A stretch of DNA of 63,987 nt, filler included, from Sandaracinaceae bacterium (GTDB lineage: Bacteria; Myxococcota_A; Polyangia; Polyangiales; JADJQN01): the NCBI GenBank assembly GCA_947483975.1. It is 8 parts of 8 records of this genome, joined end to end, with 100 filler letters (N's around TTAATTAATTAA, not from the genome) between each part and the next. Parts side by side here need not be neighbours in the genome. Positions count along the whole stretch, not along the records: positions 25,583 to 33,936 come from CANKOL010000238.1; 7 more parts are not named here. One strand, given 5' to 3'. The translations under genes were made by a program, and so were the position numbers. The notes below the pieces were generated by a model that was not told the DNA's origin, did no database searches, and saw only the letters and a list, made by a program, of their open reading frames with translations. Numbering within the stretch: position 1 is the first letter of the stretch; every line of letters begins with the position of its first letter. Positions 1 to 63,987 of this stretch are shown in pieces.

Positions 1-550
1 GGAACGCGAGCGCGGGCAAGGGCTCCGCGGGGACGAGGTGATGATCGACGACGATGACGTCGAGCCCCTTGGCGCGCGCGGCGGCGATGCGCGGGTGATC
101 GCTCGAGCCGCAATCGCACGTGACGAGGAGCTTCGCGCCAGTGTCGAGCACGCGCGCGAGCGCCTCCTCCGAGAAGCCGTAACCGCCCGAAAAACGGCTC
201 GCGACGAGCGCACACACCTCGCCGCCGAGCGCCTCGAGGACGTCCGCGAGGATCGCTGCGCTCGTCGTCCCGTCGACGTCGTAGTCGCCGAAGATGGCGA
301 TGCGCTCGCCCGCGCGGACGGCGCGCGCGAGGCGATCCGCGGCGAGCGCGCGGTCGAGCATCGCGTCGGGCGGCGTCAGATCCGCGAGCTTCGGCGAGAG
401 AAAATCCCGCGCGCGCGCGACCTGATCCGCGCCCTCCCCAAAGCCGCGATGCAGCAGCACCTGCGCGAGCGCAGGCGAAAGACCGAGGGCCCTTCCGAGC
501 TCACCGGCGGCGAGCGGATCCGCCGTGCGTACGCGCGAGTGAAGCGACAT
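1..550 (-). CDS. recJ: single-stranded DNA exonuclease RecJ (5' part; runs off window start)
   Basis: Manual translation from ATG at 550 (not in the ORF track): MSLHSRVR...IAIFGDYDVDGTTS...GGYGFS...LVTCDCGS...VIVVDHH, the DHH-family RecJ motifs; recJ-secF-secD is a common neighbourhood. Confidence 0.93.
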   Translation of the reverse strand, partial: MSLHSRVRTADPLAAGELGRALGLSPALAQVLLHRGFGEGADQVARARDFLSPKLADLTPPDAMLDRALAADRLARAVRAGERIAIFGDYDVDGTTSAAILADVLEALGGEVCALVASRFSGGYGFSEEALARVLDTGAKLLVTCDCGSSDHPRIAAARAKGLDVIVVDHHLVPAEPLPALAF

Positions 551-554
551 CTGG

Positions 555-3230
555 TCAGGGCACCGCGGCGGCGCCAGCGCCGGGTGCGGCAGCGACGCCC
601 GCATCCGGCGCCTCAGCGCTCGCGCCCGCGTCGGCTCCAGCGGACTCCTGCGCGGCGGCTTCGCGGTCGGCCTGCTCCATCATCTGCTCCATGGTCATGC
701 CGGGGCCCCCCGCTCCGCTCGGCGCGCCGACGTCCGTGGTGCCCGCGCCCGCGCCCACGGTCCCGACTGGCGGCGTGACCACTGGCGCCGTCGGGATCGC
801 CGACGACGCGTGCGCGGGCGGGATCAGCCAGTTGGCCACCCCGACGGAAGGCGCGTCGGTGAACGTGATGATCGCGAGTCCGACGAGCATCACCGCGACG
901 AACGGCATGGCCGCGCGCGTGATGTAGCCGACTGGCTTGTTGAACAGCGTGCTCGCGATGAACAGATTCAGCCCGACGGGGGGCGTCAGATAGCCAATCT
1001 CGAGATTGACGATGAAGATGATCCCGAAGTGCAGCGGGTCGATGCCGGCGGCGAGCGCCATCGGGGCCAGCAGCGGCACGAAGATGAAGATGGCGCTCAT
1101 GATGTCGAGCAGGCAGCCGACGACGAGCAGCAGAATGTTGACGACGATGAGGAACTGCCACGGCGCCAGGTGCATCGAGCCGACCCAGTCCGCCGCCAGC
1201 GCGGGCAAGCCCTGCATGTCGAGGAACTCCCCGAAGGTCATCGCCACGACGAGGATGACGAGGAACGAGCCGAGCATCACGCCCGTCTCCTGGAACACGC
1301 TCGGGATCTCGGAGAGCTTGATCGCGCGGTGAATGAACACCTCGACGACCACCGAGTAGACGACGCTGAAACAGGCCGCCTCGATCGCGTTGAAGAGCCC
1401 GCTGAAGATGCCGGCCGAGATGATCACGGGGAACATCAGCGCCCAGAAGCCGTCGCGCGTCTCACGCCCGAGGGTCGCGAACGAGAACGGCTGCCGAGGC
1501 GCCTTGTCGCGAATCCCCTGCACGACGCCCATCCCCATCAGGATCGCGCCAATGACGAAGCCGGGGCCGTACCCACAGGCGAACAGACGCTCGACCTGGA
1601 TCGGCGCGGTCGTGTTGACGATCGCGTAGACGATCATCGGGATCGACGGCGGGATCAGGATGCCGAGGGAGCCTGCGCTCGTGACGAGGCCGTGCGCGAA
1701 GGTCGGCTTGTAGCCTTGCGCGATCAGCGACGGCGCCATCATGCCGCCGATGGCGACGACGGTCGCCGGCGACGAACCGCTGATCGCCGCGAAGATCATG
1801 CACGCGAGCACGGCGCTGACGGCGAGCCCGCCCGGTAGCCAGCCGACGAGCGCCATCGAGAACGCGACGAGGCGCTTCGAGATCTCGCCGCGCCCCATCA
1901 CGGCGCCGCTCATGATGAAGAACGGGATCGCGAGCAGCGCCTGGTTGTCGGCGAGGCCGCGCACGCGCTCGATCAGCGTGAGGTCGTTGATGCTCGTCAG
2001 TCCTCCCCAGAGGAAGAAGCACAGCGCCGCGACCATCCCAAGCAGCACGAAGATCGGCACGCCGAGCGCCACCATCACCAGGATGGCCGCCGCGAGCATC
2101 CCGCCCTTGCCCATGAAGCAGAGCCCCACGGCGAGCACGGCCACGACCGCGAGCACGAGCGGCTTTCCGCGCTGCTCGGACTCCTCGGCGGCCCGCACCG
2201 CGGCGAGCATCTCCGGCGTGCGCTCGCCCGCCCCGCCAGCCCTCTCCGCCTCCTCCATGCCCTCGGCCTTGGCGGGCGCACCGTAGTCGCCCCCGCGCAG
2301 CGCGCTGATCGCCGCGGCGATGAAGCGGATCATCGTCAGGCCGAACGCGATCGGCACCGCCACGGTCTGTACCCAGTCGGGCACGCCGGTCTGCGCGAGC
2401 CTACCGCCGGTCGCGTAGAGGCCGGTGCCGGGCAGGAACACATAGCGATAACCGAGATAGGTGAAAAGTAGGCAGAACGCGGCCGTGAAGAGATAGCCGG
2501 CGGCCGTGACATAGCGCCTGAACCGCGCCGGGATGGCCTTGTCGAGGGTCTCGACCCGGATGTGCTTGCCGATCGGCACGCACACGCTCGCGCCGAAGAA
2601 GCCCACCCAGAGGATGAGGAGCATCGAAAGCTCCTTCGCCCAGGTGTAGTCGTCCGGGAAGTAGTTGAACGCGACGTAGACGAGAAGCGGCGTCAGCACG
2701 AGCAGCATCGCCGCGAGCCGCGCCTGCCAGCCCACCGCGCGGGCGCGCAGCGCCCCCACCGTGTACGCGACGAGCGAGAGCCCGAAGAGGACGAGGTAGA
2801 CGTTACGCGACGAGGTCGAGACCATCATCCACGCGAGCCCGACGACTCCAGCGGTCGTGAGCCCCGCCGCCGCGAACACCGAGCCCCGGAACGGCAGCAG
2901 GCGCGTGCCCTTGCGACGCTCGGCCTCGACGGCGCCGACGAGCACGACACCGAAGGTCAGCAGCACGGCGACCCACGGCGCGACGTTGGCGTCGAGCGCG
3001 GCCCGCTTCACGGGGTCGGTGATGCCGGCCACGCTCGCGAGCAGGCCTCCGACCTTGCTGTCTGGCGCCACGAGACGCCGATAGACGACGTCGACGAAGA
3101 CCATCACCGTCGTCGCGATCAGCGCGAGCGAAAGGAGGCTGCTCTCCGCGCGGAAGACGGCCGCGTCGACGCGGCGCAGAAGAGGCTTGCGCGCGGAGGG
3201 TTCGGCGGGGCTCGTGGTCGCGTGGGTCAT
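555..3230 (-). CDS. TRAP transporter fused small+large permease (DctQ-DctM)
   Basis: N-terminal DctQ-like segment (WAKELSMLLILWVGFFGAS...KHIRVE) plus DctM motifs (LLAIPFFI, AAISGSSPAT, LGILIPPSIP, EIGYLTPPVG); start uncertain (3230/3242). Confidence 0.92.
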   Translation of the reverse strand: MTHATTSPAEPSARKPLLRRVDAAVFRAESSLLSLALIATTVMVFVDVVYRRLVAPDSKVGGLLASVAGITDPVKRAALDANVAPWVAVLLTFGVVLVGAVEAERRKGTRLLPFRGSVFAAAGLTTAGVVGLAWMMVSTSSRNVYLVLFGLSLVAYTVGALRARAVGWQARLAAMLLVLTPLLVYVAFNYFPDDYTWAKELSMLLILWVGFFGASVCVPIGKHIRVETLDKAIPARFRRYVTAAGYLFTAAFCLLFTYLGYRYVFLPGTGLYATGGRLAQTGVPDWVQTVAVPIAFGLTMIRFIAAAISALRGGDYGAPAKAEGMEEAERAGGAGERTPEMLAAVRAAEESEQRGKPLVLAVVAVLAVGLCFMGKGGMLAAAILVMVALGVPIFVLLGMVAALCFFLWGGLTSINDLTLIERVRGLADNQALLAIPFFIMSGAVMGRGEISKRLVAFSMALVGWLPGGLAVSAVLACMIFAAISGSSPATVVAIGGMMAPSLIAQGYKPTFAHGLVTSAGSLGILIPPSIPMIVYAIVNTTAPIQVERLFACGYGPGFVIGAILMGMGVVQGIRDKAPRQPFSFATLGRETRDGFWALMFPVIISAGIFSGLFNAIEAACFSVVYSVVVEVFIHRAIKLSEIPSVFQETGVMLGSFLVILVVAMTFGEFLDMQGLPALAADWVGSMHLAPWQFLIVVNILLLVVGCLLDIMSAIFIFVPLLAPMALAAGIDPLHFGIIFIVNLEIGYLTPPVGLNLFIASTLFNKPVGYITRAAMPFVAVMLVGLAIITFTDAPSVGVANWLIPPAHASSAIPTAPVVTPPVGTVGAGAGTTDVGAPSGAGGPGMTMEQMMEQADREAAAQESAGADAGASAEAPDAGVAAAPGAGAAAVP

Positions 3231-3370
3231 GTCGCGCGGCATGGTCGCCCAAGAGCGGCGCGCTGCACAGGGGGAAGCGGACGCCCGGGCCCCCAAACGA
3301 GTTCAGGCGACGTCCGAGGGGGCGTCGCCTGAAACCGTCTTGCGAGTTCGAGGGCTGCGGAGCGCTGCGC

Positions 3371-4567
3371 TCAGGCCTTCTTGGCGGCGCCGACGCGTGC
3401 GCCGCGCGCGGGGCGCGCAGGCTTCTCTTCCGCCTGGCGGAAGTAGTGGCGGTCGAGCCACTCGGTCACCGGGGCGGCGACGTAGATCGACGAGTACGTT
3501 CCGATCACGATGCCGATGATCATCGTCTCCGCGAAGTCGCGGATGACGGGCGTGCCCCAGATGAGGAAGCCCAGGACCGACATCGCCGTGACGACCGAGG
3601 TGAGGATCGTGCGCGAGAGCGTCTGGGACGTGCTCACGTTGATGACCTCGACCATCGTCTTGCCGCGGAGGCGCCCGAGGTTCTCACGAATGCGGTCGTA
3701 GACGACGATGGTGTCGTTGACCGAGTAGCCGACGATCGTCAGCAGCGCTGCGACCGACGTCAGCGTGAACTCCTTGCGAAGGAGGATCAGTATGCCGGCG
3801 GTGATGACGGCGTCGTGGAACATCGCGATGACCGCGCCCGGCGCGAAGCGCAGGTCGAAGCGGAACGCGATGTAGACCATGATCAGCGCCATCGCGAAGA
3901 GCAGCGACTTGATGGCGGAGTCACGGAGCTGAGCGCCGGCCTTCGGGCCGACCCACTCGACGCGAAGCGCCGACTCGGGCGCGCGCGCACCGAGCTGCGT
4001 GTGCAAACCCGCGATGACGTCGTCGGCGATACCGACGAGCGCGCACTCGTAGCGATTGGCCGCCTGCGCGCCAAAGCGCACACAGCCGTGCTCGCGCACG
4101 CGCGCGCCAGACTCGACGAGCGCCGTGCGAATCGCCTCTGGGGCAGCGATGTCCGAGAGGCGCAGCGAGATCTTGTCGCCGCCCGGGGAGAACTTCGTCT
4201 CCTGGACGCCAGCGCGACTGCCCTCGAAGCCGCGACGCAGGCGCGTGCGAATGCGCGCCTTGTCAGCGGCGCTGAGCGCGGAGACCTCGCCGATGCGAAC
4301 GATGTATTCGTTCGTGCGCCCTTCGACGCTGACGACCTCACCCGCCGTGTGGCCGATGGTCGTCATCGTGCTCCGGAGCTCAGCCGCGCTCACGTTACCC
4401 GTGAACGCGAGCTGGATCTCCGTGCCGCCCTTGAAGTCGAGGCCCCAGTTGGGCCCCGGAAAGAAGTAGCAGCCGATCGCCAGCGTGAAGGTGATCAGCG
4501 AGGCGGTGACGTTGATGCGCCGCAGGCGCATGAAGTCGAAATAGGCGTTGGGCTTGAAGAACTCCAT
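3371..4567 (-). CDS. secF: protein translocase subunit SecF
   Basis: GLDFKGGT, HDAVIT, GYSVNDTIVVYDRIRE, GTYSSIYVA motifs. Confidence 0.97.
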   Translation of the reverse strand: MEFFKPNAYFDFMRLRRINVTASLITFTLAIGCYFFPGPNWGLDFKGGTEIQLAFTGNVSAAELRSTMTTIGHTAGEVVSVEGRTNEYIVRIGEVSALSAADKARIRTRLRRGFEGSRAGVQETKFSPGGDKISLRLSDIAAPEAIRTALVESGARVREHGCVRFGAQAANRYECALVGIADDVIAGLHTQLGARAPESALRVEWVGPKAGAQLRDSAIKSLLFAMALIMVYIAFRFDLRFAPGAVIAMFHDAVITAGILILLRKEFTLTSVAALLTIVGYSVNDTIVVYDRIRENLGRLRGKTMVEVINVSTSQTLSRTILTSVVTAMSVLGFLIWGTPVIRDFAETMIIGIVIGTYSSIYVAAPVTEWLDRHYFRQAEEKPARPARGARVGAAKKA

Positions 4568-4571
4568 CGTC

Positions 4572-6422
4572 TCACCCGATCCGGAGGTTCTGAACGCGGA
4601 GACCGCGCACGAGCCAGTCGAAAGCGATCCGCGAGCAGAACACGCCCGTGAAGATCGAGAACACGATCCCGATGATCAGCGTGAGCGCGAAACCCTTGAT
4701 GGGGCCCGTGCCGTACTGAAAGAGCACGACGCCCGAGAGGAACGTCGTGAAGTGACCATCGAAGATGGCCTGGAACGCGCGGCTGAAGCCCTGATCGACG
4801 GCGGCGCGTGGAGACTTCCCATTGCGAAGCTCCTCACGAATACGCTCGTTGATCAGCACGTTCGCGTCGACGGCCATACCGACCGTCAGCGCGATGCCGG
4901 CGACTCCCGGCAGCGTCAGCGTACCCTCGAAGAAGGCCAGCGCGGCGAAGATGAAGAGCAGGTTCGCGCTCACCATCACGTCGGCGATCACGCCGCCGAG
5001 CTGGTAGTAGACACCCATGAAGAGCGCCACGAGCAAGATGCTCGCGAGGGCTCCCCACGCTGCCTTGGTGATCGCGTCCTGGCCGAGCGTCGGCCCGATC
5101 AGCTGCTCGTTGCTCGGGCGAATCGGCGCGGGAAGCGCGCCCGCCTTGAGCACGACGACGAGGTCACGAGCCTCGCCCATCACCGACTGGTAGTCGCGCA
5201 TCCCGCCGAGCGTGATCTGCGCGCGACCGCCACCGATGCGCGTCTGAATCACCGGCGCCGACTCGACGCGGTCGTCGAGGACGATGGCGAAGCGGCGCTT
5301 CACGTTCTGTCCGGTGAGGCGCTCGAACACGTCCGCGCCCGCCGCGCCGCGCTTGAACTGCAGCGAAACGTAGGGCTTGTTGGTCTGCGGGTCGTTCGCC
5401 ACGAACGCGTCCTCGATCATCTCACCGCTGACGTCCGCGCGGCTGTAGATGAAGTAGGTGCGCCACGCCTCGACGGCCGGTGTGCGAGCGTTGCGGTTCT
5501 TCGAGCGGCGCGTGTCCTCGCGCTCGAGCTTCCCGAGGGCGAGCGTGCGCCCTTCGGGGAAGCCGTCGGCTGCCTCGAGGGTCGCCACGTACGCGGCGAG
5601 CTTCTCGCGTGCGCCGGTACCCTCGGCGGTGAGGTACTGCACGACCACGGACGGGCGCGACGTGCCAGCGGAGACCTGCTCGCTGCCGCGGGTGATCCCC
5701 TCCGGGAGGTCCGAGAGCCCCCCGACGTAGGTCGAGTCGTCGTCGACGATCTTGAACTCGAGCCGCGCCGTCTGGCTGATGATGCTGCGGATGCGGTTGA
5801 ACGCGCTCTCGTCGGCGCCCGGGATCTCGATGATGATGTCGTTGTCGCGCGAGGTGATGTTCGTCTCGCGGAGTCCGAGTTCGTCGATGCGGTTCGAGAC
5901 GGTCTGCTTCGCCTGCTCGACCGCGAGATCGCGGATGTTCTCGAGGCGGTCGGCGCGCATCTCGAGCGTCACGGTCCGGCCCTCGCGGGCCGTCTCGCGG
6001 ACGTCGGCGAGCTTGTCGATGAACGCCTGATTGACCTTGGCGGCGTCCGCGACGGCGACGAAGGTCACCGCGATGGCGCGGTCACCGACGTTGTGGACGG
6101 TCACCTTCTGGCGGAGCCGGTCGCGCTGCTCGCGCGTGATGGGCTCGTCGCTCGAGCAGACACCGAGCGAGCGGCAGAGCTCGTCCGAGACCTGGTCGGC
6201 CCGACGATCGCGCATGTCGCGGATCGCCTCGTCCACCTCGACCTCGTAGGCGAGCCGGAGCCCGCCGCGGATGTCGAGTCCGGGTGCGATGAGGCCGCTG
6301 AAGTGTTTCTTCACCCAGCGAGGCGCGGGGACCCAGCGGTCCATGCTCGGCCAGAGGGCCAGTGCTGCGAACACGAGGAGTGTCGCGAAGATGCCGAAGC
6401 GGAGATACCAACCCCTGTCCAT
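4572..6422 (-). CDS. secD: protein translocase subunit SecD
   Basis: GLDIRGG, RIDELG, AGALPAP, GPTLG, GMAVDANVLINERIREE, GTGPIKGFA motifs. Confidence 0.97.
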   Translation of the reverse strand: MDRGWYLRFGIFATLLVFAALALWPSMDRWVPAPRWVKKHFSGLIAPGLDIRGGLRLAYEVEVDEAIRDMRDRRADQVSDELCRSLGVCSSDEPITREQRDRLRQKVTVHNVGDRAIAVTFVAVADAAKVNQAFIDKLADVRETAREGRTVTLEMRADRLENIRDLAVEQAKQTVSNRIDELGLRETNITSRDNDIIIEIPGADESAFNRIRSIISQTARLEFKIVDDDSTYVGGLSDLPEGITRGSEQVSAGTSRPSVVVQYLTAEGTGAREKLAAYVATLEAADGFPEGRTLALGKLEREDTRRSKNRNARTPAVEAWRTYFIYSRADVSGEMIEDAFVANDPQTNKPYVSLQFKRGAAGADVFERLTGQNVKRRFAIVLDDRVESAPVIQTRIGGGRAQITLGGMRDYQSVMGEARDLVVVLKAGALPAPIRPSNEQLIGPTLGQDAITKAAWGALASILLVALFMGVYYQLGGVIADVMVSANLLFIFAALAFFEGTLTLPGVAGIALTVGMAVDANVLINERIREELRNGKSPRAAVDQGFSRAFQAIFDGHFTTFLSGVVLFQYGTGPIKGFALTLIIGIVFSIFTGVFCSRIAFDWLVRGLRVQNLRIG

Positions 6423-6512
6423 GCGGTCCTCTCAGAAGATCTCGGGCTCGAGTTCTCGGGTAAGCGATGAGTGTCTTGAGTCGCGCGCGTCGTCGGCCGA
6501 CGCAGCGGAGCG

Positions 6513-6944
6513 CTACCCGTTTTTGGCCTTGTCCGACTTGTCGTCGGACTTCTTTTCCTTGTCCTTCGCCTCGACGGTCACCGGGGCGGTCTCGAGCCCG
6601 GCGATGTGCGAACGGAGCACGTTGATCTTCACGCGGTCGGCGACGATCAGGTTCACGTCGTTGTCCGTGAGTTCCGCGATCTCGCCGCGGATGCCGCTCG
6701 AGGTGCGCACCTTGTCACCGCGCTTGAGGCTCTTGAGCAGAGCGTCGGCCTCACGCTGCTTCTTCTGCTGGGGGCGAATCAGCATGAAATAGAAGACGGC
6801 GAACATCACGGGCAGCAGGATCAGCTGCGACGAGCCGCCCATGCAGCCGGCAGGGCCAGCGGGGCCTCCGCCACCACCACCGCCGCCACCGCCGGTTGCT
6901 TCGGGCTGTAGCCAGGTAAGGAGCTCGACGATCGTCAGCAGCAC
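6513..6944 (-). CDS. yajC: preprotein translocase subunit YajC
   Basis: FYFMLIRPQQKK...LKRGDKVRTSSGIRG; directly upstream of secD; GTG start at 6944 preceded by GAGAGGA. Confidence 0.93.
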   Translation of the reverse strand: MLLTIVELLTWLQPEATGGGGGGGGGGPAGPAGCMGGSSQLILLPVMFAVFYFMLIRPQQKKQREADALLKSLKRGDKVRTSSGIRGEIAELTDNDVNLIVADRVKINVLRSHIAGLETAPVTVEAKDKEKKSDDKSDKAKNG

Positions 6945-7381
6945 GGGGAATCCTCTCGAATCGGGGCCACACCGCCTGGGTGCCAGCGACACGGCGACCG
7001 GTCACTGCGCCGGCGCTCTGCTCCTCCGGATGAGGCGCAGCGAACACCGAAAGCCCCCTGTGGAGCGGGCAGGGCGCGCGTTTCTACTCCGAAGCCCCAC
7101 CTCCGTCAACCGTGGGCCGGGGTTCGGCAATTGGGCGGAGGGCGGGTCGAGGGCGAGAGTGACGAGCTAGCCGGGGCCGCGACGACCCCTCGAGGGCTGC
7201 TCAGGGGGCTGCCTCGCCCCCACCCAGTCTCAGAATCGAGACACCACGCTTCGAGCGGTCCTCGCCCATCTGCAGGTGGTCTCGCCTGCCTCAGCCCCTT
7301 CCCTCGCAGCTTTCGAAACCGCCCCGGCGTGCGCGTCGGCCGTTGACACCGGCTCCCACGACAGGATACGCACCGGGTCCT

Positions 7382-8439
7382 ATGAACCGTATTCTCGGAA
7401 TGACCCTCGCTGTCGCCGTGCTCGCCTTGGCGGGCTGCGACATGGCCGCGTTCGCGGCCGGCTCGACCATCAAGGTCTTCGTACGCGCGGCGCCCGCGAT
7501 CCAGCGCTACCACGACCCGGAGCTCGCCGAAGGGGCGATGCCAGGCTCGATCTCGCAGCTCGAGGGCGTGATGTCGATCAAGCCGGAGGACGCCGACCTC
7601 CGCGCGCTGCTCGGACGCAGCTACGGCTCGTATGGCTACGCGTTCCTCGAGGACCACATGGAGGCCGCGGCGGTCCTCGACGATCAAGCCGAGGTCGAGC
7701 ACTTCCGGTCCCGCGCGTCGATGGCCTACGCGCGCGGCAAGGAAGTCTCGATGGAGATGATGACGATCTGGAACGACGAGGACGGCGGCGCGCAGGGCGC
7801 GTACTCGCGCGGCATCGACTCGTGGAAGCGCTATCTCGCGACGTTCGATGACGCCGACCAAGCGCCGATCCTCTTTTGGTGCGCCTACAACTGGGCGCGC
7901 TACATCGGCGTCAACCGCAATCAGATGAACGCGGTCGCCGACCTCGAATTCGTGCGCGAGCTCTCGAACCGCATCCTCCAGCTCGATCGCAGCTACTACA
8001 ATTACGCGCCCATCGCGCTGCACGCGGGCCTGCTCGCGACGATTCCGGCCGCGGTCGGTGGGCAGCCCGAGGTCGCCAAGACTGAGTTCGAAGAGGCCAT
8101 TCGCCTCACGCAGCGCAAGAACCTGCTCTTCCTCGTCACCGAGGCTCAGCTCGTCGCCGTCGCGCTCCAGGACCGCGCGCTCTACCGGGCGCTGCTGCAG
8201 GAGGTGATCGACGCCGGCGACATCGACCCGGACGGTCGGCTGCCGAACATCCTCGCGCAGCGCCGCGCCGCGCGTTACCTCGGGCGCATCGACGAGTTCT
8301 TCGAGCCGGTCGCTGGTGAGGCGCCCGCCGCGCAGCCGCAGGGCAGCTGCGACGAGCCTGGTGGGAACGAGTCGTTCGAGGACTTCAACCGCCGCTGCAC
8401 CGTGCTCGAAGGCGGCGAGGCGACGGCGCCTACGCCGGA
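7382..8439 (+). CDS. TRAP-associated TPR lipoprotein, TatT (TAtT) family (3' end truncated by gap)
   Basis: Lipobox LALAGC; helical pattern P-E-LA..AMP..I..LE.....P.D..L..L....Y..Y.YAFL typical of TatT components; a fused DctQM gene is on the same contig. Confidence 0.75.
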
Positions 8440-8539
8440 NNNNNNNNNNNNNNNNNNNNNNNNNNNNNNNNNNNNNNNNNNNNTTAATTAATTAANNNNN
8501 NNNNNNNNNNNNNNNNNNNNNNNNNNNNNNNNNNNNNNN
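8440..8539. other. artificial contig-join spacer (N-run, TTAATTAATTAA, N-run); same spacer at 16965-17064, 25483-25582, 33937-34036, 42384-42483, 50821-50920, 59244-59343
   Basis: Identical 100-nt linker with stop codons in all six frames; inter-spacer contig lengths fall monotonically (8425, 8418, 8354, 8347, 8337, 8323). Confidence 0.98.
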
Positions 8540-8791
8540 CGAGCGAGGCTGAGCTCGCCGCGCAGCTCGCGGTCGCGCTCGGGACCCCGTACGCCGAGGA
8601 CGCCGCTGCGCCGCGCGCCGTGCCTATGCCGCGTCGGGAGGCGAGCCTCACCGCGCTCCCCGGCGGCAGCGGCTCGATCTTCGCGGCGAGCGCGGCGGGT
8701 GGTCTCGCCATGCTGGCTTGGTCGCTGCTGCGCCGCGCGTCTCTCGCCCGGTCGAGGCGCAACGTGCGTCGCCCGGCGCCGGTCTCGTCTG

Positions 8792-11700
8792 TCAGCTGAC
8801 GGGGCGCCCGGCCTTCGACAGCTCGGGCAGGGTGTCGCGGGCGTCGTAGCTGGCCGTGCGCCCGGCGAGGTGCGCCCGCAGCGCCTCGGCCGCGTCGCGC
8901 TCTCCGAGCCCTTCGAGCACCCTGGCGAGGTCGCGAATCCCCGCGAGCGTCGGAGGCTCGTCGTGGCTGACGACCTCGCAGGCGTCGAGAAAGCGCCGCG
9001 CGGCCGCAGCGGCGGTTGGCGCATCATCGAGCGCGGCCGAGAGGCGGGCCTCGGTCAGGCGTAGCGCGGTGAGCACCCAGAGCTCGTTGCGCGCCTCGAC
9101 GCCGCGGACGTGCGCAGCGAACCTCGGGCGGAGGTCGGCGGCTCGGCCCCGGGCGAGCGCGAGGCGCACCTCGACCTCGAGCGCCTCGCCGAGCAGCTCG
9201 TCGTAGCGCACGTCGCGGATGCTCTCGACGGCCTCTTCGAGGTGTCGCTCGGCGTCCTCGAGGCGGCCGAGCACGATCTCGAGGTCGGCTACCTTCAGCA
9301 GCGCGAACGCCTCGCGCCACAGCTTCCCGCTCGCGGCGGCGTACTCGGCGACCTCGTGCTGCCAGCGGAGGGCGCCCTCGAAGTCTCCCCGCAGCCCCGC
9401 GTGCTGCGCGAGGATGTGCGAGGCGAAGAGCCCCGTCACCGCGCGGCGCGGGTCGTTCTTCGACGCCTGCGCGATGCTCTCCTTCGCGCGCAGCTCCGAG
9501 TCGCGGAAGCGATCCTGATAGAACCAGACGCTCGCGACGAAGCACCGACAGCGCGCGGCCATGACGTCGTCGCCGAGGGTCGCGTAGTGCTCCTCGGCTC
9601 GAGCGAGCGCGCCGAGCGCATCGTCGTAGCGCAGCCCGAAATAGGCGACGTAGCCCTCGTTCATCGTCAGCTCGGCGAGGCGCGCGTCGGGCGCTTGCAC
9701 GCCGTCGGCGGCGAGCCAGCGCTGCGCGACCTCGATCTCCGCGAGCGCCCGCTGGAGCTCGAAAGCCCGCCCGAACGTGCGGATGGCGTGCAGGAGCGTC
9801 GTGTACGCCCGCTCGTGCTCGCCCGCCCGACGAAGCAGCAGCGCGGCGCGCACGGCGACGTCCGCGCGGACGCGCCCGTAGAAGGTGAAGAGGCCCTCGG
9901 CCGTCTCGCGGAGCACGGTGTCGCGGTCGACGAGGTTCTGAATCCGCGCGAGCAGATGCTCCTGCACGGCGCGGTGATCGAAGCTGTACCGCCCGTGGCC
10001 TTCGGCGCGCACGAGGCCATGCAGGAGCACGCGATCGAGCACCTGATCGACGAGCGGCTCGTCCGCGCCAGACGCAGCGCGCAGCGCGCCTTCTTCGAAC
10101 TGCATGCCGAGCACGGCCGCGCGGGCGAGCACGCCCTCCGCGCGATCGGCGTCTGGCCCGAAGGTGTCGACGACCTCGCGCACGCGCTCGCGGGTGAGCT
10201 CGCTCAGCGGACGATGCGCGAGCAGCTCCTCGATCGTGCGCCCCGCCGCCGGGCGGAGGCCGTCCGGCCCTGCCTCGAGCAGCTTCGCGTCGGAGAGCCC
10301 GTGCACGAGCTGCACGAGCGTCAGCGGCGTGCCGTCGTCGATCAGCGTCGCGACCCCCTCGGCGACCTCCGGGGCGAGCGGCGCGAGCGCGCGCAGCAGC
10401 TCACGGCGGGCGCCCGCGTCGAGCGGCGCGAGGTGACGCACGGTCGTCAGCGGGCGCGCGAAGAGCTTCTCGAAGCGCGCCGCGAGCCGCGGATGCTGCG
10501 CGGTGCCTTCTCGCAGCGTGACGACCGCGAGCACCGGCGCGTCGGGCGTGTCGAGCAGGTGCTCGAGCAGCTCCATCGCGCCGTCGCGCGCCCAGGCGAC
10601 GTCGTCCAGCCAGAGATACACGGGTCGGACTCGCGCCATCGCGGCGATCGCGCCCGCCAGCGCCTGGACCACGGGCTCGACGGGGCCAGCCTCCACGTTG
10701 TCCTCGGCGAGCCAGCGCTGGAGCAGCACCGCGTCGAACGGCAGCACGCCGCGCGCGTCGACGAGCCAGCGCCACTCGTCCGGCACGGCGTCCGCTCCGG
10801 GGACGTTCGGCGGCAGCCCCAAGGCGCGCCGCAGCGCGCGTCGCAGCCCGCCCGCGAGCTCGGTCTCCGAGACGTCGTAGCCCGCGGCGAGAGACTCCAT
10901 CGCGCCGCTCCGCTCGACCTCCGCGAAGCCCCAGCGCGCCACCCGGCTCTTGCCGATGCCCGGCGGTCCGATGAAGACGAGGAGCCGCGTGAGGCCCTGC
11001 GAGCGCACCTCGAGCGCCTGCGACAAGATCGTCGCGCGCTCCTGCGCGCGAGCGACGAGCGGCGCTTCACGCACCCTGCGCAGCGCGCGACCGGGCGACC
11101 CGTTGTCGGCCGCGGCGAGCTCGAATGGCAGCTCGATCAGCGTCGGCGTGCGGGCGTGCGCGGGCTCGGCGTCCGGCGGCGCCGAGGGACGCAGGCTCTT
11201 CGGCGGTAGCTCAGAGTTCCGCGGGCTCGTCAGCGGAGCCTCGAGCGTTCCGCGGTCCGTCGTGTCGTCGTGGAGGTAGGTGGGCGCCGAGTGCACCGCG
11301 GCGCTCTCGGCCTCTCGCACGCCATCGCCGACCTGCCGCGCGACCTCGGCGAGGCGCCCGCGCACCTCCGCCGCGAAGCGTGGCCGATCGCGCGGCTCGC
11401 GCGCGATCATCGAGTGAAACAGGCGCACGAGCTCCAGCGGCAGCTCGAGCCCGTCGCGCACGCGCAGCGGGGGCGGGTCCCCGTGCAGCTTCGCGGCGAC
11501 CGACGCGGCGGGCTCGTAGGGGAAGGGGGGCGTGCCCGCGAGCAGCTCGTGGATGATCACGCCGAGCGCGTAGACATCCGTCCAGGGGCCGATGCGCTCG
11601 ACGCCCACGAATTGCTCGGGCGCCATGTACACGGGCGTGCCCGCGATGCCCGTACGCTGCGCGTCTCCCCGCAGCGGATCGACCACCCGGGCGATGCCGA

Positions 11701-12172
11701 AGTCCACGATCTTCACGCGGCCGGTCGCGCGCTCGACCAGGAAATTCTCGGGCTTCAGGTCGCGGTGCACGATGCCCGCGGCGTGCGCCTCGGCCAGCCC
11801 CGCGAGGATGTCGTCGAGCCCTCGAGCGATGACGGACCAGCCCGGCCAGGTCCGCACCCAGACCGAGAGATCGAAGCCCTCGACGAGCTCCATCACGAGA
11901 TACGGCGAGCCGTGCGGGTCGCGCCCGACGTCGAGCAGCGCGACGATGTTCGGGTGCGTGAGCCGCGCGGCGGCGGTCGCCTCGTCGAGCAGCAGGCGAC
12001 GCCTACCCGGATCGTCCCGCGCCTCCGAGCGCAGCATCTTCACCGCGACGACCCGTCCGCTCGGCCGGTGAATCGCTCGGTAGACGCGGCCCATTCCGCC
12101 CTCCCCGAGAAGCGCGACGAGCTCATACGACGACTCGCTGACGGCGTTCACGGCGCGCAGCGTGCCACGCAA
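8792..12172 (-). CDS. Ser/Thr protein kinase fused to STAND/AAA ATPase and TPR-like repeats
   Basis: LGEGGMG, VAVK, HRDLKPEN, DFG, APE; P-loop GPPGIGKS and Walker B LWLDD; helical C-terminus; start may be a few codons downstream. Confidence 0.9.
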   Translation of the reverse strand: MRGTLRAVNAVSESSYELVALLGEGGMGRVYRAIHRPSGRVVAVKMLRSEARDDPGRRRLLLDEATAAARLTHPNIVALLDVGRDPHGSPYLVMELVEGFDLSVWVRTWPGWSVIARGLDDILAGLAEAHAAGIVHRDLKPENFLVERATGRVKIVDFGIARVVDPLRGDAQRTGIAGTPVYMAPEQFVGVERIGPWTDVYALGVIIHELLAGTPPFPYEPAASVAAKLHGDPPPLRVRDGLELPLELVRLFHSMIAREPRDRPRFAAEVRGRLAEVARQVGDGVREAESAAVHSAPTYLHDDTTDRGTLEAPLTSPRNSELPPKSLRPSAPPDAEPAHARTPTLIELPFELAAADNGSPGRALRRVREAPLVARAQERATILSQALEVRSQGLTRLLVFIGPPGIGKSRVARWGFAEVERSGAMESLAAGYDVSETELAGGLRRALRRALGLPPNVPGADAVPDEWRWLVDARGVLPFDAVLLQRWLAEDNVEAGPVEPVVQALAGAIAAMARVRPVYLWLDDVAWARDGAMELLEHLLDTPDAPVLAVVTLREGTAQHPRLAARFEKLFARPLTTVRHLAPLDAGARRELLRALAPLAPEVAEGVATLIDDGTPLTLVQLVHGLSDAKLLEAGPDGLRPAAGRTIEELLAHRPLSELTRERVREVVDTFGPDADRAEGVLARAAVLGMQFEEGALRAASGADEPLVDQVLDRVLLHGLVRAEGHGRYSFDHRAVQEHLLARIQNLVDRDTVLRETAEGLFTFYGRVRADVAVRAALLLRRAGEHERAYTTLLHAIRTFGRAFELQRALAEIEVAQRWLAADGVQAPDARLAELTMNEGYVAYFGLRYDDALGALARAEEHYATLGDDVMAARCRCFVASVWFYQDRFRDSELRAKESIAQASKNDPRRAVTGLFASHILAQHAGLRGDFEGALRWQHEVAEYAAASGKLWREAFALLKVADLEIVLGRLEDAERHLEEAVESIRDVRYDELLGEALEVEVRLALARGRAADLRPRFAAHVRGVEARNELWVLTALRLTEARLSAALDDAPTAAAAARRFLDACEVVSHDEPPTLAGIRDLARVLEGLGERDAAEALRAHLAGRTASYDARDTLPELSKAGRPVS

Positions 12173-12209
12173 GTCTCGTCGCGCTCGCGTCGAGTGCTGC
12201 CCGCGTCGA

Positions 12210-14270
12210 TCACGGGGTCGGCGCGCCGTCGCTCGTCAGCCCGTCGAGCATCTGACGCATCTGGTCCCGGCTCTGCTCGACGCCGCCGGTCACGCTGCCG
12301 TCGAGCGAGCGCATATCGGTGCGCGAGATGACGACGCGTAGGGCGAAGATCTCGTCGTGGAAGACGTCCGCGGTGCGCGCCGCGAGCTCGTCGTCGGTCT
12401 CGTCCGGCTTGCCTCGCTCGTGCGGCAATCGCGGGACGTCCACGCACTTGAGCTGCCCGCCGCTCGGGTCGCGGAGGCAGACGCGCGGGGCCGAGTCCGT
12501 ACCGGAGACCGCCACCGTGAAGCCGCTGTCGTCGCTCCGCAGGCGCGGGCTGTTCTCCAGCATATCCGCGACCTCCTCGACGACCGCGCCGCCGTTCTCG
12601 GCGACGACCCGCGCGGGCAGCGCGAGGCCCATGCGGCGCAGCGTGCCGGCGTCGAGCTGCATCACGCGCACGAAGTGCCCGTACATCTCGCGATCGTCGC
12701 CGCGGCCGCGCTCGGCCTGGGCCGCGACGGCCTCCGTGCGCGCCCGGAGCAGCACCTCCGCGGCGGGGAGCTTCTCGATGGCGAGCTTGGCGAGCCTGAG
12801 CGCCTCGTCGTCGTCGCCCTGCGCGAGCGCGATCTCCGCGCCGATGGCGTCGTGGTAGGGCGCGACCTCGGGGAAGCCGCGATCCGCCTCGCGCGCCGAC
12901 TCGAGCGCGACCGCGACGACGCCCGCGCCGAGCGTGTCGATCAGGTCGCCGAGCAGCCACACCGGGACCGGCTCGATGCCGCCGCGCACGTTCACGCGCA
13001 GCGTCGCGACGAGGCGGTCTTCGTTCGAGAGCGCGCCCGCGACGCGCTCGTCGTCGCGCAGCGAGTCGAGCGAGTCCCACCAGACCCCGAGGCGGTTGAT
13101 CGTCCGCTGAAAGAAGCCGCCGACGCTGACCGCCTCGTAGTCGCGCTCGGCCTTCGCGTGCACGAGCGCGCGGTGCAAGAGCGCGTTGGCGCCGTGCGCC
13201 TGCTCGGGCGTCGACGACGAGAGCCCGCGGCGGTCCGGGCGGTCGATGGCCCGCTCGATCAGCGTGACCGCAGGGTCGATCTCACCGGCGACGAGCAGCA
13301 CGGTCGCGAGCGCGGAGTCCGTCTCCGCGTGATCCTGGTCGCGCAGGTTGGCCGGCTGACGCGCGCGCCAGCGCTGCATCTCGCGGACGGCCTCGATGGC
13401 CTCGTTCGCTTGGCCGGCGTCGGCGTGCAGTCGCGCGAGGAGCCGCCAGGGGTTCGCCGTCGTGAACTCGAGGCGGCGCGCGCCCTCCTCGGCGAGCGCC
13501 TGCGCCTCGGCGTGCTTCAGCATCGCGAGGGCGGCGAGGGACGCGTTGTACGCGTGCACGGTGACCTGCTGCGCGTTCTCTGGGTGCTGCGGATCGACGG
13601 GCGCGGCCGCGCGGCGGCGGGCCGCCTCGAGCGCGGCGATGCACGCGTCGTACTGCGGCTTTCGCGTGCGCGCCTCGGCCTCGATCGCGCAGAGGCCGTT
13701 CAGCCCGAGGGACGCCTCCCAGCGCTCGTTCGTCGCGATGGCGCGCTTCGCGAACGCGCGCGCCTCGTCGAAGCGCCCGAGGTGCAGCAGCGGCCAGGCG
13801 TGCTCGGCGAGCAGATCCGGATCGTACAGGGAGTCGTAGAACTCGAGCATCTGCACCTGGTAGTCGTATTCTTCGATCTCGCCGGCGAGCTGCGTGATCG
13901 CGAACAGGATCTCCTGGTGCAGGTGCCAAGGCGCGCCGGGCGGGCGGTTCACGCCCCAGCGCTCCTCGTAGAGTTCGCGCGCGCGCCCGAGGTGGAACAT
14001 CGCGCGGGCGAGCGAGCCCTCGGCCTCGCGCAGCGTCACGCCGGCGAGGTAGTTCCCCATGATCGAGTCCGGATCGCGCGCCAAGATTCGCTCGGCCTTG
14101 GTGCGCGCCGAGACGAGCTTGTTCTGGCCGTAGAGCGTGTACGCCTCGAGCTCCTCGGGCGTGCCCGTCGTGCCCGCGGGCACCTGCTGCGCTTGCGCGT
14201 GCAGCAGCACGACGAGCGCGCTCGAGAGCACGCACGAGACCGCGAGCAGGCTGAGGAGACGGGCGCGCAT
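12210..14270 (-). CDS. secreted TPR-like helical protein
   Basis: Start MRARLLSLLAVSCVLSSALVVLLHAQA (signal peptide) 8 nt after the MoxR stop; helical Ala/Leu/Glu-rich body. Confidence 0.7.
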   Translation of the reverse strand: MRARLLSLLAVSCVLSSALVVLLHAQAQQVPAGTTGTPEELEAYTLYGQNKLVSARTKAERILARDPDSIMGNYLAGVTLREAEGSLARAMFHLGRARELYEERWGVNRPPGAPWHLHQEILFAITQLAGEIEEYDYQVQMLEFYDSLYDPDLLAEHAWPLLHLGRFDEARAFAKRAIATNERWEASLGLNGLCAIEAEARTRKPQYDACIAALEAARRRAAAPVDPQHPENAQQVTVHAYNASLAALAMLKHAEAQALAEEGARRLEFTTANPWRLLARLHADAGQANEAIEAVREMQRWRARQPANLRDQDHAETDSALATVLLVAGEIDPAVTLIERAIDRPDRRGLSSSTPEQAHGANALLHRALVHAKAERDYEAVSVGGFFQRTINRLGVWWDSLDSLRDDERVAGALSNEDRLVATLRVNVRGGIEPVPVWLLGDLIDTLGAGVVAVALESAREADRGFPEVAPYHDAIGAEIALAQGDDDEALRLAKLAIEKLPAAEVLLRARTEAVAAQAERGRGDDREMYGHFVRVMQLDAGTLRRMGLALPARVVAENGGAVVEEVADMLENSPRLRSDDSGFTVAVSGTDSAPRVCLRDPSGGQLKCVDVPRLPHERGKPDETDDELAARTADVFHDEIFALRVVISRTDMRSLDGSVTGGVEQSRDQMRQMLDGLTSDGAPTP

Positions 14271-14278
14271 CGCGGGCT

Positions 14279-15328
14279 TCAGCGCCTCATCGTCGCGCGG
14301 GCGAGCTTGTCGAGCGGCGGCCCGATGCAGTCCCGGAGCACCTGATCGCCCGTCTCTGCGCCCGGCGCGTACTCGAGGCGGTGCGAGAACACGTACTGCG
14401 AGAGCGCCTCGACGTCCTCGGCCGTCACGTAGTCGCGGACGCGCGTGAGCGCGCGCGCCTGCAGCGCGGGGATCATCAGCACGAGCGAGCGCGTCGAGGC
14501 GCCTTGGAGGACGCGCGGATCGGTGCGCGTGCGCGCCGCGATGTCGACGAGGCACTCGCGGATCTCGGGCGCGACGTGGATCAGACTCTCGGCGACGTTC
14601 CGCGCGTCGAGCATCTCGGTGCGCGTCGCCCGCGGTAGCTCCTGCCCGATGCCGGCGCGGCGCGTCTTGTAGCTCGCGAGCACCTCGAGTTCCGCGTCGC
14701 GCGGGATGTGCTTCATCTTGATCTTGAAGAGGAAGCGATCGAGCTGCGCGCTCGGCAGCGGGAACGTGCCCGCGAGATCGAGCGGGTTCTGCGTCGCGAT
14801 CACGAGGAAGAGCGGATCGAGCTTGCGGGTGCGGTTGTCGACCGTCACCTGCTTCTCCGCCATCGCCTCGAGCATCGCGCTCTGCACCTTCGGTGAGGTG
14901 CGGTTGATCTCGTCGGCGAGGACGATGTGCGCGAAGATCGGGCCCGGCCGGAAGAAGAAGCGGTTGGTGTTCGGGTCGAAGATCGTCGTGCCGGTGACGT
15001 CGCTCGGCAGCAGATCCGGCGTGAACTGGATGCGCCGGAAGGTGACGATGTCGTCGTCTGGGCGGTCGTCGATGATGCAGTCGCCGAGCGCCTTGGCGAG
15101 CGTCGTCTTGCCCGAGCCGGGGTAGTCCTCGAGCAGGACATGGCCGTCCGAGAGCATCGCGACGATGATCATCTCGATCACCTCGTCGCGCCCTCGCACG
15201 GCGGCTTGCAGGCGCGCGCGCAGGCGCTGCACGACGCCGTACGCGCCGTTCAGATCCGTGATCGGCGGCGCGAGCGTGTGAGTGATGTGCTCGCTGTTCT
15301 CGAAGTCGGTCTCGGGCGCTTGGGTCAT
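14279..15328 (-). CDS. MoxR-family AAA+ ATPase
   Basis: HVLLEDYPGSGKT, RIQFTPDLLPSDVTG, LADEINR, ATQNP, AQLDRF. Confidence 0.95.
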   Translation of the reverse strand: MTQAPETDFENSEHITHTLAPPITDLNGAYGVVQRLRARLQAAVRGRDEVIEMIIVAMLSDGHVLLEDYPGSGKTTLAKALGDCIIDDRPDDDIVTFRRIQFTPDLLPSDVTGTTIFDPNTNRFFFRPGPIFAHIVLADEINRTSPKVQSAMLEAMAEKQVTVDNRTRKLDPLFLVIATQNPLDLAGTFPLPSAQLDRFLFKIKMKHIPRDAELEVLASYKTRRAGIGQELPRATRTEMLDARNVAESLIHVAPEIRECLVDIAARTRTDPRVLQGASTRSLVLMIPALQARALTRVRDYVTAEDVEALSQYVFSHRLEYAPGAETGDQVLRDCIGPPLDKLARATMRR

Positions 15329-15370
15329 TGGGTTACCTGTCGGAGGACGTGTCGACGAAGGACAGCGGGC

Positions 15371-16964
15371 TCAGCGAGAATCGAAGAGAAAGGAGACGGG
15401 GTTGAAGAGGCCGAGCGCGCGGCGCCAGAGCTTCGTGCCGCGACGGACCTCGCGACGGGTCGTGCGCAACTCCGCCCGGACGAGCGCCTTGTTCCACTCG
15501 GTGCGGGCGGCGGCGGGGGCGTTCGGCGCGCGGAGGCGGATGGCGACTGCGTGATCGGTGAGCTTGCGGAACTCAGGCGAGATGTCCTTCACGCGGTCGG
15601 CGAAGGCCTCGCGCGTCTCGCCGTCGTCGCGCGTGAGCCCAGCCTCGCCGAGCGCGTCGAGGGCGGCGCGATAGGCGACGCGGGCGACGTCGCGCTGCGA
15701 CGAGAAGAGCGGCGCGATGCGGCGCCAGAGCTTGGTCAGGTAGAGCGCGATGAGCGCGAGCGCGAGCAGGACGCCGAGCACGATGCCGGTGTTGCGGACG
15801 AAGTGCGTCGGCTCGCGGTGCTTCGGCGGCGGCGGCTCCGCGGGGTCGGGCGGCTCCTGCCGGGCCATCTCGCCGAGCATTCGCTGCAGGTCGTCGTCGG
15901 GCGCCGTGCCCGGCGGGTCGAGGTTCTTCTCGGCCGCGATGTCGAGCACGATCCAGCCGTAGCCGTCGATGTAGACCTCGGGCCACGCATGCCCGTCGCT
16001 GCCGCGCAGCATGATCGCGCTGCCGCCGCGGCGGTTCTGTTCGTCGAAGTGGTAGCCGGTCGACACGCGCGACGGGATGCCGAGCGCGCGCCACATGTAG
16101 ACGGCGGCGTGCGCGAAGTGCACGCAGTAGCCGATGCGGTTGCCGAACAGGAAGTCGGCCGTCGGATCGGGGACGCCCGCGTGCCGCTCGCGGGTCGAGT
16201 AGGTCATCTCGTGGTCCATCCAGAGCTTGATGGCCACGGCTTGCGCGAACGGGTCGTTGCGCTTGGCGGGCGGCAGATGCGAGATGATCTCGCGCGCGAG
16301 CACGCCGTAGCGCGGGTCCTCGGGGCCGCGCAGGTAGTACTGCCGGATCTCGGGCGTCCAGCGGTGGTCGCCGACCTTGCGCCCGAGCAGCTGCTGGTAA
16401 GGGACCGTCTGCGCGAGAGACGTGAAGCGATACGCCCGCACGAAGCGCGCAGGGTTCGGGTTCGCGGATGGGCGGAGGCTGACCGCCGCCTCGAGCGCGA
16501 AGGGTTCCTCGTGCTCGACGAGGAGCGCGACGCGGCCGCTCACCTTCGTGCGCCCGCGCGGCGAGGGCTGCTCGCGCATCCGCACGGTCGTCGTCGGGAA
16601 GTCGGGCGTCGTGTCGAGGTCGACGTCCGAGCGCGTCGACTCGACGAAGCGCGTGCCGTTGTACTCGCTCCACGCGGACTGCCGGAAGTAGTAGGCGCCG
16701 CTCGGTGAGGAGTAGTCGTCGTCGAGCACGACGATGGCCATCGGCGAGGCGGAGCCCTGCGACGGCGGAGTGTCGTCGTCCGTGCGCTGCTGCCGCGGGG
16801 GCGGGCGCTGGTTCTGCTCTGCGCCGCCGTCGCCCTGTGGAGGAGGCGTGCCGCCCGCGCCGCCGTCGTTCCAGCGTGGAGGAGGCGGAGTGCCGCCGGC
16901 GTCGGGCCACTGGGGCGGAGGCGAGCCCCCACCACCGCCATCGCCGCCGCCGCCGCCCGCGCCA
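15371..16964 (-). CDS. transglutaminase-like domain membrane protein (5' truncated by gap)
   Basis: GYCVHFAHA (Cys), HAWPEVY (His), WIVLD (Asp) triad; C-terminal TM and DUF4129-like tail; typical MoxR operon partner. Confidence 0.88.
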
Positions 16965-17336
16965 NNNNNNNNNNNNNNNNNNNNNNNNNNNNNNNNNNNN
17001 NNNNNNNNTTAATTAATTAANNNNNNNNNNNNNNNNNNNNNNNNNNNNNNNNNNNNNNNNNNNNCCGCCGGGCCGAGCCAGGTGCGCAGCGCGCCCGCGA
17101 CGCGGGAGCGCCACAGCGAGTGTTGCGCGAACAGCTCCTCTGCGGAGGGATATCCGCGCGTGCTCACGCTCGTGGGCGCGGCGACGGAGCGCGTGTCCTG
17201 CCGGGCGGCGCGCAGCTCGGGAGAGCGAGACTTTCGACGTGTGTTGTTTGGGGCGCTCATGTCTCGAACTCCATTGTTGGGGCGCCGGTCGCGCCGGTCG
17301 CCAGTACCCGTGTGGCATCGACCCATCGAGGATGCT

Positions 17337-18545
17337 TCAGCTTGGGTCAGTCGTCGTCCCTGCCGCCAGCGCGGCGATGATCGCGACCAGCTGCGCGACG
17401 CGCTCGCCGCCGCGTCCCTCTCCGAGCGCGGGCGGCTCAGGCAGCCCCAAGCGCTCGAGGTAGGCCTCTTGCCCGCCGGTGCGCTCGCCCGCGAGCTCCG
17501 TCGCCGCGCGGCGCACGTCGACGCGCGTGCTCGGGAGCGTCACCGCGTCGGCGTCGGCGAGCCCGATGGCGAAGTGCCCCCACGTCGCGAGCACGTCAGT
17601 CTCGCGTAAAAACGCGCTCCACCGCTCGCGAAAGGCGCTCAGGCTCTCGCCCTCGAGGAAGCGCTGCGCGTCGAGGTGCGTGTGATTCGGCGTCGAGGGC
17701 GCGACGGGCCTGCGCGCGGTCAGCACCGCCTCGAAGCGCTCTCCGCTGCTCGGGCGCACGGCACACCAGTGCACGAGCTCGGCGTCGTGCCCGCCCGTGC
17801 CCTTCGCGGGCCAGGCGTTGGCCTCGGCGTGTACGCAGAGCACGTCCTCATAGCGAGTCTGGAGCAGCTCCGTGACTGGCACTCTGCGCGGGCGCGCCTT
17901 CCGAGAGAGCTTGTGTCGAGATGGCGTGCCGCGGCGCTCTTCGATGTAGCGGAGCTGGGAGTCCACCATCGCCTCGAACGGGCGCAGCAGCACCTCGAAG
18001 CGCGCGGCGTCGCCCTCGAGCGCGCCGAGCATGTAGGCGATGGCCTCGATCGTGGAGACGCAGTGCTCTGCGGGCTCCTTGCGAATACGGTAGTCGCTCG
18101 GGCGCGGCGGCGTGAAGCGCACGAGCGGGAGGGTCTGCAACAGCTTCGTCTTGCGCACGAGGCTCTGCGCCTGCCACCAAGTGCCGTCGACGACGACGAG
18201 GGTGATGGGCCCGGCGTCCGGCGCGCGCGACGCCGCGAGGTCCGTGACGTCGATCGCGTCCTTCCCGGGAAAGAGCAGATAGGTGTCGGGCGCCGAGAGC
18301 GCCGCGCGCAGGCCCACGTCCGAGTCGAGGTCGTTGACGCCGATGAACACGGAGGAATTCGGCAGGGCGAGCTCCGCCATGCGCAGCGTCCCAATCGGGA
18401 CATCACGCTCGCGGCGGTGCTGCACGAGCACGAGCCGCGTGCGCGTCGGCACGGGCACGATGTGCGCGCAGTAGCAGACGACGACTGGGCGCCGACAGTC
18501 AGGACAGGTCGCGCGCGGCTCGGCGCTCTCGGGGTTCAGCTCCAT
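17337..18545 (-). CDS. DTW-domain tRNA aminocarboxypropyltransferase (TapT-like) with C-terminal extension
   Basis: CPDC..CYC, QHRRE, YLLFPG, VVDGTWWQA, YRIRKEP, STIEA motifs; about 190 extra C-terminal residues. Confidence 0.88.
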   Translation of the reverse strand: MELNPESAEPRATCPDCRRPVVVCYCAHIVPVPTRTRLVLVQHRRERDVPIGTLRMAELALPNSSVFIGVNDLDSDVGLRAALSAPDTYLLFPGKDAIDVTDLAASRAPDAGPITLVVVDGTWWQAQSLVRKTKLLQTLPLVRFTPPRPSDYRIRKEPAEHCVSTIEAIAYMLGALEGDAARFEVLLRPFEAMVDSQLRYIEERRGTPSRHKLSRKARPRRVPVTELLQTRYEDVLCVHAEANAWPAKGTGGHDAELVHWCAVRPSSGERFEAVLTARRPVAPSTPNHTHLDAQRFLEGESLSAFRERWSAFLRETDVLATWGHFAIGLADADAVTLPSTRVDVRRAATELAGERTGGQEAYLERLGLPEPPALGEGRGGERVAQLVAIIAALAAGTTTDPS

Positions 18546-18669
18546 GCGCGGCTCGGAGACACGGGCGCGAGTATGACAGCTGCGGAGGGCGGTGCGCACG
18601 TCTCCTGTCGCGAGCCCGGCGACCATGCGCATTGCGCCGCGCGCCCGCGCCGCGATACACCGGAGCCAC

Positions 18670-20550
18670 ATGTCGCAAGGCAAGCTGCTCGGTGAGCGCC
18701 GGTTCGCGTTCTTCTTCTGGACGCAGTTCTTCGGCGCGTTCAACGACAATCTCTTCAAGAACGCCCTGATCATCTACTTCACGCTGTCACCCCCGCGCGA
18801 CGTGCCGCTCGGGCGCGATCTGCTCGTGAACGTCGCGTCCGGGATGCTCGTGCTGCCGTTCTTCCTCTTCTCCGCGACGGCGGGTCAGCTCGCCGAGAAG
18901 CTCGAGAAGTCGAAGTTGATCCGGCTGACGAAGGTGATCGAGGTCTGCCTGATGCTCGCCGCGGGGCTCGCGTTCTACGCGGGGAGCGGGCTGCTCCTGC
19001 TCGCGATTCTGTTCTTGCTCGGGGCGCAAGCGGCCTTGTTCGGGCCCGTGAAGTTCGCGGTGCTGCCGCAGCTGCTGAAGGAAGAGGAGCTCGTCGGCGG
19101 AAACGGCCTGATCGAGATGGGCACCTACGTCGCGATCCTCGGCGGCATGATGCTCGGTGGCACGCTGATCGCGATCCCTGGCTGGGGTCGGCCCGCCGTG
19201 TCCGTCGCGGTGGTCCTCGTCGCGGTCGCCGGCTACCTCGCGAGCCGCGGCGTGCCGCTCGTGCCGTCGGCGGTGCCGGACCTGCGCATCCGCTGGAACT
19301 TCCCCGCCGAGACCGTGCGCGTCATCGGCTACACGCACGAGCGCCGCGCGGTGTTCCTCTCGGTGCTCGGAAACTCCTGGTTCTGGTTCTTCGGCGCGCT
19401 CTTTCTCGCGCAATTGCCTGGTTTCGTCGAGGACGTCGTGCACGGCACGCCCGCCGTCGTCACGCTCTTGCTCGTCGTGTTCTCGCTCGGCGTGGGCGTC
19501 GGCTCGCTCCTCTGCGAGCGCCTGTCCGGGCGGCGCGTCGAGCTGGGGCTCGTGCCCTTCGGCTCGATCGGCATGACGCTCTTCGCGCTCGACCTCTTTC
19601 TCGCGACTCAGTGGCACACGCGCTCGCTCGCAGAGCTCGGCCCGCTCGAGGTGCTGCGCGCGCCGAGCAGCTGGCGGTGGCTGTTCGACCTCGCGATGAT
19701 CGGGCTCTTCGGCGGCTTCTACAGCGTGCCGCTCAACGCGATCATTCAGCATCGGAGTGATCCGGAGAAGCGCTCGCGGATCATCGCGGGGAACAACATC
19801 CTCAATTCGCTCTTCATGGTCGCGGCGGCTGGCGTCGGGATCCTCTGCCTCGGTCCGCTACATTTCTCGATTCCGCAGGTGTTCCTCGTCGCGGCGATCG
19901 GCAATGCCCTCGTCGCGCTCTACATCTACACGCTCCTGCCCGAGTTCCTCATGCGGTTCATCGTGTGGATGCTGATGCACACGATCTATCGGCTGCGCGT
20001 CGTGCACGAGGAGCGTCTGCCCGAGGAGGGCGCCGCGCTCCTCGTCTGCAATCACATCAGCTTCGTCGATGCGCTGATTCTCGCCGCGGCCTCGAGGCGC
20101 CCGATTCGCTTCGTGATGTACTACAAGATCTTCGCGATTCCGGTGCTGAGCTTCGTGTTCCGCACGGCCAAGGCGATCCCGATCGCGGGCCGAAAAGAGG
20201 ACCTCGCGCTGATGGAGAAGGCGTTCGTCGACATCGAGCAGGCGCTCCGAGAGGGGGAGTTGGTCTGCATCTTCCCCGAGGGGGCGCTGACGAGCGACGG
20301 CGAGATTCACGAGTTCCGCCCGGGCGTCGAGCGCATCCTCGAGAAGAGCCCAGTGCCGGTGATCCCGCTCGCGCTCCGGGGGCTCTGGGGGAGCTGGTTC
20401 AGCCGCCGCGGCGGCGTCGCGATGGTGAAGCGCCCGAGGCGCTTCTGGTCGCACATCGAGCTGGTCGTCGGCGAGACGCTGAGCGCCGACGTCGCGGACG
20501 CGCCGCGCCTCGAGTCCGAGGTGCGCGCCCTGCGCGGCGACTGGGCTTGA
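18670..20550 (+). CDS. MFS lysophospholipid transporter fused to PlsC-type acyltransferase (LplT/Aas-like)
   Basis: TQFFGAFNDNLFK, FGPVKF; C-terminal NHISFVD and IFPEG acyltransferase motifs. Confidence 0.93.
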   Translation: MSQGKLLGERRFAFFFWTQFFGAFNDNLFKNALIIYFTLSPPRDVPLGRDLLVNVASGMLVLPFFLFSATAGQLAEKLEKSKLIRLTKVIEVCLMLAAGLAFYAGSGLLLLAILFLLGAQAALFGPVKFAVLPQLLKEEELVGGNGLIEMGTYVAILGGMMLGGTLIAIPGWGRPAVSVAVVLVAVAGYLASRGVPLVPSAVPDLRIRWNFPAETVRVIGYTHERRAVFLSVLGNSWFWFFGALFLAQLPGFVEDVVHGTPAVVTLLLVVFSLGVGVGSLLCERLSGRRVELGLVPFGSIGMTLFALDLFLATQWHTRSLAELGPLEVLRAPSSWRWLFDLAMIGLFGGFYSVPLNAIIQHRSDPEKRSRIIAGNNILNSLFMVAAAGVGILCLGPLHFSIPQVFLVAAIGNALVALYIYTLLPEFLMRFIVWMLMHTIYRLRVVHEERLPEEGAALLVCNHISFVDALILAAASRRPIRFVMYYKIFAIPVLSFVFRTAKAIPIAGRKEDLALMEKAFVDIEQALREGELVCIFPEGALTSDGEIHEFRPGVERILEKSPVPVIPLALRGLWGSWFSRRGGVAMVKRPRRFWSHIELVVGETLSADVADAPRLESEVRALRGDWA

Positions 20551-20975
20551 GCGGGATGAGAGACTCTGTGGGGTGACGCGCGTCTGCGCGACGAGGCGTG
20601 CGGCTGCGTGACTACCTGCGTGACCGCGCCGGTCGGGTGACGTGCTCGCCACCCGTGGCGCCTCCACTCGCGAGGTGCTGCGCGGCGTAGGTCGAGCGAG
20701 ATGAGCGGGTGTCGCTCGTCGAGCGCACGGGTACTGCGCTCGTCACCCGACCTCCGCTGTTGGAGGCGATGGTGGGGCGTCCGACGCGCTCGGCGGCGAA
20801 GTGAGCAGCGGAGCGCTGCGAGCGCGTCGCGCGGCCCGCGCGAGGAGTGCCCGAAAGGAAGAGGCGCGCCCAACCGAGGACTTCGTGGGAGGACTGATTC
20901 ACCGCGGCCATCTGTGAGGTTGTGCCGTGCGGCACCGTCACGTAGCCTTTCCTCGTGCGAAGAGCGGGGCTTGTC

Positions 20976-21908
20976 ATGGCGGGAAGTAGCGCATCGGTGG
21001 TCCGCATGGCCTCCGTGTTCGCACTGGCCGTACTTGCGCTCGGCTGTTCGGAACACCACGTCGTCGGGGGCGACGGTGGCGCCGCGGACCTTGGTCACGA
21101 TGGGTCCGTCGACCTCGGTCTTGACGGCGGCTTGCCGGATTTCGGAATCCGGGACGCTGGTACGTATGACGGTCCCGAGGATTGCGCGGACGTCGCTGGC
21201 TACCGCCGTTGCGACGAACGGTGTCTCCGGCCATGCACGAGTCCGGCGCGGTGCCTCGCGGAGATCGGCTTGTGTGTAGTCCGTCCGCCCACTGGCTACG
21301 AGGGATGTACCTTCTCCGCGGTGGGCGTGTTCCCGCGGACTGGTGGCTACTGCCCGTGGAGCGGCGGTCCATGCCTCGTGTATGAGGGCGACGGTGCCGC
21401 AGAGCGCTGGCACGGCTTCTGTCTGGGGGCCGATGTCTGCGTCGCGGCCGAGGGAAGAGGACTGCCGTTCACGTGCCGATATGGCGATGGCAGTTCCGTC
21501 GTCTCAGGGCCACCCGGTGGCGTGTGCCCGTCGCCGGTCGTCGGCGCGCCGTGGTGCGGCGGTTCGTGCGGGGGCCTCGTCGATGGGTGTCCGAACACGG
21601 ATGGGCCTTTTGGCACGAACATCACTCCATCATGCATCGGCCTATCGGATACACGCGCCTTTGGGGTTTGCGTCTACGACGAAGTCGACTGCGAGGACAC
21701 GTGGACGCGATTCGGACCCGATCAATATGCGTTGATGGCTGACGCGTGCGGCGCGAACTACGGCGCGCCCTGCGCGTGCATGCAGGTGGCCGGGGGACCC
21801 GGCGGCGCGCTGTCCTACTTCGTGAAGGCCGACGCCTGCGTGGGCTATCGCCGCGCGTTTCCCGGTAGCGTCGAATGCCTCGATGGGACCCACACGCCGT
21901 TGCCATGA
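20976..21908 (+). CDS. cysteine-rich lipoprotein, hypothetical
   Basis: Lipobox LALGC, Asp/Gly linker, many Cys; start uncertain (20976/21006). Confidence 0.7.
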   Translation: MAGSSASVVRMASVFALAVLALGCSEHHVVGGDGGAADLGHDGSVDLGLDGGLPDFGIRDAGTYDGPEDCADVAGYRRCDERCLRPCTSPARCLAEIGLCVVRPPTGYEGCTFSAVGVFPRTGGYCPWSGGPCLVYEGDGAAERWHGFCLGADVCVAAEGRGLPFTCRYGDGSSVVSGPPGGVCPSPVVGAPWCGGSCGGLVDGCPNTDGPFGTNITPSCIGLSDTRAFGVCVYDEVDCEDTWTRFGPDQYALMADACGANYGAPCACMQVAGGPGGALSYFVKADACVGYRRAFPGSVECLDGTHTPLP

Positions 21909-22064
21909 CGGCGGTGGTCCTGTCGTGATGGGGCGGCGAGGACCCCCGCTGCGGCAGCGGCTACGGGCACTGCAACGCTGCGCCGGAACACTTTGCGCGG
22001 AGGTCGCCGACGCGGCGCGGCTCCCTGGCTCGATCGCAAGGGTCACGTCCATCGAGGCCCCCCC

Positions 22065-22200
22065 CACCCGTACGGCAGTCGCGCCAACGTCCTCTGGATG
22101 CTCGACGAGGTCGGCGCCCCGTACGTGCTCTGCTTCGTCGTCGTTCGAGCCGGCGACGGACGCGCGGCGCCTGGCGCTGCTCGCCTACCACGGTGCGCGG
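22065..22200 (+). pseudogene. glutathione S-transferase N-terminal remnant
   Basis: HPYGSRANVLWMLDEVGAPYVL resembles the GST-N consensus (SRA..V.WMLEE.G.PY); no credible start or continuation. Confidence 0.5.
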
Positions 22201-22201
22201 A

Positions 22202-22672
22202 CTACTCGCTCGCGCCGCGACAGACGCGCCCGCCGCAGCGGGCGTTCTCGCAGGCGTCGGTCGCCATCCCCGGCGGACACACGTAGGCGCCGGGCCCGCG
22301 ACAGCCGCAGCGCAGGCCGGGTCCGCAGTCGGCGTCGGCCATGCACTCGCGGTCCGCGCAGCGCCAGCCGCCGCATGGGCAACCGCTGCAGCTCTGGGAG
22401 GCGCAGACCGGCACCTGGCCCAGCAGGCAAGGGGTGATTGGGGAGTACGCGGCTGTGCTCTGCTCGGTCGGAGCGGTCGTGACGGGCGAGGTGCTGGACT
22501 CAGGGCCGACGTGGCTTTGGCACGCTGAGGCGGCGAGCGCGCAGGCGACGAGTAGATTCAATACACGGGGCGGCGTGGGTGCGGCCCTCGCCGAGGCCGA
22601 CGCCGTGAGGCCGGGCTTGGAGTCGCGCCGTGGAGTTCGGCCGCACTGATTGCGTGTCGACGAGAGTGCCAT
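22202..22672 (-). CDS. small Cys-rich secreted/lipoprotein, hypothetical
   Basis: LLVACALAASAC lipobox-like segment followed by a Cys-rich domain; start uncertain. Confidence 0.45.
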   Translation of the reverse strand: MALSSTRNQCGRTPRRDSKPGLTASASARAAPTPPRVLNLLVACALAASACQSHVGPESSTSPVTTAPTEQSTAAYSPITPCLLGQVPVCASQSCSGCPCGGWRCADRECMADADCGPGLRCGCRGPGAYVCPPGMATDACENARCGGRVCRGASE

Positions 22673-22694
22673 TGAGCCGACTGCCTCCCTGCGC

Positions 22695-23273
22695 TCAGCC
22701 CGGCGCGAGCGCGGCGAGCATCCCGCCGAGGATCGACGCCGGATCGTGCTCGTCGAAGAAGTAGCGATATTGCGCGCGGTGCGCGTCGACGCGCTCGAGC
22801 ACGGTGCCGTCGGGCTTGAGGAAATAGGTGCGCGGCACATACGTGCCGTCGACGGCGTAGCGACCCGCGACGGCGGGCACTTGGTCGACGTTGACGCGCA
22901 CCATCACGAGGCGCTGCGCCTGCGCGACGATGCGCGGGTCGTCGAACACGTGCGCATAAGTGCGGCAGTGGGGGCACCAATCCGCGTGCAGGACGAGGCA
23001 GACGGGTTTGTTCTCGGCGCGAGCGCGCGCCATCCCGGCGTCGAAATCGAGCCAGCGGATCTCGTCGGCGTTCCAGTCTTCGCCCGTCGCCGCGCCCGGC
23101 GTCGGGGGAGCCTGCGGCGCCGCGACGGGCGCAGGCTGAGCGACCGGCGCGGGGCGCACCTCGGGGTCCGCGGGGCGTAGCTCGCCGGCGCCTCCAGAGG
23201 GCGAAATTGCTGGCGCATCGCAGGCGAGGAGGACGAAGAGCGCGGGCACGAGGAGCGAAGAAAGACGGCGCAT
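22695..23273 (-). CDS. thioredoxin-family lipoprotein
   Basis: Lipobox LLAC; IRW...ARAENKPV...HADWCPHC and YVPRTYF cis-Pro loop. Confidence 0.88.
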   Translation of the reverse strand: MRRLSSLLVPALFVLLACDAPAISPSGGAGELRPADPEVRPAPVAQPAPVAAPQAPPTPGAATGEDWNADEIRWLDFDAGMARARAENKPVCLVLHADWCPHCRTYAHVFDDPRIVAQAQRLVMVRVNVDQVPAVAGRYAVDGTYVPRTYFLKPDGTVLERVDAHRAQYRYFFDEHDPASILGGMLAALAPG

Positions 23274-23357
23274 CGGGAGCGCGTACCGTAGCAGGTGCGT
23301 GCCGTCGGTGCGGCGCTGGGCGGGGCCCGCTGGCCGTGCTGCTACAGTGTCGTCCCC

Positions 23358-24833
23358 ATGCAAGCCCATGCCGTCGCTGGTCGCAGTCCGCTGCTCTTGC
23401 TCTCGGCGACCGAGCTCGCGCGGCAGATCCGCTCGCGGAAGGTCAGCGCGCGGGAGGTCGTCGAGGCGCACCTCGCGCACGTCGAGCGCTTCGACCCGGC
23501 GCTCAACGCCTTCGTCGTCAAGCGTTTCACCGAGGCGCGACGAGAGGCGGACGCCGCCGATGCGCGCGTCGCAGCCGCGGGCGCGAGTGACGTGCTCCCG
23601 CCGCTGCTCGGCGTGCCGTTCAGCATCAAGGAGTCGATGGGCTTCGGCGGGCTGCCGCAGACGTCGGGCTTGGTCTCGAGGAAGCATCTGCTCGCGAAGG
23701 CCGACGCGACGACCGTGGCGCGATTGCGCGCGGCGGGCGCCATCGCGATCGGGCTGACCAACGTCTCCGAGCTGCTGATGTGGATGGAGGCCGACAATCG
23801 CGTCTACGGTCGCACGAGCTGCGCGTACGACGTCAAGCGCACGAGCGGAGGCTCCTCGGGAGGCGAGGGCGCGAGCGTCGGCGCGGGCGGCGCGCCGTTT
23901 GGGCTCGGCGCGGACGTCGGCGGCTCGATTCGGATTCCGGCGTTCTTCAACGGCGTATTCGGCCACAAGCCGACGGGCGGGCTCGTGCCGGGGACTGGCC
24001 AGTATCCGATCGGCGCAGGCGACGCGCTCCGTTACATGACGACGGGTCCGCTCGCGCGGCGCGCGGAGGATCTTGGCCCGCTGTTGCGGATTCTCGCGGG
24101 GCCCGATGGGCAGGACGAGCGCTGCGAGGCGATGGACTGGGGCGATGAGCGCAAGGTCGACGTCTCGAAGCTCGTGGTGTTCGACGTGCGTGAGCCCATC
24201 GTGATGGCGGCGAGCGACGACCTCGAGGCCGCGCGCGAGCAGGCGATCCAGACGCTCGCGCGGCGCGGCGCGCGCGTGAAGAAGCTCGCGCTGCCGAAGC
24301 TGCGCGAGGGGCTGCAGATCTGGTCGGCGATGCTCGAGGCGGCCGGCGGGCCGACGTTCGCGGAGCTGCTCGGCGACGGTCAGGCGGTGCGTGGCGGTCG
24401 GGAGCTCCTGCGCTGGGCGCTGCGCCGCTCGCCGCACACGCTGCCGGCGATTGGACTCGCGCTGCTCGAGAAGGTGCCGAAGCTGCTCGGCTCGAGCTCG
24501 GCGAAGTATGTGGAGCTCGGTCTTGCCCTGCGCGCGGAGCTCGACGAGGCGCTCGGCACCGATGGCGTGATGCCGTTCCCGCCGCACGCGCGGGTCGTGA
24601 CGCGGCACCGGCACGCGCTCTTGCCGCCGCTGCGCTGGGGCTACACCGCGATCTTCAACGTGATGGAGACGCCCGTCACCGCGGTTCCGATGGGGCTCGA
24701 CCGGCGCGGTGTGCCGCTCGGCGTACAGCTCGTCGGTGGGCGCGGGCACGACGCGCTGACCATCGCCGCCGCGCGCGTGCTCGAGGAGGCGCACGGGGGC
24801 TGGGTGCCGCCGCCGCTCTGGTTTCGCAGTTGA
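23358..24833 (+). CDS. amidase signature enzyme (fatty-acid amide hydrolase-like)
   Basis: GVPFSIKE, GGSSGGEG, GADVGGSIRIPAFFNG. Confidence 0.95.
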   Translation: MQAHAVAGRSPLLLLSATELARQIRSRKVSAREVVEAHLAHVERFDPALNAFVVKRFTEARREADAADARVAAAGASDVLPPLLGVPFSIKESMGFGGLPQTSGLVSRKHLLAKADATTVARLRAAGAIAIGLTNVSELLMWMEADNRVYGRTSCAYDVKRTSGGSSGGEGASVGAGGAPFGLGADVGGSIRIPAFFNGVFGHKPTGGLVPGTGQYPIGAGDALRYMTTGPLARRAEDLGPLLRILAGPDGQDERCEAMDWGDERKVDVSKLVVFDVREPIVMAASDDLEAAREQAIQTLARRGARVKKLALPKLREGLQIWSAMLEAAGGPTFAELLGDGQAVRGGRELLRWALRRSPHTLPAIGLALLEKVPKLLGSSSAKYVELGLALRAELDEALGTDGVMPFPPHARVVTRHRHALLPPLRWGYTAIFNVMETPVTAVPMGLDRRGVPLGVQLVGGRGHDALTIAAARVLEEAHGGWVPPPLWFRS

Positions 24834-24875
24834 GGCGTTGAACCCGCGCGCGACGCGGTACACTGCGCGCCTGCC

Positions 24876-25016
24876 ATGGGAACCTCCGACATCGTCGTCC
24901 TATCGATCTTCGGCGCCGTCTCGATCATCTTGCCGGTCGTCGCGATGATGATCGTCCGCGGCAAGCGCAAGCCCACCGGGGGCGCGGGCGTGCACAAGAA
25001 GCACCGGCGCAAGTGA
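24876..25016 (+). CDS. small single-TM protein (46 aa)
   Basis: MGTSDIVVLSIFGAVSIILPVVAMMIVRGKRKPTGGAGVHKKHRRK*; GC3-rich codons, TM plus basic tail; below the ORF-track cutoff. Confidence 0.65.
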   Translation: MGTSDIVVLSIFGAVSIILPVVAMMIVRGKRKPTGGAGVHKKHRRK

Positions 25017-25076
25017 GCGACGTCGGGCGCGCGCTCCGCTAGCGTCGTGCGCGATCTCCGGCCCACAATCCGGGCC

Positions 25077-25482
25077 ATGGGCGCTTCCCGCTTCGCTTTT
25101 CGCCTCGTCGCGGCGCTGCTCGTCGTGCCCGCGGCGGGCTGCCTCTCGAGCACGTACGTCATCCCGCGCGCAGACGCGCTCGCGCTGACGCAGCTCGCGC
25201 CCGAGCGGCGCGGCGACTCCGTGCGCGTCGTGCAGGATATCTTCGCCGAGACGCCTGAACGCGCACCGAGCGTGAGCGGCTCGACGCAGCTCGACCTCAC
25301 GCCGCGCGTCTACGTCTTCGGCGGGGTGGGCGGCGGTGGTTCGGTAGGCGGGAGCGCCGTCGGCGGTGGCACCGTCGCGGTCGCGTCTCCCGGCGGCGGA
25401 GGGACGGTCGGAGTGACGCCTGGGGGCGGCACGGTCGGAGCGGCGCCGACGGCGGGGACGGTGGGCGCGACGCCGGCGCCGG
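25077..25482 (+). CDS. lipoprotein, hypothetical (3' truncated)
   Basis: Signal ending AAGC; Gly/Thr-rich repeats up to the gap. Confidence 0.6.
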
Positions 25483-25695
25483 NNNNNNNNNNNNNNNNNN
25501 NNNNNNNNNNNNNNNNNNNNNNNNNNTTAATTAATTAANNNNNNNNNNNNNNNNNNNNNNNNNNNNNNNNNNNNNNNNNNNNACGAACCAGGCCAATCCC
25601 GACTGGTCGTGCTCGCCGTCCGGGGCGGCCCGCGAAGTCGCGGACCACGGCTGTAGAGGGTTTGGTGAGCGGGTGGTGTTTGCTCTGGGAGCGCG

Positions 25696-26125
25696 CTCAA
25701 GCACCTTCAGCGGATCGAGGGCGGGCAGAACCTCACGCTGCTCTCGCTGGAGCGCATCGCCTGGGCGCCGACCGGCGGCGGGGAGCTTCCTCGCGCGCAT
25801 CGTGGGGGCGGTGCTCGAGCCGAGCTTTCCCGACGGGGCGTGGGCGCTCTTTCGGACGCCCGCGTCGACTCCCCTGCTCGGGCACGTGGTGCTGCTGGCG
25901 CGCGGCGTGGGCGACGACGAGCGCGAGGCGTTCCTGCTGAAGAAGATCACCGCCGTGCGGCGCCTCCGAGGTGGGGGCTACTCCGTGACGCTCGCGTCCT
26001 TCAACCCCGCGTATCCGCCGTTCGACCTGCGCATCGCAGACCTGGCCGACCTGCGCGCCGTCGCCGACGTGGTTGGCCTCGTTGCGCAGAGCCGAGCGGC
26101 GCCGCGCTCGAACCAGACGCACTGA
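25696..26125 (+). pseudogene. degenerate XRE-HTH / S24 peptidase (CI/LexA-like) regulator
   Basis: One frame reads LKHLQRIEGGQNLTLLSLERIAWA (HTH_3 C-terminal half); another reads FLARIVGAVLEPSFPDGAWALFR...LLKK...LASFNPAY (S24-like). The frames do not join. Confidence 0.55.
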
Positions 26126-26211
26126 GAGTCGCCGGCTCTGCCTGGCGCGCGCGCCCCGCGAGCGTGCGACCCGCGCTGTTGGACGAGGCGACGTAGCCGG
26201 GCGCTCCGTGG

Positions 26212-26240
26212 TTGGCGCTCGATTCCCACCCGAGTATGAT
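26212..26240 (+). promoter_or_regulatory. putative sigma70 promoter of the TA operon (leaderless)
   Basis: TTGGCG-17 nt-TATGAT, ATG 6 nt downstream, no SD. Confidence 0.5.
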
Positions 26241-26246
26241 TCGGCG

Positions 26247-26513
26247 ATGCGCAGCCCCGCGAAGAAGCCGCCGGTCCCGCTTGTGCTCGCGTCGACGGTG
26301 ACGAAGCTTTCGGTCAGCGTGCCGGTGCAGCTGGCTGCGGACGTGAAGGCGTACACGGGCGGGCGGGGGCTCTCGGCCTTCGTGGCGCGCGCGTTGACGC
26401 ACGAGCTCGAGCGCGAGCGGCTCGCGGGCTACCTCGGCGAGCTGGATCGGAAGTTCGGGCCGGTGCCGGACGCTCTGCTCGACGAGACGCGGCGGGCATG
26501 GCGGGGGCGCTGA
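26247..26513 (+). CDS. VapB-like antitoxin (ribbon-helix-helix)
   Basis: TKLSVSVP..L..VK.....GLSAFVARAL..ELERERL..YL.ELD..FGPVP; overlaps the downstream PIN gene. Confidence 0.8.
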   Translation: MRSPAKKPPVPLVLASTVTKLSVSVPVQLAADVKAYTGGRGLSAFVARALTHELERERLAGYLGELDRKFGPVPDALLDETRRAWRGR

Positions 26514-26914
26514 TCCTCGACAGCGAGGCGCTGCACGCGCTGGCCTTCGCCGGCGAGCGGGCGGCGCTCGCGCGGCGTGCCCGGGCGGTCTTGCGGGTCG
26601 CGCTCGAGGAGAACGCCCTCGTGCGCGTGCCTGCGCCCGTCCTCGCGGAGGTCGCCCGCGGCCCGCGTCGAAGCGCCGCCGTTCAGCGGGTCGTACATGG
26701 CCGAGGCATCGAGGTCATCGCGCTCGATGCGTCGATGGCGAGAGCCGCCGGCGCGCTGCTCGAGAAAGCACAGCTCTCCTCGGCGCACGCCGTGGACGCG
26801 TTCGTCGTAGCGACCGCCATGGCCTTTGGCAGCGCGGTGATCGCGACCGGCGACCCGCGCGACCTCACGACCCTCGCGGCGGGCCAGCGACGCGTCCGAA
26901 TCCTGGCGCTGTAG
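26498..26914 (+). CDS. PIN-domain toxin (VapC-like)
   Basis: LILDSEAL, VLAEV, VDAFVVATA, TGDPRDL acidic motifs; 138 aa. Confidence 0.9.
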   Translation: MAGALILDSEALHALAFAGERAALARRARAVLRVALEENALVRVPAPVLAEVARGPRRSAAVQRVVHGRGIEVIALDASMARAAGALLEKAQLSSAHAVDAFVVATAMAFGSAVIATGDPRDLTTLAAGQRRVRILAL

Positions 26915-27191
26915 GACGCCCGTTCCCAATCACTATTGGCTCCCTCCTCGACGGTCAGCGCCACCGCCAAGCCACCGTTGAACTCCGTTTCGGGGTCGTC
27001 GCGACCCGCCAGCGGAGAGCGACCTCGGTCGGAACCGCGCGTCGTCCGTTCAACCCCCAAAACATCGAGAAAACGGGCGCGGCGGACTCCTCTCCCCAGC
27101 CCTCTCCTAGCAGGCGAGGGTACCTCGCGCAGCCCGTATGGCGAGGGTGAGGCGCGAGGGTGAGGTACACGCGCGCTTCACTTCTACCCCC

Positions 27192-27218
27192 AGGTGAGGC
27201 GCCTTCGGCGCCTCACCT
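27192..27218 (-). promoter_or_regulatory. perfect hairpin downstream of VR2 (DGR target-recognition hairpin and/or terminator)
   Basis: Minus strand AGGTGAGGCGCC-GAA-GGCGCCTCACCT: 12-bp stem, GAA triloop. Confidence 0.7.
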
Positions 27219-27234
27219 TCAAGACCAAAGACAA

Positions 27235-27263
27235 GTCAAAGGGTCAAAATGTCAAGTAGTCAA
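27235..27263. repeat. 8-nt periodic GTCAA tandem repeat downstream of VR2
   Basis: GTCAA at 27235, 27243, 27251, 27259. Confidence 0.85.
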
Positions 27264-27268
27264 CCCCG

Positions 27269-27379
27269 TCCCTAACGCACGCAGCGCGCGCGGTAGTTGA
27301 GCGTCACGTCGTTGAGGAACGCGGGGCCGACGCTGAAGTGGACGCCCCACCCGTAGGACGGCGAACCGGCAACAGAGGA
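27269..27379 (-). repeat. DGR variable repeat VR2
   Basis: Colinear with TR 29495-29605; 16 mismatches, all at TR adenines (coding strand). Confidence 0.97.
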
Positions 27380-27730
27380 TGACGACCAGAATTCCTCCAC
27401 CGGTGTGCTCGGGAAGTACGCCGTGTCGATCGCCGGAGCCGAGACCGTCTCATCCACGAGCGTCTGCAGCTCGGCGACGGTCGGCAGCCGCCAGCCGCCG
27501 CCGCTCGGCACGGTCAGCGTCGAGCAATACGTGGCGGACGCTGCCTGGCTCTGGGTCGAAGGCGAGAAGCCTTGCTGCCAGACCAGCCCCGTCAGGTTGT
27601 CGCGCACAGTGCCGTCTCCGACGTCGGTGAAGTGCCCCGCCGGCGCGGCGGCGCGCGCGCTCAGCGCGAGCATCCCGTGCGCTCCACAACCCACCACGAC
27701 GAGCACCACCGCCATCCTCCGCTTGTTCAT
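27272..27730 (-). CDS. DGR target protein 2: secreted DUF1566/Lcl-type (CLec fold) protein
   Basis: ATG overlaps the RT stop (ATGA), SD GGAGG; signal peptide; GDGTVRDNLTGLVWQ, WRLPTVAEL, FWSSS, RARCVR; VR2 at the C-terminus. Confidence 0.93.
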   Translation of the reverse strand: MNKRRMAVVLVVVGCGAHGMLALSARAAAPAGHFTDVGDGTVRDNLTGLVWQQGFSPSTQSQAASATYCSTLTVPSGGGWRLPTVAELQTLVDETVSAPAIDTAYFPSTPVEEFWSSSSVAGSPSYGWGVHFSVGPAFLNDVTLNYRARCVR

Positions 27731-29484
27731 GTCTCTGCCTCCGTGTTGGACTTGCTCACGCCGCGGACATCCGTCGGCGTTATTACCCATCTGAGCGTGC
27801 GAACCTTCACTGCGCCCGCCGCGCGGGGCTCTTCGAGCGCTATGCCCACGCGCAGCCCGCGCGCGACCAGCGAAGAGACGAGGCTCGCGGCGCGCCGCCA
27901 AGGGACGCCAGCCACTCGCCGCCGATCAACTCGCACGACCGTCAGCCCGGCGCGCTTGGCTTGGTGCAGCGGCACCTCCGCGAAGCGGCCGACCTTCAAC
28001 ACCAACACCGCACCTCGAAGCCCCTCGCTCAGCGTCCTTTGTTGAGAGACGAGCGACTCGTGTAGTCGCTCACGCCCGAAGCGACGCGTGCATAATCCCG
28101 CGCTGACCGAGACGAGCGCGGCCGCCGCGCCTGCATCCTGTGGGAGACGCTGCGAGAGCCGGTGCGCGTCGGCGTGACAAAAGTGCCCCTCGTAGCTCGC
28201 CCAGCTCGCGCGGACTTGCTCGGCGAGCCTGTGATCGACGAACAGGACCTGCGCGGACCCCCGCACACGACCAAGACCAGGCAGATGAAGCCGAGCGTTT
28301 GGGGCGAGGTCGTCTTGCCGCGCTCTCGCGGCGAAGCGCTGAAGCGCGTGTCGGCAGGCGAGCACGACGCGGCGTCTCGGCAATACGTAGTGAGGGCGGG
28401 TGATGTAGCCGACGAAGTCCACGCCGTCGGAGGCGGGTTTTAAACCCGCCCTCCACGATGAACCCAGGGCAGGTTTGAAACCTGCCACTACATCACGCGA
28501 TGAGCCATCACGGTCGAACACCACGGACAACGACGGACCCGTAGGGGCGGGTTTCAAACCCGCCCGCCTTACAGGGGAAACCTGACTATCACCCTCGGGC
28601 AAAAGGGGAGGCGCGGGCCGAGCGGGAGGCGGATGCACGGCGAGGTGCAAACTCTCTCGCAGAAAGTCCTCGATGCGGCCGCGCCACTCGGCGAGGCGGG
28701 CCGGATCGCGGTGGATGAGGATGAAGTCATCGACATAGCGAACATAGTGCTGGGCGCCGAGGCCGCGCTTGATGAAGAGGTCGAGGGGATGCAGGTAGAC
28801 GTTCGCGAAGAACTGGCTCGTCAGGTTTCCCACGGGGATGCCGAAGCCGGGGCCTTTGCCGCCGAGGCGCTTGTGTGGCGGGATTTTGCGCTGCAGGTGC
28901 TTGGGCGAGAGCTGCCGCGCGCCTTGGGTCGGATCATGCCGGACGACGACCTCGACGAGCTGCGCGACGCTGAGCGCGGAGGGGGCGGGATCGAGCAGCG
29001 GCAGTCCCCTCAAGGACGGTCGGAGGCGCGTCAACAAGATGCTCTTGTCGATGCTCGCGAAGAACGACTTGATGTCGAGCTGAAGCACGTACGCGCGCAC
29101 CTGGCCGTGCCGCGTGCAGGACCAGAGGGCGTCCTGCACGGCGGCCGCGGCGGCGTGCGTGCCCTTGCCTGCACGACACGCGAACGACGAAGGCAAGAAG
29201 CGACGCTCCCAGACAGGCTCGAGCAGGTCATGAAGCAGGTGGTGGACCACGCGATCTCGGTAGGCGGCGACGTGAACTTCTCGGTACTTCGGGCGCTCAG
29301 TAATGAACACCCGAGACGGCTCGGGGACGTAGGTCCCCGAGCGGATGCGCTGGGCGAGGCCAAGCAGCTCCTCGCCTTCCCGCAGGCGAAACGCGATCGC
29401 ATCCGCTCGCCCGCGCTTGCCCCGCGCACAGGAGCGCGCGGCAAGCTCGAGTCGAGACAGCAGCGTCGGCGCTCTCTCGCTCAC
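27727..29484 (-). CDS. DGR reverse transcriptase with C-terminal MutS-I-like extension
   Basis: RDRVVHH, LQLDIKSFFASID, GIPVGNLTSQFFANVYL (DGR-type SQ), YVRYVDD, GVDFVGY, SYEGHFCHAD; directly downstream of TR. Confidence 0.96.
   Translation of the reverse strand: MSERAPTLLSRLELAARSCARGKRGRADAIAFRLREGEELLGLAQRIRSGTYVPEPSRVFITERPKYREVHVAAYRDRVVHHLLHDLLEPVWERRFLPSSFACRAGKGTHAAAAAVQDALWSCTRHGQVRAYVLQLDIKSFFASIDKSILLTRLRPSLRGLPLLDPAPSALSVAQLVEVVVRHDPTQGARQLSPKHLQRKIPPHKRLGGKGPGFGIPVGNLTSQFFANVYLHPLDLFIKRGLGAQHYVRYVDDFILIHRDPARLAEWRGRIEDFLRESLHLAVHPPPARPAPPLLPEGDSQVSPVRRAGLKPAPTGPSLSVVFDRDGSSRDVVAGFKPALGSSWRAGLKPASDGVDFVGYITRPHYVLPRRRVVLACRHALQRFAARARQDDLAPNARLHLPGLGRVRGSAQVLFVDHRLAEQVRASWASYEGHFCHADAHRLSQRLPQDAGAAAALVSVSAGLCTRRFGRERLHESLVSQQRTLSEGLRGAVLVLKVGRFAEVPLHQAKRAGLTVVRVDRRRVAGVPWRRAASLVSSLVARGLRVGIALEEPRAAGAVKVRTLRWVITPTDVRGVSKSNTEAET
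28432..28565. repeat. cluster of three REP-like palindromes inside the RT gene
   Basis: GGCGGGTTT-T-AAACCCGCC (28432-28450), GGCAGGTTT-G-AAACCTGCC (28468-28486), GTAG-GGGCGGGTTT-C-AAACCCGCCC (28541-28565); each has a GTAG/GTGG foot on one strand. Confidence 0.85.
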
Positions 29485-29494
29485 GCTCGCCCCA

Positions 29495-29605
29495 TCCCTA
29501 ACGCACGCAGCGCGCGCGGTTGTTGTTCGTCACGTCGTTGTTGTTCGCGTTGCCGTTGTTGAAGTTGACGTTCCACCCGTTGGACGGCGAACCGGCAACA
29601 GAGGA
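29495..29605 (-). ncRNA. DGR template repeat (TR)
   Basis: Lies between avd and RT; 12 AAC codons (reads SNGWNVNFNNGNANNNDVTNNNRARCVR*); matches both VRs except at adenines (plus one 3-nt insertion in VR1). Confidence 0.97.
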
Positions 29606-29815
29606 CCTCTCGATCGAGCGCTTGCGCTCGGCCGCGGAAGGACTCGACGCGGGCTGCGCGAGGAGACGTCCTTGGCCGACTGCCCTCGTGGGCCGCCGAA
29701 GGGCGCGGCAGGCACGAGAGCGCCTTTGTATGCCTGCGGATGCCCGTCCGCAGGCGGCTCGATCGCACGGGGAGTCTGGCACACCCGAGCTCGAGGACGT
29801 GGGCTTGCGCCTGCG

Positions 29816-30196
29816 TCATCGGCTCGGCTCCGGCCGCTGCTGGTGCAGCTTGTTGTCGTGAGCACGCCACGCTTCCGCCTGCCGCGCGAAATTCACCACC
29901 TGCTCCATGACCTGCGCGTATTGCTGGAACGATGAGAACGCTTGCAGCTCCTTTCCGGTCTGAACGAGGAGCTTCAGCTCCTCTGTGCGGCCACAGAGCC
30001 GCGGGAGCGCCGCCACCCGAGTGGCCTTGGTGTTCGCGCGCTGTACCCACACGAGCGCGTCGAGCGACACCTCGCGCAAGCGCTGACCCAGCGTGTACTT
30101 GTGGTGCCGCGGAAAGACGCGCACGACCCGGTCGATGAGGACGACCGAGTCCATCGCAGCGCGGTAAATGGGGAGGCCTTCGTAGTAGCTGTTCAT
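29816..30196 (-). CDS. avd: DGR accessory variability determinant (Avd, four-helix bundle)
   Basis: 126 aa, LPIY...FPRHHKYTLGQRLR...EELKLL...RQAEAW; canonical position upstream of TR. Confidence 0.9.
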   Translation of the reverse strand: MNSYYEGLPIYRAAMDSVVLIDRVVRVFPRHHKYTLGQRLREVSLDALVWVQRANTKATRVAALPRLCGRTEELKLLVQTGKELQAFSSFQQYAQVMEQVVNFARQAEAWRAHDNKLHQQRPEPSR

Positions 30197-30197
30197 C

Positions 30198-30244
30198 GTC
30201 AGACGTCAGAAAGTTGTCGAAAGGTCAGAAGGTCGAGAAATCAA
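30198..30244. repeat. 8-nt periodic GTC(A/G) repeat between VR1 and avd
   Basis: Units at 30216, 30224, 30232, 30240 (last is ATCAA), plus GTCAGA at 30198 and 30205. Confidence 0.75.
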
Positions 30245-30249
30245 CCCCG

Positions 30250-30363
30250 TCCCTAACGCACGCAGCGCGCGCGGTGGCCGTCCGTCACGACGCTGCCGTT
30301 CGCGTAGCCGTAGTTGAAGGCGACGTACCACCCGAGGGACGGCGAACCGGCAACAGCAGAGGA
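30250..30363 (-). repeat. DGR variable repeat VR1
   Basis: Colinear with TR; 15 mismatches, all at TR adenines, plus one in-frame 3-nt insertion near the 5' boundary. Confidence 0.97.
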
Positions 30364-31590
30364 CGCGCTCCAGAACACCTCTCCCGGCGTCCCCGGAAAC
30401 GCCGTCACGCTGATCGTCGGCCCCGGATACGCCACGGCGTAGTCCACCAGCGTCACCAGTTCGATGCGCGACGGCAGCCGCCAGTCGGTGTAGCCCGCGA
30501 GCGTCAGCCCATCGCAGTACGCCACAGCGCCCGCCTGCGTGTAGGTGCCGGCATCGACAGCGCGCTGCCACTCCAGCCCGGTGACGCAGTCGATCACCGT
30601 CTCTGCGCCCGGTGCGCCGGTGACTTGATAGCTGAACGCGTGCCCGGACGTGCCGGGCATCGGGTACTGCGCCCAGCGCGTGTCGCCGCTGACGCGCGGG
30701 GCGCAGCGCGGTGGAACGCAGCCGACGAGGCCGTCATCGACGGTGCCATCGCAGTCATCATCGAGGCCGTTGCAGAGCTCGGTCGAAGGTGAGCCAGCGA
30801 CGACGCTGCAGGTGAGTGCACTCGCCGTGCAGACCTGCGTGCCGGTGCGCGCGCATGCGCCGACGCCGCTCGTACACGAGGCACCGCTATATACGCCACA
30901 GGCGCCGCAATTCAGCGGGTCGCTGGTGAGATCCGCACATTGCCCAGCACAACGAGTCGTGCCGGAGACGCACTCGCAGGTGCCTGAGACACAGGCCTCC
31001 CGCGTGCCGCATGCGGCGGTGGCGCCCTCATCGACGGTGCCGTCGCAGTCGTCGTCACGACCATTGCAAGCCTCAGCCGCGCCCAAGTAGACGCTCGCGT
31101 TGCTGTCGTCGCAGTCCGTTCCGCCGCAGACGCGCGGGGGATCGCCGTCGCCGTCGCCGTCGAGCGGTTGGTAGACGCAGACGCGGGCCGCAGGGTCGCA
31201 CCGCTCGTTCGTGGTGCAGGCGTTCGTGTCGGCGCAGTCGGGGTCACCCGCGCACGCGGCCCCCGCCACACAGTCATTGATCGGATCACAGCTCTGGCCC
31301 GTCCCGCAGAGCGCGGGCGTCGGGATGTGCCGACACACGCCGGTCGCGACCTCACACGTGTCCGTCGTGCAGTGGACGGCGTCGGCGCACCCTGCGCTGC
31401 TCGTGCAGCCAGGGGGGCCGAGGTCAAACGGCGTCGGACCGAGATCGACGGGCGGCGTGCGATCGGGGCCGCCACAGGCTGCGGTGGCGGCGGCGAGCAC
31501 GCAGATCAGCCGCCAGTACGCGAGCCGTAGCGAGCTGGACGTCATCGCTTCCCCCCATCGGATCCCCGCTACAACACAACCTCTCTTCAT
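30253..31590 (-). CDS. DGR target protein 1: Cys-rich lipoprotein with C-terminal DUF1566/Lcl-type domain
   Basis: Lipobox ATAAC; Cys-rich repeats incl. two CNG.DDDCDG (MopE-like) and DPLNCGACG; TVIDCVTGLEWQ, DWRLPSRIEL, RARCVR; start may be 31545. Confidence 0.93.
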   Translation of the reverse strand: MKRGCVVAGIRWGEAMTSSSLRLAYWRLICVLAAATAACGGPDRTPPVDLGPTPFDLGPPGCTSSAGCADAVHCTTDTCEVATGVCRHIPTPALCGTGQSCDPINDCVAGAACAGDPDCADTNACTTNERCDPAARVCVYQPLDGDGDGDPPRVCGGTDCDDSNASVYLGAAEACNGRDDDCDGTVDEGATAACGTREACVSGTCECVSGTTRCAGQCADLTSDPLNCGACGVYSGASCTSGVGACARTGTQVCTASALTCSVVAGSPSTELCNGLDDDCDGTVDDGLVGCVPPRCAPRVSGDTRWAQYPMPGTSGHAFSYQVTGAPGAETVIDCVTGLEWQRAVDAGTYTQAGAVAYCDGLTLAGYTDWRLPSRIELVTLVDYAVAYPGPTISVTAFPGTPGEVFWSASSAVAGSPSLGWYVAFNYGYANGSVVTDGHRARCVR

Positions 31591-31870
31591 GACTCTCCAT
31601 TTCTTGATCGGAGCTGCTCCGCGAGTTTGTTTTTGTGGTTCGCGTGCCTCTCGACAGCCAGAACACTACCATCCTGCGCGATGGTGCTCAATATGTATCG
31701 GATCCGCGCAGCTGCTCCGCGTCTCCGATCCGCGGGGCGCGGCTCCCAGGAGTCGGAGCGGCTCGTCAGGCTTGCGGCCGTAACCGTTCACGCCCCCCCA
31801 AAGCGTGATCATTCCGCGGGCCTCGAAGTTCACGATCGACAGTCGATCTCGAACGTGATCTACGTTCGTT

Positions 31871-33314
31871 GTGCAGCCCGCCTCCGAGATCGACGAGCTA
31901 CGCGCGATGCTCGCGGACCGCGATGCCACGAGCGCGCTGCAGGCGAAGACCATCGCGTCGCTGACGGCCAAGGTGGAGGCGCTCGAGACGCTGGTGAAGA
32001 GGCTGGCGGAGCAGCTGACGCGGACCTCCACCAACTCGAATCTTCCGCCGTCGAGACGGTCCGGGGGCCTCCTCGACGAACGCCAGCAAGAAGGCGGACA
32101 AGAAGGGTCGCAAGCGCGGCGCGCAGAAGGGGCACGCGGGCTCGCGTCGAGTGATGGTTCCGCCCGAACAGGTCGACGAGTGTGTGGATATGTTCCCGGC
32201 GCGTTGCGACGGCTGTCACGGTTCGCTGCCGAAGACCCCGGACTCGGACCCGAGGCGACAGCAGCACATCGAGCTCTCGCCCTTCGCCCCGCACGTCACG
32301 GAGTTCCGTCGTCACGAGGTGTGCTGCCCGAGCTGCGGTCACTGGACGCGCGCGCACTACGATGACGATGTCATCCCGCGGCACCTTTTTGGTCCGCGCG
32401 TCGCGGCTGTCACGGTGCTGCTGACAGGCGTGTACCACCTGAGCCGGCGCAGTGCCGCGAGCCTCTTGTACGAGATGCTCGGCCTACGCATCTCGACCGG
32501 GAGCATCAGCAACATCGAGCACCGGATGAGCCGTGCGGTGGAGCCGTCTGTGGATGAGGCGTGGAGCGAGGCCCAGGCTGCACCTGTCAAACACACCGAC
32601 GGCACGACGTGGCTTCATGTCGGAGTGATTCTCGCGCTATGGACCATCGCGACGGCAGGCGCGACGGTGTTCAAGATCCTCTCGAACGGTCAGGGCGACA
32701 CCCTCGAGCGTGAGCTGCTGACCTCGACGAAGGGCGTGCTTGTGAGCGACCGCGCATCGGTGCTGAAGTTCTGGGCGATGCACCGGCGTCAGATCTGCTG
32801 GGCCCATTTGCTCCGCAAATTCGTGTCCTTCACCGAGCGTGACGGGCCCACGCGGATTTTGGGGCGCGAGCTGCTCGACTGCACCCGAGTGATCTTCGCC
32901 TATTGGTACGACTTCAAAGAAGGTCGCGTCACGCGCGAGCAACTCGCCGCGCGCATCGCGCCCGTGCGCGTAGATTTCGAGCGCACGCTGCGCCGCGCGG
33001 TCGACGCCAACATCAAGGGCCTGAGCGGGTCGTGCTCGAATCTGTGGGAGCACCGCGAGGCGCTGTGGACCTTTGTGCAAGTCGATGACGTGGAGCCCAC
33101 GAACAACCACGCTGAGCGCGAACTGCGCGCCTTCGTGCTCTGGCGCAAGCGCTCCTTCGGAGCCCAGAGTGACCGTGGCCACCGCTTCGCCGAGCGCCTG
33201 ATGACCATCGCGCACACCGCGCGCAAGCAGGGGCGCGACGTGCTCGCCTTCCTGGTGGCCTGCGCCAGCCGCGCAGAGGACGACGCCGCGCCCTCGCTCT
33301 TCGCGACGGCGTGA
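31871..33314 (+). pseudogene. IS66 transposase TnpC, frameshifted near 32054
   Basis: Coiled coil + STNSNLPPS in one frame; DGPG...GAQKGH, Zn finger, KHTDGT, LVSDR, QICWAHLLRKF, EPTNNHAERELR in another. Confidence 0.85.
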
Positions 33315-33320
33315 CGGCCA

Positions 33321-33725
33321 CTACGCGGCAGCCCGAGCCATTGGGTAATAGCGCATCTGGCTACGCTCCCCGACGCTCCTGATCTGGCCCGTCTTCTTCA
33401 GCCGCGCAGCGGGCCGCTCGAGTCTCTTGGCGCTCAGTCCGAGGCCTGGCGCAAGGACCGCCATAGTCTCGCCCGGCGCGGACTCCACCGCCGAGAACAA
33501 GCGCGCGGCCAGCGCATCGAGCTCTTCCGTCGGCGGCCGCTGAGACGACGCGCGCCGCGCGGGCGCTGCCTTCGACTTCGCATCCTTACGCAGCGGCGAG
33601 CTGGGCCGTGCCTTCGAGAGCGTCCGGCCGAGCGCCTCTCGCAGCTGCGCCTCGTAGGCGGCAAGTTGCTGCTGAATCAGGGCCTCCACCGAGGCCTCCA
33701 GTGCGGTGATGTCGATCGCGGTCAT
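33321..33725 (-). CDS. IS-borne small DNA-binding protein (winged-helix-like)
   Basis: Inside the TIRs, convergent with the transposase; N-terminal helix, basic linker, PGETMAVLA..LGLS..RLERP..RL...GQIRSVGERSQMRYYP. Confidence 0.7.
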   Translation of the reverse strand: MTAIDITALEASVEALIQQQLAAYEAQLREALGRTLSKARPSSPLRKDAKSKAAPARRASSQRPPTEELDALAARLFSAVESAPGETMAVLAPGLGLSAKRLERPAARLKKTGQIRSVGERSQMRYYPMARAAA

Positions 33726-34036
33726 GCGAGTTGAATCGCATCGCCGGCGCCGCCCTGCAAAGGGGGGCGTGAACGGTTACCTCTCCCCAGGGCAATCGCA
33801 TCAAAAACGTCGTGACTCCTGCGCACGAGACTTGAACATGGCCAGTCGTCACGGGGTGGCTGTCAGCACGCGAAGAAGGAAGTCGTCATCCCAGCCGGCG
33901 ATCATGCGTCTTGTCTTCACGCCAACCTTGCTGCCTNNNNNNNNNNNNNNNNNNNNNNNNNNNNNNNNNNNNNNNNNNNNTTAATTAATTAANNNNNNNN
34001 NNNNNNNNNNNNNNNNNNNNNNNNNNNNNNNNNNNN

Positions 34037-34548
34037 CGCTCAGGGTCGAGCGCGTGGTACTCGTCGGCCTCATTCTGCTCGCGCGCGCAGCGGTCGGCGA
34101 GGGCAGGCTCGGCCGCCGGGCCCGACAGAAAACCGCACGCCTCGCTCGGATACTCCGCGAGCGCGTGCGCCTCGGCGTCGGCGAGCGCGTCGGCGGTGAG
34201 CACGAGGGCGCCCGCGATCCAGGGGCGCGCGTCGTCGAGTCGCAGCCCGCGCGGCCAGGTGCCCGCAACGCCGAGACCCGTCGCTGCCTTGATCGTCTCG
34301 ACCGCCGCGAACGCGCCGAGCAGCGCGCGCGCGGCGTCCGTGAGGCGCGGATCGGTCACGAGGTCTGCAGGCAACGCGCCTGGGTCGGAGGTCGCGGCGC
34401 CGTCCTCGTCGAAGGTCACTCCAGCGCGCTCGAGGTAGTCGCGCGTGGTGGCGTCGTCGGGTGTGCGCAGGCGGGCGCCGACGAGCGTCTGCTGCGCGGG
34501 CACCCCGAGCACCTGCACCTGTCGCACATGGAGGCGCGGATCGCTCAC
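34037..34548 (-). CDS. JAB/Mov34 (Mec-like) metalloprotease with degenerate ThiF-like N-terminal domain (3' truncated)
   Basis: AEAHALAEYPSEACGFLSG is a JAB N-terminal motif; the N-terminal part has VRQ...G...QQTL, YLERAGV, GAFAAVETIK. Confidence 0.75.
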
Positions 34549-34823
34549 GCCGCGCCACCCGCGATCGCGGGCACGATGGACAGCAACTGCCCATCGGCGA
34601 CCTTCGTGTCGAGGTTGTCGAGGAAGCGGATGTCCTCCTCGCCCGCGTAGAGGTTCACGAAGCGCCGGACGCCCTTCGCGTCGCAGAGGCGCTCCAAGAG
34701 GCCGGGGTAGGTGTGGTCGAGCGCGTCGAGGATCTCGCGGACGGTGCCCGAGGCGGCCTCTACCTCGTCCTTGCCGAGCGTGAGCGCGCGAAGCGGCGTG
34801 GGGATGCGAACGGTGACGGGCAT
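34545..34823 (-). CDS. MoaD/ThiS/CysO-family ubiquitin-like sulfur carrier
   Basis: MPVTVRIPTPLR...RRFVNLY..EEDIRFL..LDT......LSIVPAIAGG-AA. Confidence 0.93.
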   Translation of the reverse strand: MPVTVRIPTPLRALTLGKDEVEAASGTVREILDALDHTYPGLLERLCDAKGVRRFVNLYAGEEDIRFLDNLDTKVADGQLLSIVPAIAGGAA

Positions 34824-34887
34824 CGAGTTCTCCGGTTCGGTCGGCGCAGAGCGTACAGAGCGTGCGGTGGAGTCAGTCGGAGAGGCC

Positions 34888-35653
34888 TCAGCCACAGTCC
34901 GGTGCCGCATAGGACTCGGCCGCGAGGCTGGTGATCGCGCCCGTGCAGAGCGCGCAATCGGAGCGACGCCTGACGGTGCTGCGGCGCACCTCGCCGCGAA
35001 GCCCGTCGTAGCGCCAGAGCACGCCCGCAGCGCCCACATCGCCTGCGGCGAGGCGCAGCGCGAGCACCGCCTCGAGCGCGCCGAGCACGCCGACGATGGG
35101 CCCGATGACGCCCGCTTCGGCGCAGGTCTCCGGCGGCACAGGCTTGCCAGCGCTCGCGGCGAGGCGCGCGGGCACGTCCTCGAAGAGGCAGCGCAGGCAC
35201 GCGCTCACCCCGGGCACGGTCGCGAGCGCCCAGCCGGCCCAGCGCACGCAGCCAGCTTGTACGAGGGGACGCTGGGCGAGGCCGCACGCGTCCGCGACGA
35301 GGAACTTCGTGGCGAAGTTGTCGGCGCCCTCGACGACGACATCGACGTCGGCGAGCAGCGCCTGCGCGTTGTCGGGCAAGAAACGCCCCTCGACGCCGCG
35401 GATCTCGGCTGCCGAGCCGGCTGCCTCGGCTTCCCCGCGCAGCCGGGCGACGGCACGCTCGACCTTCCGCGCGCCGAGGTCGTCGGCGGTGTAGAGCGTC
35501 TGCCGGTGCAGGTTGGAGCGGTCGACGACGTCGTCGTCGATGAGCACGATCGAGGCGACGCCCGGGGCTCGCGCGAGGGCGAGCAACACCGGCGAGCCGA
35601 GCCCGCCCGCGCCGACGACCAAGAAACGCGCGCCGCGCGTCTCAGACGAGCGC

Positions 35654-35670
<17 letters not shown>
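34888..35670 (-). CDS. ThiF/MoeB (E1-like) adenylyltransferase
   Basis: VVGAGGLG, DDDVVDRSNLHRQ, GADNF, CLRC, TCAEAGV, DCALC. Confidence 0.93.
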
Positions 35671-36115
<445 letters not shown>

Positions 36116-36193
36116 CAGTCTCCATCGCGCGCCCACGCGGCGGCGCGCGACGGAGAATGTGGGCTCATCCCGTCGGCTGCGTCAACGGCGACC

Positions 36194-36886
36194 TCAGAGG
36201 TTGATCGCGCCCTCGAGCATCAGCGTGCCGAAGATTCCGTGCATCGTCGTGCTGACGTCGCGCGCGACGCCCGGCTCGCTGCCGTCGCTGGAGTACGAGG
36301 TGAGGCCCCAGCCCCACTCGGTCCCGAGGGAGAGCCCCTCGACGAGCTGCGCGCGGATGCCGACCGCCAGGTTGAGCCCGATCGCGCTCGCCGAGTTCGT
36401 CTCGGTGATGTTCGTCGTCGCGCCGCGGTGCGTCTCGAACGTCGCCGCGCCGATCGGCGCGAAGCTGAACCAGCCGCCGGCGTAGAGCGACGCGGGACCG
36501 CTGCGCAGGACGTCGAAGAACGCCATCGGAGAGAGCGCGAAGTAGCTCTGCCCGATCAGGTCGTAGTCGTCGCAGGTGTCCTGGCACTGCTTGTAGCTGT
36601 ACGAGCCGAAGCCGAAGCCGAGGCCGAGGAAGAGCCGCCCATCGATGAGGCGCACGCCCGGCGTCACGTAGGGAGTGATCGTCTGGATCGCGCTGAGCAG
36701 GTTGGTGGTGCGCGGGTCGGCGTCGTTGCGGGGAGCGAGGTAGCCCATCGCGTCGAGGCGCCCCTGAAACGCGAGCTGCACTGAGCTGCGATGCGAGGCC
36801 GCGGGCGCGGTGTCCTGCGCGGAGGCGGAGGCGGTGACGACCAGCAGCGAGAGCAGGACCCCAGTGAGCATGGAAATGTGACGCAT
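36194..36886 (-). CDS. outer-membrane beta-barrel protein
   Basis: Signal peptide (ASA-Q), alternating hydrophobic strands, C-terminal strand. Confidence 0.65.
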   Translation of the reverse strand: MRHISMLTGVLLSLLVVTASASAQDTAPAASHRSSVQLAFQGRLDAMGYLAPRNDADPRTTNLLSAIQTITPYVTPGVRLIDGRLFLGLGFGFGSYSYKQCQDTCDDYDLIGQSYFALSPMAFFDVLRSGPASLYAGGWFSFAPIGAATFETHRGATTNITETNSASAIGLNLAVGIRAQLVEGLSLGTEWGWGLTSYSSDGSEPGVARDVSTTMHGIFGTLMLEGAINL

Positions 36887-36975
36887 GTGACTTCCCTCCA
36901 AGGAGCCGACCATATCAGGCCGTGCTTCTCAGGCGAGGACTCGTGCGCTAATCTCCCCGTCCGGAGGGGCGCCGC

Positions 36976-38778
36976 GTGAAAGTCTGCGAGTCGTGTCGGG
37001 CGCGCTTCAAGGGCGACGCGAAGGTCTGTCCCCTCGATGGCCGGGCGCTGCTCGAGCTGCCGGACCCGCTGATCGGGCGGAGCATCTCGGGGCGCTACTC
37101 GGTCCTCGAGAAGATCGGCGAGGGCGGCATGGGCATCGTGTACCGCGGGCGACACGACGTGGTCGGACGGGACGTCGCGATCAAGTTCCTCGCCGCGGAG
37201 CTCGCGTTCGATCAGGTGAACCGCACTCGCTTTCTGCGCGAGGCGAAGGCGGCGAACCGCATCCAGCACGAGCACATCATCGAGATCACGGACTTCGGCG
37301 AGACCGAGGACGGCTTGGTCTACCTCGTGATGGAGTTCCTCGACGGGCGCCCCCTCTCGCACGCGATCGAGCAAGGGCCGATGCCGCTGCCGCGCGCGAT
37401 CCCGATCGCCATGCAGATCGCGGGCGCGCTCGCTCGAGCCCACGAGCTCGACGTCATCCACCGCGACGTGAAGCCGGACAACATCTACCTGCTCTCGCGC
37501 GACGACGGCTCGGACTTCGTGAAGGTGCTCGACTTCGGGCTCGCGCACATGAAGGGGGAGCTGCGGCTCACGGCGTCCGGCACGGTGTTCGGCACGCCGG
37601 AGTACATGGCGCCCGAGCAGGCGCGAGGTGCGCCGCTGACCTCCGCGGTGGACCTCTACGCGTTCGGCTGCGTGCTGTTCGAGATGGTCACCGGGCAGCT
37701 CCCGTTCAAGGGGACGACGCCGGACCTGATCATGAAGCACATCCGCGCGGTGCCTCCTCGCCCGTCGTCGCTGCTGCCGTCGCTGCCGCCGCTCGTCGAC
37801 GAGATCGTGCTGCGGTTGCTCTCGAAGGACCCGAAGGCGCGGCACGCGGACGCGTACCATCTGCTCGAGGACCTCAAGCGCCTCCGCGACCAGGTGCCCG
37901 GTGCGGCTGCGCCGCCGGTGCTCGTCGTCAAGCGCTCACACGCGTCGATCCTGCCGCCCTCGTCGCGGACGGTCGCGGCTCCGAGCAGCCCGGACCAGCG
38001 CGCCGTCGGCCCGACGCAGCGCCCGGCTCCGGCGGAGACCGGCTGGTGGAGCGAGCGCGTCGAGCTCTTTCGTAGCCTCGCGCGCCGCGCCTATCCGCGG
38101 GGGGATGCGCCCGCTTGGCTGACCGGCGCGATCGATGACCTGGCCGAGGACATCACGGCGATGCGGGAGGCGCGCGCCGAGCTCGACCGCGCCGCACAGA
38201 CGGGCGCGGAGACTGAGCAGCGCTCGCGAGACACGCGGCTGCGCATCGGGGGGGCGCTCGACGAGCTGGTCCGTGACGAGTCGAGGGTCGCGCGGCGCCT
38301 CGGCGAGCTCGAGCTCCGCGTGGGAGAGTCGCGCGCCAGGCTCGCGGAGGTGGCGCGTCCGCTGACGGTCGCCTGGTGCGCGGTGCCGCCGGTCCCGGTG
38401 ACCGGCCCGACCGTCACGCGCGAGCTCGCCGAGAGCCTGCGCGACACAGGTGGGATCGCCGCCGCGTGGCTCGAGCTCGAGCGGGCCGCGCGCGCGGTCG
38501 AGCGCGATCTCAACGATCGCACCCGCGAGCTCGAAGACCTCACCTTCCAGGTCGGGCAGCTGAAGGGGCGGCTCGGTTCGGTCAACGCCGAGACCGAGCT
38601 GGAGGTCGGCGCGCTGCGCGACAAGGGCTCGAGGCTCGACGCCTCGATCGCCCAGCGTCTCGAGGCCGTGGTGACGAAGACGGGGCCGGTCGTGCAGCAC
38701 TTCATGCAGTGGCCCGAGCTGCGGGCGCTGGTCCTCGGCGACCCGTCGACGCACGCGCGGAGCAGCATCACCCACTGA
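36976..38778 (+). CDS. Ser/Thr protein kinase with N-terminal Zn ribbon and C-terminal coiled coil
   Basis: CESC..CPLDG, IGEGGMG, VAIK, HRDVKPDN, DFG, GTPEYMAPE. Confidence 0.95.
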   Translation: MKVCESCRARFKGDAKVCPLDGRALLELPDPLIGRSISGRYSVLEKIGEGGMGIVYRGRHDVVGRDVAIKFLAAELAFDQVNRTRFLREAKAANRIQHEHIIEITDFGETEDGLVYLVMEFLDGRPLSHAIEQGPMPLPRAIPIAMQIAGALARAHELDVIHRDVKPDNIYLLSRDDGSDFVKVLDFGLAHMKGELRLTASGTVFGTPEYMAPEQARGAPLTSAVDLYAFGCVLFEMVTGQLPFKGTTPDLIMKHIRAVPPRPSSLLPSLPPLVDEIVLRLLSKDPKARHADAYHLLEDLKRLRDQVPGAAAPPVLVVKRSHASILPPSSRTVAAPSSPDQRAVGPTQRPAPAETGWWSERVELFRSLARRAYPRGDAPAWLTGAIDDLAEDITAMREARAELDRAAQTGAETEQRSRDTRLRIGGALDELVRDESRVARRLGELELRVGESRARLAEVARPLTVAWCAVPPVPVTGPTVTRELAESLRDTGGIAAAWLELERAARAVERDLNDRTRELEDLTFQVGQLKGRLGSVNAETELEVGALRDKGSRLDASIAQRLEAVVTKTGPVVQHFMQWPELRALVLGDPSTHARSSITH

Positions 38779-38836
38779 GGCGCACGTCGCCCGCGTTGAT
38801 TGGCCGGGAAGACTCTGGTAATCCGACCGAGTCCTG

Positions 38837-39388
38837 ATGCACCCCCGCTCCCTCGCGCCGCTCGTGCTGATCGTTCTCACCTCCGCCGCCGGTACGCTCG
38901 CGTGCGAAGCCTCGCCGGCGAGCGGCAAGAGCGCGACGCGCGAGGCGCCTCGGGCGGCCGAACTCCGCTCGGCGCGAGTGCGCGAGGCGGTCGATGCGGC
39001 CGCGCGTGTGCTGCGGACGCGCGGGTATTCGCCGACGGGCGAGGAGCAGCGCGCCTTCGTCGTCGAGCGCGCGTCGCTGGTGCACGAGCTGCCCCTGCGC
39101 AGCGGCAGCTGCTACGTGGCGATGGGCGCAGCCTCTGCCGCGCTCACGGCCCTCGACCTCGTGCTGCACGACAGCGACGGGGCGCCGGTCGCGCACGACG
39201 ACGGCCCGCCCGACGCGAGCGCCGCGCTCCGCTTCTGCCCTCCGCACTCGGGCACCTACTACCTCGTGGCGCGCTCGAGCGCGGGCAACGGCATCGTGGC
39301 GGTGCGGGTGTTCGAGGGGCCGCGCGGGCTCGATGTGCGCATCGACGACCTCTTCGGGCCCGCCGAGCTTCCTGGCGCTGCGCCGTGA
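38837..39388 (+). CDS. lipoprotein with one PPC-like beta-sandwich domain
   Basis: Lipobox TLAC; CY...LDLVLHDSDG..VA.D......FCP..SGTY. Confidence 0.7.
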   Translation: MHPRSLAPLVLIVLTSAAGTLACEASPASGKSATREAPRAAELRSARVREAVDAAARVLRTRGYSPTGEEQRAFVVERASLVHELPLRSGSCYVAMGAASAALTALDLVLHDSDGAPVAHDDGPPDASAALRFCPPHSGTYYLVARSSAGNGIVAVRVFEGPRGLDVRIDDLFGPAELPGAAP

Positions 39389-41121
39389 TGTGCACCGTCG
39401 GACGGGCGCGCCGCAGCCTCGCGGTCGGCTGCGCGGTGCTCGCGCTGATCGGCTGCACGCGCGGCAAGCGGGGCAACCCGGACAACGCCGCGACCCTCGC
39501 GCGACCGATCGCGACGCTCGACGCGGACCCAGGACCGCTCGATGGGCTGACGCGGCGCTTTGCGCGCCTGCGTGACCGGATGCGCGAGCGGGGCGGCACG
39601 GAGGCGTCGGGCCCCGCGCGGTGGTTCGTGCTGGAGGGCGAGGGAGTGTCGGCGCCGCTCGATTTGCCGACCGACCGCTGCACCACGTTCGTGGCGCTCG
39701 GCGGCGGTGGGCTCCACGATCTGCGCCTCGCGCTCTATGACGGCGAGGGGACGGAGGTCGCGGTCGACGCGGTGCCGGGCGAGGGCGCGCTCGTGCACGT
39801 CTGTCCGGGCGCGGAGGCGGAGGCGGGCGAGGGCGGCTACGCGCCGCACCATCTCGTCGCGTCGAGCGCCGAGGGCGCCGGTGCGCTCCTCGTCGCGGCC
39901 TTCACCGTGGAGGCCGGTGCGCGCCCGCGCTTCGAGGGGTTGTTCGACGGATTGCTCGCGCCGCGGCTGGAGACGGCTGCGGTCGAGGCGCGCCTCGCGG
40001 TGGCGCGTGAGCCGCTGAAGGCGCGCGGCTTCGTGCCGCAGGGCGCGACGACGCTCGGCACGCTCGCCGAGGGCGAGGCGCTGCAACGCACCGAGCTGCT
40101 CGCGGTCGACCACTGTTACGCAGTGGTCGCGGCGGCGAGCGATGGCCTCACCGACGTCGACCTCTTCGTCTACGACGCGCACGGCGCCGAGGTCGCCCGC
40201 GACATCGGTCAGGACGCCGCGCCGGCGCTCCATGTGTGTCCGCTCGAGGGGGGCTCGCACACCGTCGAGGTGCGCGCGTTCTCGGGCGCCGGTGGCGTCG
40301 CGCTCGCCGTGCTCAGCGGCCCCGCGGAGCCGCGCGGTCTCGGCGTCGATGGTGCGCCCGCGCTCTCCGGTGAGGACACCGCCCACGGTGAGCCGGGAAC
40401 CGACGCGGCAGTGGATCCTGTCGCCGCGCTCCAGCCGGTGCTCGCCGCGTTCGCCGCTCGTGCTTACGGCGAGCCCGTGCTCGCGGTGCGCGACGGCGTC
40501 ATCGCCCCCGGCGAGGAGCGCGTGCACGAGCTCGCCGTGCCCGCTGGCTGCGTCGTGGTCGTCGTCGCTGGCTCGGGGCGCGGCGCCGACCTCGACCTCT
40601 ATTTGGCCGACACTGCCGGGCACGAGCTCGAGCGCGACACGAGCGTCCAGCCGATCGCGCGCGCCGCAGTCTGCCGACCGACGGCGGGCGTGCTGCGCGC
40701 GACCGTCAAGGCGTACGGGCTCGACGGCCGCTACGCGCTCGCGATGGTGCCGGCGCCGCGCCTGATCGACACGGACAGCGAGCTACGCCTCGACGAGGCG
40801 CGGGCGCCGCTCGTGGCGCGCGGCTACCGCGTGGTCTCATCGAGCGAGGTCGTCCTCGCGCAGGGCGAGCGGCGCGCGCTGCCGCTGTCGATCGCCGCCG
40901 GGAGCTGCGCCGCGGTCGTGGCGGCTGGCGACGCAGGGTTCCGCGACGTGGACCTGTTCCTGCGTGATGGCGATGGACGCCTCCTCGTGCGCGAGTCTGG
41001 ACCAGCGCCTTTCGCGTCGGTCTCGCGGTGCGCGCAGGCGGACGAGGACCTCGTCATCGAGGTCGTCGCGTACCAGGGAGCGGGCACCGTGACGGTCGAG
41101 CAGCTGCAGGGCGCGCCTTGA
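39388..41121 (+). CDS. lipoprotein with four tandem PPC-like domains
   Basis: ATG overlaps the upstream stop; lipobox LIGC; four C...D(L/V)(D/R)L...D..G...C units. Confidence 0.75.
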   Translation: MCTVGRARRSLAVGCAVLALIGCTRGKRGNPDNAATLARPIATLDADPGPLDGLTRRFARLRDRMRERGGTEASGPARWFVLEGEGVSAPLDLPTDRCTTFVALGGGGLHDLRLALYDGEGTEVAVDAVPGEGALVHVCPGAEAEAGEGGYAPHHLVASSAEGAGALLVAAFTVEAGARPRFEGLFDGLLAPRLETAAVEARLAVAREPLKARGFVPQGATTLGTLAEGEALQRTELLAVDHCYAVVAAASDGLTDVDLFVYDAHGAEVARDIGQDAAPALHVCPLEGGSHTVEVRAFSGAGGVALAVLSGPAEPRGLGVDGAPALSGEDTAHGEPGTDAAVDPVAALQPVLAAFAARAYGEPVLAVRDGVIAPGEERVHELAVPAGCVVVVVAGSGRGADLDLYLADTAGHELERDTSVQPIARAAVCRPTAGVLRATVKAYGLDGRYALAMVPAPRLIDTDSELRLDEARAPLVARGYRVVSSSEVVLAQGERRALPLSIAAGSCAAVVAAGDAGFRDVDLFLRDGDGRLLVRESGPAPFASVSRCAQADEDLVIEVVAYQGAGTVTVEQLQGAP

Positions 41122-42383
41122 GACGTCGGTCGCTCGGCGCGGCGCTGGCGCTGTGCTGCCTGTGCACGACGCCGCCCGCCGCCCGAGCCGTCGCGCCAGA
41201 CGACGACGCGCTCACGGCGTGCATGGCGCCCGTGCTTGCGCCGCTGACCGCGCGAGGCGCGACGCAGCACGACGCGACCACGATGTTCCTCGTCGAGGGG
41301 CAGCTGCGCTCGTCGCTCGTCGTCCTCGAGGCTCCGGGCTGCGTCGGCTTCCTCGCGGTCGGCGCGGCGCGAGTCCGCGACCTCGACCTCTTTCTCCACA
41401 CCGCCGGGGGCACGCTGCTCGTCGAGGATACCGGCCCAGACGCCCATCCCTATGTGCGCTTCTGCGGCGCGGCGGGGCTCCAGCTCGCGGTCACGGTGCG
41501 GATGTACACGGGGCAGGGCGAGGCGCGGCTCGTGCGCCTCGACGACGCGCCTGCGACGATCCCCGACCTCGACGCGCTGCTCGGCGAGTGCATCGTGCCC
41601 GTCGGAGGGGTGCGCCGCCCACGACCGGAGATCGGCCCCGATGTCGCCACCCGCACGCTCGACGCCTCCCTCGCCGCGGTGGTCGCGCGGCAGGCGGAAC
41701 TCGGGCGCGCCGCGGCGGGGGCTTCGTTTCGAGCGACCCTCGTCGAGCACTCCACGCTCACGCGCGACCTCTCGCTGGTCGGGGACGCCTGCTACGCGGT
41801 CGAGGGAGTCGGCGGCCACGAACTGTACAACCTCGACCTCGCCGTGGCGGCACCCGACGGCACCGCGGTGACGCGGGATGCCAACCGAGCCCTGGACGCG
41901 CAGCTCGCGTTCTGTACGACCTCGACCGGGATCTACCGACTCTCGGTGCACGCCGACGTCGGTCATGGGGAGGTCGCCGTGCAGCTCTTTCGCGTGCCGG
42001 CGCCCGCGGCCCCTCTCCCCGCAGGGCTCGTGGGCGGCGCGAGGGTTCGCTACGCCGAGCTCGGGGCGCGCATGGCGACGCGCGGCTTCGGGCTTCGGCC
42101 GCTCGGGTGGGGGCAGCTCGGGCCCGGCGAGCGGCTCGCGATGCCGCTGCCGGTCACGCGGGGGCAGTGCGTCGCCGTCGGGGGAGTTGCGTCCGACGAC
42201 CTCGACGGGGCGGACCTCGACGTCGTCGTCGAGGGCGACGACGGGCGCCTCGTCGCGTGGCACGTCGGGCTGAGCGGGCTGCCGCTCGTCTATGTGTGCG
42301 CCGAGCGCGACGAGCGCCTGCGGATCGTCGGCAAGGTCAACGGACAGCAGCTCGGTCGCTATCTGATCGTCGTCGGAGAGGAC
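41118..42383 (+). CDS. secreted protein with at least three PPC-like domains (3' truncated)
   Basis: TTG overlaps the upstream stop; signal peptide; three DLDL/NLDL/DLDV units. Confidence 0.7.
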
Positions 42384-42483
42384 NNNNNNNNNNNNNNNNN
42401 NNNNNNNNNNNNNNNNNNNNNNNNNNNTTAATTAATTAANNNNNNNNNNNNNNNNNNNNNNNNNNNNNNNNNNNNNNNNNNNN

Positions 42484-42577
42484 CTGCGTCGGTGATCGGC
42501 GTGGGGTCAGAGCCACAGCCAGCCACACCGAGCACGAGAATCGCAGTCACCAGCAGCTTGCGCATAGAGATCTCCAT
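42484..42577 (-). CDS. lipoprotein N-terminus (truncated by gap)
   Basis: MEISMRKLLVTAILVLGVAGCGSD lipobox. Confidence 0.55.
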
Positions 42578-42580
42578 CAC

Positions 42581-43057
42581 TCAGTTCCCCAATCGAAGTG
42601 AATCACCGGAGAGCGCAGTTCCTTCACGGTCGAAGCAGCGCGCGTGGCTCAGCGTCACCGCCGCGCCCATCCCGTCCGTACGGCGCACCGTGACGGCACC
42701 TGCCGCAAACGGCATATCGGTCTGACGCGTGAACGTCACCGCGGTGCGCGGCGACTCGTGCACTTGAGTGCCGAGCGTCCCGTCCGCGAAGTCCACGCCG
42801 AGCACCTCTGTGCCCGCCTCGACGAGCACGACCTCGCAGCTGCGCGCCGCGGCGTTGGTGACGGTGAGCCCAGACGTCGAGACCGCGCGGCAGAGGCCTG
42901 TGTCGCAGACCAGCCCAGCTCCGCAGAGTCCGCCGGCGAGGCAGGCGCAGCCCGCGCCGCCCGGCGCACATACCCCGGCGTCGGGCGGAGGCGCGGTGTC
43001 GCCGCAAGCGGAGATCAGCGCGGCGAACAGGCAGAGCACGAGCGATTTGCGCAGCAT
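42581..43057 (-). CDS. Cys-rich lipoprotein downstream of the RHS gene
   Basis: MLRKSLVLCLFAALISAC lipobox; C..G..GC.C.....C..GL.C....C module. Confidence 0.75.
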   Translation of the reverse strand: MLRKSLVLCLFAALISACGDTAPPPDAGVCAPGGAGCACLAGGLCGAGLVCDTGLCRAVSTSGLTVTNAAARSCEVVLVEAGTEVLGVDFADGTLGTQVHESPRTAVTFTRQTDMPFAAGAVTVRRTDGMGAAVTLSHARCFDREGTALSGDSLRLGN

Positions 43058-43117
43058 GGGTGTGGACCCTTCGAAGACGGCGGATGGAGGATGAAAGCGG
43101 CTCATGGAACCCAACCC

Positions 43118-46100
43118 CTATTGACCAGGATCTTGGAGAGCAGCCTCGGGGAGCCCCGCGGCCTGACTAGCAGCAGCCTTGTTGGCGACCTCGACACTCG
43201 CCGTCAGGGCCGAGTAGCCGAGCGACAGAGACTGGTTGACAACCGCTGAGGTGGTGATGTTGATGAGCCCACCGCCCGCGGCGAGCAGAGGTTCGGGCGC
43301 ACCGAGGGCCATCGCGGTGATCGCTCCAGCGATGGCTCCGACGATGAGGACGCCCTTGAGAACCTTGCCTCCCGCCGACTTGCCGAGGTGGTTCCAGCCT
43401 CTGCCGACCGTCCGGCCTACAGCGCGGCCCGCGCGGGTGTTCTTGATCAGCGCCCCGACGCTCTTGCCGGCCACCTGACTGGCGACGCTCATGATCGCGC
43501 CTGCGGCAGCACCGATCGGCCCGCCGATGGCAAACCCGATCGCCGCGCTGAGCGCCACCTTCGCCGCCGCGACGAGAAATGGATGCTTCGCCATGAAGGC
43601 CTTGGCCTTGCCGACGAAACCAGGCTTAGGAGGCGGCGGGGCGACGCTGGCGAGACGCGGAGGCCCGGCCGACTTCTTCGGCGCTGCCGCCTCCAGCCCG
43701 GCGAGCCCCAATTCGTCGATGGCGTTGCCGTAGTGATTGGCGACATAGGCATAGCCGCTGGTCGCCTCGCCGAGGCGCTCGACGCCCGCCGGGGTGAGCG
43801 TTTCGAAGGCCGGGTCCGGGGACGTCCAGCGCCCCGCCTGCGTGTCGAGCTCCCGGAACTGGTACGCGAGCAGGCCAGTGCTCTCGTCCTCCTCTTGTCC
43901 CGAGTAGCCGTGCTCATCGACGAAGCCGGTGCGATATCGGACCTCGCCGCTCGGGTAATAGAACGTCTCGCCCGCCACCGAGCCATCGGCCGCGGTCGCC
44001 AGGCTCGTCGAGCCGAGGTTGTCCTGATGGAGGAACGCGACGTCCCCGCCGTCGAGCGCGAGCAAGCGCCGCGCGGCGCCCGAGAGCAGCCACATCGCCT
44101 TGGACGCGCCGGGCGCGCCATCGACGATCCCTGCCGCCGTCGCCACAGACACCCACGCATCCGCCGCGTTGATCTCGTCGTCGCCCGCGGCGAGCGGCGC
44201 GACATCCGTCAGCACCCCCGTCTGCACGGAGGCGCTGCGCAGCCGACCCACGCGCCAAGTGCCCAGGCGCGGATAGACGGATACGACGCCATCCCGCACC
44301 TCGGCCTCGTCACCGAGGTAGTACGTGACGCTGCCATTCTCCACCCGCGCGACCCGCTTCGAGGCCGCGCCGTAGAAGAACTCACCGGTCTTCCCCGCCT
44401 CGCCCGTCGCCGACTCGAGACGACCAAGATGGTCATACGCGAGCGAAGTCGTACCACGCCGCGTCGTGTGCCCAGACGCGTCGTACTCGTAGTCGAGCAC
44501 ACCCGCGTGCAGCACCGCGTTCGGATGCTCCGGGTCGTAGGTGAGCGCGCCGACGTGCGCGCGGCTTCGCGCGCCGAGGCTCGACACGACGCTGAGCGGG
44601 CGGTCCCCGATATCGTACGTGTAGTTGAGAGTCTCCTCGTCGGCCGCCGGCTCACCGTACGTCGCCTCTTGCAGGCGATAGAGCGAGTCGTAGGAGAAGC
44701 GTCCGCTCAGGGACGGGCGCGTGCCCGCCGTCTCCGAGGTGTCGCTCATCGTGAGCACGTTGCCGGCGCGGTCGCGCGTCATCGACACGCCCTGAAGCAC
44801 GCTGGTGCCGCGGCGCGTCTCGAGCGCCTCCAGCCGACCCGCGTCGTCGTAGCTGCGCTCGCCGCGGGTCCCATTCGCGTAGAACAGCGTCGCGATGCGG
44901 CCCTGATCGTCATACGCGATATCGTCGAGAATTCCCGAGATCCCCGTCGGGCGCGAGCCCTGATCGTACGTGCGGTCGAACGCGATCCCGCCCGGATAGG
45001 CCGAGCGCGTCAGCCGCCCGATCGCGTCGAAGCTGAACTGCGAGACGAAGCGCGTCCCCCCGAGCGTGCGGGCCTCGAGCGTCCCGTTGCCGCGCGCGTC
45101 GTAGCCGAGTTCGTCCCGGCCCATGCCGAGCTCCCCGAGCGGATAGCGCATCCCGACGATGCGCCGCGCGCCGTTGGTGCAGCCAGTGCAATCGGTGTCC
45201 TCGTCGTACAGGACCTCAGTCCGCGTCGCGGCGTCTGCGGTCGGATCCCACTGCGCGACGAGCCGGCCAACTCCGTCGTACTCGGCCGCCGTCACCGCGC
45301 CGCGCGCGTCCGTGCGCTGCACGATGTGCCCGGCCGCGTCGTACGCGAAGGCGATCATCCCGCGGTCCGGGTCGAGCGCGCTGACGACGCGCCCGAGCAG
45401 ATCGTACGACTGCGAGTGCTCGACTCCGTCCGGCGCGTGCACCGAGGCGAGCCGTCCGAGCGAGTCGTAATCGAGCGTCGTCGTGGCGGTCACTCCGCCG
45501 CCGAGGTCCCGAGTCGCCGACACGACGCGATCGAGCCCATCGACTTGCTCGACGAGCGGAGTGCCCGCGTGCGGTCCTGAGGCGTCGTTGTCTTCCGCGT
45601 CGTAGCGCGAAGTACGGAGGGGGCCGTACACCGCGCGGAGCGTCGAGCGCGCGCCCGCGACGCTGTCGGTGCTCTCGGTGGTCTCGACGACGCGATCGAG
45701 CGCGTCGTAGGTGAACGTCTCGAAGGGGACGCTCGTCGGCGCCGCCATGTCGCACGCGCCGCTCGGGCTCACGTACTCGTCGTAGGCGCGGACCGCCTTC
45801 CCGCGGCGATTCAGGACCTGGAAGCCCGACACCTGATAGTCGCCGTCGGCGATGCGCGTGCGCGACTGGACCTGCCGCCCCTGCCCGTCGAGGCAGAGAA
45901 TCTCCTCCGAATCGACCGCGCCGCCCATCACGCTGCGCGAGCGCGTGACGATGCGGGTGACCGGAGAGCCCGCCTCGTACGAGAACTCCTCAGTCGGCGT
46001 CGCCTCGACGTCGCCCGTCTTCAGGATGGCGCTCGGGCGCCCGAACGAGTCGTAGCGATAGCGCTCTGCGTTGCGAGCGGTCACTGCCGCCCCGCCGCGG

Positions 46101-49100
46101 ACGAGCATCCACGACGTCGCCTCGCTCACGTCGTAGAACGCGGACTCGTAGGTGTACTCGCGGCGCAGCGCCACGGGGGCCCCGCTGCGGTCGTGGAAGA
46201 GGTCGTCCACGCGCGCGACGCGCAGCCCGAGGTCGTCGTACGTCAGCTGCCGACGGTAGTCATCGGTCACCGCGAGCGAGCCATTCGGGAAGATCTCTTC
46301 GACGATATTCCCATTCGCGTCGTAGCGGACCCGCTGCGAGTCCACCCACGCGCTCGCGTCCACGCGATCCCGCACGCTCGTCGCCGCGCCGCGGGTCAAC
46401 TGCCCTTCGGCCAAGGGGCTGAAGTCACTCCCATCGTAGCGAGTGACCTGCTCCGTCTCCGCTCCACCGAGCTCGCCAAACGTCGTGCGCCGCACGGGCT
46501 TGCCGAGGATCCACGCGCCCGACGTCGCCGCGCCAGGCTGGACATACGTCGTCCGGACATACGCCTCGTCACCCGCGCAGGTCGGGCCGCACGGCCCCGA
46601 ACCGGGCGCGCACGCGCCGCACGCGGTCGGCGCCTCGGGCGAGCCGAGGTTGACGACCCCGAGGTTGCTGACGAGCGTCTTGGCGCCGTAGCCGTCGTAT
46701 TCCTGCTCGGTGCGCGTCGTGCGCCACTCGGCCTCCGGCGCGCCCTCCTGCACGATGGTGATGACCGACTGCTCGCAGGGCCAGCGGACCGGGACGGGCA
46801 GACCCGCGGGGACCTCGGCGACCGCGCAGTCTCCCCACGTCGTCCGCGTCTCGAGCATCGGTGACCAGGCGCCCGGCGCGCCGCCGAAGCGCGCGCTCTT
46901 GAGCATGAGTCCATGCCGATGGCGCGTGGCGTCGGTGAGGCCGAGATCATAATCGAAGACCGTCTGAGCGCCGGTCTGTCCGTCTGTCGCCAGGTCGGAG
47001 GTCTCGATTCGCTCGACGTGCCCAAACCCGCGAAACGCACGGTCGACTCCGTCGTAATAGCCGTCTCGATACGTCATCGACGAGCGGTCGTGGAGGCCAG
47101 TCGTCTCGTCGGCGAAGAGCCGATTCCAGACGTCCATGCCGACGACGACGTTCATCGCGTTCGGGAGGCGGTGCGCCCAGGGCGCCGTCGCCGCGTCCCG
47201 CGCCTGCTGCAGCACCGAGGTGCCGTACTCGATCGTCTGCACGCCGCCGAGGCCGTTCTCGACCCGGCTCAGCAGGTTCGGGCGAACCGGGAAGAGCTCC
47301 AGGAACTGCACATGCCCGCCATCGATCCACACGATGTCGTTGGACCCGCTGCCGTTCATGTCCGCGAACAACACCGTCGTCGTGCCAGGCACGCGCGAAG
47401 GCAGGTCCCCGGTCACCTCCGCCGAGGTCAGCCGCACGACAGGCGCGAACGTCCCGGCGTTCTGATTTACCGCGTAGCGGACCTCGTTGCCCGCGACGAG
47501 CACGACGTCCGCGAGGCCGTCTCCGTTGATGTCCTCGAGCGAGAGGAGGCTGACGTCCGCGCCGCCGAAGCCCGCGAGGCTGACGAACTCCCACGGTCCC
47601 CAGGTGCCGAAGCCGAGGTTCGTGCGGAACCGGAGCTGGTCGCCGCCCGTCAGGATCTCGACGGGGTCTTGGAGCCCGTCGCCGTTGAGGTCGGCGAATT
47701 GCAGCGTCGGAGAGTCGTCGAACACGGCGCCGATGTCCTGCACGGCCCGCTGCACGAACGCCGTGCCCGTGTTGACGAAGACCTCGCTGGAGCCCGTCGT
47801 CGTGCGGATGAGATCGATTCGCTTGTCGTCGTCGTAGTCGAGGAAGCGGACATGGAGCGGATTCGAGTCGCCCGTGCCGTCGGCGTCGAGCACCGGCAGC
47901 GTCGAGTTCATGATGCAGCTCGAGCCGTTCCAGTCGCCGCTGCCGTCGTTGCAGAGCACCTGCCCGGTGCGCGACGAGATGATGTCGGTGAAGCCGTCGC
48001 CGTTGACGTCGAGCACCTGCACGCCCGGATTGCCGAGGATGAACGTGCTCGCACCGGGCGTCGCCGTGCTGGAATAGCCTGCGCCAAACCGCGGTTGTCC
48101 CGTCGTGACGTCCATGACGGAGGGAACGAAGGTGTGTCGGCCAGTGGCGCTCGTCTCGAGCACATCCGGCAGCGCGTCACCGTTGATGTCGAGCAGCGTC
48201 GAGCGCCCGTTGATCAGGTCCACGCCCGCGGGCAGCGCGCCCATATCCACCATGAACGGCCCCTCGCAGGCGCCTGAGCACGCGCCATCGAGCGAGCGCG
48301 AGTATGCGAACGTGAACCGCGCAGGCATGGTCGCGTCCAAGCGGCCGCGCGTCTCGACGCCCGCCAGGCGGCTGACTCCGCCCGCGGCGCTCTCGTAGGT
48401 CAGCAGATAGCGGCGGATCGTCTCACTGCCCGAGCGGACCTGGATCTCGCGGAGGCGCTGACTGAGGATCAGCTCGAAGCCTGGCTCGCCGGTCGAGAGG
48501 TTGTCGCCGCGCGCTTCGTACGCGAAACGGACCGAAAACCGCGGCCCAGAGGCCGTGTCCACATAGGTGATCTCGTCGAGCAGCGACGTCTCGCCGTCCT
48601 TGACGTAGCGGTAGTGAATCGCGTGTCCCCAGGCGTCCACCCGCGCGACCAGAAGATAGCGATACACGCCGCCGGTCGCCGTCTCGACGCGCGCGGTGCG
48701 CACTGGAGTGTGCGCCGCGGTCTCGTCAGCGCCGTAATACGCGATGGTTCCGTCGGGATACTCAGCGGTCCAATACCCCGCGGCGCCCGCGGGCGCGCGG
48801 CCGTACCACTGATAGCGAATGAAGCCGCGCTCGTTGCGCGCGCGATAGACCGCGGACGTCGCCGTCGCGCTGACGCGCACGAGCTCGCCGCCGCCGTCGG
48901 CCGCGAACTCGTCGGCCTCGGTGTACTCCGGCAGCCCGTGCAGGCGCATCCGGTCGATCGACGAGACGCCCATCGACCAGCCCACGCCGACCTCGCCCGC
49001 GCCTCCCCCGGAGGAGTACGAGAGCGAGACTTGCGGCGTCGCGGTGCCGAAGCCTTCCGGCACCTCGACGGGCACCTGATAGAGCATCGAGCCCATGTTG

Positions 49101-49252
49101 ACGTCGAGGTCGACGTTGTCGCCGACTCCGCCGACCGAGCCTGGACCGTCGGGGAGCGAGACGCGCTCGTCCGAGACGCCGCTGTCGGCGTGGACGATCG
49201 GCGCGACGAGCGTGAGACCGACCAGGACGACGAGGCTGAGAAGTCTACGCAT
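43118..49252 (-). CDS. SpvB/TcdB-midN + FG-GAP + RHS/YD-repeat protein (TcB-TcC-like fusion) with C-terminal cargo
   Basis: Signal peptide; LSYSSGGG.G.VG.GW (SpvB); repeated D(I/L/V)NGDG; YD repeats; RHS core HQDNLGS, YSGQEED..TGL, GRWTSPDP, Y.Y..N......DELGL. Confidence 0.92.
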   Translation of the reverse strand: MRRLLSLVVLVGLTLVAPIVHADSGVSDERVSLPDGPGSVGGVGDNVDLDVNMGSMLYQVPVEVPEGFGTATPQVSLSYSSGGGAGEVGVGWSMGVSSIDRMRLHGLPEYTEADEFAADGGGELVRVSATATSAVYRARNERGFIRYQWYGRAPAGAAGYWTAEYPDGTIAYYGADETAAHTPVRTARVETATGGVYRYLLVARVDAWGHAIHYRYVKDGETSLLDEITYVDTASGPRFSVRFAYEARGDNLSTGEPGFELILSQRLREIQVRSGSETIRRYLLTYESAAGGVSRLAGVETRGRLDATMPARFTFAYSRSLDGACSGACEGPFMVDMGALPAGVDLINGRSTLLDINGDALPDVLETSATGRHTFVPSVMDVTTGQPRFGAGYSSTATPGASTFILGNPGVQVLDVNGDGFTDIISSRTGQVLCNDGSGDWNGSSCIMNSTLPVLDADGTGDSNPLHVRFLDYDDDKRIDLIRTTTGSSEVFVNTGTAFVQRAVQDIGAVFDDSPTLQFADLNGDGLQDPVEILTGGDQLRFRTNLGFGTWGPWEFVSLAGFGGADVSLLSLEDINGDGLADVVLVAGNEVRYAVNQNAGTFAPVVRLTSAEVTGDLPSRVPGTTTVLFADMNGSGSNDIVWIDGGHVQFLELFPVRPNLLSRVENGLGGVQTIEYGTSVLQQARDAATAPWAHRLPNAMNVVVGMDVWNRLFADETTGLHDRSSMTYRDGYYDGVDRAFRGFGHVERIETSDLATDGQTGAQTVFDYDLGLTDATRHRHGLMLKSARFGGAPGAWSPMLETRTTWGDCAVAEVPAGLPVPVRWPCEQSVITIVQEGAPEAEWRTTRTEQEYDGYGAKTLVSNLGVVNLGSPEAPTACGACAPGSGPCGPTCAGDEAYVRTTYVQPGAATSGAWILGKPVRRTTFGELGGAETEQVTRYDGSDFSPLAEGQLTRGAATSVRDRVDASAWVDSQRVRYDANGNIVEEIFPNGSLAVTDDYRRQLTYDDLGLRVARVDDLFHDRSGAPVALRREYTYESAFYDVSEATSWMLVRGGAAVTARNAERYRYDSFGRPSAILKTGDVEATPTEEFSYEAGSPVTRIVTRSRSVMGGAVDSEEILCLDGQGRQVQSRTRIADGDYQVSGFQVLNRRGKAVRAYDEYVSPSGACDMAAPTSVPFETFTYDALDRVVETTESTDSVAGARSTLRAVYGPLRTSRYDAEDNDASGPHAGTPLVEQVDGLDRVVSATRDLGGGVTATTTLDYDSLGRLASVHAPDGVEHSQSYDLLGRVVSALDPDRGMIAFAYDAAGHIVQRTDARGAVTAAEYDGVGRLVAQWDPTADAATRTEVLYDEDTDCTGCTNGARRIVGMRYPLGELGMGRDELGYDARGNGTLEARTLGGTRFVSQFSFDAIGRLTRSAYPGGIAFDRTYDQGSRPTGISGILDDIAYDDQGRIATLFYANGTRGERSYDDAGRLEALETRRGTSVLQGVSMTRDRAGNVLTMSDTSETAGTRPSLSGRFSYDSLYRLQEATYGEPAADEETLNYTYDIGDRPLSVVSSLGARSRAHVGALTYDPEHPNAVLHAGVLDYEYDASGHTTRRGTTSLAYDHLGRLESATGEAGKTGEFFYGAASKRVARVENGSVTYYLGDEAEVRDGVVSVYPRLGTWRVGRLRSASVQTGVLTDVAPLAAGDDEINAADAWVSVATAAGIVDGAPGASKAMWLLSGAARRLLALDGGDVAFLHQDNLGSTSLATAADGSVAGETFYYPSGEVRYRTGFVDEHGYSGQEEDESTGLLAYQFRELDTQAGRWTSPDPAFETLTPAGVERLGEATSGYAYVANHYGNAIDELGLAGLEAAAPKKSAGPPRLASVAPPPPKPGFVGKAKAFMAKHPFLVAAAKVALSAAIGFAIGGPIGAAAGAIMSVASQVAGKSVGALIKNTRAGRAVGRTVGRGWNHLGKSAGGKVLKGVLIVGAIAGAITAMALGAPEPLLAAGGGLINITTSAVVNQSLSLGYSALTASVEVANKAAASQAAGLPEAALQDPGQ

Positions 49253-49595
49253 GGGCGCTGAGTCCTTGACTGCCGAGAACGTTCGACCGTAACCGGGCCG
49301 GAGCCCCGGAACGGGCCGCCCCTGGCCGAGCCAGAGGCCGATGTTTTCAAGGGTTCGCTGCGAGGGCCGTGGAGCGCGTGGGCAAGGCGGACAGGGTCAT
49401 CGCCGTGCCTCGAGGGCGAGGCGCTGCGCCTGCGTCAGGCGGACTATGAAAGGCCGAACGTAGACCGGTTGACCACAATCAACAAGTGGGTTCGGCGCGA
49501 CACTGCTATTTTATTTGCCCGCGGAATTGGGGCGGCGCGCTCGTCGCGACCACCGCCATTGCGCTTGGCCGCCCCTGCCCCATCTTCTCGCCGCG

Positions 49596-50612
49596 ATGTT
49601 TCCGCTCTCCATCCTCGACCTCGCGCCGATCGCGCAGGGCAGCACGGCGGCGGTCGCGTTCGCCAACATGGTCGAGCTCGCGCAGCACGGGGAGCGCCTC
49701 GGGTATCGGCGCTTCTGGCTCGCGGAGCATCATGGGATGCCCGGCATCGCGAGCGCGGCCACGGCCGTGCTCATCGGGCATGTCGCGGGGAAGACGTCGA
49801 CGATCCGCGTCGGGGCCGGCGGCGTCATGCTGCCGAATCACTCGCCGCTCGTCATCGCGGAGCAGTTCGGCACCCTCGCGTCGCTCTATCCGGGGCGCAT
49901 CGAGCTCGGGCTCGGGCGGGCGCCGGGCTCGGATCAGCTCACCTCGCGCGCGCTCCGGCGGAACCTCGCGGCGAGCAGTGACGAGTTCCCGCAGGACGTG
50001 CTCGAGCTGATGGACTACTTCGCGGACGAGCCGCGCAGCCCCGTGCGCGCGGTGCCGGGCGCGGGGCTCGAGGTGCCGATCTGGATCCTCGGCTCGAGCA
50101 CCTTCGGCGCGCAGCTCGCGGCGGCGCTCGGGCTCCCTTATGCGTTCGCGTCGCACTTCGCGCCCGCGCAGCTGATGCAAGCGATCTCGGTCTATCGCGA
50201 GCGCTTCAGGCCGTCCGCGCGGCTCGCGAAGCCGTACGTGATGCTCGGCTTCAACGTCTTCGCCGCGGACACCGACGAGGAGGCGCGCTTTCTCGCGACG
50301 TCGATGCAGCAGGCGTTCGTCAACCTGCGCCTCGGCCGCCCGTCGCAGCTTCAGCCGCCGATCGAGGGCTACGAGACGCGCCTCGGGCCGCAGGAGCGCG
50401 CGCTGCTCGAGCAGGTCTTGTCGTGCTCGGCCGTCGGCTCGCCGGCGACCGTCGGCGCGGCGCTCGCGGCGTTCATCGCGCGCACCGGCGCAGACGAGCT
50501 GATGATCACCTCGCAGGTGTACGACCACGCCGCGCGGCTGCGCTCGTTCGAGATCGCCGCAGACGTGGTGCGCGGCGACGTCGCAATTGTGCTTCCGGGC
50601 GCGCTCGCGTAG
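49596..50612 (+). CDS. LLM-class flavin-dependent oxidoreductase (luciferase-like)
   Basis: [44 protein letters not shown]. Confidence 0.95.
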
Positions 50613-50920
50613 CGTTCCTCGGTGCCTGGAGCAGCGATTGCCACCTTGAGCCGCGCCGCTGCGGCGGTGCGGCTAGCCTACGCGCCGCGAGCGCTCGTAT
50701 TCGCAAGCGCGACACCTCGCGCGGTCGCCGCCCTGGCGCTGCTCCTCGGCGCCGCGTGCGCAGGCGGCGACAGCGCGCCGACGATTCCCGTGGTGAGCGA
50801 GCCGCCGCCCGTCACGCCGANNNNNNNNNNNNNNNNNNNNNNNNNNNNNNNNNNNNNNNNNNNNTTAATTAATTAANNNNNNNNNNNNNNNNNNNNNNNN
50901 NNNNNNNNNNNNNNNNNNNN

Positions 50921-51267
50921 CCTTCGGCTGCGCTCGAGGGCGCAGCAGGCAGCGCCGCGAGCGCGCTCAGCCCGCGCGCCGTCAGCCCCGCGAGGCGCTC
51001 CTGGACCTCGGCGAGGGTGCGCCCCTCGGCCTGCAGCCGCTTGATCGCGACGAGCTGCGCGAGGTGCCTCCGCCCGTAGAACGCCGTGCGCCCGCGCAGC
51101 TCCGCCGGGCGGTCGAGCAGGCCGAGGGTCGTGTAGTAGCGGATCGTCCGGGCGTCGGGGACCTCGCGCGCCCTCGCGTCGGCGGGCACGAGCGCCGTCG
51201 CCGAGAGCGCGCGCGACAGCTCGTCTGCGAGCTCAGCGAGGGTCCACCGTGGGTCGTGCGCGGCCAT
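50921..51267 (-). CDS. MerR-family HTH regulator (3' truncated)
   Basis: TLAELA...PDARTIRYYTTLGLLDRP...Y...HL.QL..IKRLQ.EG..L.EV. Confidence 0.88.
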
Positions 51268-51304
51268 GCAACAGTGTTATGCAACAGTGTTGCATGAGCG
51301 TCAA
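51266..51304 (-). promoter_or_regulatory. putative promoter/operator of the MerR-like gene
   Basis: 13-bp direct repeat ATGCAACAGTGTT x2 (51266, 51279) overlapping the palindrome ATGCAACA-G-TGTTGCAT (51279-51295); TTGACG -35 on the minus strand at 51304-51299. Confidence 0.7.
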
Positions 51305-51453
51305 GGCCGTTTTTGGCGGGAGAACGTTCACGCACGCGCCCCGACCCTCGCCGACACTCGCCGTACCCCTGCCGCCGCGCGGCCGTCACAATTGATGGCG
51401 TTGCTCCGCGGTCGTCACGCGCCCGACACAATCGATCGGGAAACTTGGCCCCT

Positions 51454-52845
51454 ATGAACCGCCTGCACGCCGCCTCTCTCCTCGTCGCGCTCGGCCTGTC
51501 CACGCTGGGCTCCACTGCGCATGCCCAAGACCCCGGCTACGCGCCAGCCGGCGGCGGCGCCGCGAACCTCGGCGTCGCCGCGACGTCCGACGTCGAGCCC
51601 TCCAGCATCGAACCCGGCGGCGACGTGACGCCTCCCGCGGAGCCCGTCGTGCTCGTCGCGCCGAGCGAGATCACGCCGCCCGCCGAGCCCGTCGCTCCCC
51701 CCGCGCCCGCCGCACCCGCCGCACCCGCTCCATCCGGCTCCGCCGTCACCGCGCGCTACGCGGTCGGTGATGGCCTGACGATCGCGTCGGAGGACGGCCT
51801 CTTCACCCTGAAGTTCAAGGGCTATATGCAGCTCCGTTTCACCGTCAGCGACGGCGTGCAGGACGAGGTGCCCGCGAGCACCGAGCTCGTCGTGCGGCGG
51901 ATGCGCTTCACGATCGGCGGGCAGTTCGTCGTGCCGGAGCTGACCTACGCCGCGCAGTTCGTCTTCGCGAACGGCGACATGGAGTCGGACCTGCGCGTGC
52001 CGCTCCTCGACGCCTGGGTGAACTACTCCGCCGCGCGCGACTTCCAGCTGCGCGTCGGTCAGGCGAAGGTGCCCTACGGCAGCCTGTTCAACATCTCGTC
52101 CGCCAACCAGCAGTTCGCGGACGCGTCGATCGTCAAGTCGGAGCTCGGGATGGAGTACGACATGGGCGTCTACGCGTACTCGAAGGACCTCTTCGGGCTC
52201 GGCAATCGCCTGCAGTACCAGCTCGGTATGTTCAGCGGCGACGGGCGCAACCGCACCTCGACGCGCAGCGGGCTGCTCTGGGCGGCGCGCGTCGAGTTCA
52301 CGCCCTTCGGCAAGTTCGAGACGGGCGCCGAGTCCGATCACGCGCGCAGCTCCGACCCGCGCTTGCAGCTCGCGTTCAGCGCGGCGCTCAACAAGAACAC
52401 CGTCCGCTCGCGCAGCATCTCGGGCGACACGTACACGCTCGGCGGCTTCGACTATCAGCACCTCGACGCAGAGCTGATGTTCAAGGTCGCGGGCTTCTCG
52501 CTCCAGGCCGAGTGGCTCTGGCGCAACGCGACGACTGACTCGCACAGCCACATGAACATGGACGGCACGACCAGCACGGAATACGCGCGCTCGGCTTGGG
52601 GCTACGTCGCGCAGGCGGGCTATCTGCTCTCGTGCGGCTTCGAGGTCGCGGCGCGCTACGGCGACGTGCAGCCGCGCGCAGGCTCGCCGGCGTCGCAGCA
52701 CCGCGCCCGCGAGGTCGGCGGCGCGCTCAGCTACTACTTCGAGAAGCACGCGCTGAAGCTGCAGGCGGACTACTTCTACCTCTACGGCGAAGCGTTCGAC
52801 GACGGGCACCATCAGGTGCGCGTGCAGGCGCAGCTGCAGTTCTGA
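51454..52845 (+). CDS. phosphate-selective porin (OprO/OprP family)
   Basis: Signal peptide, Pro-rich linker, VRRMR, LLDAW, GQAKVPY, C-terminal Phe; upstream of pstS. Confidence 0.85.
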   Translation: MNRLHAASLLVALGLSTLGSTAHAQDPGYAPAGGGAANLGVAATSDVEPSSIEPGGDVTPPAEPVVLVAPSEITPPAEPVAPPAPAAPAAPAPSGSAVTARYAVGDGLTIASEDGLFTLKFKGYMQLRFTVSDGVQDEVPASTELVVRRMRFTIGGQFVVPELTYAAQFVFANGDMESDLRVPLLDAWVNYSAARDFQLRVGQAKVPYGSLFNISSANQQFADASIVKSELGMEYDMGVYAYSKDLFGLGNRLQYQLGMFSGDGRNRTSTRSGLLWAARVEFTPFGKFETGAESDHARSSDPRLQLAFSAALNKNTVRSRSISGDTYTLGGFDYQHLDAELMFKVAGFSLQAEWLWRNATTDSHSHMNMDGTTSTEYARSAWGYVAQAGYLLSCGFEVAARYGDVQPRAGSPASQHRAREVGGALSYYFEKHALKLQADYFYLYGEAFDDGHHQVRVQAQLQF

Positions 52846-52972
52846 GACGGCGCTGAGCGCCCGCTGAGCGTGCGCTGAGCGAGCTCCGTTCGAGTTCGGT
52901 TCGACGCTCTTTTCTGGTCCTTTTCAAGTTCCGTTCGAGTCCCGATCGCCGCCCGAGCGCGCGCGACGCACA

Positions 52973-53014
52973 CCGTCCCGCGCTCGTCGCACCTCCTTCA
53001 CACGTCCGTCACGA
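52973..53014 (+). promoter_or_regulatory. putative Pho box array upstream of pstS
   Basis: GTCCC/GTCGC/TTCAC/GTCAC at 52975, 52986, 52997, 53008 (exact 11-bp period). Confidence 0.6.
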
Positions 53015-53051
53015 GCCGCGCGCACGTTGCGCGCACCCTCGGAGAAACCAG

Positions 53052-53996
53052 ATGTCGAACGCGTTTCGCTCGCTCCATGCACGCTCGTACACGTTTGCCC
53101 TCTCGTCGGCGCTGCTCGGCTGCGCGGCGCTCCTCACGGCCTGCAGCGGTGGGCACGGCCGCAGCGCGGACACCGACCCGAGCGCACGCCCGGCCGACGA
53201 CGTCCCGCCCGGCACGCCGATGGGCGGAACCCTGACGATCTCGGGCTCCGACACGATGGTCATCCTCGCGCAGCGCTTCGCCGAGACGTACATGCACACG
53301 CACGCGGGCACCACGATCCAGGTGTCCGGCGGCGGCAGCGGCACGGGCATCGCGGCGCTCGTCAACGGCACGACGACGATCGCGGACGCGAGCCGCGCGA
53401 TGAAGGACGAAGAGAAGGCGCACGTCCTCGCGCAGCGGCACGCCGCGGCGCAAGAGACGCGCGTCGCGCTCGATGCGCTCGCGGTCTACGTGCACACCTC
53501 CAATCAGGTGCCGCCGCTCACGATCGAGCAGCTCTCGGGCATCTACCGCGGCACGATCACCAACTGGAAAGACGTCGGCGGCGCAGACCTGCCGATCGTC
53601 CTCTACAGCCGCGAGAACAACTCGGGCACGTACGTCTACTTCAAGGAGCATGTGCTCCACGACGCGGACTTCGCGGCCACCGCGCAGACGCTCCCCGGCA
53701 CCGCCGCGGTGATCAACGCGGTCAGCCGCGATCCGGGCGGCATCGGCTACGGCGGCATCGCCTACGCGACGGGCATCCGCGCGGTGTCGCTCGTCGGCGC
53801 GGCGGGCACGCCGGTCGCCCCGACGATGGCGACCGCGACCGACGGGACCTACCCGCTCTCGCGCTTCCTCTTCATGTACACCGCGGGCGCGCCGACGGGC
53901 CTCGCGAAGGACTTCCTCGACTGGGTCGTCTCGCCCGTCGGCCAAGCGCTGATCGAGCCGGTCGGCTTCTATCCCGTGCCGCACGGCGGCGCCTGA
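53052..53996 (+). CDS. pstS: phosphate ABC transporter substrate-binding lipoprotein
   Basis: Lipobox LTAC; GSDT, GGGSGTG, ASR, SRENNSGT, YPLSR. Confidence 0.96.
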   Translation: MSNAFRSLHARSYTFALSSALLGCAALLTACSGGHGRSADTDPSARPADDVPPGTPMGGTLTISGSDTMVILAQRFAETYMHTHAGTTIQVSGGGSGTGIAALVNGTTTIADASRAMKDEEKAHVLAQRHAAAQETRVALDALAVYVHTSNQVPPLTIEQLSGIYRGTITNWKDVGGADLPIVLYSRENNSGTYVYFKEHVLHDADFAATAQTLPGTAAVINAVSRDPGGIGYGGIAYATGIRAVSLVGAAGTPVAPTMATATDGTYPLSRFLFMYTAGAPTGLAKDFLDWVVSPVGQALIEPVGFYPVPHGGA

Positions 53997-54003
53997 GCCA
54001 GGC

Positions 54004-55059
54004 ATGAGCCCGACGGAGTCCACGAACGCGAGCGCCGCCGGCGGCGTCACGCCCGACTCGGCGGCGCGGCAGAGCAGCGCGCCTCCCGCGGACGGCGCTG
54101 CATCGCGCAGCCTCACGCGCAAGCGTCGGCACGGCCCCGCGTGGCATCGCGTGGCCGAGGTCGCCGTGCGCGTGATGGCGGCGTCGGCGGTGGTCTCCAT
54201 CGTGCTCATCTTCGCGTTCGTGCTGCGCGAGGCGGTGCCGATCTTCTGGGAGCAGTCGGACGTTCGGCTCGTCGATCTCGTCTCGCCGCGGCAGTGGGCG
54301 AATTACGACGCGCCGATGTTCATCTGGCAGCCCGTCGGCGGCGTCGCGAAGATGAACATCGTGCCGCTGTTCCTCGGCACGCTGAAGGTCACGCTCCTGT
54401 CGCTGCTCTTCGCCGTACCGCTCGCGATCGGCGCCGCGATCTTCGTCTCGCAGTTCGCGCGCCGCCGCGTGCGCGAGATCGTCAAGCCCGCGGTGGAATT
54501 GCTCGCGGGGATCCCCTCGGTCGTGCTCGGCTTCTTCGCTTTGATGATCCTCGCGACGTGGGTGCAGGACGCGTTCGGGCTCGCCTATCGCCTCAACGCG
54601 CTCGTCGCGGCGATGGGCCTCTCGCTCGCGGTCATCCCCGTCATCTTCACGATCAGCGAGGACGCGCTCGACGCCGTCCCGCGCCAGCTCAAGGAGGCGT
54701 CCCTCGCGCTCGGCGCGCGCAAGTGGCAGACGACGCTGCGCGTGGTGCTCCCCGCCGCGCTGCCGGGCATCGCCGCCGCCGTGATCCTCGGCTTCGGGCG
54801 CGCGATCGGCGAGACGATGGTCGTGCTGATGGCCTCGGGCAACGCCGCCGTGATGGCGCCGTTCAACCCGACGAGCAGCGCGCGCACCGTCACCGCGACG
54901 ATCGCGAGCGAGCTCGGCGAGGTGTCTCAGGGCGACGTGCACTGGCGCGTGCTCTTCTTGCTCGGCGCGCTCCTCTTCACGGTGACCTTCGTGCTCAACC
55001 GGATCGGCGTCGCGATCGTCGCGCGCCTGCACCGCAAGCTGACGGCGACGAGCCGATGA
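54004..55059 (+). CDS. pstC: phosphate ABC transporter permease PstC
   Basis: ELLAGIPSVVLG, EASLALGA, GRAIGETM. Confidence 0.96.
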   Translation: MSPTESTNASAAGGVTPDSAARQSSAPPADGAASRSLTRKRRHGPAWHRVAEVAVRVMAASAVVSIVLIFAFVLREAVPIFWEQSDVRLVDLVSPRQWANYDAPMFIWQPVGGVAKMNIVPLFLGTLKVTLLSLLFAVPLAIGAAIFVSQFARRRVREIVKPAVELLAGIPSVVLGFFALMILATWVQDAFGLAYRLNALVAAMGLSLAVIPVIFTISEDALDAVPRQLKEASLALGARKWQTTLRVVLPAALPGIAAAVILGFGRAIGETMVVLMASGNAAVMAPFNPTSSARTVTATIASELGEVSQGDVHWRVLFLLGALLFTVTFVLNRIGVAIVARLHRKLTATSR

Positions 55060-55952
55060 GATACGCGGGCCGCGACTGGCTGCTCTTCGGCGCGACGGGG
55101 CTCGCGACGCTGCTCGTGCTGAGCATGCTCGGCATCATCATCGGCGTCGTGCTGTGGCAGGGCGCGCCCGTGATCTCGGCCGAGTTCCTGACGAGCGCGC
55201 CGACGAGCGACATGACCGGCGGCGGCATCCTCCCGGCGATCTACGGCACCGTGCTGCTGACGCTGCTGATGACGCTCGCCGTCGTGCCCGTGGGCGTCGC
55301 GACGGCCGTCTACCTCACCGAGTACGCCTCGCCGCGCTCGCGCCTCGCGGGCATCGTGCGCGCGGCCGTGCAGAACCTCGCGGGCGTGCCGTCGATCGTG
55401 TTCGGCTTGTTCGGGCTCGGCTTCTTCGTGCTCTTCATCGGGCGCGGGCTCGACACCGCGCTCGGCGCGAGCGAGCCGGTGTGGGGCAAGCCCGCCGTGC
55501 TCTGGTCGGCGCTGACGCTCGCGATCCTGACGCTGCCGGTCGTCATCGTGACGACCGAGGAGGCGCTCCGCGCGGTGCCGAACGACCTCCGCGAGGCGGC
55601 GCTCGCCCTCGGCGCGACGCGCTTTCAGACGGTGCTCACCGTCGTGCTGCCCAACGCGCGCGGCGGCATCCTGACGGGCGTCGTGCTCGCGGTCAGCCGC
55701 GGCGCGGGCGAGGTCGCGCCGATCATCTTCACGGGCGCGGCGAACTTCTTGCCGTACCTTCCGACCGATCTGCGCGACATGTTCATGCACCTCGGCTATC
55801 ACGTCTACGCGCTCGCGACGCAGTCCCCGAACGTCGACGCCGCGCGACCGATGCTGTTCGGCACGGTCCTCGTCCTGCTGACGGTCAGCTTCTCGCTCAA
55901 CCTGATCGCCGTCGTCATCCGCAGCCGCTCGCGCGCCGCGCTGCGAGCCTGA
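55056..55952 (+). CDS. pstA: phosphate ABC transporter permease PstA
   Basis: ATGA overlap with pst[33 protein letters not shown]. Confidence 0.96.
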
Positions 55953-55983
55953 GGCCGCGCAAGCCCCGGAGCGCGAACCCGAT

Positions 55984-56805
55984 ATGAGCACCGCACCTCC
56001 CGCCATCTCTCGAGCCGTCCCGCCCCGCAGCGAGCACGACCGCGCGCCGTCGCCGACCAAGCTCGTCTGCGAGAACGTCTTCGTCCGCTACGGCACGAAG
56101 ATCGCCGTCAACGACGTCTCGCTGAACATCGAGGAGTGCCGCGTCACGGCGCTGATCGGTCCGTCCGGCTGCGGCAAGTCGAGCTTCTTGCGGTCCCTGA
56201 ACCGCATGAACGACATCATCGAGGACGCGAAGGTGACGGGGCGGATCATCCTCGACGGCGAGGACATCTACGCGCGCAACATCGACGTCGTCGAGGTGCG
56301 GCGGCGCGTCGGGATGGTCTTTCAGCGCTCGAACCCATTCCCGAAGTCGATCTTCGAGAACGTCGCGTACGGGCTCCGCATCGCCGACATGAAGGGCAAG
56401 GCGGAGATCGCCGCGCGCGTCGAGGAGTCGCTCCGCGGCGCGGCGCTCTGGGACGAGGTGAAGGACCGCCTCGACGAGTCGGCGCTCGCGCTCTCGGGCG
56501 GGCAGCAGCAGCGCGTCTGCATCGCGCGCGCGCTGGCGATTCGCCCCGAGGTGATCTTGATGGACGAGCCCGCGTCGGCGCTCGATCCGATCGCGACGGC
56601 GCGCATCGAGCAGCTGATCCGCGAGCTCCGCGAGAAGTACACGATCGTCATCGTCACGCACTCGATGCAGCAGGCGGCGCGCGTCAGCGACACGACGGCG
56701 TTCTTCTACATGGGCGAGCTGATCGAGCACGGCGACACCGAGCAGATCTTCACCTCGCCGAAGAAGCGCCAGACCGAGGACTACATCACCGGGCGCTTCG
56801 GCTGA
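55984..56805 (+). CDS. pstB: phosphate ABC transporter ATPase PstB
   Basis: [30 protein letters not shown]. Confidence 0.97.
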
Positions 56806-56864
56806 GCGGGCTGCGGCTGAGCGGGTCGGTGCGCTGAGGCAGACCTGACACCCTCGTTTCGCAG

Positions 56865-56885
56865 CGTTCACACGGCTGTCACAAT
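56865..56885 (+). promoter_or_regulatory. putative Pho box downstream of pstB
   Basis: CGTTCAC-ACGG-CTGTCAC-AAT, half-sites 11 bp apart. Confidence 0.65.
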
Positions 56886-56922
56886 CCGCGCGCATCTTCT
56901 CCCCGACCTGGGAGGACGGATC

Positions 56923-57027
56923 ATGAAGCAGTCGATGCGCCGCACGTTCACGTCGGAAGGCCTCTTCTCCAGCGTCTGCGCCGTCGTGTTCTTCGCCTCG
57001 GTGTTCGCCGCCGCGCTCAGCAGCTGA
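56923..57027 (+). CDS. small hydrophobic peptide (34 aa)
   Basis: SD GGGAGGA; MKQSMRRTFTSEGLFSSVCAVVFFASVFAAALSS*. Confidence 0.55.
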   Translation: MKQSMRRTFTSEGLFSSVCAVVFFASVFAAALSS

Positions 57028-57049
57028 GCGGCTCTTTGAAGGAGCCCGC

Positions 57050-57820
57050 GTGAGCGCTGCGCGGGTGGGGGATGAAGGCCGCGCAGAGGCGACGCGTGGA
57101 GCGGACGGGCGCAGCCGCGAGGTGACGCGCGTGGTGCATACAGGCGATGCGCTCGCCTGGCTCGCTGCGCAGACGGTGCTCGAGGGCGCGTCCGTCGTCA
57201 CGTCGTTGCCCGACGCGTCGGAGCTGCCGAGCCTGCCGCACGCCGAGTGGGAGGCGTGGTTCGTCGACGCCGCGGCGCTCGTGCTCTCGCGCGTGCCGCC
57301 GACGGGCTTGGCGATCTTCTATCAGACCGACGTGAAGGCGCAGGGGCGCTGGATCGACAAGGCGCAGCTCGTCGCGCGGGCCGCCGAGCGGGCGGGCGCC
57401 GCGCTCGTGTTTCACAAGATCGTGCTGCGCGCGGAGGCGGGCGCGGTGACGCGCGGGCTGCCGGCGTACTCGCACCTCGTCGCGTGGTCCCCGACGCGCG
57501 AGGCGGGCGGCGCGAGGCTCGCGCTCGGGGACGCGACGGCGGATGTGCTGCCGAGCGCGGGCGCGACGACGTGGACGCGCGGGATGGGCGTCGAGGCGTG
57601 CCGCGCCGCGTGCGAGGCGGTGCTGCGCTACACGCCGACGCGCACGGTCGTCGACCCGTTCTGCGGGCACGGCACGGTGCTCGCGGTGGCCAACGCGCTC
57701 GGGCTCGACGCCGTCGGCGTGGAGCTAGGCGCGCGACGCGCTCGACGCGCGCGCACGCTGCAACTGTCGGAGCTCGAGGGGCCAGAGCGCGACGACCACG
57801 GCGCGCTCACGAAGGCGTGA
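57050..57820 (+). CDS. SAM-dependent methyltransferase-like protein
   Basis: GDALAWL, VVTSLPD, VVDPFCGHGT...GVEL (N6/N4-MTase-like layout); start uncertain. Confidence 0.75.
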   Translation: MSAARVGDEGRAEATRGADGRSREVTRVVHTGDALAWLAAQTVLEGASVVTSLPDASELPSLPHAEWEAWFVDAAALVLSRVPPTGLAIFYQTDVKAQGRWIDKAQLVARAAERAGAALVFHKIVLRAEAGAVTRGLPAYSHLVAWSPTREAGGARLALGDATADVLPSAGATTWTRGMGVEACRAACEAVLRYTPTRTVVDPFCGHGTVLAVANALGLDAVGVELGARRARRARTLQLSELEGPERDDHGALTKA

Positions 57821-57841
57821 GCGCGCGTCGCCAGGGTCGCC

Positions 57842-58357
57842 TCAGTAGCCGGCGACCTCGATGTGCTTCACCTGCACCGGCTTGACCGGGCGATCGCTCC
57901 GCGTCGGCGTCGTCTCGATCGCGCGGATCACGTCCGCGCCCTCGGTGACGCGGCCGAACACCGGGTGACGCGACGGGCCCGGCGAGAACCAGTCGAGGCG
58001 CGCGTTGTCGACGGTGTTGATGAAGAACTGCGAGCCGCCGCTGTTCGGCTGGCCGGTGTTCGCCATCGAGAGCGTCATCGGCTGGTTGCTGAGCTTGTGC
58101 TCTGCGGGGTGCTCGTCCTTGATCGTGCCGTGCGGCGGGCCGCCGGTGCCGGCGCGGCCGCTGTTCGGGTCCTTCGAGTGCGGGCAGCCGAACTGCAGCA
58201 TGAAGCCGTCGATCACGCGGTGAAAGTGCAGGCCGTCGTAGAAGCCGCTCTTCGCGAGGTCGAGGAAATTCTTGGCGGTGATGGGCATCTTGTCGAGATA
58301 GAGCTCGACGGTGAAGTTGCCGAGGCTGGTCTCGAACGTCGCGGTCGGATTCGTCAT
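57842..58357 (-). CDS. cyclophilin-type peptidyl-prolyl isomerase
   Basis: [33 protein letters not shown]. Confidence 0.96.
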
Positions 58358-58485
58358 GGGAGCGGGTCTCCTTGGCTCAGGGCGGGGATTCTTATCACAA
58401 CTGCGCCGCGCTGCGGGCCGGCGCTGCATGCCGCGGGTTGCCGCGGCTCTTGCCCCCGACGCGACCGCGCGCAACGCTCGACGCC

Positions 58486-59001
58486 GTGCCCGCCGACCCA
58501 GAACTGAGCGCCGCGTCGCGCGCGCCGAGGCTGCCGGGGCGGGAACTCAGCGACGAGCGCCTCGTCTCCCAAAGCCGCCTGATCGCGCTCGGGTCTACGC
58601 TGCCTGTGGCGCTGACCGGCTCGCTCTCGCTGTACGTCGCGACGCAAGGGAGCGGGCGCGGGGACGCCGCGCCGTGGCTGATCGCGCTCGGCTCCGCGCT
58701 CGTGATCCTCGCCGTGCGCTTCTCGCAGCGGCACCAAGGGCGCGTGTTCATCACGGCCGAGGGCGTCCTCGTGCGGACGCTCTTCGGCACGAGCGTCGTC
58801 ATCGCGTGGCGCGAGATCGAGGGCGCGCGCGTCGGCTTCACGCCGTGGGGCGTGCCGTCGCGCTACCCGGGCTATGTGCGCCTGCGCCTGCGCACGCGGC
58901 ACCCGATCGTCGGCCGCTGGGTGACGACGATCGCGCCGTCCCGCGAGGCCGCCCTCCGCGTGACGGCCGAGATCGCCGACCGCGTGCGTGAGGCGCTGTA
59001 G
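58486..59001 (+). CDS. membrane protein, two TM helices plus PH-like domain
   Basis: Two hydrophobic segments then ITAEGV.VRT......IAWREI; start uncertain. Confidence 0.55.
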
Positions 59002-59243
59002 ATGGCGGCCGTCGACGCGCAGCACGCTCCGCGAAAGCGCGACACGATCGGCGCGGCGCTGGCCCTCGCGCTGCTGTTGTCGCTGCTCGCGCACCTGAGC
59101 ACGGCGCTCCTCTTCGTGCGCTTCGGCGGGCGCGCGGGCGCAGCGGGCGAGAACGGCCACGGCGGCGCGGGCGATGTGACGATGGACATCAGCGTCGAGG
59201 GACCGCGCGCCGAGCGCGTGCAGCCCGCCGTCGCCGCCGCGCC
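59002..59243 (+). CDS. membrane-anchored protein N-terminus, TonB-like (truncated)
   Basis: SLLAH TM motif followed by an Ala/Pro-rich start. Confidence 0.45.
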
Positions 59244-59343
59244 NNNNNNNNNNNNNNNNNNNNNNNNNNNNNNNNNNNNNNNNNNNNTTAATTAATTAAN
59301 NNNNNNNNNNNNNNNNNNNNNNNNNNNNNNNNNNNNNNNNNNN

Positions 59344-59989
59344 CACGGCGTCGCCGCCGACGCGCGCCTCCGGGACCGCCCGCGGTGCCGCCGACGGGAC
59401 CCGTGTTGCGCGGCTCACCGTCCGCGCGGTTGGTGCGCGCGGGGATGATCTGCACGCGACGCTCCATGCCCTCGCCGTTCGAGCGAGTGCTGACGCCCGG
59501 CAGCTTGGCCAGGCTGAGGTGGATGACGCGGCGATCGCGCGGCGACATCGGCTCGAGCGTCACGACCTTGCCCTGCGTCACGGCGCGCTTGGCCTCGCGC
59601 CGCGCGAGCGACATCAGCCCCTCGTCGTGCCGATCACGGTAGTCGCCGCTGTCGACGACCACATGCCGCCGCCCCTCGGGGAAGCGGTTGACGATCTTGT
59701 TGACGAGGAACTGCAGCGCGTCGAGGGTCTGCCCCTTCTTGCCGATCGCGCGGCCCGAGTCCGGGCCGTCGATGTCGAGCACGATGCGCTCGCCGTCCTC
59801 GCGCACCGAGACGCGCGCGTCGAGGTCCATGCGACGCATGATCTCGGCGAGGGCCTCCGCGGCTTGCTCGGCCTTGCCGTCGTGCGGTGTCCCGCGCGGC
59901 GCGCTCGATGCGTCGCGGCTCGTCTCGCCTAGCTCCTCTGCGTCATCGACGAAGAGGGCACCATCTTGAACATTCCTACGCTCATCCAC
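59344..59989 (-). CDS. jag: Jag/KhpB (EloR) KH + R3H RNA-binding protein (3' truncated)
   Basis: IGKKGQTLDALQFL, DYR, LEPMSPRDRRVIH, S.GEG..R; follows yidC. Confidence 0.92.
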
Positions 59990-61799
59990 GGCCAATCCTC
60001 CGCGCGCTGCCAGGCTTGCCGGGCTTCTTGCCAGCATCGCCCGCCTTGAATCCGCTCGCGCCTGCCGCCTCGGGCGGCGCGACGTCTGCATTTGCCACCG
60101 CTGCGGCTCCCGCCGCCCCCGTGGCCTTGACGAGACGATACTCGATGTATCTCTGCTGCGCGATACCGAGCGCAGAGTTCGTGAACATGTAGAGCGTCAG
60201 GCCCTGCGGCAGGAAGAGCATGAACGCCGTGATCATGATCGGCATCATCCACTGCATGATCTTCGCCTGCGCGGGATCCATCGTCGTCGGCGTCATCCGC
60301 TGCTGCACCCACATCAGGACGCCGAGCATCAGCGGCATGATGAAGTACGGGTCCGGCGAGGAGAGGTCCTTCAGCCAGAACGCGAACGGCATGTGGAAGA
60401 GCGCGATGTTCGTCGAGAGCGACGTGTAGAGCGCCCACCACACGGGGAGCTGCGCCATCGTCGGTAGGCAGCCCGCGACCGGGTTCACGCCGTTGCGACG
60501 ATAGAGCTCCATCGTCGCGGCGCCCTTCTTCTCCTTGTCGTCGCCGTACTGCTCGGTGAGCTTGTCGAGCTGCGGCTTGAGCGCGCGCATCTTCGCCATG
60601 CTGCGCAGCTGCGCGAGCGTCAGCGGGAAGAGCACGGCCTTGACGCAGACCGTCATCAGGATGATCGCGAGGCCCCAGTTCCCGACGAAGCCGTGCACGA
60701 AGCCGAGGAGCTTCACCATCGCGCGGGCGATGATCGAGAAGAAGCCGAGGTCGACCGAGCTGACGAGCTGGTGCCCGGCGCGCGAGAGGAGGACGCCGTC
60801 CTTCGGGCCGACGTAGGCGAGCGTGCGCACGACCGTCGATGCGCCGGCTGCGAGCTGCTGCCGCGGGTACGCGAGGCGCGCCTCGAAGAGGCTGCCGAGC
60901 GCATCGCCGCTGCCGTCGCGGCCCTTCTCCATCGACACGAGCGTGCAGAACTCCGCCGGGTCGCCGTGCGTCGCGAGGAGGCTCGCGAAGTAGGTGTTCT
61001 CCGTGCCGCTGTACGCCGCGCGGTGATAGGTGTGCCGGGTCAGCAGGTCCTTGCGGGCGAAGCGCTTGGTGCCCGCCTCGCCGACGCAGATGCCCTGGCT
61101 GATCGCGGGCGAGCGCGACGAGAGGAAGTTGGTGCCCTCCTCGGTGCGCGCGACGTAGTGATATGAGTAGAGGCTGGCGCGCACGGGGCGAGTGCCCGCG
61201 CTCGTGTTCGTCACGCGCAGCGTCGACCAGAGCTGGAAGGGGCCTGTGCCGGCTTCGAGCTTGCGCACGACCGAGAAGCCGTCGCCGGTCCACGAGAAGC
61301 GCACGGACGTCGGCGAGAGCTGCTCGACGTTCCAGACGGCGTCCTCGGGGATCGACACGCCGCCGAGGTCGAGCCGGAGCGGGAAGTAGCGCTCCTGCGT
61401 CGTCGAGACGAGGTCCATCGGCAGGACGTGCTTGACGCCGTCGCGCCCGGTGACCGTGCGCGTGAAGCGCTCGCCCTTCAGCTCGTAGTGCACGAGCGCG
61501 GCGTTGAGGTTCGTGAAGGTCGCGCGGAACTGGGGGGTGTCGATCGTCGCGGTGCGCTGCGTGTCGAGGCGCTCTTGGCGCTGCGCTTCCGTCAGCTCTG
61601 GCGGCGCGCCGAGGGCGCCCGGCGTCGGACCGTGGGGCGTCGGGCCGCTCGGCGTCGGGCCGCCGTGACCCGCGTTGGCGACGGGCGCGTGCGGCGTCGG
61701 CTGCTGCGGCTTCGGCGGGAAGAAGACGTACCAGCCGAGGAGCGCCGCGCCGGCGACGATCGAGATGATGAGGAGAGACCGCTTTTGACTGTCGTCCAT
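59982..61799 (-). CDS. yidC: membrane protein insertase YidC
   Basis: NWGLAII, GVNP.AGCLP, WLKDLS.PDPY, GLTLY. Confidence 0.97.
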   Translation of the reverse strand: MDDSQKRSLLIISIVAGAALLGWYVFFPPKPQQPTPHAPVANAGHGGPTPSGPTPHGPTPGALGAPPELTEAQRQERLDTQRTATIDTPQFRATFTNLNAALVHYELKGERFTRTVTGRDGVKHVLPMDLVSTTQERYFPLRLDLGGVSIPEDAVWNVEQLSPTSVRFSWTGDGFSVVRKLEAGTGPFQLWSTLRVTNTSAGTRPVRASLYSYHYVARTEEGTNFLSSRSPAISQGICVGEAGTKRFARKDLLTRHTYHRAAYSGTENTYFASLLATHGDPAEFCTLVSMEKGRDGSGDALGSLFEARLAYPRQQLAAGASTVVRTLAYVGPKDGVLLSRAGHQLVSSVDLGFFSIIARAMVKLLGFVHGFVGNWGLAIILMTVCVKAVLFPLTLAQLRSMAKMRALKPQLDKLTEQYGDDKEKKGAATMELYRRNGVNPVAGCLPTMAQLPVWWALYTSLSTNIALFHMPFAFWLKDLSSPDPYFIMPLMLGVLMWVQQRMTPTTMDPAQAKIMQWMMPIMITAFMLFLPQGLTLYMFTNSALGIAQQRYIEYRLVKATGAAGAAAVANADVAPPEAAGASGFKAGDAGKKPGKPGSARRIGRG

Positions 61800-61807
61800 C
61801 GTGAGTC

Positions 61808-62044
61808 TCAGGCGTTCGGGGAGGGGGGCAGCTCAGGCGGTGGGTCGAAGCCGCCTGGGTGAAACGGGTGGCAGCGCCCGATGCGCTTGACGCCGAGCCA
61901 GGTGCCGCGCACGGCGCCGAAGCGCTCGATGCACGCCGCGGTGTAGCGGGAGCACGTGGGATGAAAGCGGCACACTCGGCCGACGATCGGCGAGAGCGTC
62001 CACCAATAAATCTGAATGAGGAAGAGGAGGACGCGCGCGATCAC
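61808..62044 (-). CDS. yidD: membrane protein insertion efficiency factor YidD
   Basis: CRFHPTCSRY, RIGRCHPFHPGGFDP. Confidence 0.96.
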   Translation of the reverse strand: MIARVLLFLIQIYWWTLSPIVGRVCRFHPTCSRYTAACIERFGAVRGTWLGVKRIGRCHPFHPGGFDPPPELPPSPNA

Positions 62045-62556
62045 GCATTTCTCCGTCGCTCATCCGGGCGCGGCGCGGCGCTCCGACCGGCGGCGGCGAG
62101 CTTTTGCGCGACGTAGCGCAGTTCGCCGAGCACGTCCTCGTAGCCGAGCAGCTCCGCGCCCGTCTTGCCGATGACGACGACGTCACAGCCCACGGGAAAG
62201 AGCGCACGCTCGCGGCGAAACACCTCGCGGAGCACGCGCTTGACGCGGTTTCGCGCGACCGCGCGCTGCGCGGTCTTCTTCGTGATGGTGATGCCGAGGC
62301 GCGGCTCCGCCGGGCGCGACGGGCCTGACGAACGCACGGCGGGGTCTCCCTCGCCGAGCGCACGTTGACCACTCGGCGCGCTGGGCTGAGTTCGCGGCAT
62401 CACGATCCACACGTAGTGAGCACTGTGCACACGCCGGCCACGCGCCTGGATGACGCGGTACTCGGCGTGGCGGCGTACGCGGGACTCCCGTGTGAGCCGC
62501 AGGCTGGTGGAGGCCCCTGGGACCTCACCCGCCGGCTCCTCGGGAGCCCTGCGCAT
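62041..62556 (-). CDS. rnpA: ribonuclease P protein component
   Basis: RLGITITKK...AVARNRVKRVLREVFR; between rpmH and yidD. Confidence 0.94.
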   Translation of the reverse strand: MRRAPEEPAGEVPGASTSLRLTRESRVRRHAEYRVIQARGRRVHSAHYVWIVMPRTQPSAPSGQRALGEGDPAVRSSGPSRPAEPRLGITITKKTAQRAVARNRVKRVLREVFRRERALFPVGCDVVVIGKTGAELLGYEDVLGELRYVAQKLAAAGRSAAPRPDERRRNA

Positions 62557-62559
62557 GAC

Positions 62560-62709
62560 TCACTTCTTGTAGGTCGTCACGGTCAGCGAGTGACGGCCCT
62601 TACGACGGCGGGCTGCCAGCACTTTGAGACCGTTCTTCGACTTGCAGCGCGCGCGGAAACCATGGGTGCGCAGACGACGGGTGCGGTGGGGCTGATAAGT
62701 GCGCTTCAC
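62560..62709 (-). CDS. rpmH: 50S ribosomal protein L34
   Basis: GTG start, KRTYQP...R.HGFRAR.....[11 protein letters not shown]. Confidence 0.96.
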
Positions 62710-62967
62710 GACTGCATTCTCCGGGGGGCCACGAGCGGTCGGCCGCGCGGGGGGTGCGGAAGAGAGCACGGGCCCTGGGGGGTGTCAAGGGACTGGGGGA
62801 GGCGAGCGCTCCGACGGCAGGGCGAGAATGTGATCGGATGACGCGGGGTTAGGTGCGTCCGAGGCGCAGCGGACGCCTCGCCGGGCGGGCGCTCGAGCGG
62901 AATCCGACTCGCGTCAGCACGTCGCCAAACCGCCGCGCAGAGGACTGTGGTATTCGGACAGGCGGCG

Positions 62968-63987
62968 ATGACGCAGCACGCGAAGGAGATGCTCTTCGAG
63001 CCGCCGCCCGCGCCGGGCGACGACGGGCACTACGAGGGCGTCGCCGGGCTCTTCGCCGGGACGTATGAGGTGCGCGCGCGGCTGGCCTGGAACGGGCTCG
63101 CGCTGGTCTATCGGGTGGGCCTCAGCGCCGCCGCCGACGAGCACGAGGAGCGCGCGCCTGGGCGAGAGCGCGTCGTGGCGCTGTTGCCGATCGACTGCGA
63201 GTCGAAGCCGCACCTCGTGCGGCTCTTTCAGGCGCAGGCGGCGCGACTGACCGGCTACACGGAGGCGCACACGCTCGCGACGCTCGCCGCGGGGGCGCGG
63301 CACGGCGTCACGTATCTGCTGCTGCCGTATGTGGAGGGCACGACGCTCGCGGAGGAGCTTGCGACGCACGGCGCGATGCCGGCGGGGCGCGCGCTCGCGA
63401 TCGCGGACGGCTTGCTCCGAGCGCTGACGACGGCGCACGGACGCGGCCTCCGGCACTGGGATCTGACGCCGAGCAACGTGCTCCTGACCAAGACGGCGAC
63501 CGGCGAGGAGCAGGTGCGCGTCCTCGCGATGGGGCTCGCGCCGATGGTGCGCGCGATGACCGATACGGAGATGACGGGCCCGACGGGCAAGGGCTCGGGG
63601 CCGTCGCCCGCGCGCTATCTGGCGCCGGAGCTGCTGCGCGGCGGGGCGGGCGCCGCGGACGGGCGCGCAGACCTCTACTCGGTCGGGCGGCTGCTCGTCG
63701 CGATGCTCGAGGGCGCCAGACCGGCCAAGGCGAGCGAGGGCGTGCCGGAGCTCCCGGTGAGGGGCTTGGCCGAGGTCGTGCGCAAGGCGACGGCCAAGGA
63801 GCTGTCGGCGCGCTTCGAGAGCGCTGACGAGCTGCGGGCGGCGCTCGAGGCGGTGGCGCGTGGAGACGTCGACGCCGTTGCCCTGCTGACGACGGGCGTG
63901 CTCGGCGCGGGCGGCGAGGCCCGCGAGGCGCTGGCGGTGCCGGAGGCGGCGGTGTTGGGGCAGGTGGCGCTGGTGCAGTCCGCGCGG
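62968..63987 (+). CDS. Ser/Thr kinase-like protein with degenerate catalytic motifs (runs off window end)
   Basis: Manual translation: PYVEGTTL, HWDLTPSNVLL, VLAMGLA, YLAPE, RADLYSVG. Confidence 0.8.
   Translation, partial: MTQHAKEMLFEPPPAPGDDGHYEGVAGLFAGTYEVRARLAWNGLALVYRVGLSAAADEHEERAPGRERVVALLPIDCESKPHLVRLFQAQAARLTGYTEAHTLATLAAGARHGVTYLLLPYVEGTTLAEELATHGAMPAGRALAIADGLLRALTTAHGRGLRHWDLTPSNVLLTKTATGEEQVRVLAMGLAPMVRAMTDTEMTGPTGKGSGPSPARYLAPELLRGGAGAADGRADLYSVGRLLVAMLEGARPAKASEGVPELPVRGLAEVVRKATAKELSARFESADELRAALEAVARGDVDAVALLTTGVLGAGGEAREALAVPEAAVLGQVALVQSAR

Follow-up and report, generated by a model that had tools for sequence, protein, structure and literature searches.

A two-target diversity-generating retroelement with lectin-fold targets in a Myxococcota genome

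A complete diversity-generating retroelement (DGR) lies on an 8354-bp contig of a Sandaracinaceae MAG, at positions 25583-33936 of the window (the whole 63,987-nt stretch of concatenated MAG contigs that was analysed). It is confirmed as a DGR by differences between the TR and two VRs that are confined to adenines of a non-coding template copy. It is very likely a chromosomal (non-phage) avd-TR-RT element that has a target gene on either side. All parts of the complete two-target element that had been predicted were found, namely a DGR-type reverse transcriptase (RT), an Avd-like gene, lectin-fold targets and two VRs.

The system is of a well-known kind, with unusual details in the RT and beside the target sites. 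Because it is still unsettled how DGR cDNA finds and enters target DNA, these side observations weigh more than the element itself. For Myxococcota, the locus adds a complete and clear-cut cellular DGR. RTs of this type are rare there and patchy in occurrence: among other genomes, 6 of 300 in the order and 0 of 3 in the family have one.

Gene order, TR/VR differences and target proteins

The predicted minus-strand order, target-1 (VR1), avd, TR, RT, target-2 (VR2), was borne out by the ORFs and by a repeat search, which returned three in-register copies (27235-27384, 29461-29610 and 30216-30365). The ATG of target 2 overlaps the RT stop codon. A sigma-70 promoter scan of 26900-31900 gave 0 sites, and terminator-like sites in the same interval were no more numerous than in shuffles. 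On the contig the DGR lies between an IS66 transposase gene and a PIN-domain gene. Feature positions are collected in Table 1.

Table 1. Features of the DGR locus, in window coordinates
Feature	Position	Strand	Details
Target gene 1	30253..31590	-	445 aa ORF; Pfam Lcl_C E 4.9e-25, Cu-binding_MopE E 9.1e-13
VR1 (target 1 VR, 3' end of ORF)	30250..30356	-	15/15 TR mismatches at TR adenines
IMH of VR1	30245..30274	-	GC-rich, stop codon inside; C vs T in TR
Four tandem 8-nt units after VR1	30213..30244	-	YYGAY/YYGAC core; first unit exactly at end of TR-VR homology
avd-like accessory gene	29816..30196	-	126 aa; Pfam bAvd E 4.6e-8, NCBIfam DivGenRetAVD E 4.3e-8
TR + IMH*	29490..29601	-	TR 29601..29495, IMH* to 29490; 12 AAC codons, 26 in-frame adenines
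DGR RT	27727..29484	-	585 aa; GNLTSQ at aa 219, YVDD at aa 250
REP-like RT insertion	28452..28632	-	In-frame, aa ~285-345; absent from relatives' RTs
Three 19-nt palindromes of REP-like insertion	28546-28564, 28468-28486, 28432-28450	-	Palindrome family of 7 genome sites
MutS domain-I-like RT C-terminus	27772..28038	-	aa ~483-571; Pfam MutS_I E 0.0024, AF2 + Foldseek
Target gene 2	27272..27730	-	152 aa; putative signal peptide + single Lcl_C, Pfam E 8.5e-27
VR2 (target 2 VR)	27269..27375	-	16/16 TR mismatches at TR adenines
IMH of VR2	27264..27293	-	30-nt GC-rich block
Four tandem 8-nt units after VR2	27232..27263	-	TTGAC core; directly 3' of VR2 IMH
GC-rich inverted repeat	27193..27217	-	11-bp stem, GAA loop; 46 nt past VR2 IMH
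IS66-family transposase (context, outside DGR)	32151..33314	+	NCBIfam transpos_IS66 E 1.2e-75; Pfam DDE_Tnp_IS66

The TR was compared with each VR over 107 nt, 28 of which are A, and the distribution of mismatches was assessed by a hypergeometric test. VR1 differs from the TR at 15 positions (7 A>G, 5 A>T and 3 A>C) and VR2 at 16 (7 A>T, 5 A>C and 4 A>G), and every mismatch falls at a TR adenine (P = 5.0e-11 for VR1 and 7.0e-12 for VR2). Both counts and both spectra are exactly those of the original prediction, and a recount of the TR likewise gave the 12 AAC codons, GAC and ACG, with 26 adenines, that had been claimed; every one of these adenines is at codon position 1 or 2. The changed codons are all non-synonymous (10/10 in VR1 and 11/11 in VR2, 21/21 in total). 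The TR copy is itself non-coding and AAC-rich. The claim that non-adenine positions do not differ is true of TR 29601..29495 but not of the whole span first given for the TR, which reached 29605, as VR1 differs at TR 29603 and 29602. These two non-A differences mark the 5' edge, where homology to VR1 ends. Both VRs run to the stop codon of their target, and a 30-nt GC-rich IMH is common to the TR and the VRs apart from a single non-A difference 3' of the stop codon (TR 29494, T in the TR and C in both VRs). TR-VR homology stops immediately past the IMH.

Target 1 has a signal or lipobox-like N-terminus, Cys-rich MopE-type motifs and a C-terminal Lcl_C (DUF1566) domain. N-terminal signal or lipobox-like sequences, read by eye, are present in both targets, and we infer that the two proteins are exported. 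A PDB search with the target 2 sequence gave nothing meaningful. Its AF2 model (pLDDT 85.4) had as best Foldseek match the C-terminal domain of Legionella Lcl (8q4e_A, E 4.1e-4), followed by many C-type lectin-like domains, so target 2 models as a C-type-lectin-like Lcl_C domain. The lectin fold proposed for the targets is thus seen as Pfam Lcl_C in both and in the structural matches of target 2. Such a pair of lectin-fold targets might act in the recognition of prey, kin or surfaces.

When the whole MAG (81% complete) was searched with the TR for remote VRs, no valid one was found. Besides VR1 and VR2, the TR matched only two Lcl_C domains of one gene on another contig (C211), at 71-72% identity. 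These were rejected: relative to the TR they have 11 and 17 differences at non-adenine sites, besides indels, and so are not current VRs of the present TR. As a separate observation, a paralogue without a DGR has both target types fused in one gene, and its VR-like end keeps an 8-nt array.

The gene between target 1 and the TR encodes a basic product (calculated pI 9.99) whose profile matches are sub-threshold: 34 bits to bAvd (cut-off 40) and 33 bits to DivGenRetAVD (cut-off 80). Against the PDB its only match was a weak one (2gsc_A, E 0.19). Very poor conservation is typical of avd genes, and the mean pI of their products is 9.5 (Wu et al. 2018, PMC5758913). The profile matches, size, place and pI of the accessory gene fit an Avd-like assignment.

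The reverse transcriptase and alternative readings

The best PDB match of the RT is 8ub7_A (E 1.6e-30), a 328-aa protein named 'Reverse transcriptase' which we take to be the BPP-1 enzyme; the best group II RT scored E 1.8e-8. GNLTSQ, a motif diagnostic for DGR RTs, is intact, as is YVDD. Repeat pairs in which one copy has A at 80% or more of the mismatches (A-biased pairs) were found at 70 of the 89 genomic loci of RT relatives and at 72 of the 80 viral ones, with that copy usually just upstream of the RT. More than one VR was counted at 32 of 87 loci of relatives. The assignment of the enzyme, which lies next to the TR, to the DGR type rather than to group II introns or retrons is supported by the PDB comparison and by the pairs at relatives' loci, in agreement with the original prediction. 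A search of the MAG (81% complete) for a second DGR RT gave only a weak match on contig C37 (32% over 134 aa).

The C-terminus of the RT matches Pfam MutS_I below the cut-off (E 0.0024, 18.5 bits against 20.6). Its AF2 model (pLDDT 84.6) gave 38 Foldseek matches with E ≤ 0.001 (best E 5.4e-5), and all chains listed are MutS/MSH, with TMq ~0.55 over ~110 residues; as modelled, the RT ends in a MutS domain-I fold. An alignment of the family shows a Gly and a Glu with little or no variation; the F-A-E of the present RT stands where F/Y-Y-E is found in most members. By the fold match, this column may be the Phe-x-Glu mismatch-contacting motif of MutS. The MutS_I domain is present at 41 of 87 genomic loci of relatives (in 36 of 87 within an ORF of at least 400 aa) and at 0 of 80 viral loci. 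Many database matches of the RT carry PF00078 and PF01624 together, so the RT-MutS_I fusion is common, not rare, in current databases. In Bacteroides, host MutS is reported to cut DGR output 5- to 10-fold (10.1101/2024.11.15.621889). Taken with the restriction of the domain to cellular relatives' loci, this suggests a built-in escape from mismatch repair.

The other departure of this RT is a REP-like, in-frame insertion of ~60 aa between motifs 6 and 7, which is absent from 12 of 13 aligned relatives and from both nearest genomic RTs. Since the insertion is unique to the present RT and may impair the enzyme, current activity is unproven. It is possible, though we consider it unlikely, that the locus is a freshly disabled relic, in which a REP/MITE-like palindromic element in the RT gene stopped diversification and the adenine pattern pre-dates the insertion. 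The position of the insertion between two conserved motifs is in keeping with this, and the same palindrome occurs at four genome sites outside the RT, thus behaving as a mobile or repeated element; in Thiohalocapsa, MITE-like repeats degrade parts of DGRs (PMC10907252). A 98-aa form of the insertion with one more 114-nt unit exists (protein P0001; the duplication joint is found in contigs of 3 runs), so the insert is unstable. The VRs, moreover, are identical wherever seen. Population data came from assembled Logan contigs and a protein database. No VR differences are listed for the contigs, with VR1 identical in run X5, VR1 uncovered in X3 and VR2 uncovered in X3-X5, and the protein database has one sequence per target, from 3 contigs; as contigs drop rare variants, this lack of VR variation is weak evidence. 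Against the relic reading, the frame is open through both insertion forms (weak evidence in itself at 70% GC) and the catalytic motifs are all intact. Over 107 nt, moreover, neither VR has a single substitution at a non-adenine position, and any inactivation must therefore have been very recent. The clean adenine pattern behind the predicted recent activity stands, but the prediction is among the weaker ones, given the unique insertion and the lack of VR variants in contigs; the element may have been recently active.

Quite improbable is a DGR carried on a prophage or mobile element, whose receptor-binding proteins, and not surface proteins of the host, would then be the targets. The short contig (8.35 kb), which ends in a transposase gene and a PIN-domain gene, the patchy occurrence of the RT and the numerous RT relatives on viral contigs (32-44% identity) would all suit such an origin. 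The target proteins, however, begin with signal or lipobox-like sequences (by eye) and not with phage-tail modules, the MutS_I-like domain is confined to genomic loci among the relatives, and the nearest RT and target relatives are on MAG contigs named Myxococcota, which also fits the myxobacterium-like host that had been proposed. The earlier observation that the contig lacks phage genes holds in that no scanned flanking ORF matched a phage family in Pfam or NCBIfam, but on so short a contig this absence carries little weight. It is scarcely credible that the locus is not a DGR at all, but a group II intron, retron or defence RT beside paralogous gene ends that differ by chance. The top NCBIfam model for the RT is indeed a group II intron RT/maturase (97 bits, far under its cut-off of 300), Drt and retron models match weakly and no DGR RT model was returned. 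Nevertheless, the adenine-only pattern (P ~1e-11 per VR), with one repeat copy non-coding and AAC-rich, the 328-aa RT as best solved relative, the TR/VR pairs at relatives' loci and an Rfam scan of the contig that returned neither group II intron nor retron RNA (nothing at E ≤ 1) refute this reading in practice. A chromosomal DGR remains our preferred reading.

Periodic units beside the VRs

Each VR is followed by four 8-nt periodic units, while the TR is without them. The number of flanks with at least two in-phase TTGR cores was 39 of 103 for VRs and 1 of 103 for TRs, with 35 of 2060 among random pieces; in an independent viral set the counts for period-8 cores were 19/136 vs 5/136. The signal thus recurs across the RT clade, in genomic and viral relatives. 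We found no published description of a period-8 signal beside VRs. In the genome itself the exact four-unit array is present only after VR2 and at the VR-like end of the paralogue, the VR1 array being one mismatch off. With one mismatch allowed the pattern has 6 sites, and a reversed control also has 6, so the signal rests on the placement of the arrays and not on rarity of the pattern. One-mismatch sites on two other contigs (one on C163, two on C285) were rejected as arrays, being unrelated tandem repeats without an IMH. A GC-rich inverted repeat follows the IMH of VR2, and none is present between VR1 and the avd start.

We suggest, with more doubt than conviction, that the 8-nt arrays (TTGR core; YYGAC here) are an undescribed recipient-site determinant of a large DGR clade, which would take the role of the BPP-1 hairpin and mark the VR rather than the TR, and that cellular members have also acquired a MutS domain-I module (in the present case as an RT fusion) that deals with the mismatched heteroduplex. 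A tie between the arrays and MutS_I was looked for and is unsupported (at a strict threshold, arrays were counted at 7 of the 31 domain-bearing loci and at 3 of the other 37); period-8 units also occur in viral loci, all of which are without the domain. If the suggestion is true, the locus offers three natural test substrates, the two array-bearing VRs and the paralogue that retains an array. The VR-side array is a testable candidate for how the target site is recognised in DGRs that lack a BPP-1-type hairpin, which make up two-thirds of the total. Both the array and the MutS_I ideas are open to testing in E. coli reconstitution systems published in 2025-2026.

Proposed mechanism and known systems

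On the model of Bordetella phage BPP-1 and Legionella, the TR region would be transcribed, and the RT with the Avd-like protein would copy the TR RNA to cDNA, placing random bases opposite the 26 in-frame adenines. The cDNA would then take the place of the matching VR, at the 3' end of one or the other target gene, with the GC-rich IMH as its 3' limit. Up to 14 codons might be recoded in this way, on the ligand-binding face of the C-type-lectin-like Lcl_C domain of two putatively exported proteins. The MutS domain-I-like C-terminus may act on the mismatched cDNA:VR heteroduplex, most plausibly shielding it from host mismatch repair. The four 8-nt units 3' of each IMH could mark the DNA as recipient, replacing or supplementing a hairpin of the BPP-1 type.

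The DGR of Legionella pneumophila (LdtA) is likewise cellular and has an avd, and its target is of DUF1566/Lcl_C type, an exported or lipoprotein-like protein whose C-terminus carries the VR, as here; a Legionella domain is also the best structural match of target 2. Wu et al. (2018, PMC5758913) place LdtA in target category 'd', with CLec2 VRs, and describe the MutS-like MSL as a gene of its own. Both systems include a MutS domain-I-like module, which is fused to the RT C-terminus here. Compared with Legionella as described, the present element has two targets, one per side, and an RT with a REP-like insertion; its VR1 is without a GC-rich inverted repeat, and both VRs are followed by 8-nt units.

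With BPP-1 (mtd-avd-TR-brt) the element shares the avd-TR-RT core order, adenine specificity, an AAC-rich TR, a GC-rich IMH that differs from IMH* and a C-type lectin-like target fold. BPP-1, in contrast, is a phage element with one target, and its 328-aa RT has neither a MutS_I domain nor an insertion, whereas the present RT of 585 aa has both. A GC-rich hairpin of 8 bp with a GRNA loop, placed 4-34 bp past the VR, is required in BPP-1 (PMC3240598); here a hairpin follows VR2 only, at 46 nt and with a GAA loop.

In Thiohalocapsa PB-PSB1, palindromic MITE-like repeats invade DGR cassettes (PMC10907252), as here. There a redundant copy is degraded, whereas here the palindromic element sits in frame in an RT gene that is otherwise intact. 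Three DGR RTs with a C-terminal MutS_I extension are on record (Wu et al. 2018, PMC5758913), and the present RT resembles these in its ~130-aa post-thumb extension with weak MutS_I similarity, now backed by fold. In the same survey a GC-rich inverted repeat follows the IMH in 34% of DGRs, DUF1566/Lcl_C targets account for 14% of DGRs and multi-target cassettes for ~15%. As such targets and two-target cassettes are both common, the element is a DGR of known kind.

Source contig and gene order

The window strings together separate MAG contigs (about 8.4 kb each) and is no continuous piece of genome; between them lie seven pairs of 44-N runs at even spacing (44 N, 12 bases, 44 N), and gene neighbourhoods are not readable across these linkers. 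The MAG comprises 5.29 Mb in 524 contigs and is 81% complete. A genome search identified positions 1-8439 as contig C235 and the DNA carrying the diversity-generating retroelement (DGR) as contig C238. As the latter spans only 25583-33936 (8354 bp), DNA outside these limits belongs to unrelated contigs. Gene order on the minus strand was read from the ORF list and Pfam.

Features of the DGR contig, with related sites elsewhere in the MAG
Feature	Position	Strand	Remarks
Target 1, 445 aa	31590..30253	-	MopE-type Cys-rich motifs, C-terminal Lcl_C domain
Four tandem 8-nt units, YYGAC-type core	30244..30213	-	After VR1 IMH, where TR homology stops
Avd-like protein, 126 aa	30196..29816	-	Between target 1 and TR
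TR		-	Non-coding repeat between avd and RT
Reverse transcriptase (RT), 585 aa	29484..27727	-	Stop overlapped by target 2 ATG
REP-like insertion of RT	28452-28632 (residues ~285-345)		Between RT motifs 6 and 7
MutS domain-I-like domain of RT	residues ~483-571		Sub-threshold MutS_I matches
Target 2, Lcl_C protein, 152 aa	27730..27272	-	ATG overlaps RT stop
Four tandem 8-nt units, YYGAC-type core	27263..27232	-	After VR2 IMH, where TR homology stops
IS66-family transposase	31871-33314	+	Apparently split over two frames
Paralogue, 405 aa	L004:1509-2726 (contig C211)	-	Two fused Lcl_C domains
Palindrome sites outside RT	C192:3274-3292, C330:3457-3475, C375:1287-1341		Genome search
Linkers	8440-8539, 16965-17064, 25483-25582, 33937-34036, 42384-42483, 50821-50920, 59244-59343

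An IS66 transposase lies on one side of the cassette and a PIN-domain gene on the other. The transposase appears to be divided between two frames, with an N-terminal coiled-coil part (31871-32365) and a DDE part (32151-33314), which may reflect a frameshift or a pseudogene. The interval 25673-26914 (+) holds a sub-threshold S24-peptidase-like fragment and, after it, a small ORF that overlaps the PIN-domain gene; ORF and PIN-domain gene, at the contig edge, look like a VapBC-type toxin-antitoxin pair. Within target 1, summed contig depth over the Cys-rich MopE-motif region (30603-31246) was very high, with many joints; this stems from the resemblance of these repeats to those in many other proteins of the community and is no property of target 1.

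Identity and activity of the retroelement

The element is a genuine DGR of known kind, complete and with two targets. This was the main interpretation of the original prediction, and RT, repeat pairs, Avd position and target fold all agree with it; the DGR assignment is secure. In a PDB sequence search the best solved relative of the RT was 8ub7_A, a 328-aa "Reverse transcriptase" (E 1.6e-30), while group II intron and retron RTs scored 1e-8 or worse. The RT motifs GNLTSQ and YVDD are intact, and no intron or retron RNA was found on the DGR contig with Rfam. A detector that looked for pairs of repeats 50-400 nt long, with 5 or more mismatches and at least 80% of these at A of one copy, revealed such A-biased pairs in 70 of 89 genomic and 72 of 80 viral loci of RT relatives, the template copy usually ending right before the RT. 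Matches to Avd models fell below curated cut-offs; the size, position and calculated pI (9.99) of the Avd-like protein fit the poorly conserved Avd family described by Wu et al. (PMC5758913). Target 2, folded with 37 sequences (pLDDT 85.4), best matched 8q4e_A, the C-terminal domain of Legionella Lcl (E 4.1e-4), followed by C-type lectin-like domains.

A repeat search placed three copies in register: the template repeat (TR) and the variable repeats ending target 1 (VR1) and target 2 (VR2). Over TR 29601..29495 (107 nt, 28 A), the upstream VR1 differs at 15 positions (7 A>G, 5 A>T, 3 A>C) and the downstream VR2 at 16 (7 A>T, 5 A>C, 4 A>G), the same numbers and spectra as the original prediction gave. 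Every one lies at a TR adenine (hypergeometric P = 5.0e-11 for VR1 and 7.0e-12 for VR2). Among the TR codons are 12 AAC together with GAC and ACG; these contribute 26 adenines, each at codon position 1 or 2, and all changed codons are non-synonymous (10/10 in VR1, 11/11 in VR2). The prediction that non-adenine substitutions are absent holds over the 107 nt but not at its margins, since VR1 has non-adenine differences at TR 29603 and 29602, on the 5' border of the homologous stretch, and the IMH (the GC-rich block after the VR) has a single T/C difference at TR 29494.

The lack of non-adenine change in the two VRs argues for recent homing, judged from sequence. It is probable that the element is functional now; that it is a very recent relic is rather unlikely. 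No differences in VR1 or VR2 were listed in assembled contigs, a contig from a different sample carried an identical VR1, and in the protein database each target was represented by a single sequence, from three contigs. Recent activity, as originally claimed, is favoured by the unchanged non-adenine positions but is not established.

A paralogue on contig C211 appears to be a copy of the two-target arrangement, either retired or DGR-less. The first of its Lcl_C domains is similar to that of target 1 and the second to that of target 2; avd, TR and RT are all absent from between them. The 3' end retains an IMH-like block and four 8-nt units, and comparison with TR gave 11 and 17 non-adenine differences, plus indels.

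Additional modules of the RT

The RT C-terminal domain, folded with the C-termini of 22 relatives (pLDDT 84.6), has a MutS domain-I fold: the top of the Foldseek list contained only MutS/MSH chains (best E 5.4e-5; 38 matches at E ≤ 0.001). Relatives keep F/Y-Y-E where this RT has F-A-E. Wu et al. (PMC5758913) describe a similar extension for three RTs and, as a gene of its own, MutS-like MSL in 16 DGRs, with Legionella among them. The domain's HMM matched 41 of 87 genomic loci (36 in an ORF of at least 400 aa) and none of 80 viral loci, both sets being the best-scoring of each collection and not random samples; this difference suggests that the module is a feature of cellular DGRs in the RT clade. 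The module may compete with host MutS at the heteroduplex, a reading preferred because deletion of host mutS in Bacteroides is reported to raise VR mutagenesis 5- to 10-fold (2024 preprint, 10.1101/2024.11.15.621889).

Of 13 aligned relatives, 12 lack the insertion between motifs 6 and 7, as do the two nearest genomic RTs. The insertion is made up of three perfect 19-nt palindromes (window 28432-28564) of the form GGCRGGTTT-N-AAACCYGCC, a family with seven sites in the MAG, four of them outside the RT gene. The database protein P0001 is 94% identical to the RT with one extra 38-aa unit, and a 114-nt "goes back" joint matching this unit occurs in contigs of three runs. From the recurring palindromes, the extra unit and the joint, the insertion is an in-frame REP/MITE-like element of variable copy number. 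The C330 palindrome lies behind what may be a stop codon, as a REP or terminator hairpin would.

VR-flanking arrays and comparison with known DGRs

The 8-nt units are absent from the TR flank. The same units are found at the VR of the closest relative; in more distant relatives they are AT-rich, with TTGR as the core. Among genomic relatives, at least two in-phase TTGR cores at period 8 occurred in 39/103 VR flanks, 1/103 TR flanks and 35/2060 random pieces, and mean period-8 self-match was 0.54 in VR flanks versus 0.36 in TR flanks. Neighbouring periods were much weaker, with a smaller rise of in-phase cores at period 9 (22/103). An independent viral set gave a self-match of 0.52 (VR) versus 0.31 (TR) and in-phase cores in 19/136 VR versus 5/136 TR flanks. 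A tie of the arrays to the MutS_I domain was not supported. In its own genome the exact four-unit pattern follows only VR2 and the C211 paralogue; with one mismatch there are six sites, as in a reversed control, so the array argument rests on position.

In a full-text literature search, along with term look-ups within papers, periodic direct repeats downstream of VRs were not found described, though a description may still exist in print. BPP-1 is reported to require a GC-rich hairpin located 4-34 bp past the VR (PMC3240598), whereas here one follows VR2 only, 46 nt away; GC-rich inverted repeats after the VR are given for only 34% of DGRs (Wu et al., PMC5758913).

Few genomes of the host order have this RT type (6 of 300 others; 0 of 3 others of the host family). 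For both RT and targets, the nearest relatives bear Myxococcota names (Minicystis, Myxococcaceae, Polyangiaceae, Sandaracinaceae), which fits the myxobacterium-like host proposed from sequence. The original prediction was correct in its observation and in its main reading; the accompanying context claim, that a contig free of phage genes points to cell-surface or secreted targets, is not established on just 8354 bp.

The target-avd-TR-RT-target layout is common to many of the relatives' loci. Of 87 such loci, 37 had one VR, 29 two, 3 three and 18 none detected. According to Wu et al. (PMC5758913), multi-target cassettes make up about 15% of DGRs and DUF1566-type targets, exemplified by Legionella, 14%.

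Follow-up and report, generated by a model that had tools for sequence, protein, structure and literature searches.

A DGR reverse transcriptase with a C-terminal MutS domain I-like module in a Sandaracinaceae bacterium

With a probability of about 0.9, residues ~466-575 of a DGR reverse transcriptase (RT) from a Sandaracinaceae bacterium form a genuine, though diverged, MutS domain I, the same module as in the free-standing Msl proteins, fused in cis behind the thumb. The stretch of DNA that was analysed, here called the window, spans 63,987 nucleotides. To our knowledge, Msl is the least understood of the DGR accessory factors. The module bears on how DGR cDNA enters its target and on the way in which mismatch repair is evaded by a heteroduplex carrying a dozen or more mismatches, and the fused form shows the Msl module working at the RT itself and offers a test system made of a single polypeptide. 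A preliminary description of this DNA had proposed such a fusion, with a retained Phe-x-Glu motif and an Avd protein alongside. Its reading of homology, fusion, Phe-x-Glu and Avd held up under the analysis presented here, and neither of the two outcomes that it named as refuting (an extension unlike MutS domain I in profile and structure, or one that close RT homologues lack) was obtained. The novelty that it implied did not hold up, as RTs of this kind already appear in the available text of Wu et al. 2018 (NAR 46:11, PMC5758913).

The DGR is apparently intact, with its parts in the order target-Avd-TR-RT-target and all on the minus strand (Table 1). A DGR-type RT together with a TR/VR pair that differs at TR adenines identifies the locus as a DGR. 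Within the 113 nt compared, the TR holds 28 adenines; VR1 departs from the TR with 15 differences at TR adenines and 2 at other positions, and VR2 with 16 and 1, respectively. The 3' end of the TR overlaps the start of the RT, and the ATG of target gene 2 overlaps the RT stop (ATGA). Target gene 1 encodes MopE-like Cys repeats followed by a C-terminal Lcl_C/DUF1566 C-type-lectin-like domain bearing VR1, while target gene 2 encodes a signal-peptide-like N-terminus and Lcl_C. The avd gene lies upstream of the RT, and its bAvd score of 34 bits is below the 40-bit Pfam cut-off; its presence in the cassette agrees with the earlier claim that the fused RT coexists with Avd, and an Avd-like ORF is found in the equivalent position in 8 of 9 fused relatives. 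The three HRDC matches of the genome lie on contigs C40 and C164, and none lies on the DGR contig (C238). A MutS domain I-like module inside the DGR cassette, an avd gene and a contig free of HRDC are features that this DGR shares with the Msl family.

Table 1. Features of the DGR cassette, in positions of the window
Feature	Position	Strand	Basis or content
Target gene 1, 445 aa	30253..31590	-	Pfam Lcl_C 4.9e-25, Cu-binding_MopE 9.1e-13
VR1 + 3' flank (GGGACGGGG, IMH-like)	30216..30365	-	repeat family D1, aligned to TR
avd accessory gene, 126 aa	29816..30196	-	Pfam bAvd E 4.6e-8, 34 bits
TR	29461..29610	-	repeat comparison + alignment with VRs
RT ORF, 585 aa	27727-29484	-	one continuous frame, RVT_1 + C-terminal module
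RT body, residues 1-438 (fingers, palm, thumb)	28171..29484	-	Pfam RVT_1 E 3.3e-12
In-frame ~58-aa insert in RT	28435..28608	-	missing from homologues; three palindromic units (GGCGGGTTTNAAACCCGCC)
Ordered linker, residues 439-465, thumb to MutS-like domain	28090..28170	-	helix + beta hairpin
MutS domain I-like (Msl-type) module, residues 466-575	27760..28089	-	Pfam, NCBIfam, family profile, fold match
G499-R-F501-A-E503	27976..27990	-	aligned with MutS GDFYE, the Phe-x-Glu mismatch motif
Target gene 2, 152 aa (ATG at 27730)	27272..27730	-	Pfam Lcl_C 3.6e-27
VR2 + 3' flank	27235..27384	-	repeat comparison, aligned to TR

The body of the RT carries the motifs GNLTSQFFANVYL and YVRYVDDF, and its thumb ends in SYEGHFCHAD. 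The best structural and profile match of this body is the bRT in the bRT-Avd complex from Bordetella phage BPP-1 (PDB 8UB7 series), with a profile match of 5.8e-17 and a Foldseek match to 8ub7_A at E 8.5e-19 and TMt 0.80. Avd, TR/VR and adenine-specific differences, as in the BPP-1 DGR, are all present in the window. Whereas bRT is 328 aa long and ends after the thumb, the window RT adds the 58-aa insert, the linker and the MutS-like domain. The insert is predicted to be disordered (pLDDT <50 at residues 301-344 of the full-length model) and the linker to be ordered (pLDDT >90). After the thumb the C-terminal part reads VGRFAEV ... VAGVPWRRAASLVSSLVARGLRVGIALE, and the protein ends 10 residues past the MutS-like domain, which is rigidly docked on the RT in the full-length model (pLDDT 88.3, pTM 0.82). 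Relatives of the whole-RT family alignment (A5) are encoded by 481 of the 604 candidate stretches in the genome contigs searched.

The identity of the C-terminal module, placed by the preliminary description at 27770-28065 (residues ~474-572), is carried by profiles and by fold. When the isolated C-terminus is compared with Pfam MutS_I (PF01624), profile positions 9-107 of 113 are matched at E 0.0029; the scores of 18.2 bits for this fragment and 14.2 bits for the whole protein do not reach the gathering cut-off of 20.6 bits. NCBIfam MutS PRK05399 is matched at E 4.5e-4. The MutS signal emerges only with a profile, since a single-sequence phmmer search of the C-terminus against PDB sequences gave chance matches only (antibody light chain, dUTPase; E 0.2-1). 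A 17-member family profile, by comparison, matched residues 10-118 of Taq MutS at E 1.2e-7, placing qVGryaE over QVGDFYE, and of 24 PDB sequences matched at E<=1, 22 are MutS/Msh3. Through its domain part alone, the family profile also retrieves the bona fide mutS of roughly 95 genomes of the phylum.

Structural comparison leads to the same assignment. An AF2 model of the module is confident (pLDDT >90), and every match listed for it by Foldseek is a MutS/MSH chain. VIA-align against 48,161 chains gave four matches at Z>=8, all of them MutS/MSH (Z 12.1, 11.4, 10.3 and 10.0), followed by the next fold at Z 5.3; the highest is MSH3, and the second, 1fw6_A, superposes with an rmsd of 2.7 Å over 96 residues. 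The fusion to a MutS domain I-like module that had been proposed is thus upheld by profile, Foldseek and VIA-align alike. The module shares its fold and an aligned G-x-F-x-E with domain I of Taq MutS (1EWQ/1FW6), E. coli MutS and human MSH3/MSH6, yet it differs from MutS in its 20-25% identity and in having no connector, lever, clamp or ATPase domains, and therefore it is not a repair-signalling MutS. Pfam detected RVT_1 and the MutS_I-like stretch only, with none of MutS domains II-V (ABC ATPase included). The conservation and confident fold of the extension led us to reject the idea that it is a chance read-through of a high-GC frame.

The residues of the Phe-x-Glu motif in the RT are F501 and E503, and their alignment with GDFYE of MutS bears out the statement that the motif is kept as FAE; the control in this alignment was the Aquitalea MutS (L026), and the window genome's own MutS was left out. 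In 27 family sequences, the Gly is invariant (27/27), an aromatic residue occupies the Phe position in 19, Glu is present in 22 and both are present in 16, leaving 11 in which one or both are missing. Gln replaces Glu in the stand-alone Msl proteins of L016 and L071, and neither the Phe nor the Glu is found in the fused L014 and L058.

Turning to the spread of the fusion, the RT tree places the window RT within a Myxococcota clade that has 100% support and consists of five rows, every one of them fused, and so close RT homologues keep the extension. The preliminary description had called for a survey of such fusions; of the 80 most similar DGR-RT loci retrieved, 9 have the module fused to the RT, 3 encode it as a small gene of its own and in 68 it went undetected. 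The fused module is present in at least five phyla and is C-terminal in every case. At E<=1e-3, 20 non-self matches were found in 1.84 billion representatives, and all but one repetitive protein are RT C-termini; a word-indexed search of 5.8 billion proteins returned the RT itself as the sole match. A single-protein search of 60 relatives' genomes yielded weak matches only (E about 1e-3), and L006, the best of those inspected, is something other than an RT. In the survey of the phylum, one 'RT-type' match (G412/L102) continues like MutS and was removed from the RT count; L098 was missed by the domain-only profile and G194 lay outside the inspected matches. When eight fused relatives were scanned with Pfam MutS_I, only two Desulfobacterota proteins, L024 (35.2 bits) and L022 (34.9 bits), passed the cut-off, which indicates that RT-MutS_I fusions are under-annotated. 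MutS_I was undetected by Pfam in L012, L013, L014 and L050. A three-state label on the unrooted RT tree requires six changes, and the tree fits one ancient fusion with losses as well as it fits several fusions.

The sub-threshold Pfam score of the window module and the five of eight scanned relatives with no MutS_I match at E<=0.1 could be read as signs of a decaying remnant of an old fusion that has no present function, and so could the missing Phe-x-Glu in some members and the repeat-derived insert in the RT itself. Such decay is very improbable given the open frame, the confidently predicted fold, a domain identity to relatives of 29-46% against 41-55% across the whole RT, the invariant Gly and the retention of the module across phyla.

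The RT-MutS_I fusion is already known, and the window mainly confirms a known, rare architecture. Wu et al. 2018 describe three related DGR RTs with C-terminal extensions weakly identical to MutS_I; two of them, named in Suppl. Table S1, are those of Ca. Magnetobacterium bavaricum (FP929063.1) and an uncultured Desulfobacterium (FR695874.1). The latter has the order TG-AVD-TR-RT-TG with two DUF1566/Lcl_C targets, as in the window, and the Desulfobacterota relatives L022 and L024 have the same fused module as the window RT. Compared with the RTs in the available text of that report, the window copy comes from a Myxococcota clade with a more diverged module, which falls below the Pfam cut-off in the window RT and goes undetected in L012, L013, L014 and L050. 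The module is also homologous to the stand-alone Msl-type ORFs beside Avd/RT in L016, L071 and L025 (hhalign 97.6%, E 3.9e-12), which themselves score 55.2, 50.5 and 33.8 bits, respectively, on Pfam MutS_I. According to Wu et al. 2018, Msl proteins stand alone, are 112-283 aa long and have pI values that average 7.2 +/- 1.7. Unlike these small free-standing proteins, the window module is covalently fused within a 585-aa frame and very basic, with a calculated pI of 12.0 and 23 Arg/Lys in 110 residues.

For the function of the module, the most likely mechanism, at somewhat less than even odds, is that the module, tethered in cis, would bind mismatches or heteroduplex and keep host MutS/MutL off the cDNA:VR heteroduplex. 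Module identity and this decoy mechanism taken jointly provide the best explanation overall and come close to an even chance. The host genome encodes a MutS (139.6 bits, at G000:C2, apart from the DGR) and a MutL-type gene (95.4 bits). In Bacteroides, DGR retrohoming rises 5-10 fold when mutS is deleted, and the effect is all-or-nothing, according to a preprint whose available text also names Msl as a DGR accessory factor (bioRxiv 10.1101/2024.11.15.621889). Since host mutS lowers retrohoming in that system, it is plausible that the window module binds or shields the mismatched cDNA/VR heteroduplex, as the preliminary description suggested, and a link of Msl or MutS_I extensions to mismatch repair was proposed in Wu et al. 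2018. Mismatch repair is not always limiting, since mutS is not required by the Bordetella phage DGR (PMC5758913) and had no effect in one E. coli DGR reconstitution assay (PMC12875486). We found no experimental test of any Msl protein or RT-MutS_I fusion in the literature. In full MutS, DNA is held mainly by domains other than domain I, and binding by domain I on its own may therefore be weak.

In outline, RT-Avd would make adenine-mutagenic cDNA from the TR RNA, and this cDNA would anneal to the parental strand of the VR in one or other of the two Lcl_C target genes, forming a mismatch-dense heteroduplex. The tethered domain could then insert its F501/E503 wedge, aided by its very basic surface, and occupy the mismatches. 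Without the MutS connector, clamp or ATPase domains it would be unable to signal to MutL, and so would compete with host MutS at the heteroduplex; all-or-nothing reversion to the parental sequence would thereby be avoided and the new VR would become fixed. Against this decoy mechanism, the Phe-x-Glu is not universal, most related DGR-RT loci (68/80) have no detectable Msl module, and the module's rigid docking against the RT would be just as compatible with a role during cDNA synthesis.

In such a role, which we consider unlikely, the module would act as a basic clamp on nucleic acids in general, riding the emerging TR-RNA:cDNA hybrid or else the primer-template, and would stabilise mispaired (A:N) termini or raise processivity. 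Its location directly behind the thumb via an ordered linker, in a confident whole-protein model, is consistent with this, as are its C-terminal position without exception and its basic character, although the high Arg content may merely mirror a GC content of about 70%. However, the module is a separate small gene in L016, L071 and L025 and in the available text of Wu et al. 2018, so the module does not need to be tethered at the exit channel. Moreover, most DGR RTs, including bRT, mutate adenines without the module, and the 8ub7 match spans the RT body only.

Among fused relatives, 8 of 28 RT C-termini end with a beta-clamp-binding-like motif, a cheap lead that links DGRs to replication. The pattern, Q..[LW]PG?F or QL.[LF]F in the last 70 residues, was defined after the motif was seen; it occurs 0 times in protein bodies and 0 times in reversed sequences. 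A group II intron RT, the RmInt1 IEP, reportedly binds the beta sliding clamp (work ascribed to Garcia-Rodriguez and colleagues, 2019), and would be an earlier example of a prokaryotic RT that uses the clamp, relevant to these eight relatives but not to the window RT, which has no clamp motif. The motif, that precedent and a DGR efficiency that follows replication direction in E. coli (PMC12875486) would suit a module that is part of a recruitment device, by which the complex of RT and cDNA would reach the replisome or the machinery of repair (beta clamp, perhaps MutL), with the cDNA then annealed at the fork. This alternative is quite improbable: 20 of the 28 fused proteins are without the motif, as is the window RT, and where present it sits in a disordered tail beyond the MutS fold and therefore leaves the MutS domain itself unexplained. 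The decoy mechanism may be extended to include the tail, although the combination is rather unlikely. In that form, the RT-tethered MutS domain I would be a natural cis anti-mismatch-repair decoy, a 'do not repair' mark on cDNA:VR, coupled in about a quarter of fused RTs to a beta-clamp-binding tail that parks RT-cDNA at the replication fork. If true, decoy and clamp tail would physically join MutS sensitivity, Msl accessory genes and the replication-direction bias.

The clamp motif was also considered in a complex model of P0018 (the same RT as L013), whose tail motif is QLKLPGF, with DnaN from its own genome. The model supports binding, with a score of 0.63 against 0.38 for the best of three controls, and passes a mark that 51 of 78 solved complexes attained, as did 2 of 108 mismatched pairs; because clamp-peptide complexes have already been solved, the pass may stem from likeness to them. 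At least 63% of contacts agree between the runs, the partner pLDDT is at least 44, and the predicted interface is formed by tail residues 493-504.

The C-terminus of the 585-aa DGR reverse transcriptase (RT) carries a real domain, at residues 466-575, that is homologous to MutS domain I. The segment so assigned in the preliminary description corresponds to RT residues ~474-572, and the strings quoted there are present in the RT protein. The isolated C-terminus matches Pfam MutS_I at 18.2 bits (E 0.0029; profile positions 9-107 of 113), slightly below the cut-off of 20.6 bits, while NCBIfam MutS models match it at E 4.5e-4 and 3.5e-3. As a single sequence it gave no meaningful phmmer match among PDB sequences. 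A profile built from 17 family members, run against PDB sequences, reached residues 10-118 of Taq MutS (E 1.2e-7); of its 24 matches with E<=1, 22 were MutS or Msh3, and the family string qVGryaE aligned over QVGDFYE of MutS. In the AF2 model of a 147-aa C-terminal piece, pLDDT exceeds 90 across residues 40-130, and every Foldseek match listed for it is a MutS, MutS-alpha or MutS-beta chain. Independently of Foldseek, VIA-align over 48,161 chains returned four MutS/MSH chains (Z 12.1, 11.4, 10.3 and 10.0), the second being Taq MutS with an rmsd of 2.7 A over 96 residues; the next fold followed at Z 5.3.

Searching 1.84 billion representatives exhaustively with phmmer gave 21 proteins at E<=1e-3, a count that includes the cluster of the query itself. 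Of these, P0017 was set aside as a repetitive protein without relation to the family. The others are full-length RTs, or fragments starting in the RT or thumb motif, all with the extension, which is therefore conserved in the closest RT homologues. With profile similarity, structural similarity and conservation all found, neither outcome that the preliminary description had named as counting against it (no likeness to MutS domain I, or an extension missing from close homologues) occurred.

To survey relatives, the whole-RT family alignment (A5) was searched against species-representative genomes, giving 604 stretches, 481 of them encoding relatives, of which the best 80 loci were kept. Among these best 80, the iterated domain-only profile converged on 16 domains in 13 loci; in nine the RT ends in the complete module, and in three the module is encoded as a separate small ORF (see table). 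A further match, in Aquitalea magnusonii (L026:7985-8782), was rejected as a DGR module; it is a real mutS gene (MutS_I at 150 bits plus MutS_II) about 4 kb downstream of the DGR RT, probably by coincidence. Pfam MutS_I exceeds its cut-off in the stand-alone ORFs of L016, L071 and L025 (55.2, 50.5 and 33.8 bits) and in the Desulfobacterota fusions (35.2 and 34.9 bits); in a scan of the fused loci that left out L058, it gives 17.7 bits on L069 and no match at E<=0.1 in L012, L013, L014, L050 or L015. By hhalign, the myxobacterial family and the stand-alone ORFs are related at 97.6% probability (E 3.9e-12). Avd-like ORFs lie beside eight of the nine fused loci, the ninth of which begins 311 nt away from the end of its contig, and the order target-Avd-RT-target is common to L012, L014 and L050. 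Of 400 other genomes of the phylum searched with the family profile, 8 contain a total of 11 sites where the match extends over the thumb motif as well (one of the 11 MutS-like on inspection, one missed by the domain-only profile and one uninspected). The domain part alone reaches frames of ~850-1100 aa in roughly 95 of the 400, which are taken to be mutS genes by their length and, at L099-L101 and L103, also by the downstream sequence.

In a quick, unrooted maximum-likelihood tree of 76 RT bodies (five loci with matches <250 aa excluded), the window RT belongs to a Myxococcota clade with 100% support, each of whose five rows is fused. Rows bearing Msl, the MutS-like DGR accessory protein, all lie within a 51-row half, with none in the 25-row half containing CPR elements. 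With the tree unrooted and the three-state label needing 6 changes on it, gains and losses are indistinguishable. The fusion as such is not new. The accessible portions of Wu et al. (2018; PMC5758913) report C-terminal extensions in about 20% of DGR RTs, weak MutS_I identity in those of three related RTs, and an Msl family in 16 DGRs, always with avd and never with HRDC. The supplement names Ca. Magnetobacterium bavaricum and an uncultured Desulfobacterium as having MutS_I-like extensions, and the DGR of the latter (TG-AVD-TR-RT-TG, two DUF1566 targets) matches the window layout exactly. The window RT is thus a new, more diverged Myxococcota example of a known rare architecture, and its novelty is modest.

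Judged by its sequence, the window element forms a complete DGR of the classical kind, with two targets, and it includes the Avd whose coexistence with the fusion had been described. Each target gene matches the TR at its 3' end. Over the 113 nt compared, which include 28 TR adenines, VR1 differs from the TR at 15 adenines and 2 other positions and VR2 at 16 and 1. The ATG that starts target gene 2 shares bases with the TGA that ends the RT, which suggests that the RT and the second variable protein may be coupled in translation. The window is a series of ~8.4-kb contigs across joins of paired N runs rather than one contiguous piece, so genes on either side of a join are not neighbours. Since the phylum survey with the family profile found no RT-Msl module in the same-genus genome, the DGR region may be mobile or accessory. 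The RT itself contains an insert that is missing from homologues and predicted to be disordered. Its GGCGGGTTTNAAACCCGCC-type palindromes translate as RAGLKPA / AGFKPA, the genome has the palindrome at three further sites (contigs C192, C330 and C375), and the insert resembles a small REP/MITE-like element inserted without breaking the frame.

Features of the DGR and its surroundings in the window, and related loci carrying the module
Feature	Position or locus	Strand	Remark
DGR-bearing piece	25583-33936		contig G000:C238
Target gene 1	30253-31590	-	445 aa; MopE-like repeats + Lcl_C/DUF1566 domain
Avd	29816-30196	-	
TR	about 29461-29610	-	
RT	27727-29484	-	585 aa
RT insert	28435-28608	-	~58 aa, in frame; between motif 7 and GVDFVGY thumb entry
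Palindromes encoding RT insert	28432-28454, 28468-28490, 28546-28568		three copies
GRFAE	27976-27990	-	
ATGA overlap	27727-27730		
Target gene 2	27272-27730	-	152 aa; Lcl_C
Flank, one side: PIN-domain (VapC-like) gene; small upstream ORF	26498-26914; 26073-26513	+	
Flank, other side: IS66-family transposase; N-terminal part	32151-33314; 31871-32365	+	N-terminal part (DUF6444, weak) in separate frame
Contig joins (N runs)	8440-8539, 16965-17064, 25483-25582, 33937-34036, 42384-42483, 50821-50920, 59244-59343		
Fused, Myxococcota	L012, L013, L014, L050		
Fused, Desulfobacterota	L022, L024		L024 two copies
Fused, Caldithrix	L015		
Fused, Acidobacteria	L069		
Fused, Porticoccaceae	L058		
Separate ORF directly upstream of Avd	L016, L071		Magnetococcus; Anaerolineae
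Separate ORF directly after RT	L025		Burkholderiales

The structural reading, a MutS domain I fused to an RT, is supported, and a functional one is plausible. The tethered module would bind the mismatch-dense cDNA:VR heteroduplex and occupy its mismatches, and this binding would keep host MutS from reverting the heteroduplex. We put such shielding at somewhat under even odds (roughly 0.4-0.45). The MutS signalling domains are all missing from the RT, and the host genome carries MutS and a MutL-type gene. Both residues of the Phe-x-Glu motif first read in the window RT are present. In the 27 family sequences compared, the Gly of GxFxE is invariant; 22 have the Glu, 19 have an aromatic residue where the Phe stands, and most members (16) retain the two together as the wedge motif. 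A rival reading makes the module a vestige. The full-length model (pLDDT 88.3, pTM 0.82), whose RT body best matches Bordetella bRT (8ub7_A; E 8.5e-19, TMt 0.80), has an ordered linker at residues 439-465 and is disordered in the first four residues, at 301-344 and in the last ten. The MutS-like domain is strongly basic (pI 12.0), although the DNA is about 70% GC; alternatively to shielding, it could assist synthesis by acting on the RNA:cDNA hybrid. According to the available part of a Bacteroides study, which names Msl an accessory factor, deletion of host mutS raised retrohoming 5-10 fold and left the mutation pattern unchanged (bioRxiv 10.1101/2024.11.15.621889). The accessible text on an E. 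coli reconstitution reports mutS to be without effect in an insertion-repair assay, and a dependence on replication direction (PMC12875486); a third rival would make the module a recruitment device to the replisome. Mismatch repair had earlier been implicated owing to MutS-like homologues, as stated in the available part of a 2026 preprint. The literature searched yielded no published experimental test of Msl or of the RT-fused form.

Turning to the tails of relatives, eight of 28 fused RT-Msl proteins carry a QLxLPGF / QxLLPF / QLDFF-type motif in their last 70 residues: P0004, P0006 (same tail as L092), P0012, P0014, P0018 (same RT as L013), L014, L096 and L097. The pattern, set after the motif had been seen, occurs 0 times in the protein bodies and 0 times in the reversed sequences of the 28, and the window RT has no such tail. 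The bacterial clamp-binding consensus is QL[SD]LF or QLSLPL, and the QLxLPGF-like tails resemble it. A complex model of the P0018/L013 tail with DnaN of its own genome scored 0.63, against 0.38 for the best of three controls. Of 78 solved complexes, 51 reached that mark, as did 2 of 108 mismatched pairs. Agreement of contacts between runs was at least 63%, partner pLDDT was at least 44, and the modelled interface comprises tail residues 493-504. The modelling supports a putative binding of this tail to DnaN; since clamp-peptide complexes have already been solved, the pass may reflect likeness. In the literature searched, where papers naming both DGRs and the sliding clamp do so outside title and abstract, no DGR RT was found tied to the clamp; in one such paper the clamp appears only among the references, in the title of a work on a group II intron.

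Several related loci show further arrangements. The RTs of L016 (3818-5473) and L071 (1262-3031) match the first ~35 Msl profile positions at their C-termini, which could represent a vestige or no more than an N-terminal helix; their Msl ORFs lie upstream of Avd, at L016:2877-3212 and L071:1-417. The Msl ORF at L025:4990-5505 overlaps the RT end in a different frame, which points to a split form or to a frameshift. Finally, one Desulfobacteraceae contig carries two near-identical RT-Msl C-termini <4 kb apart (L024:1-855 and L024:3950-5425), which implies that it holds two adjacent DGRs.
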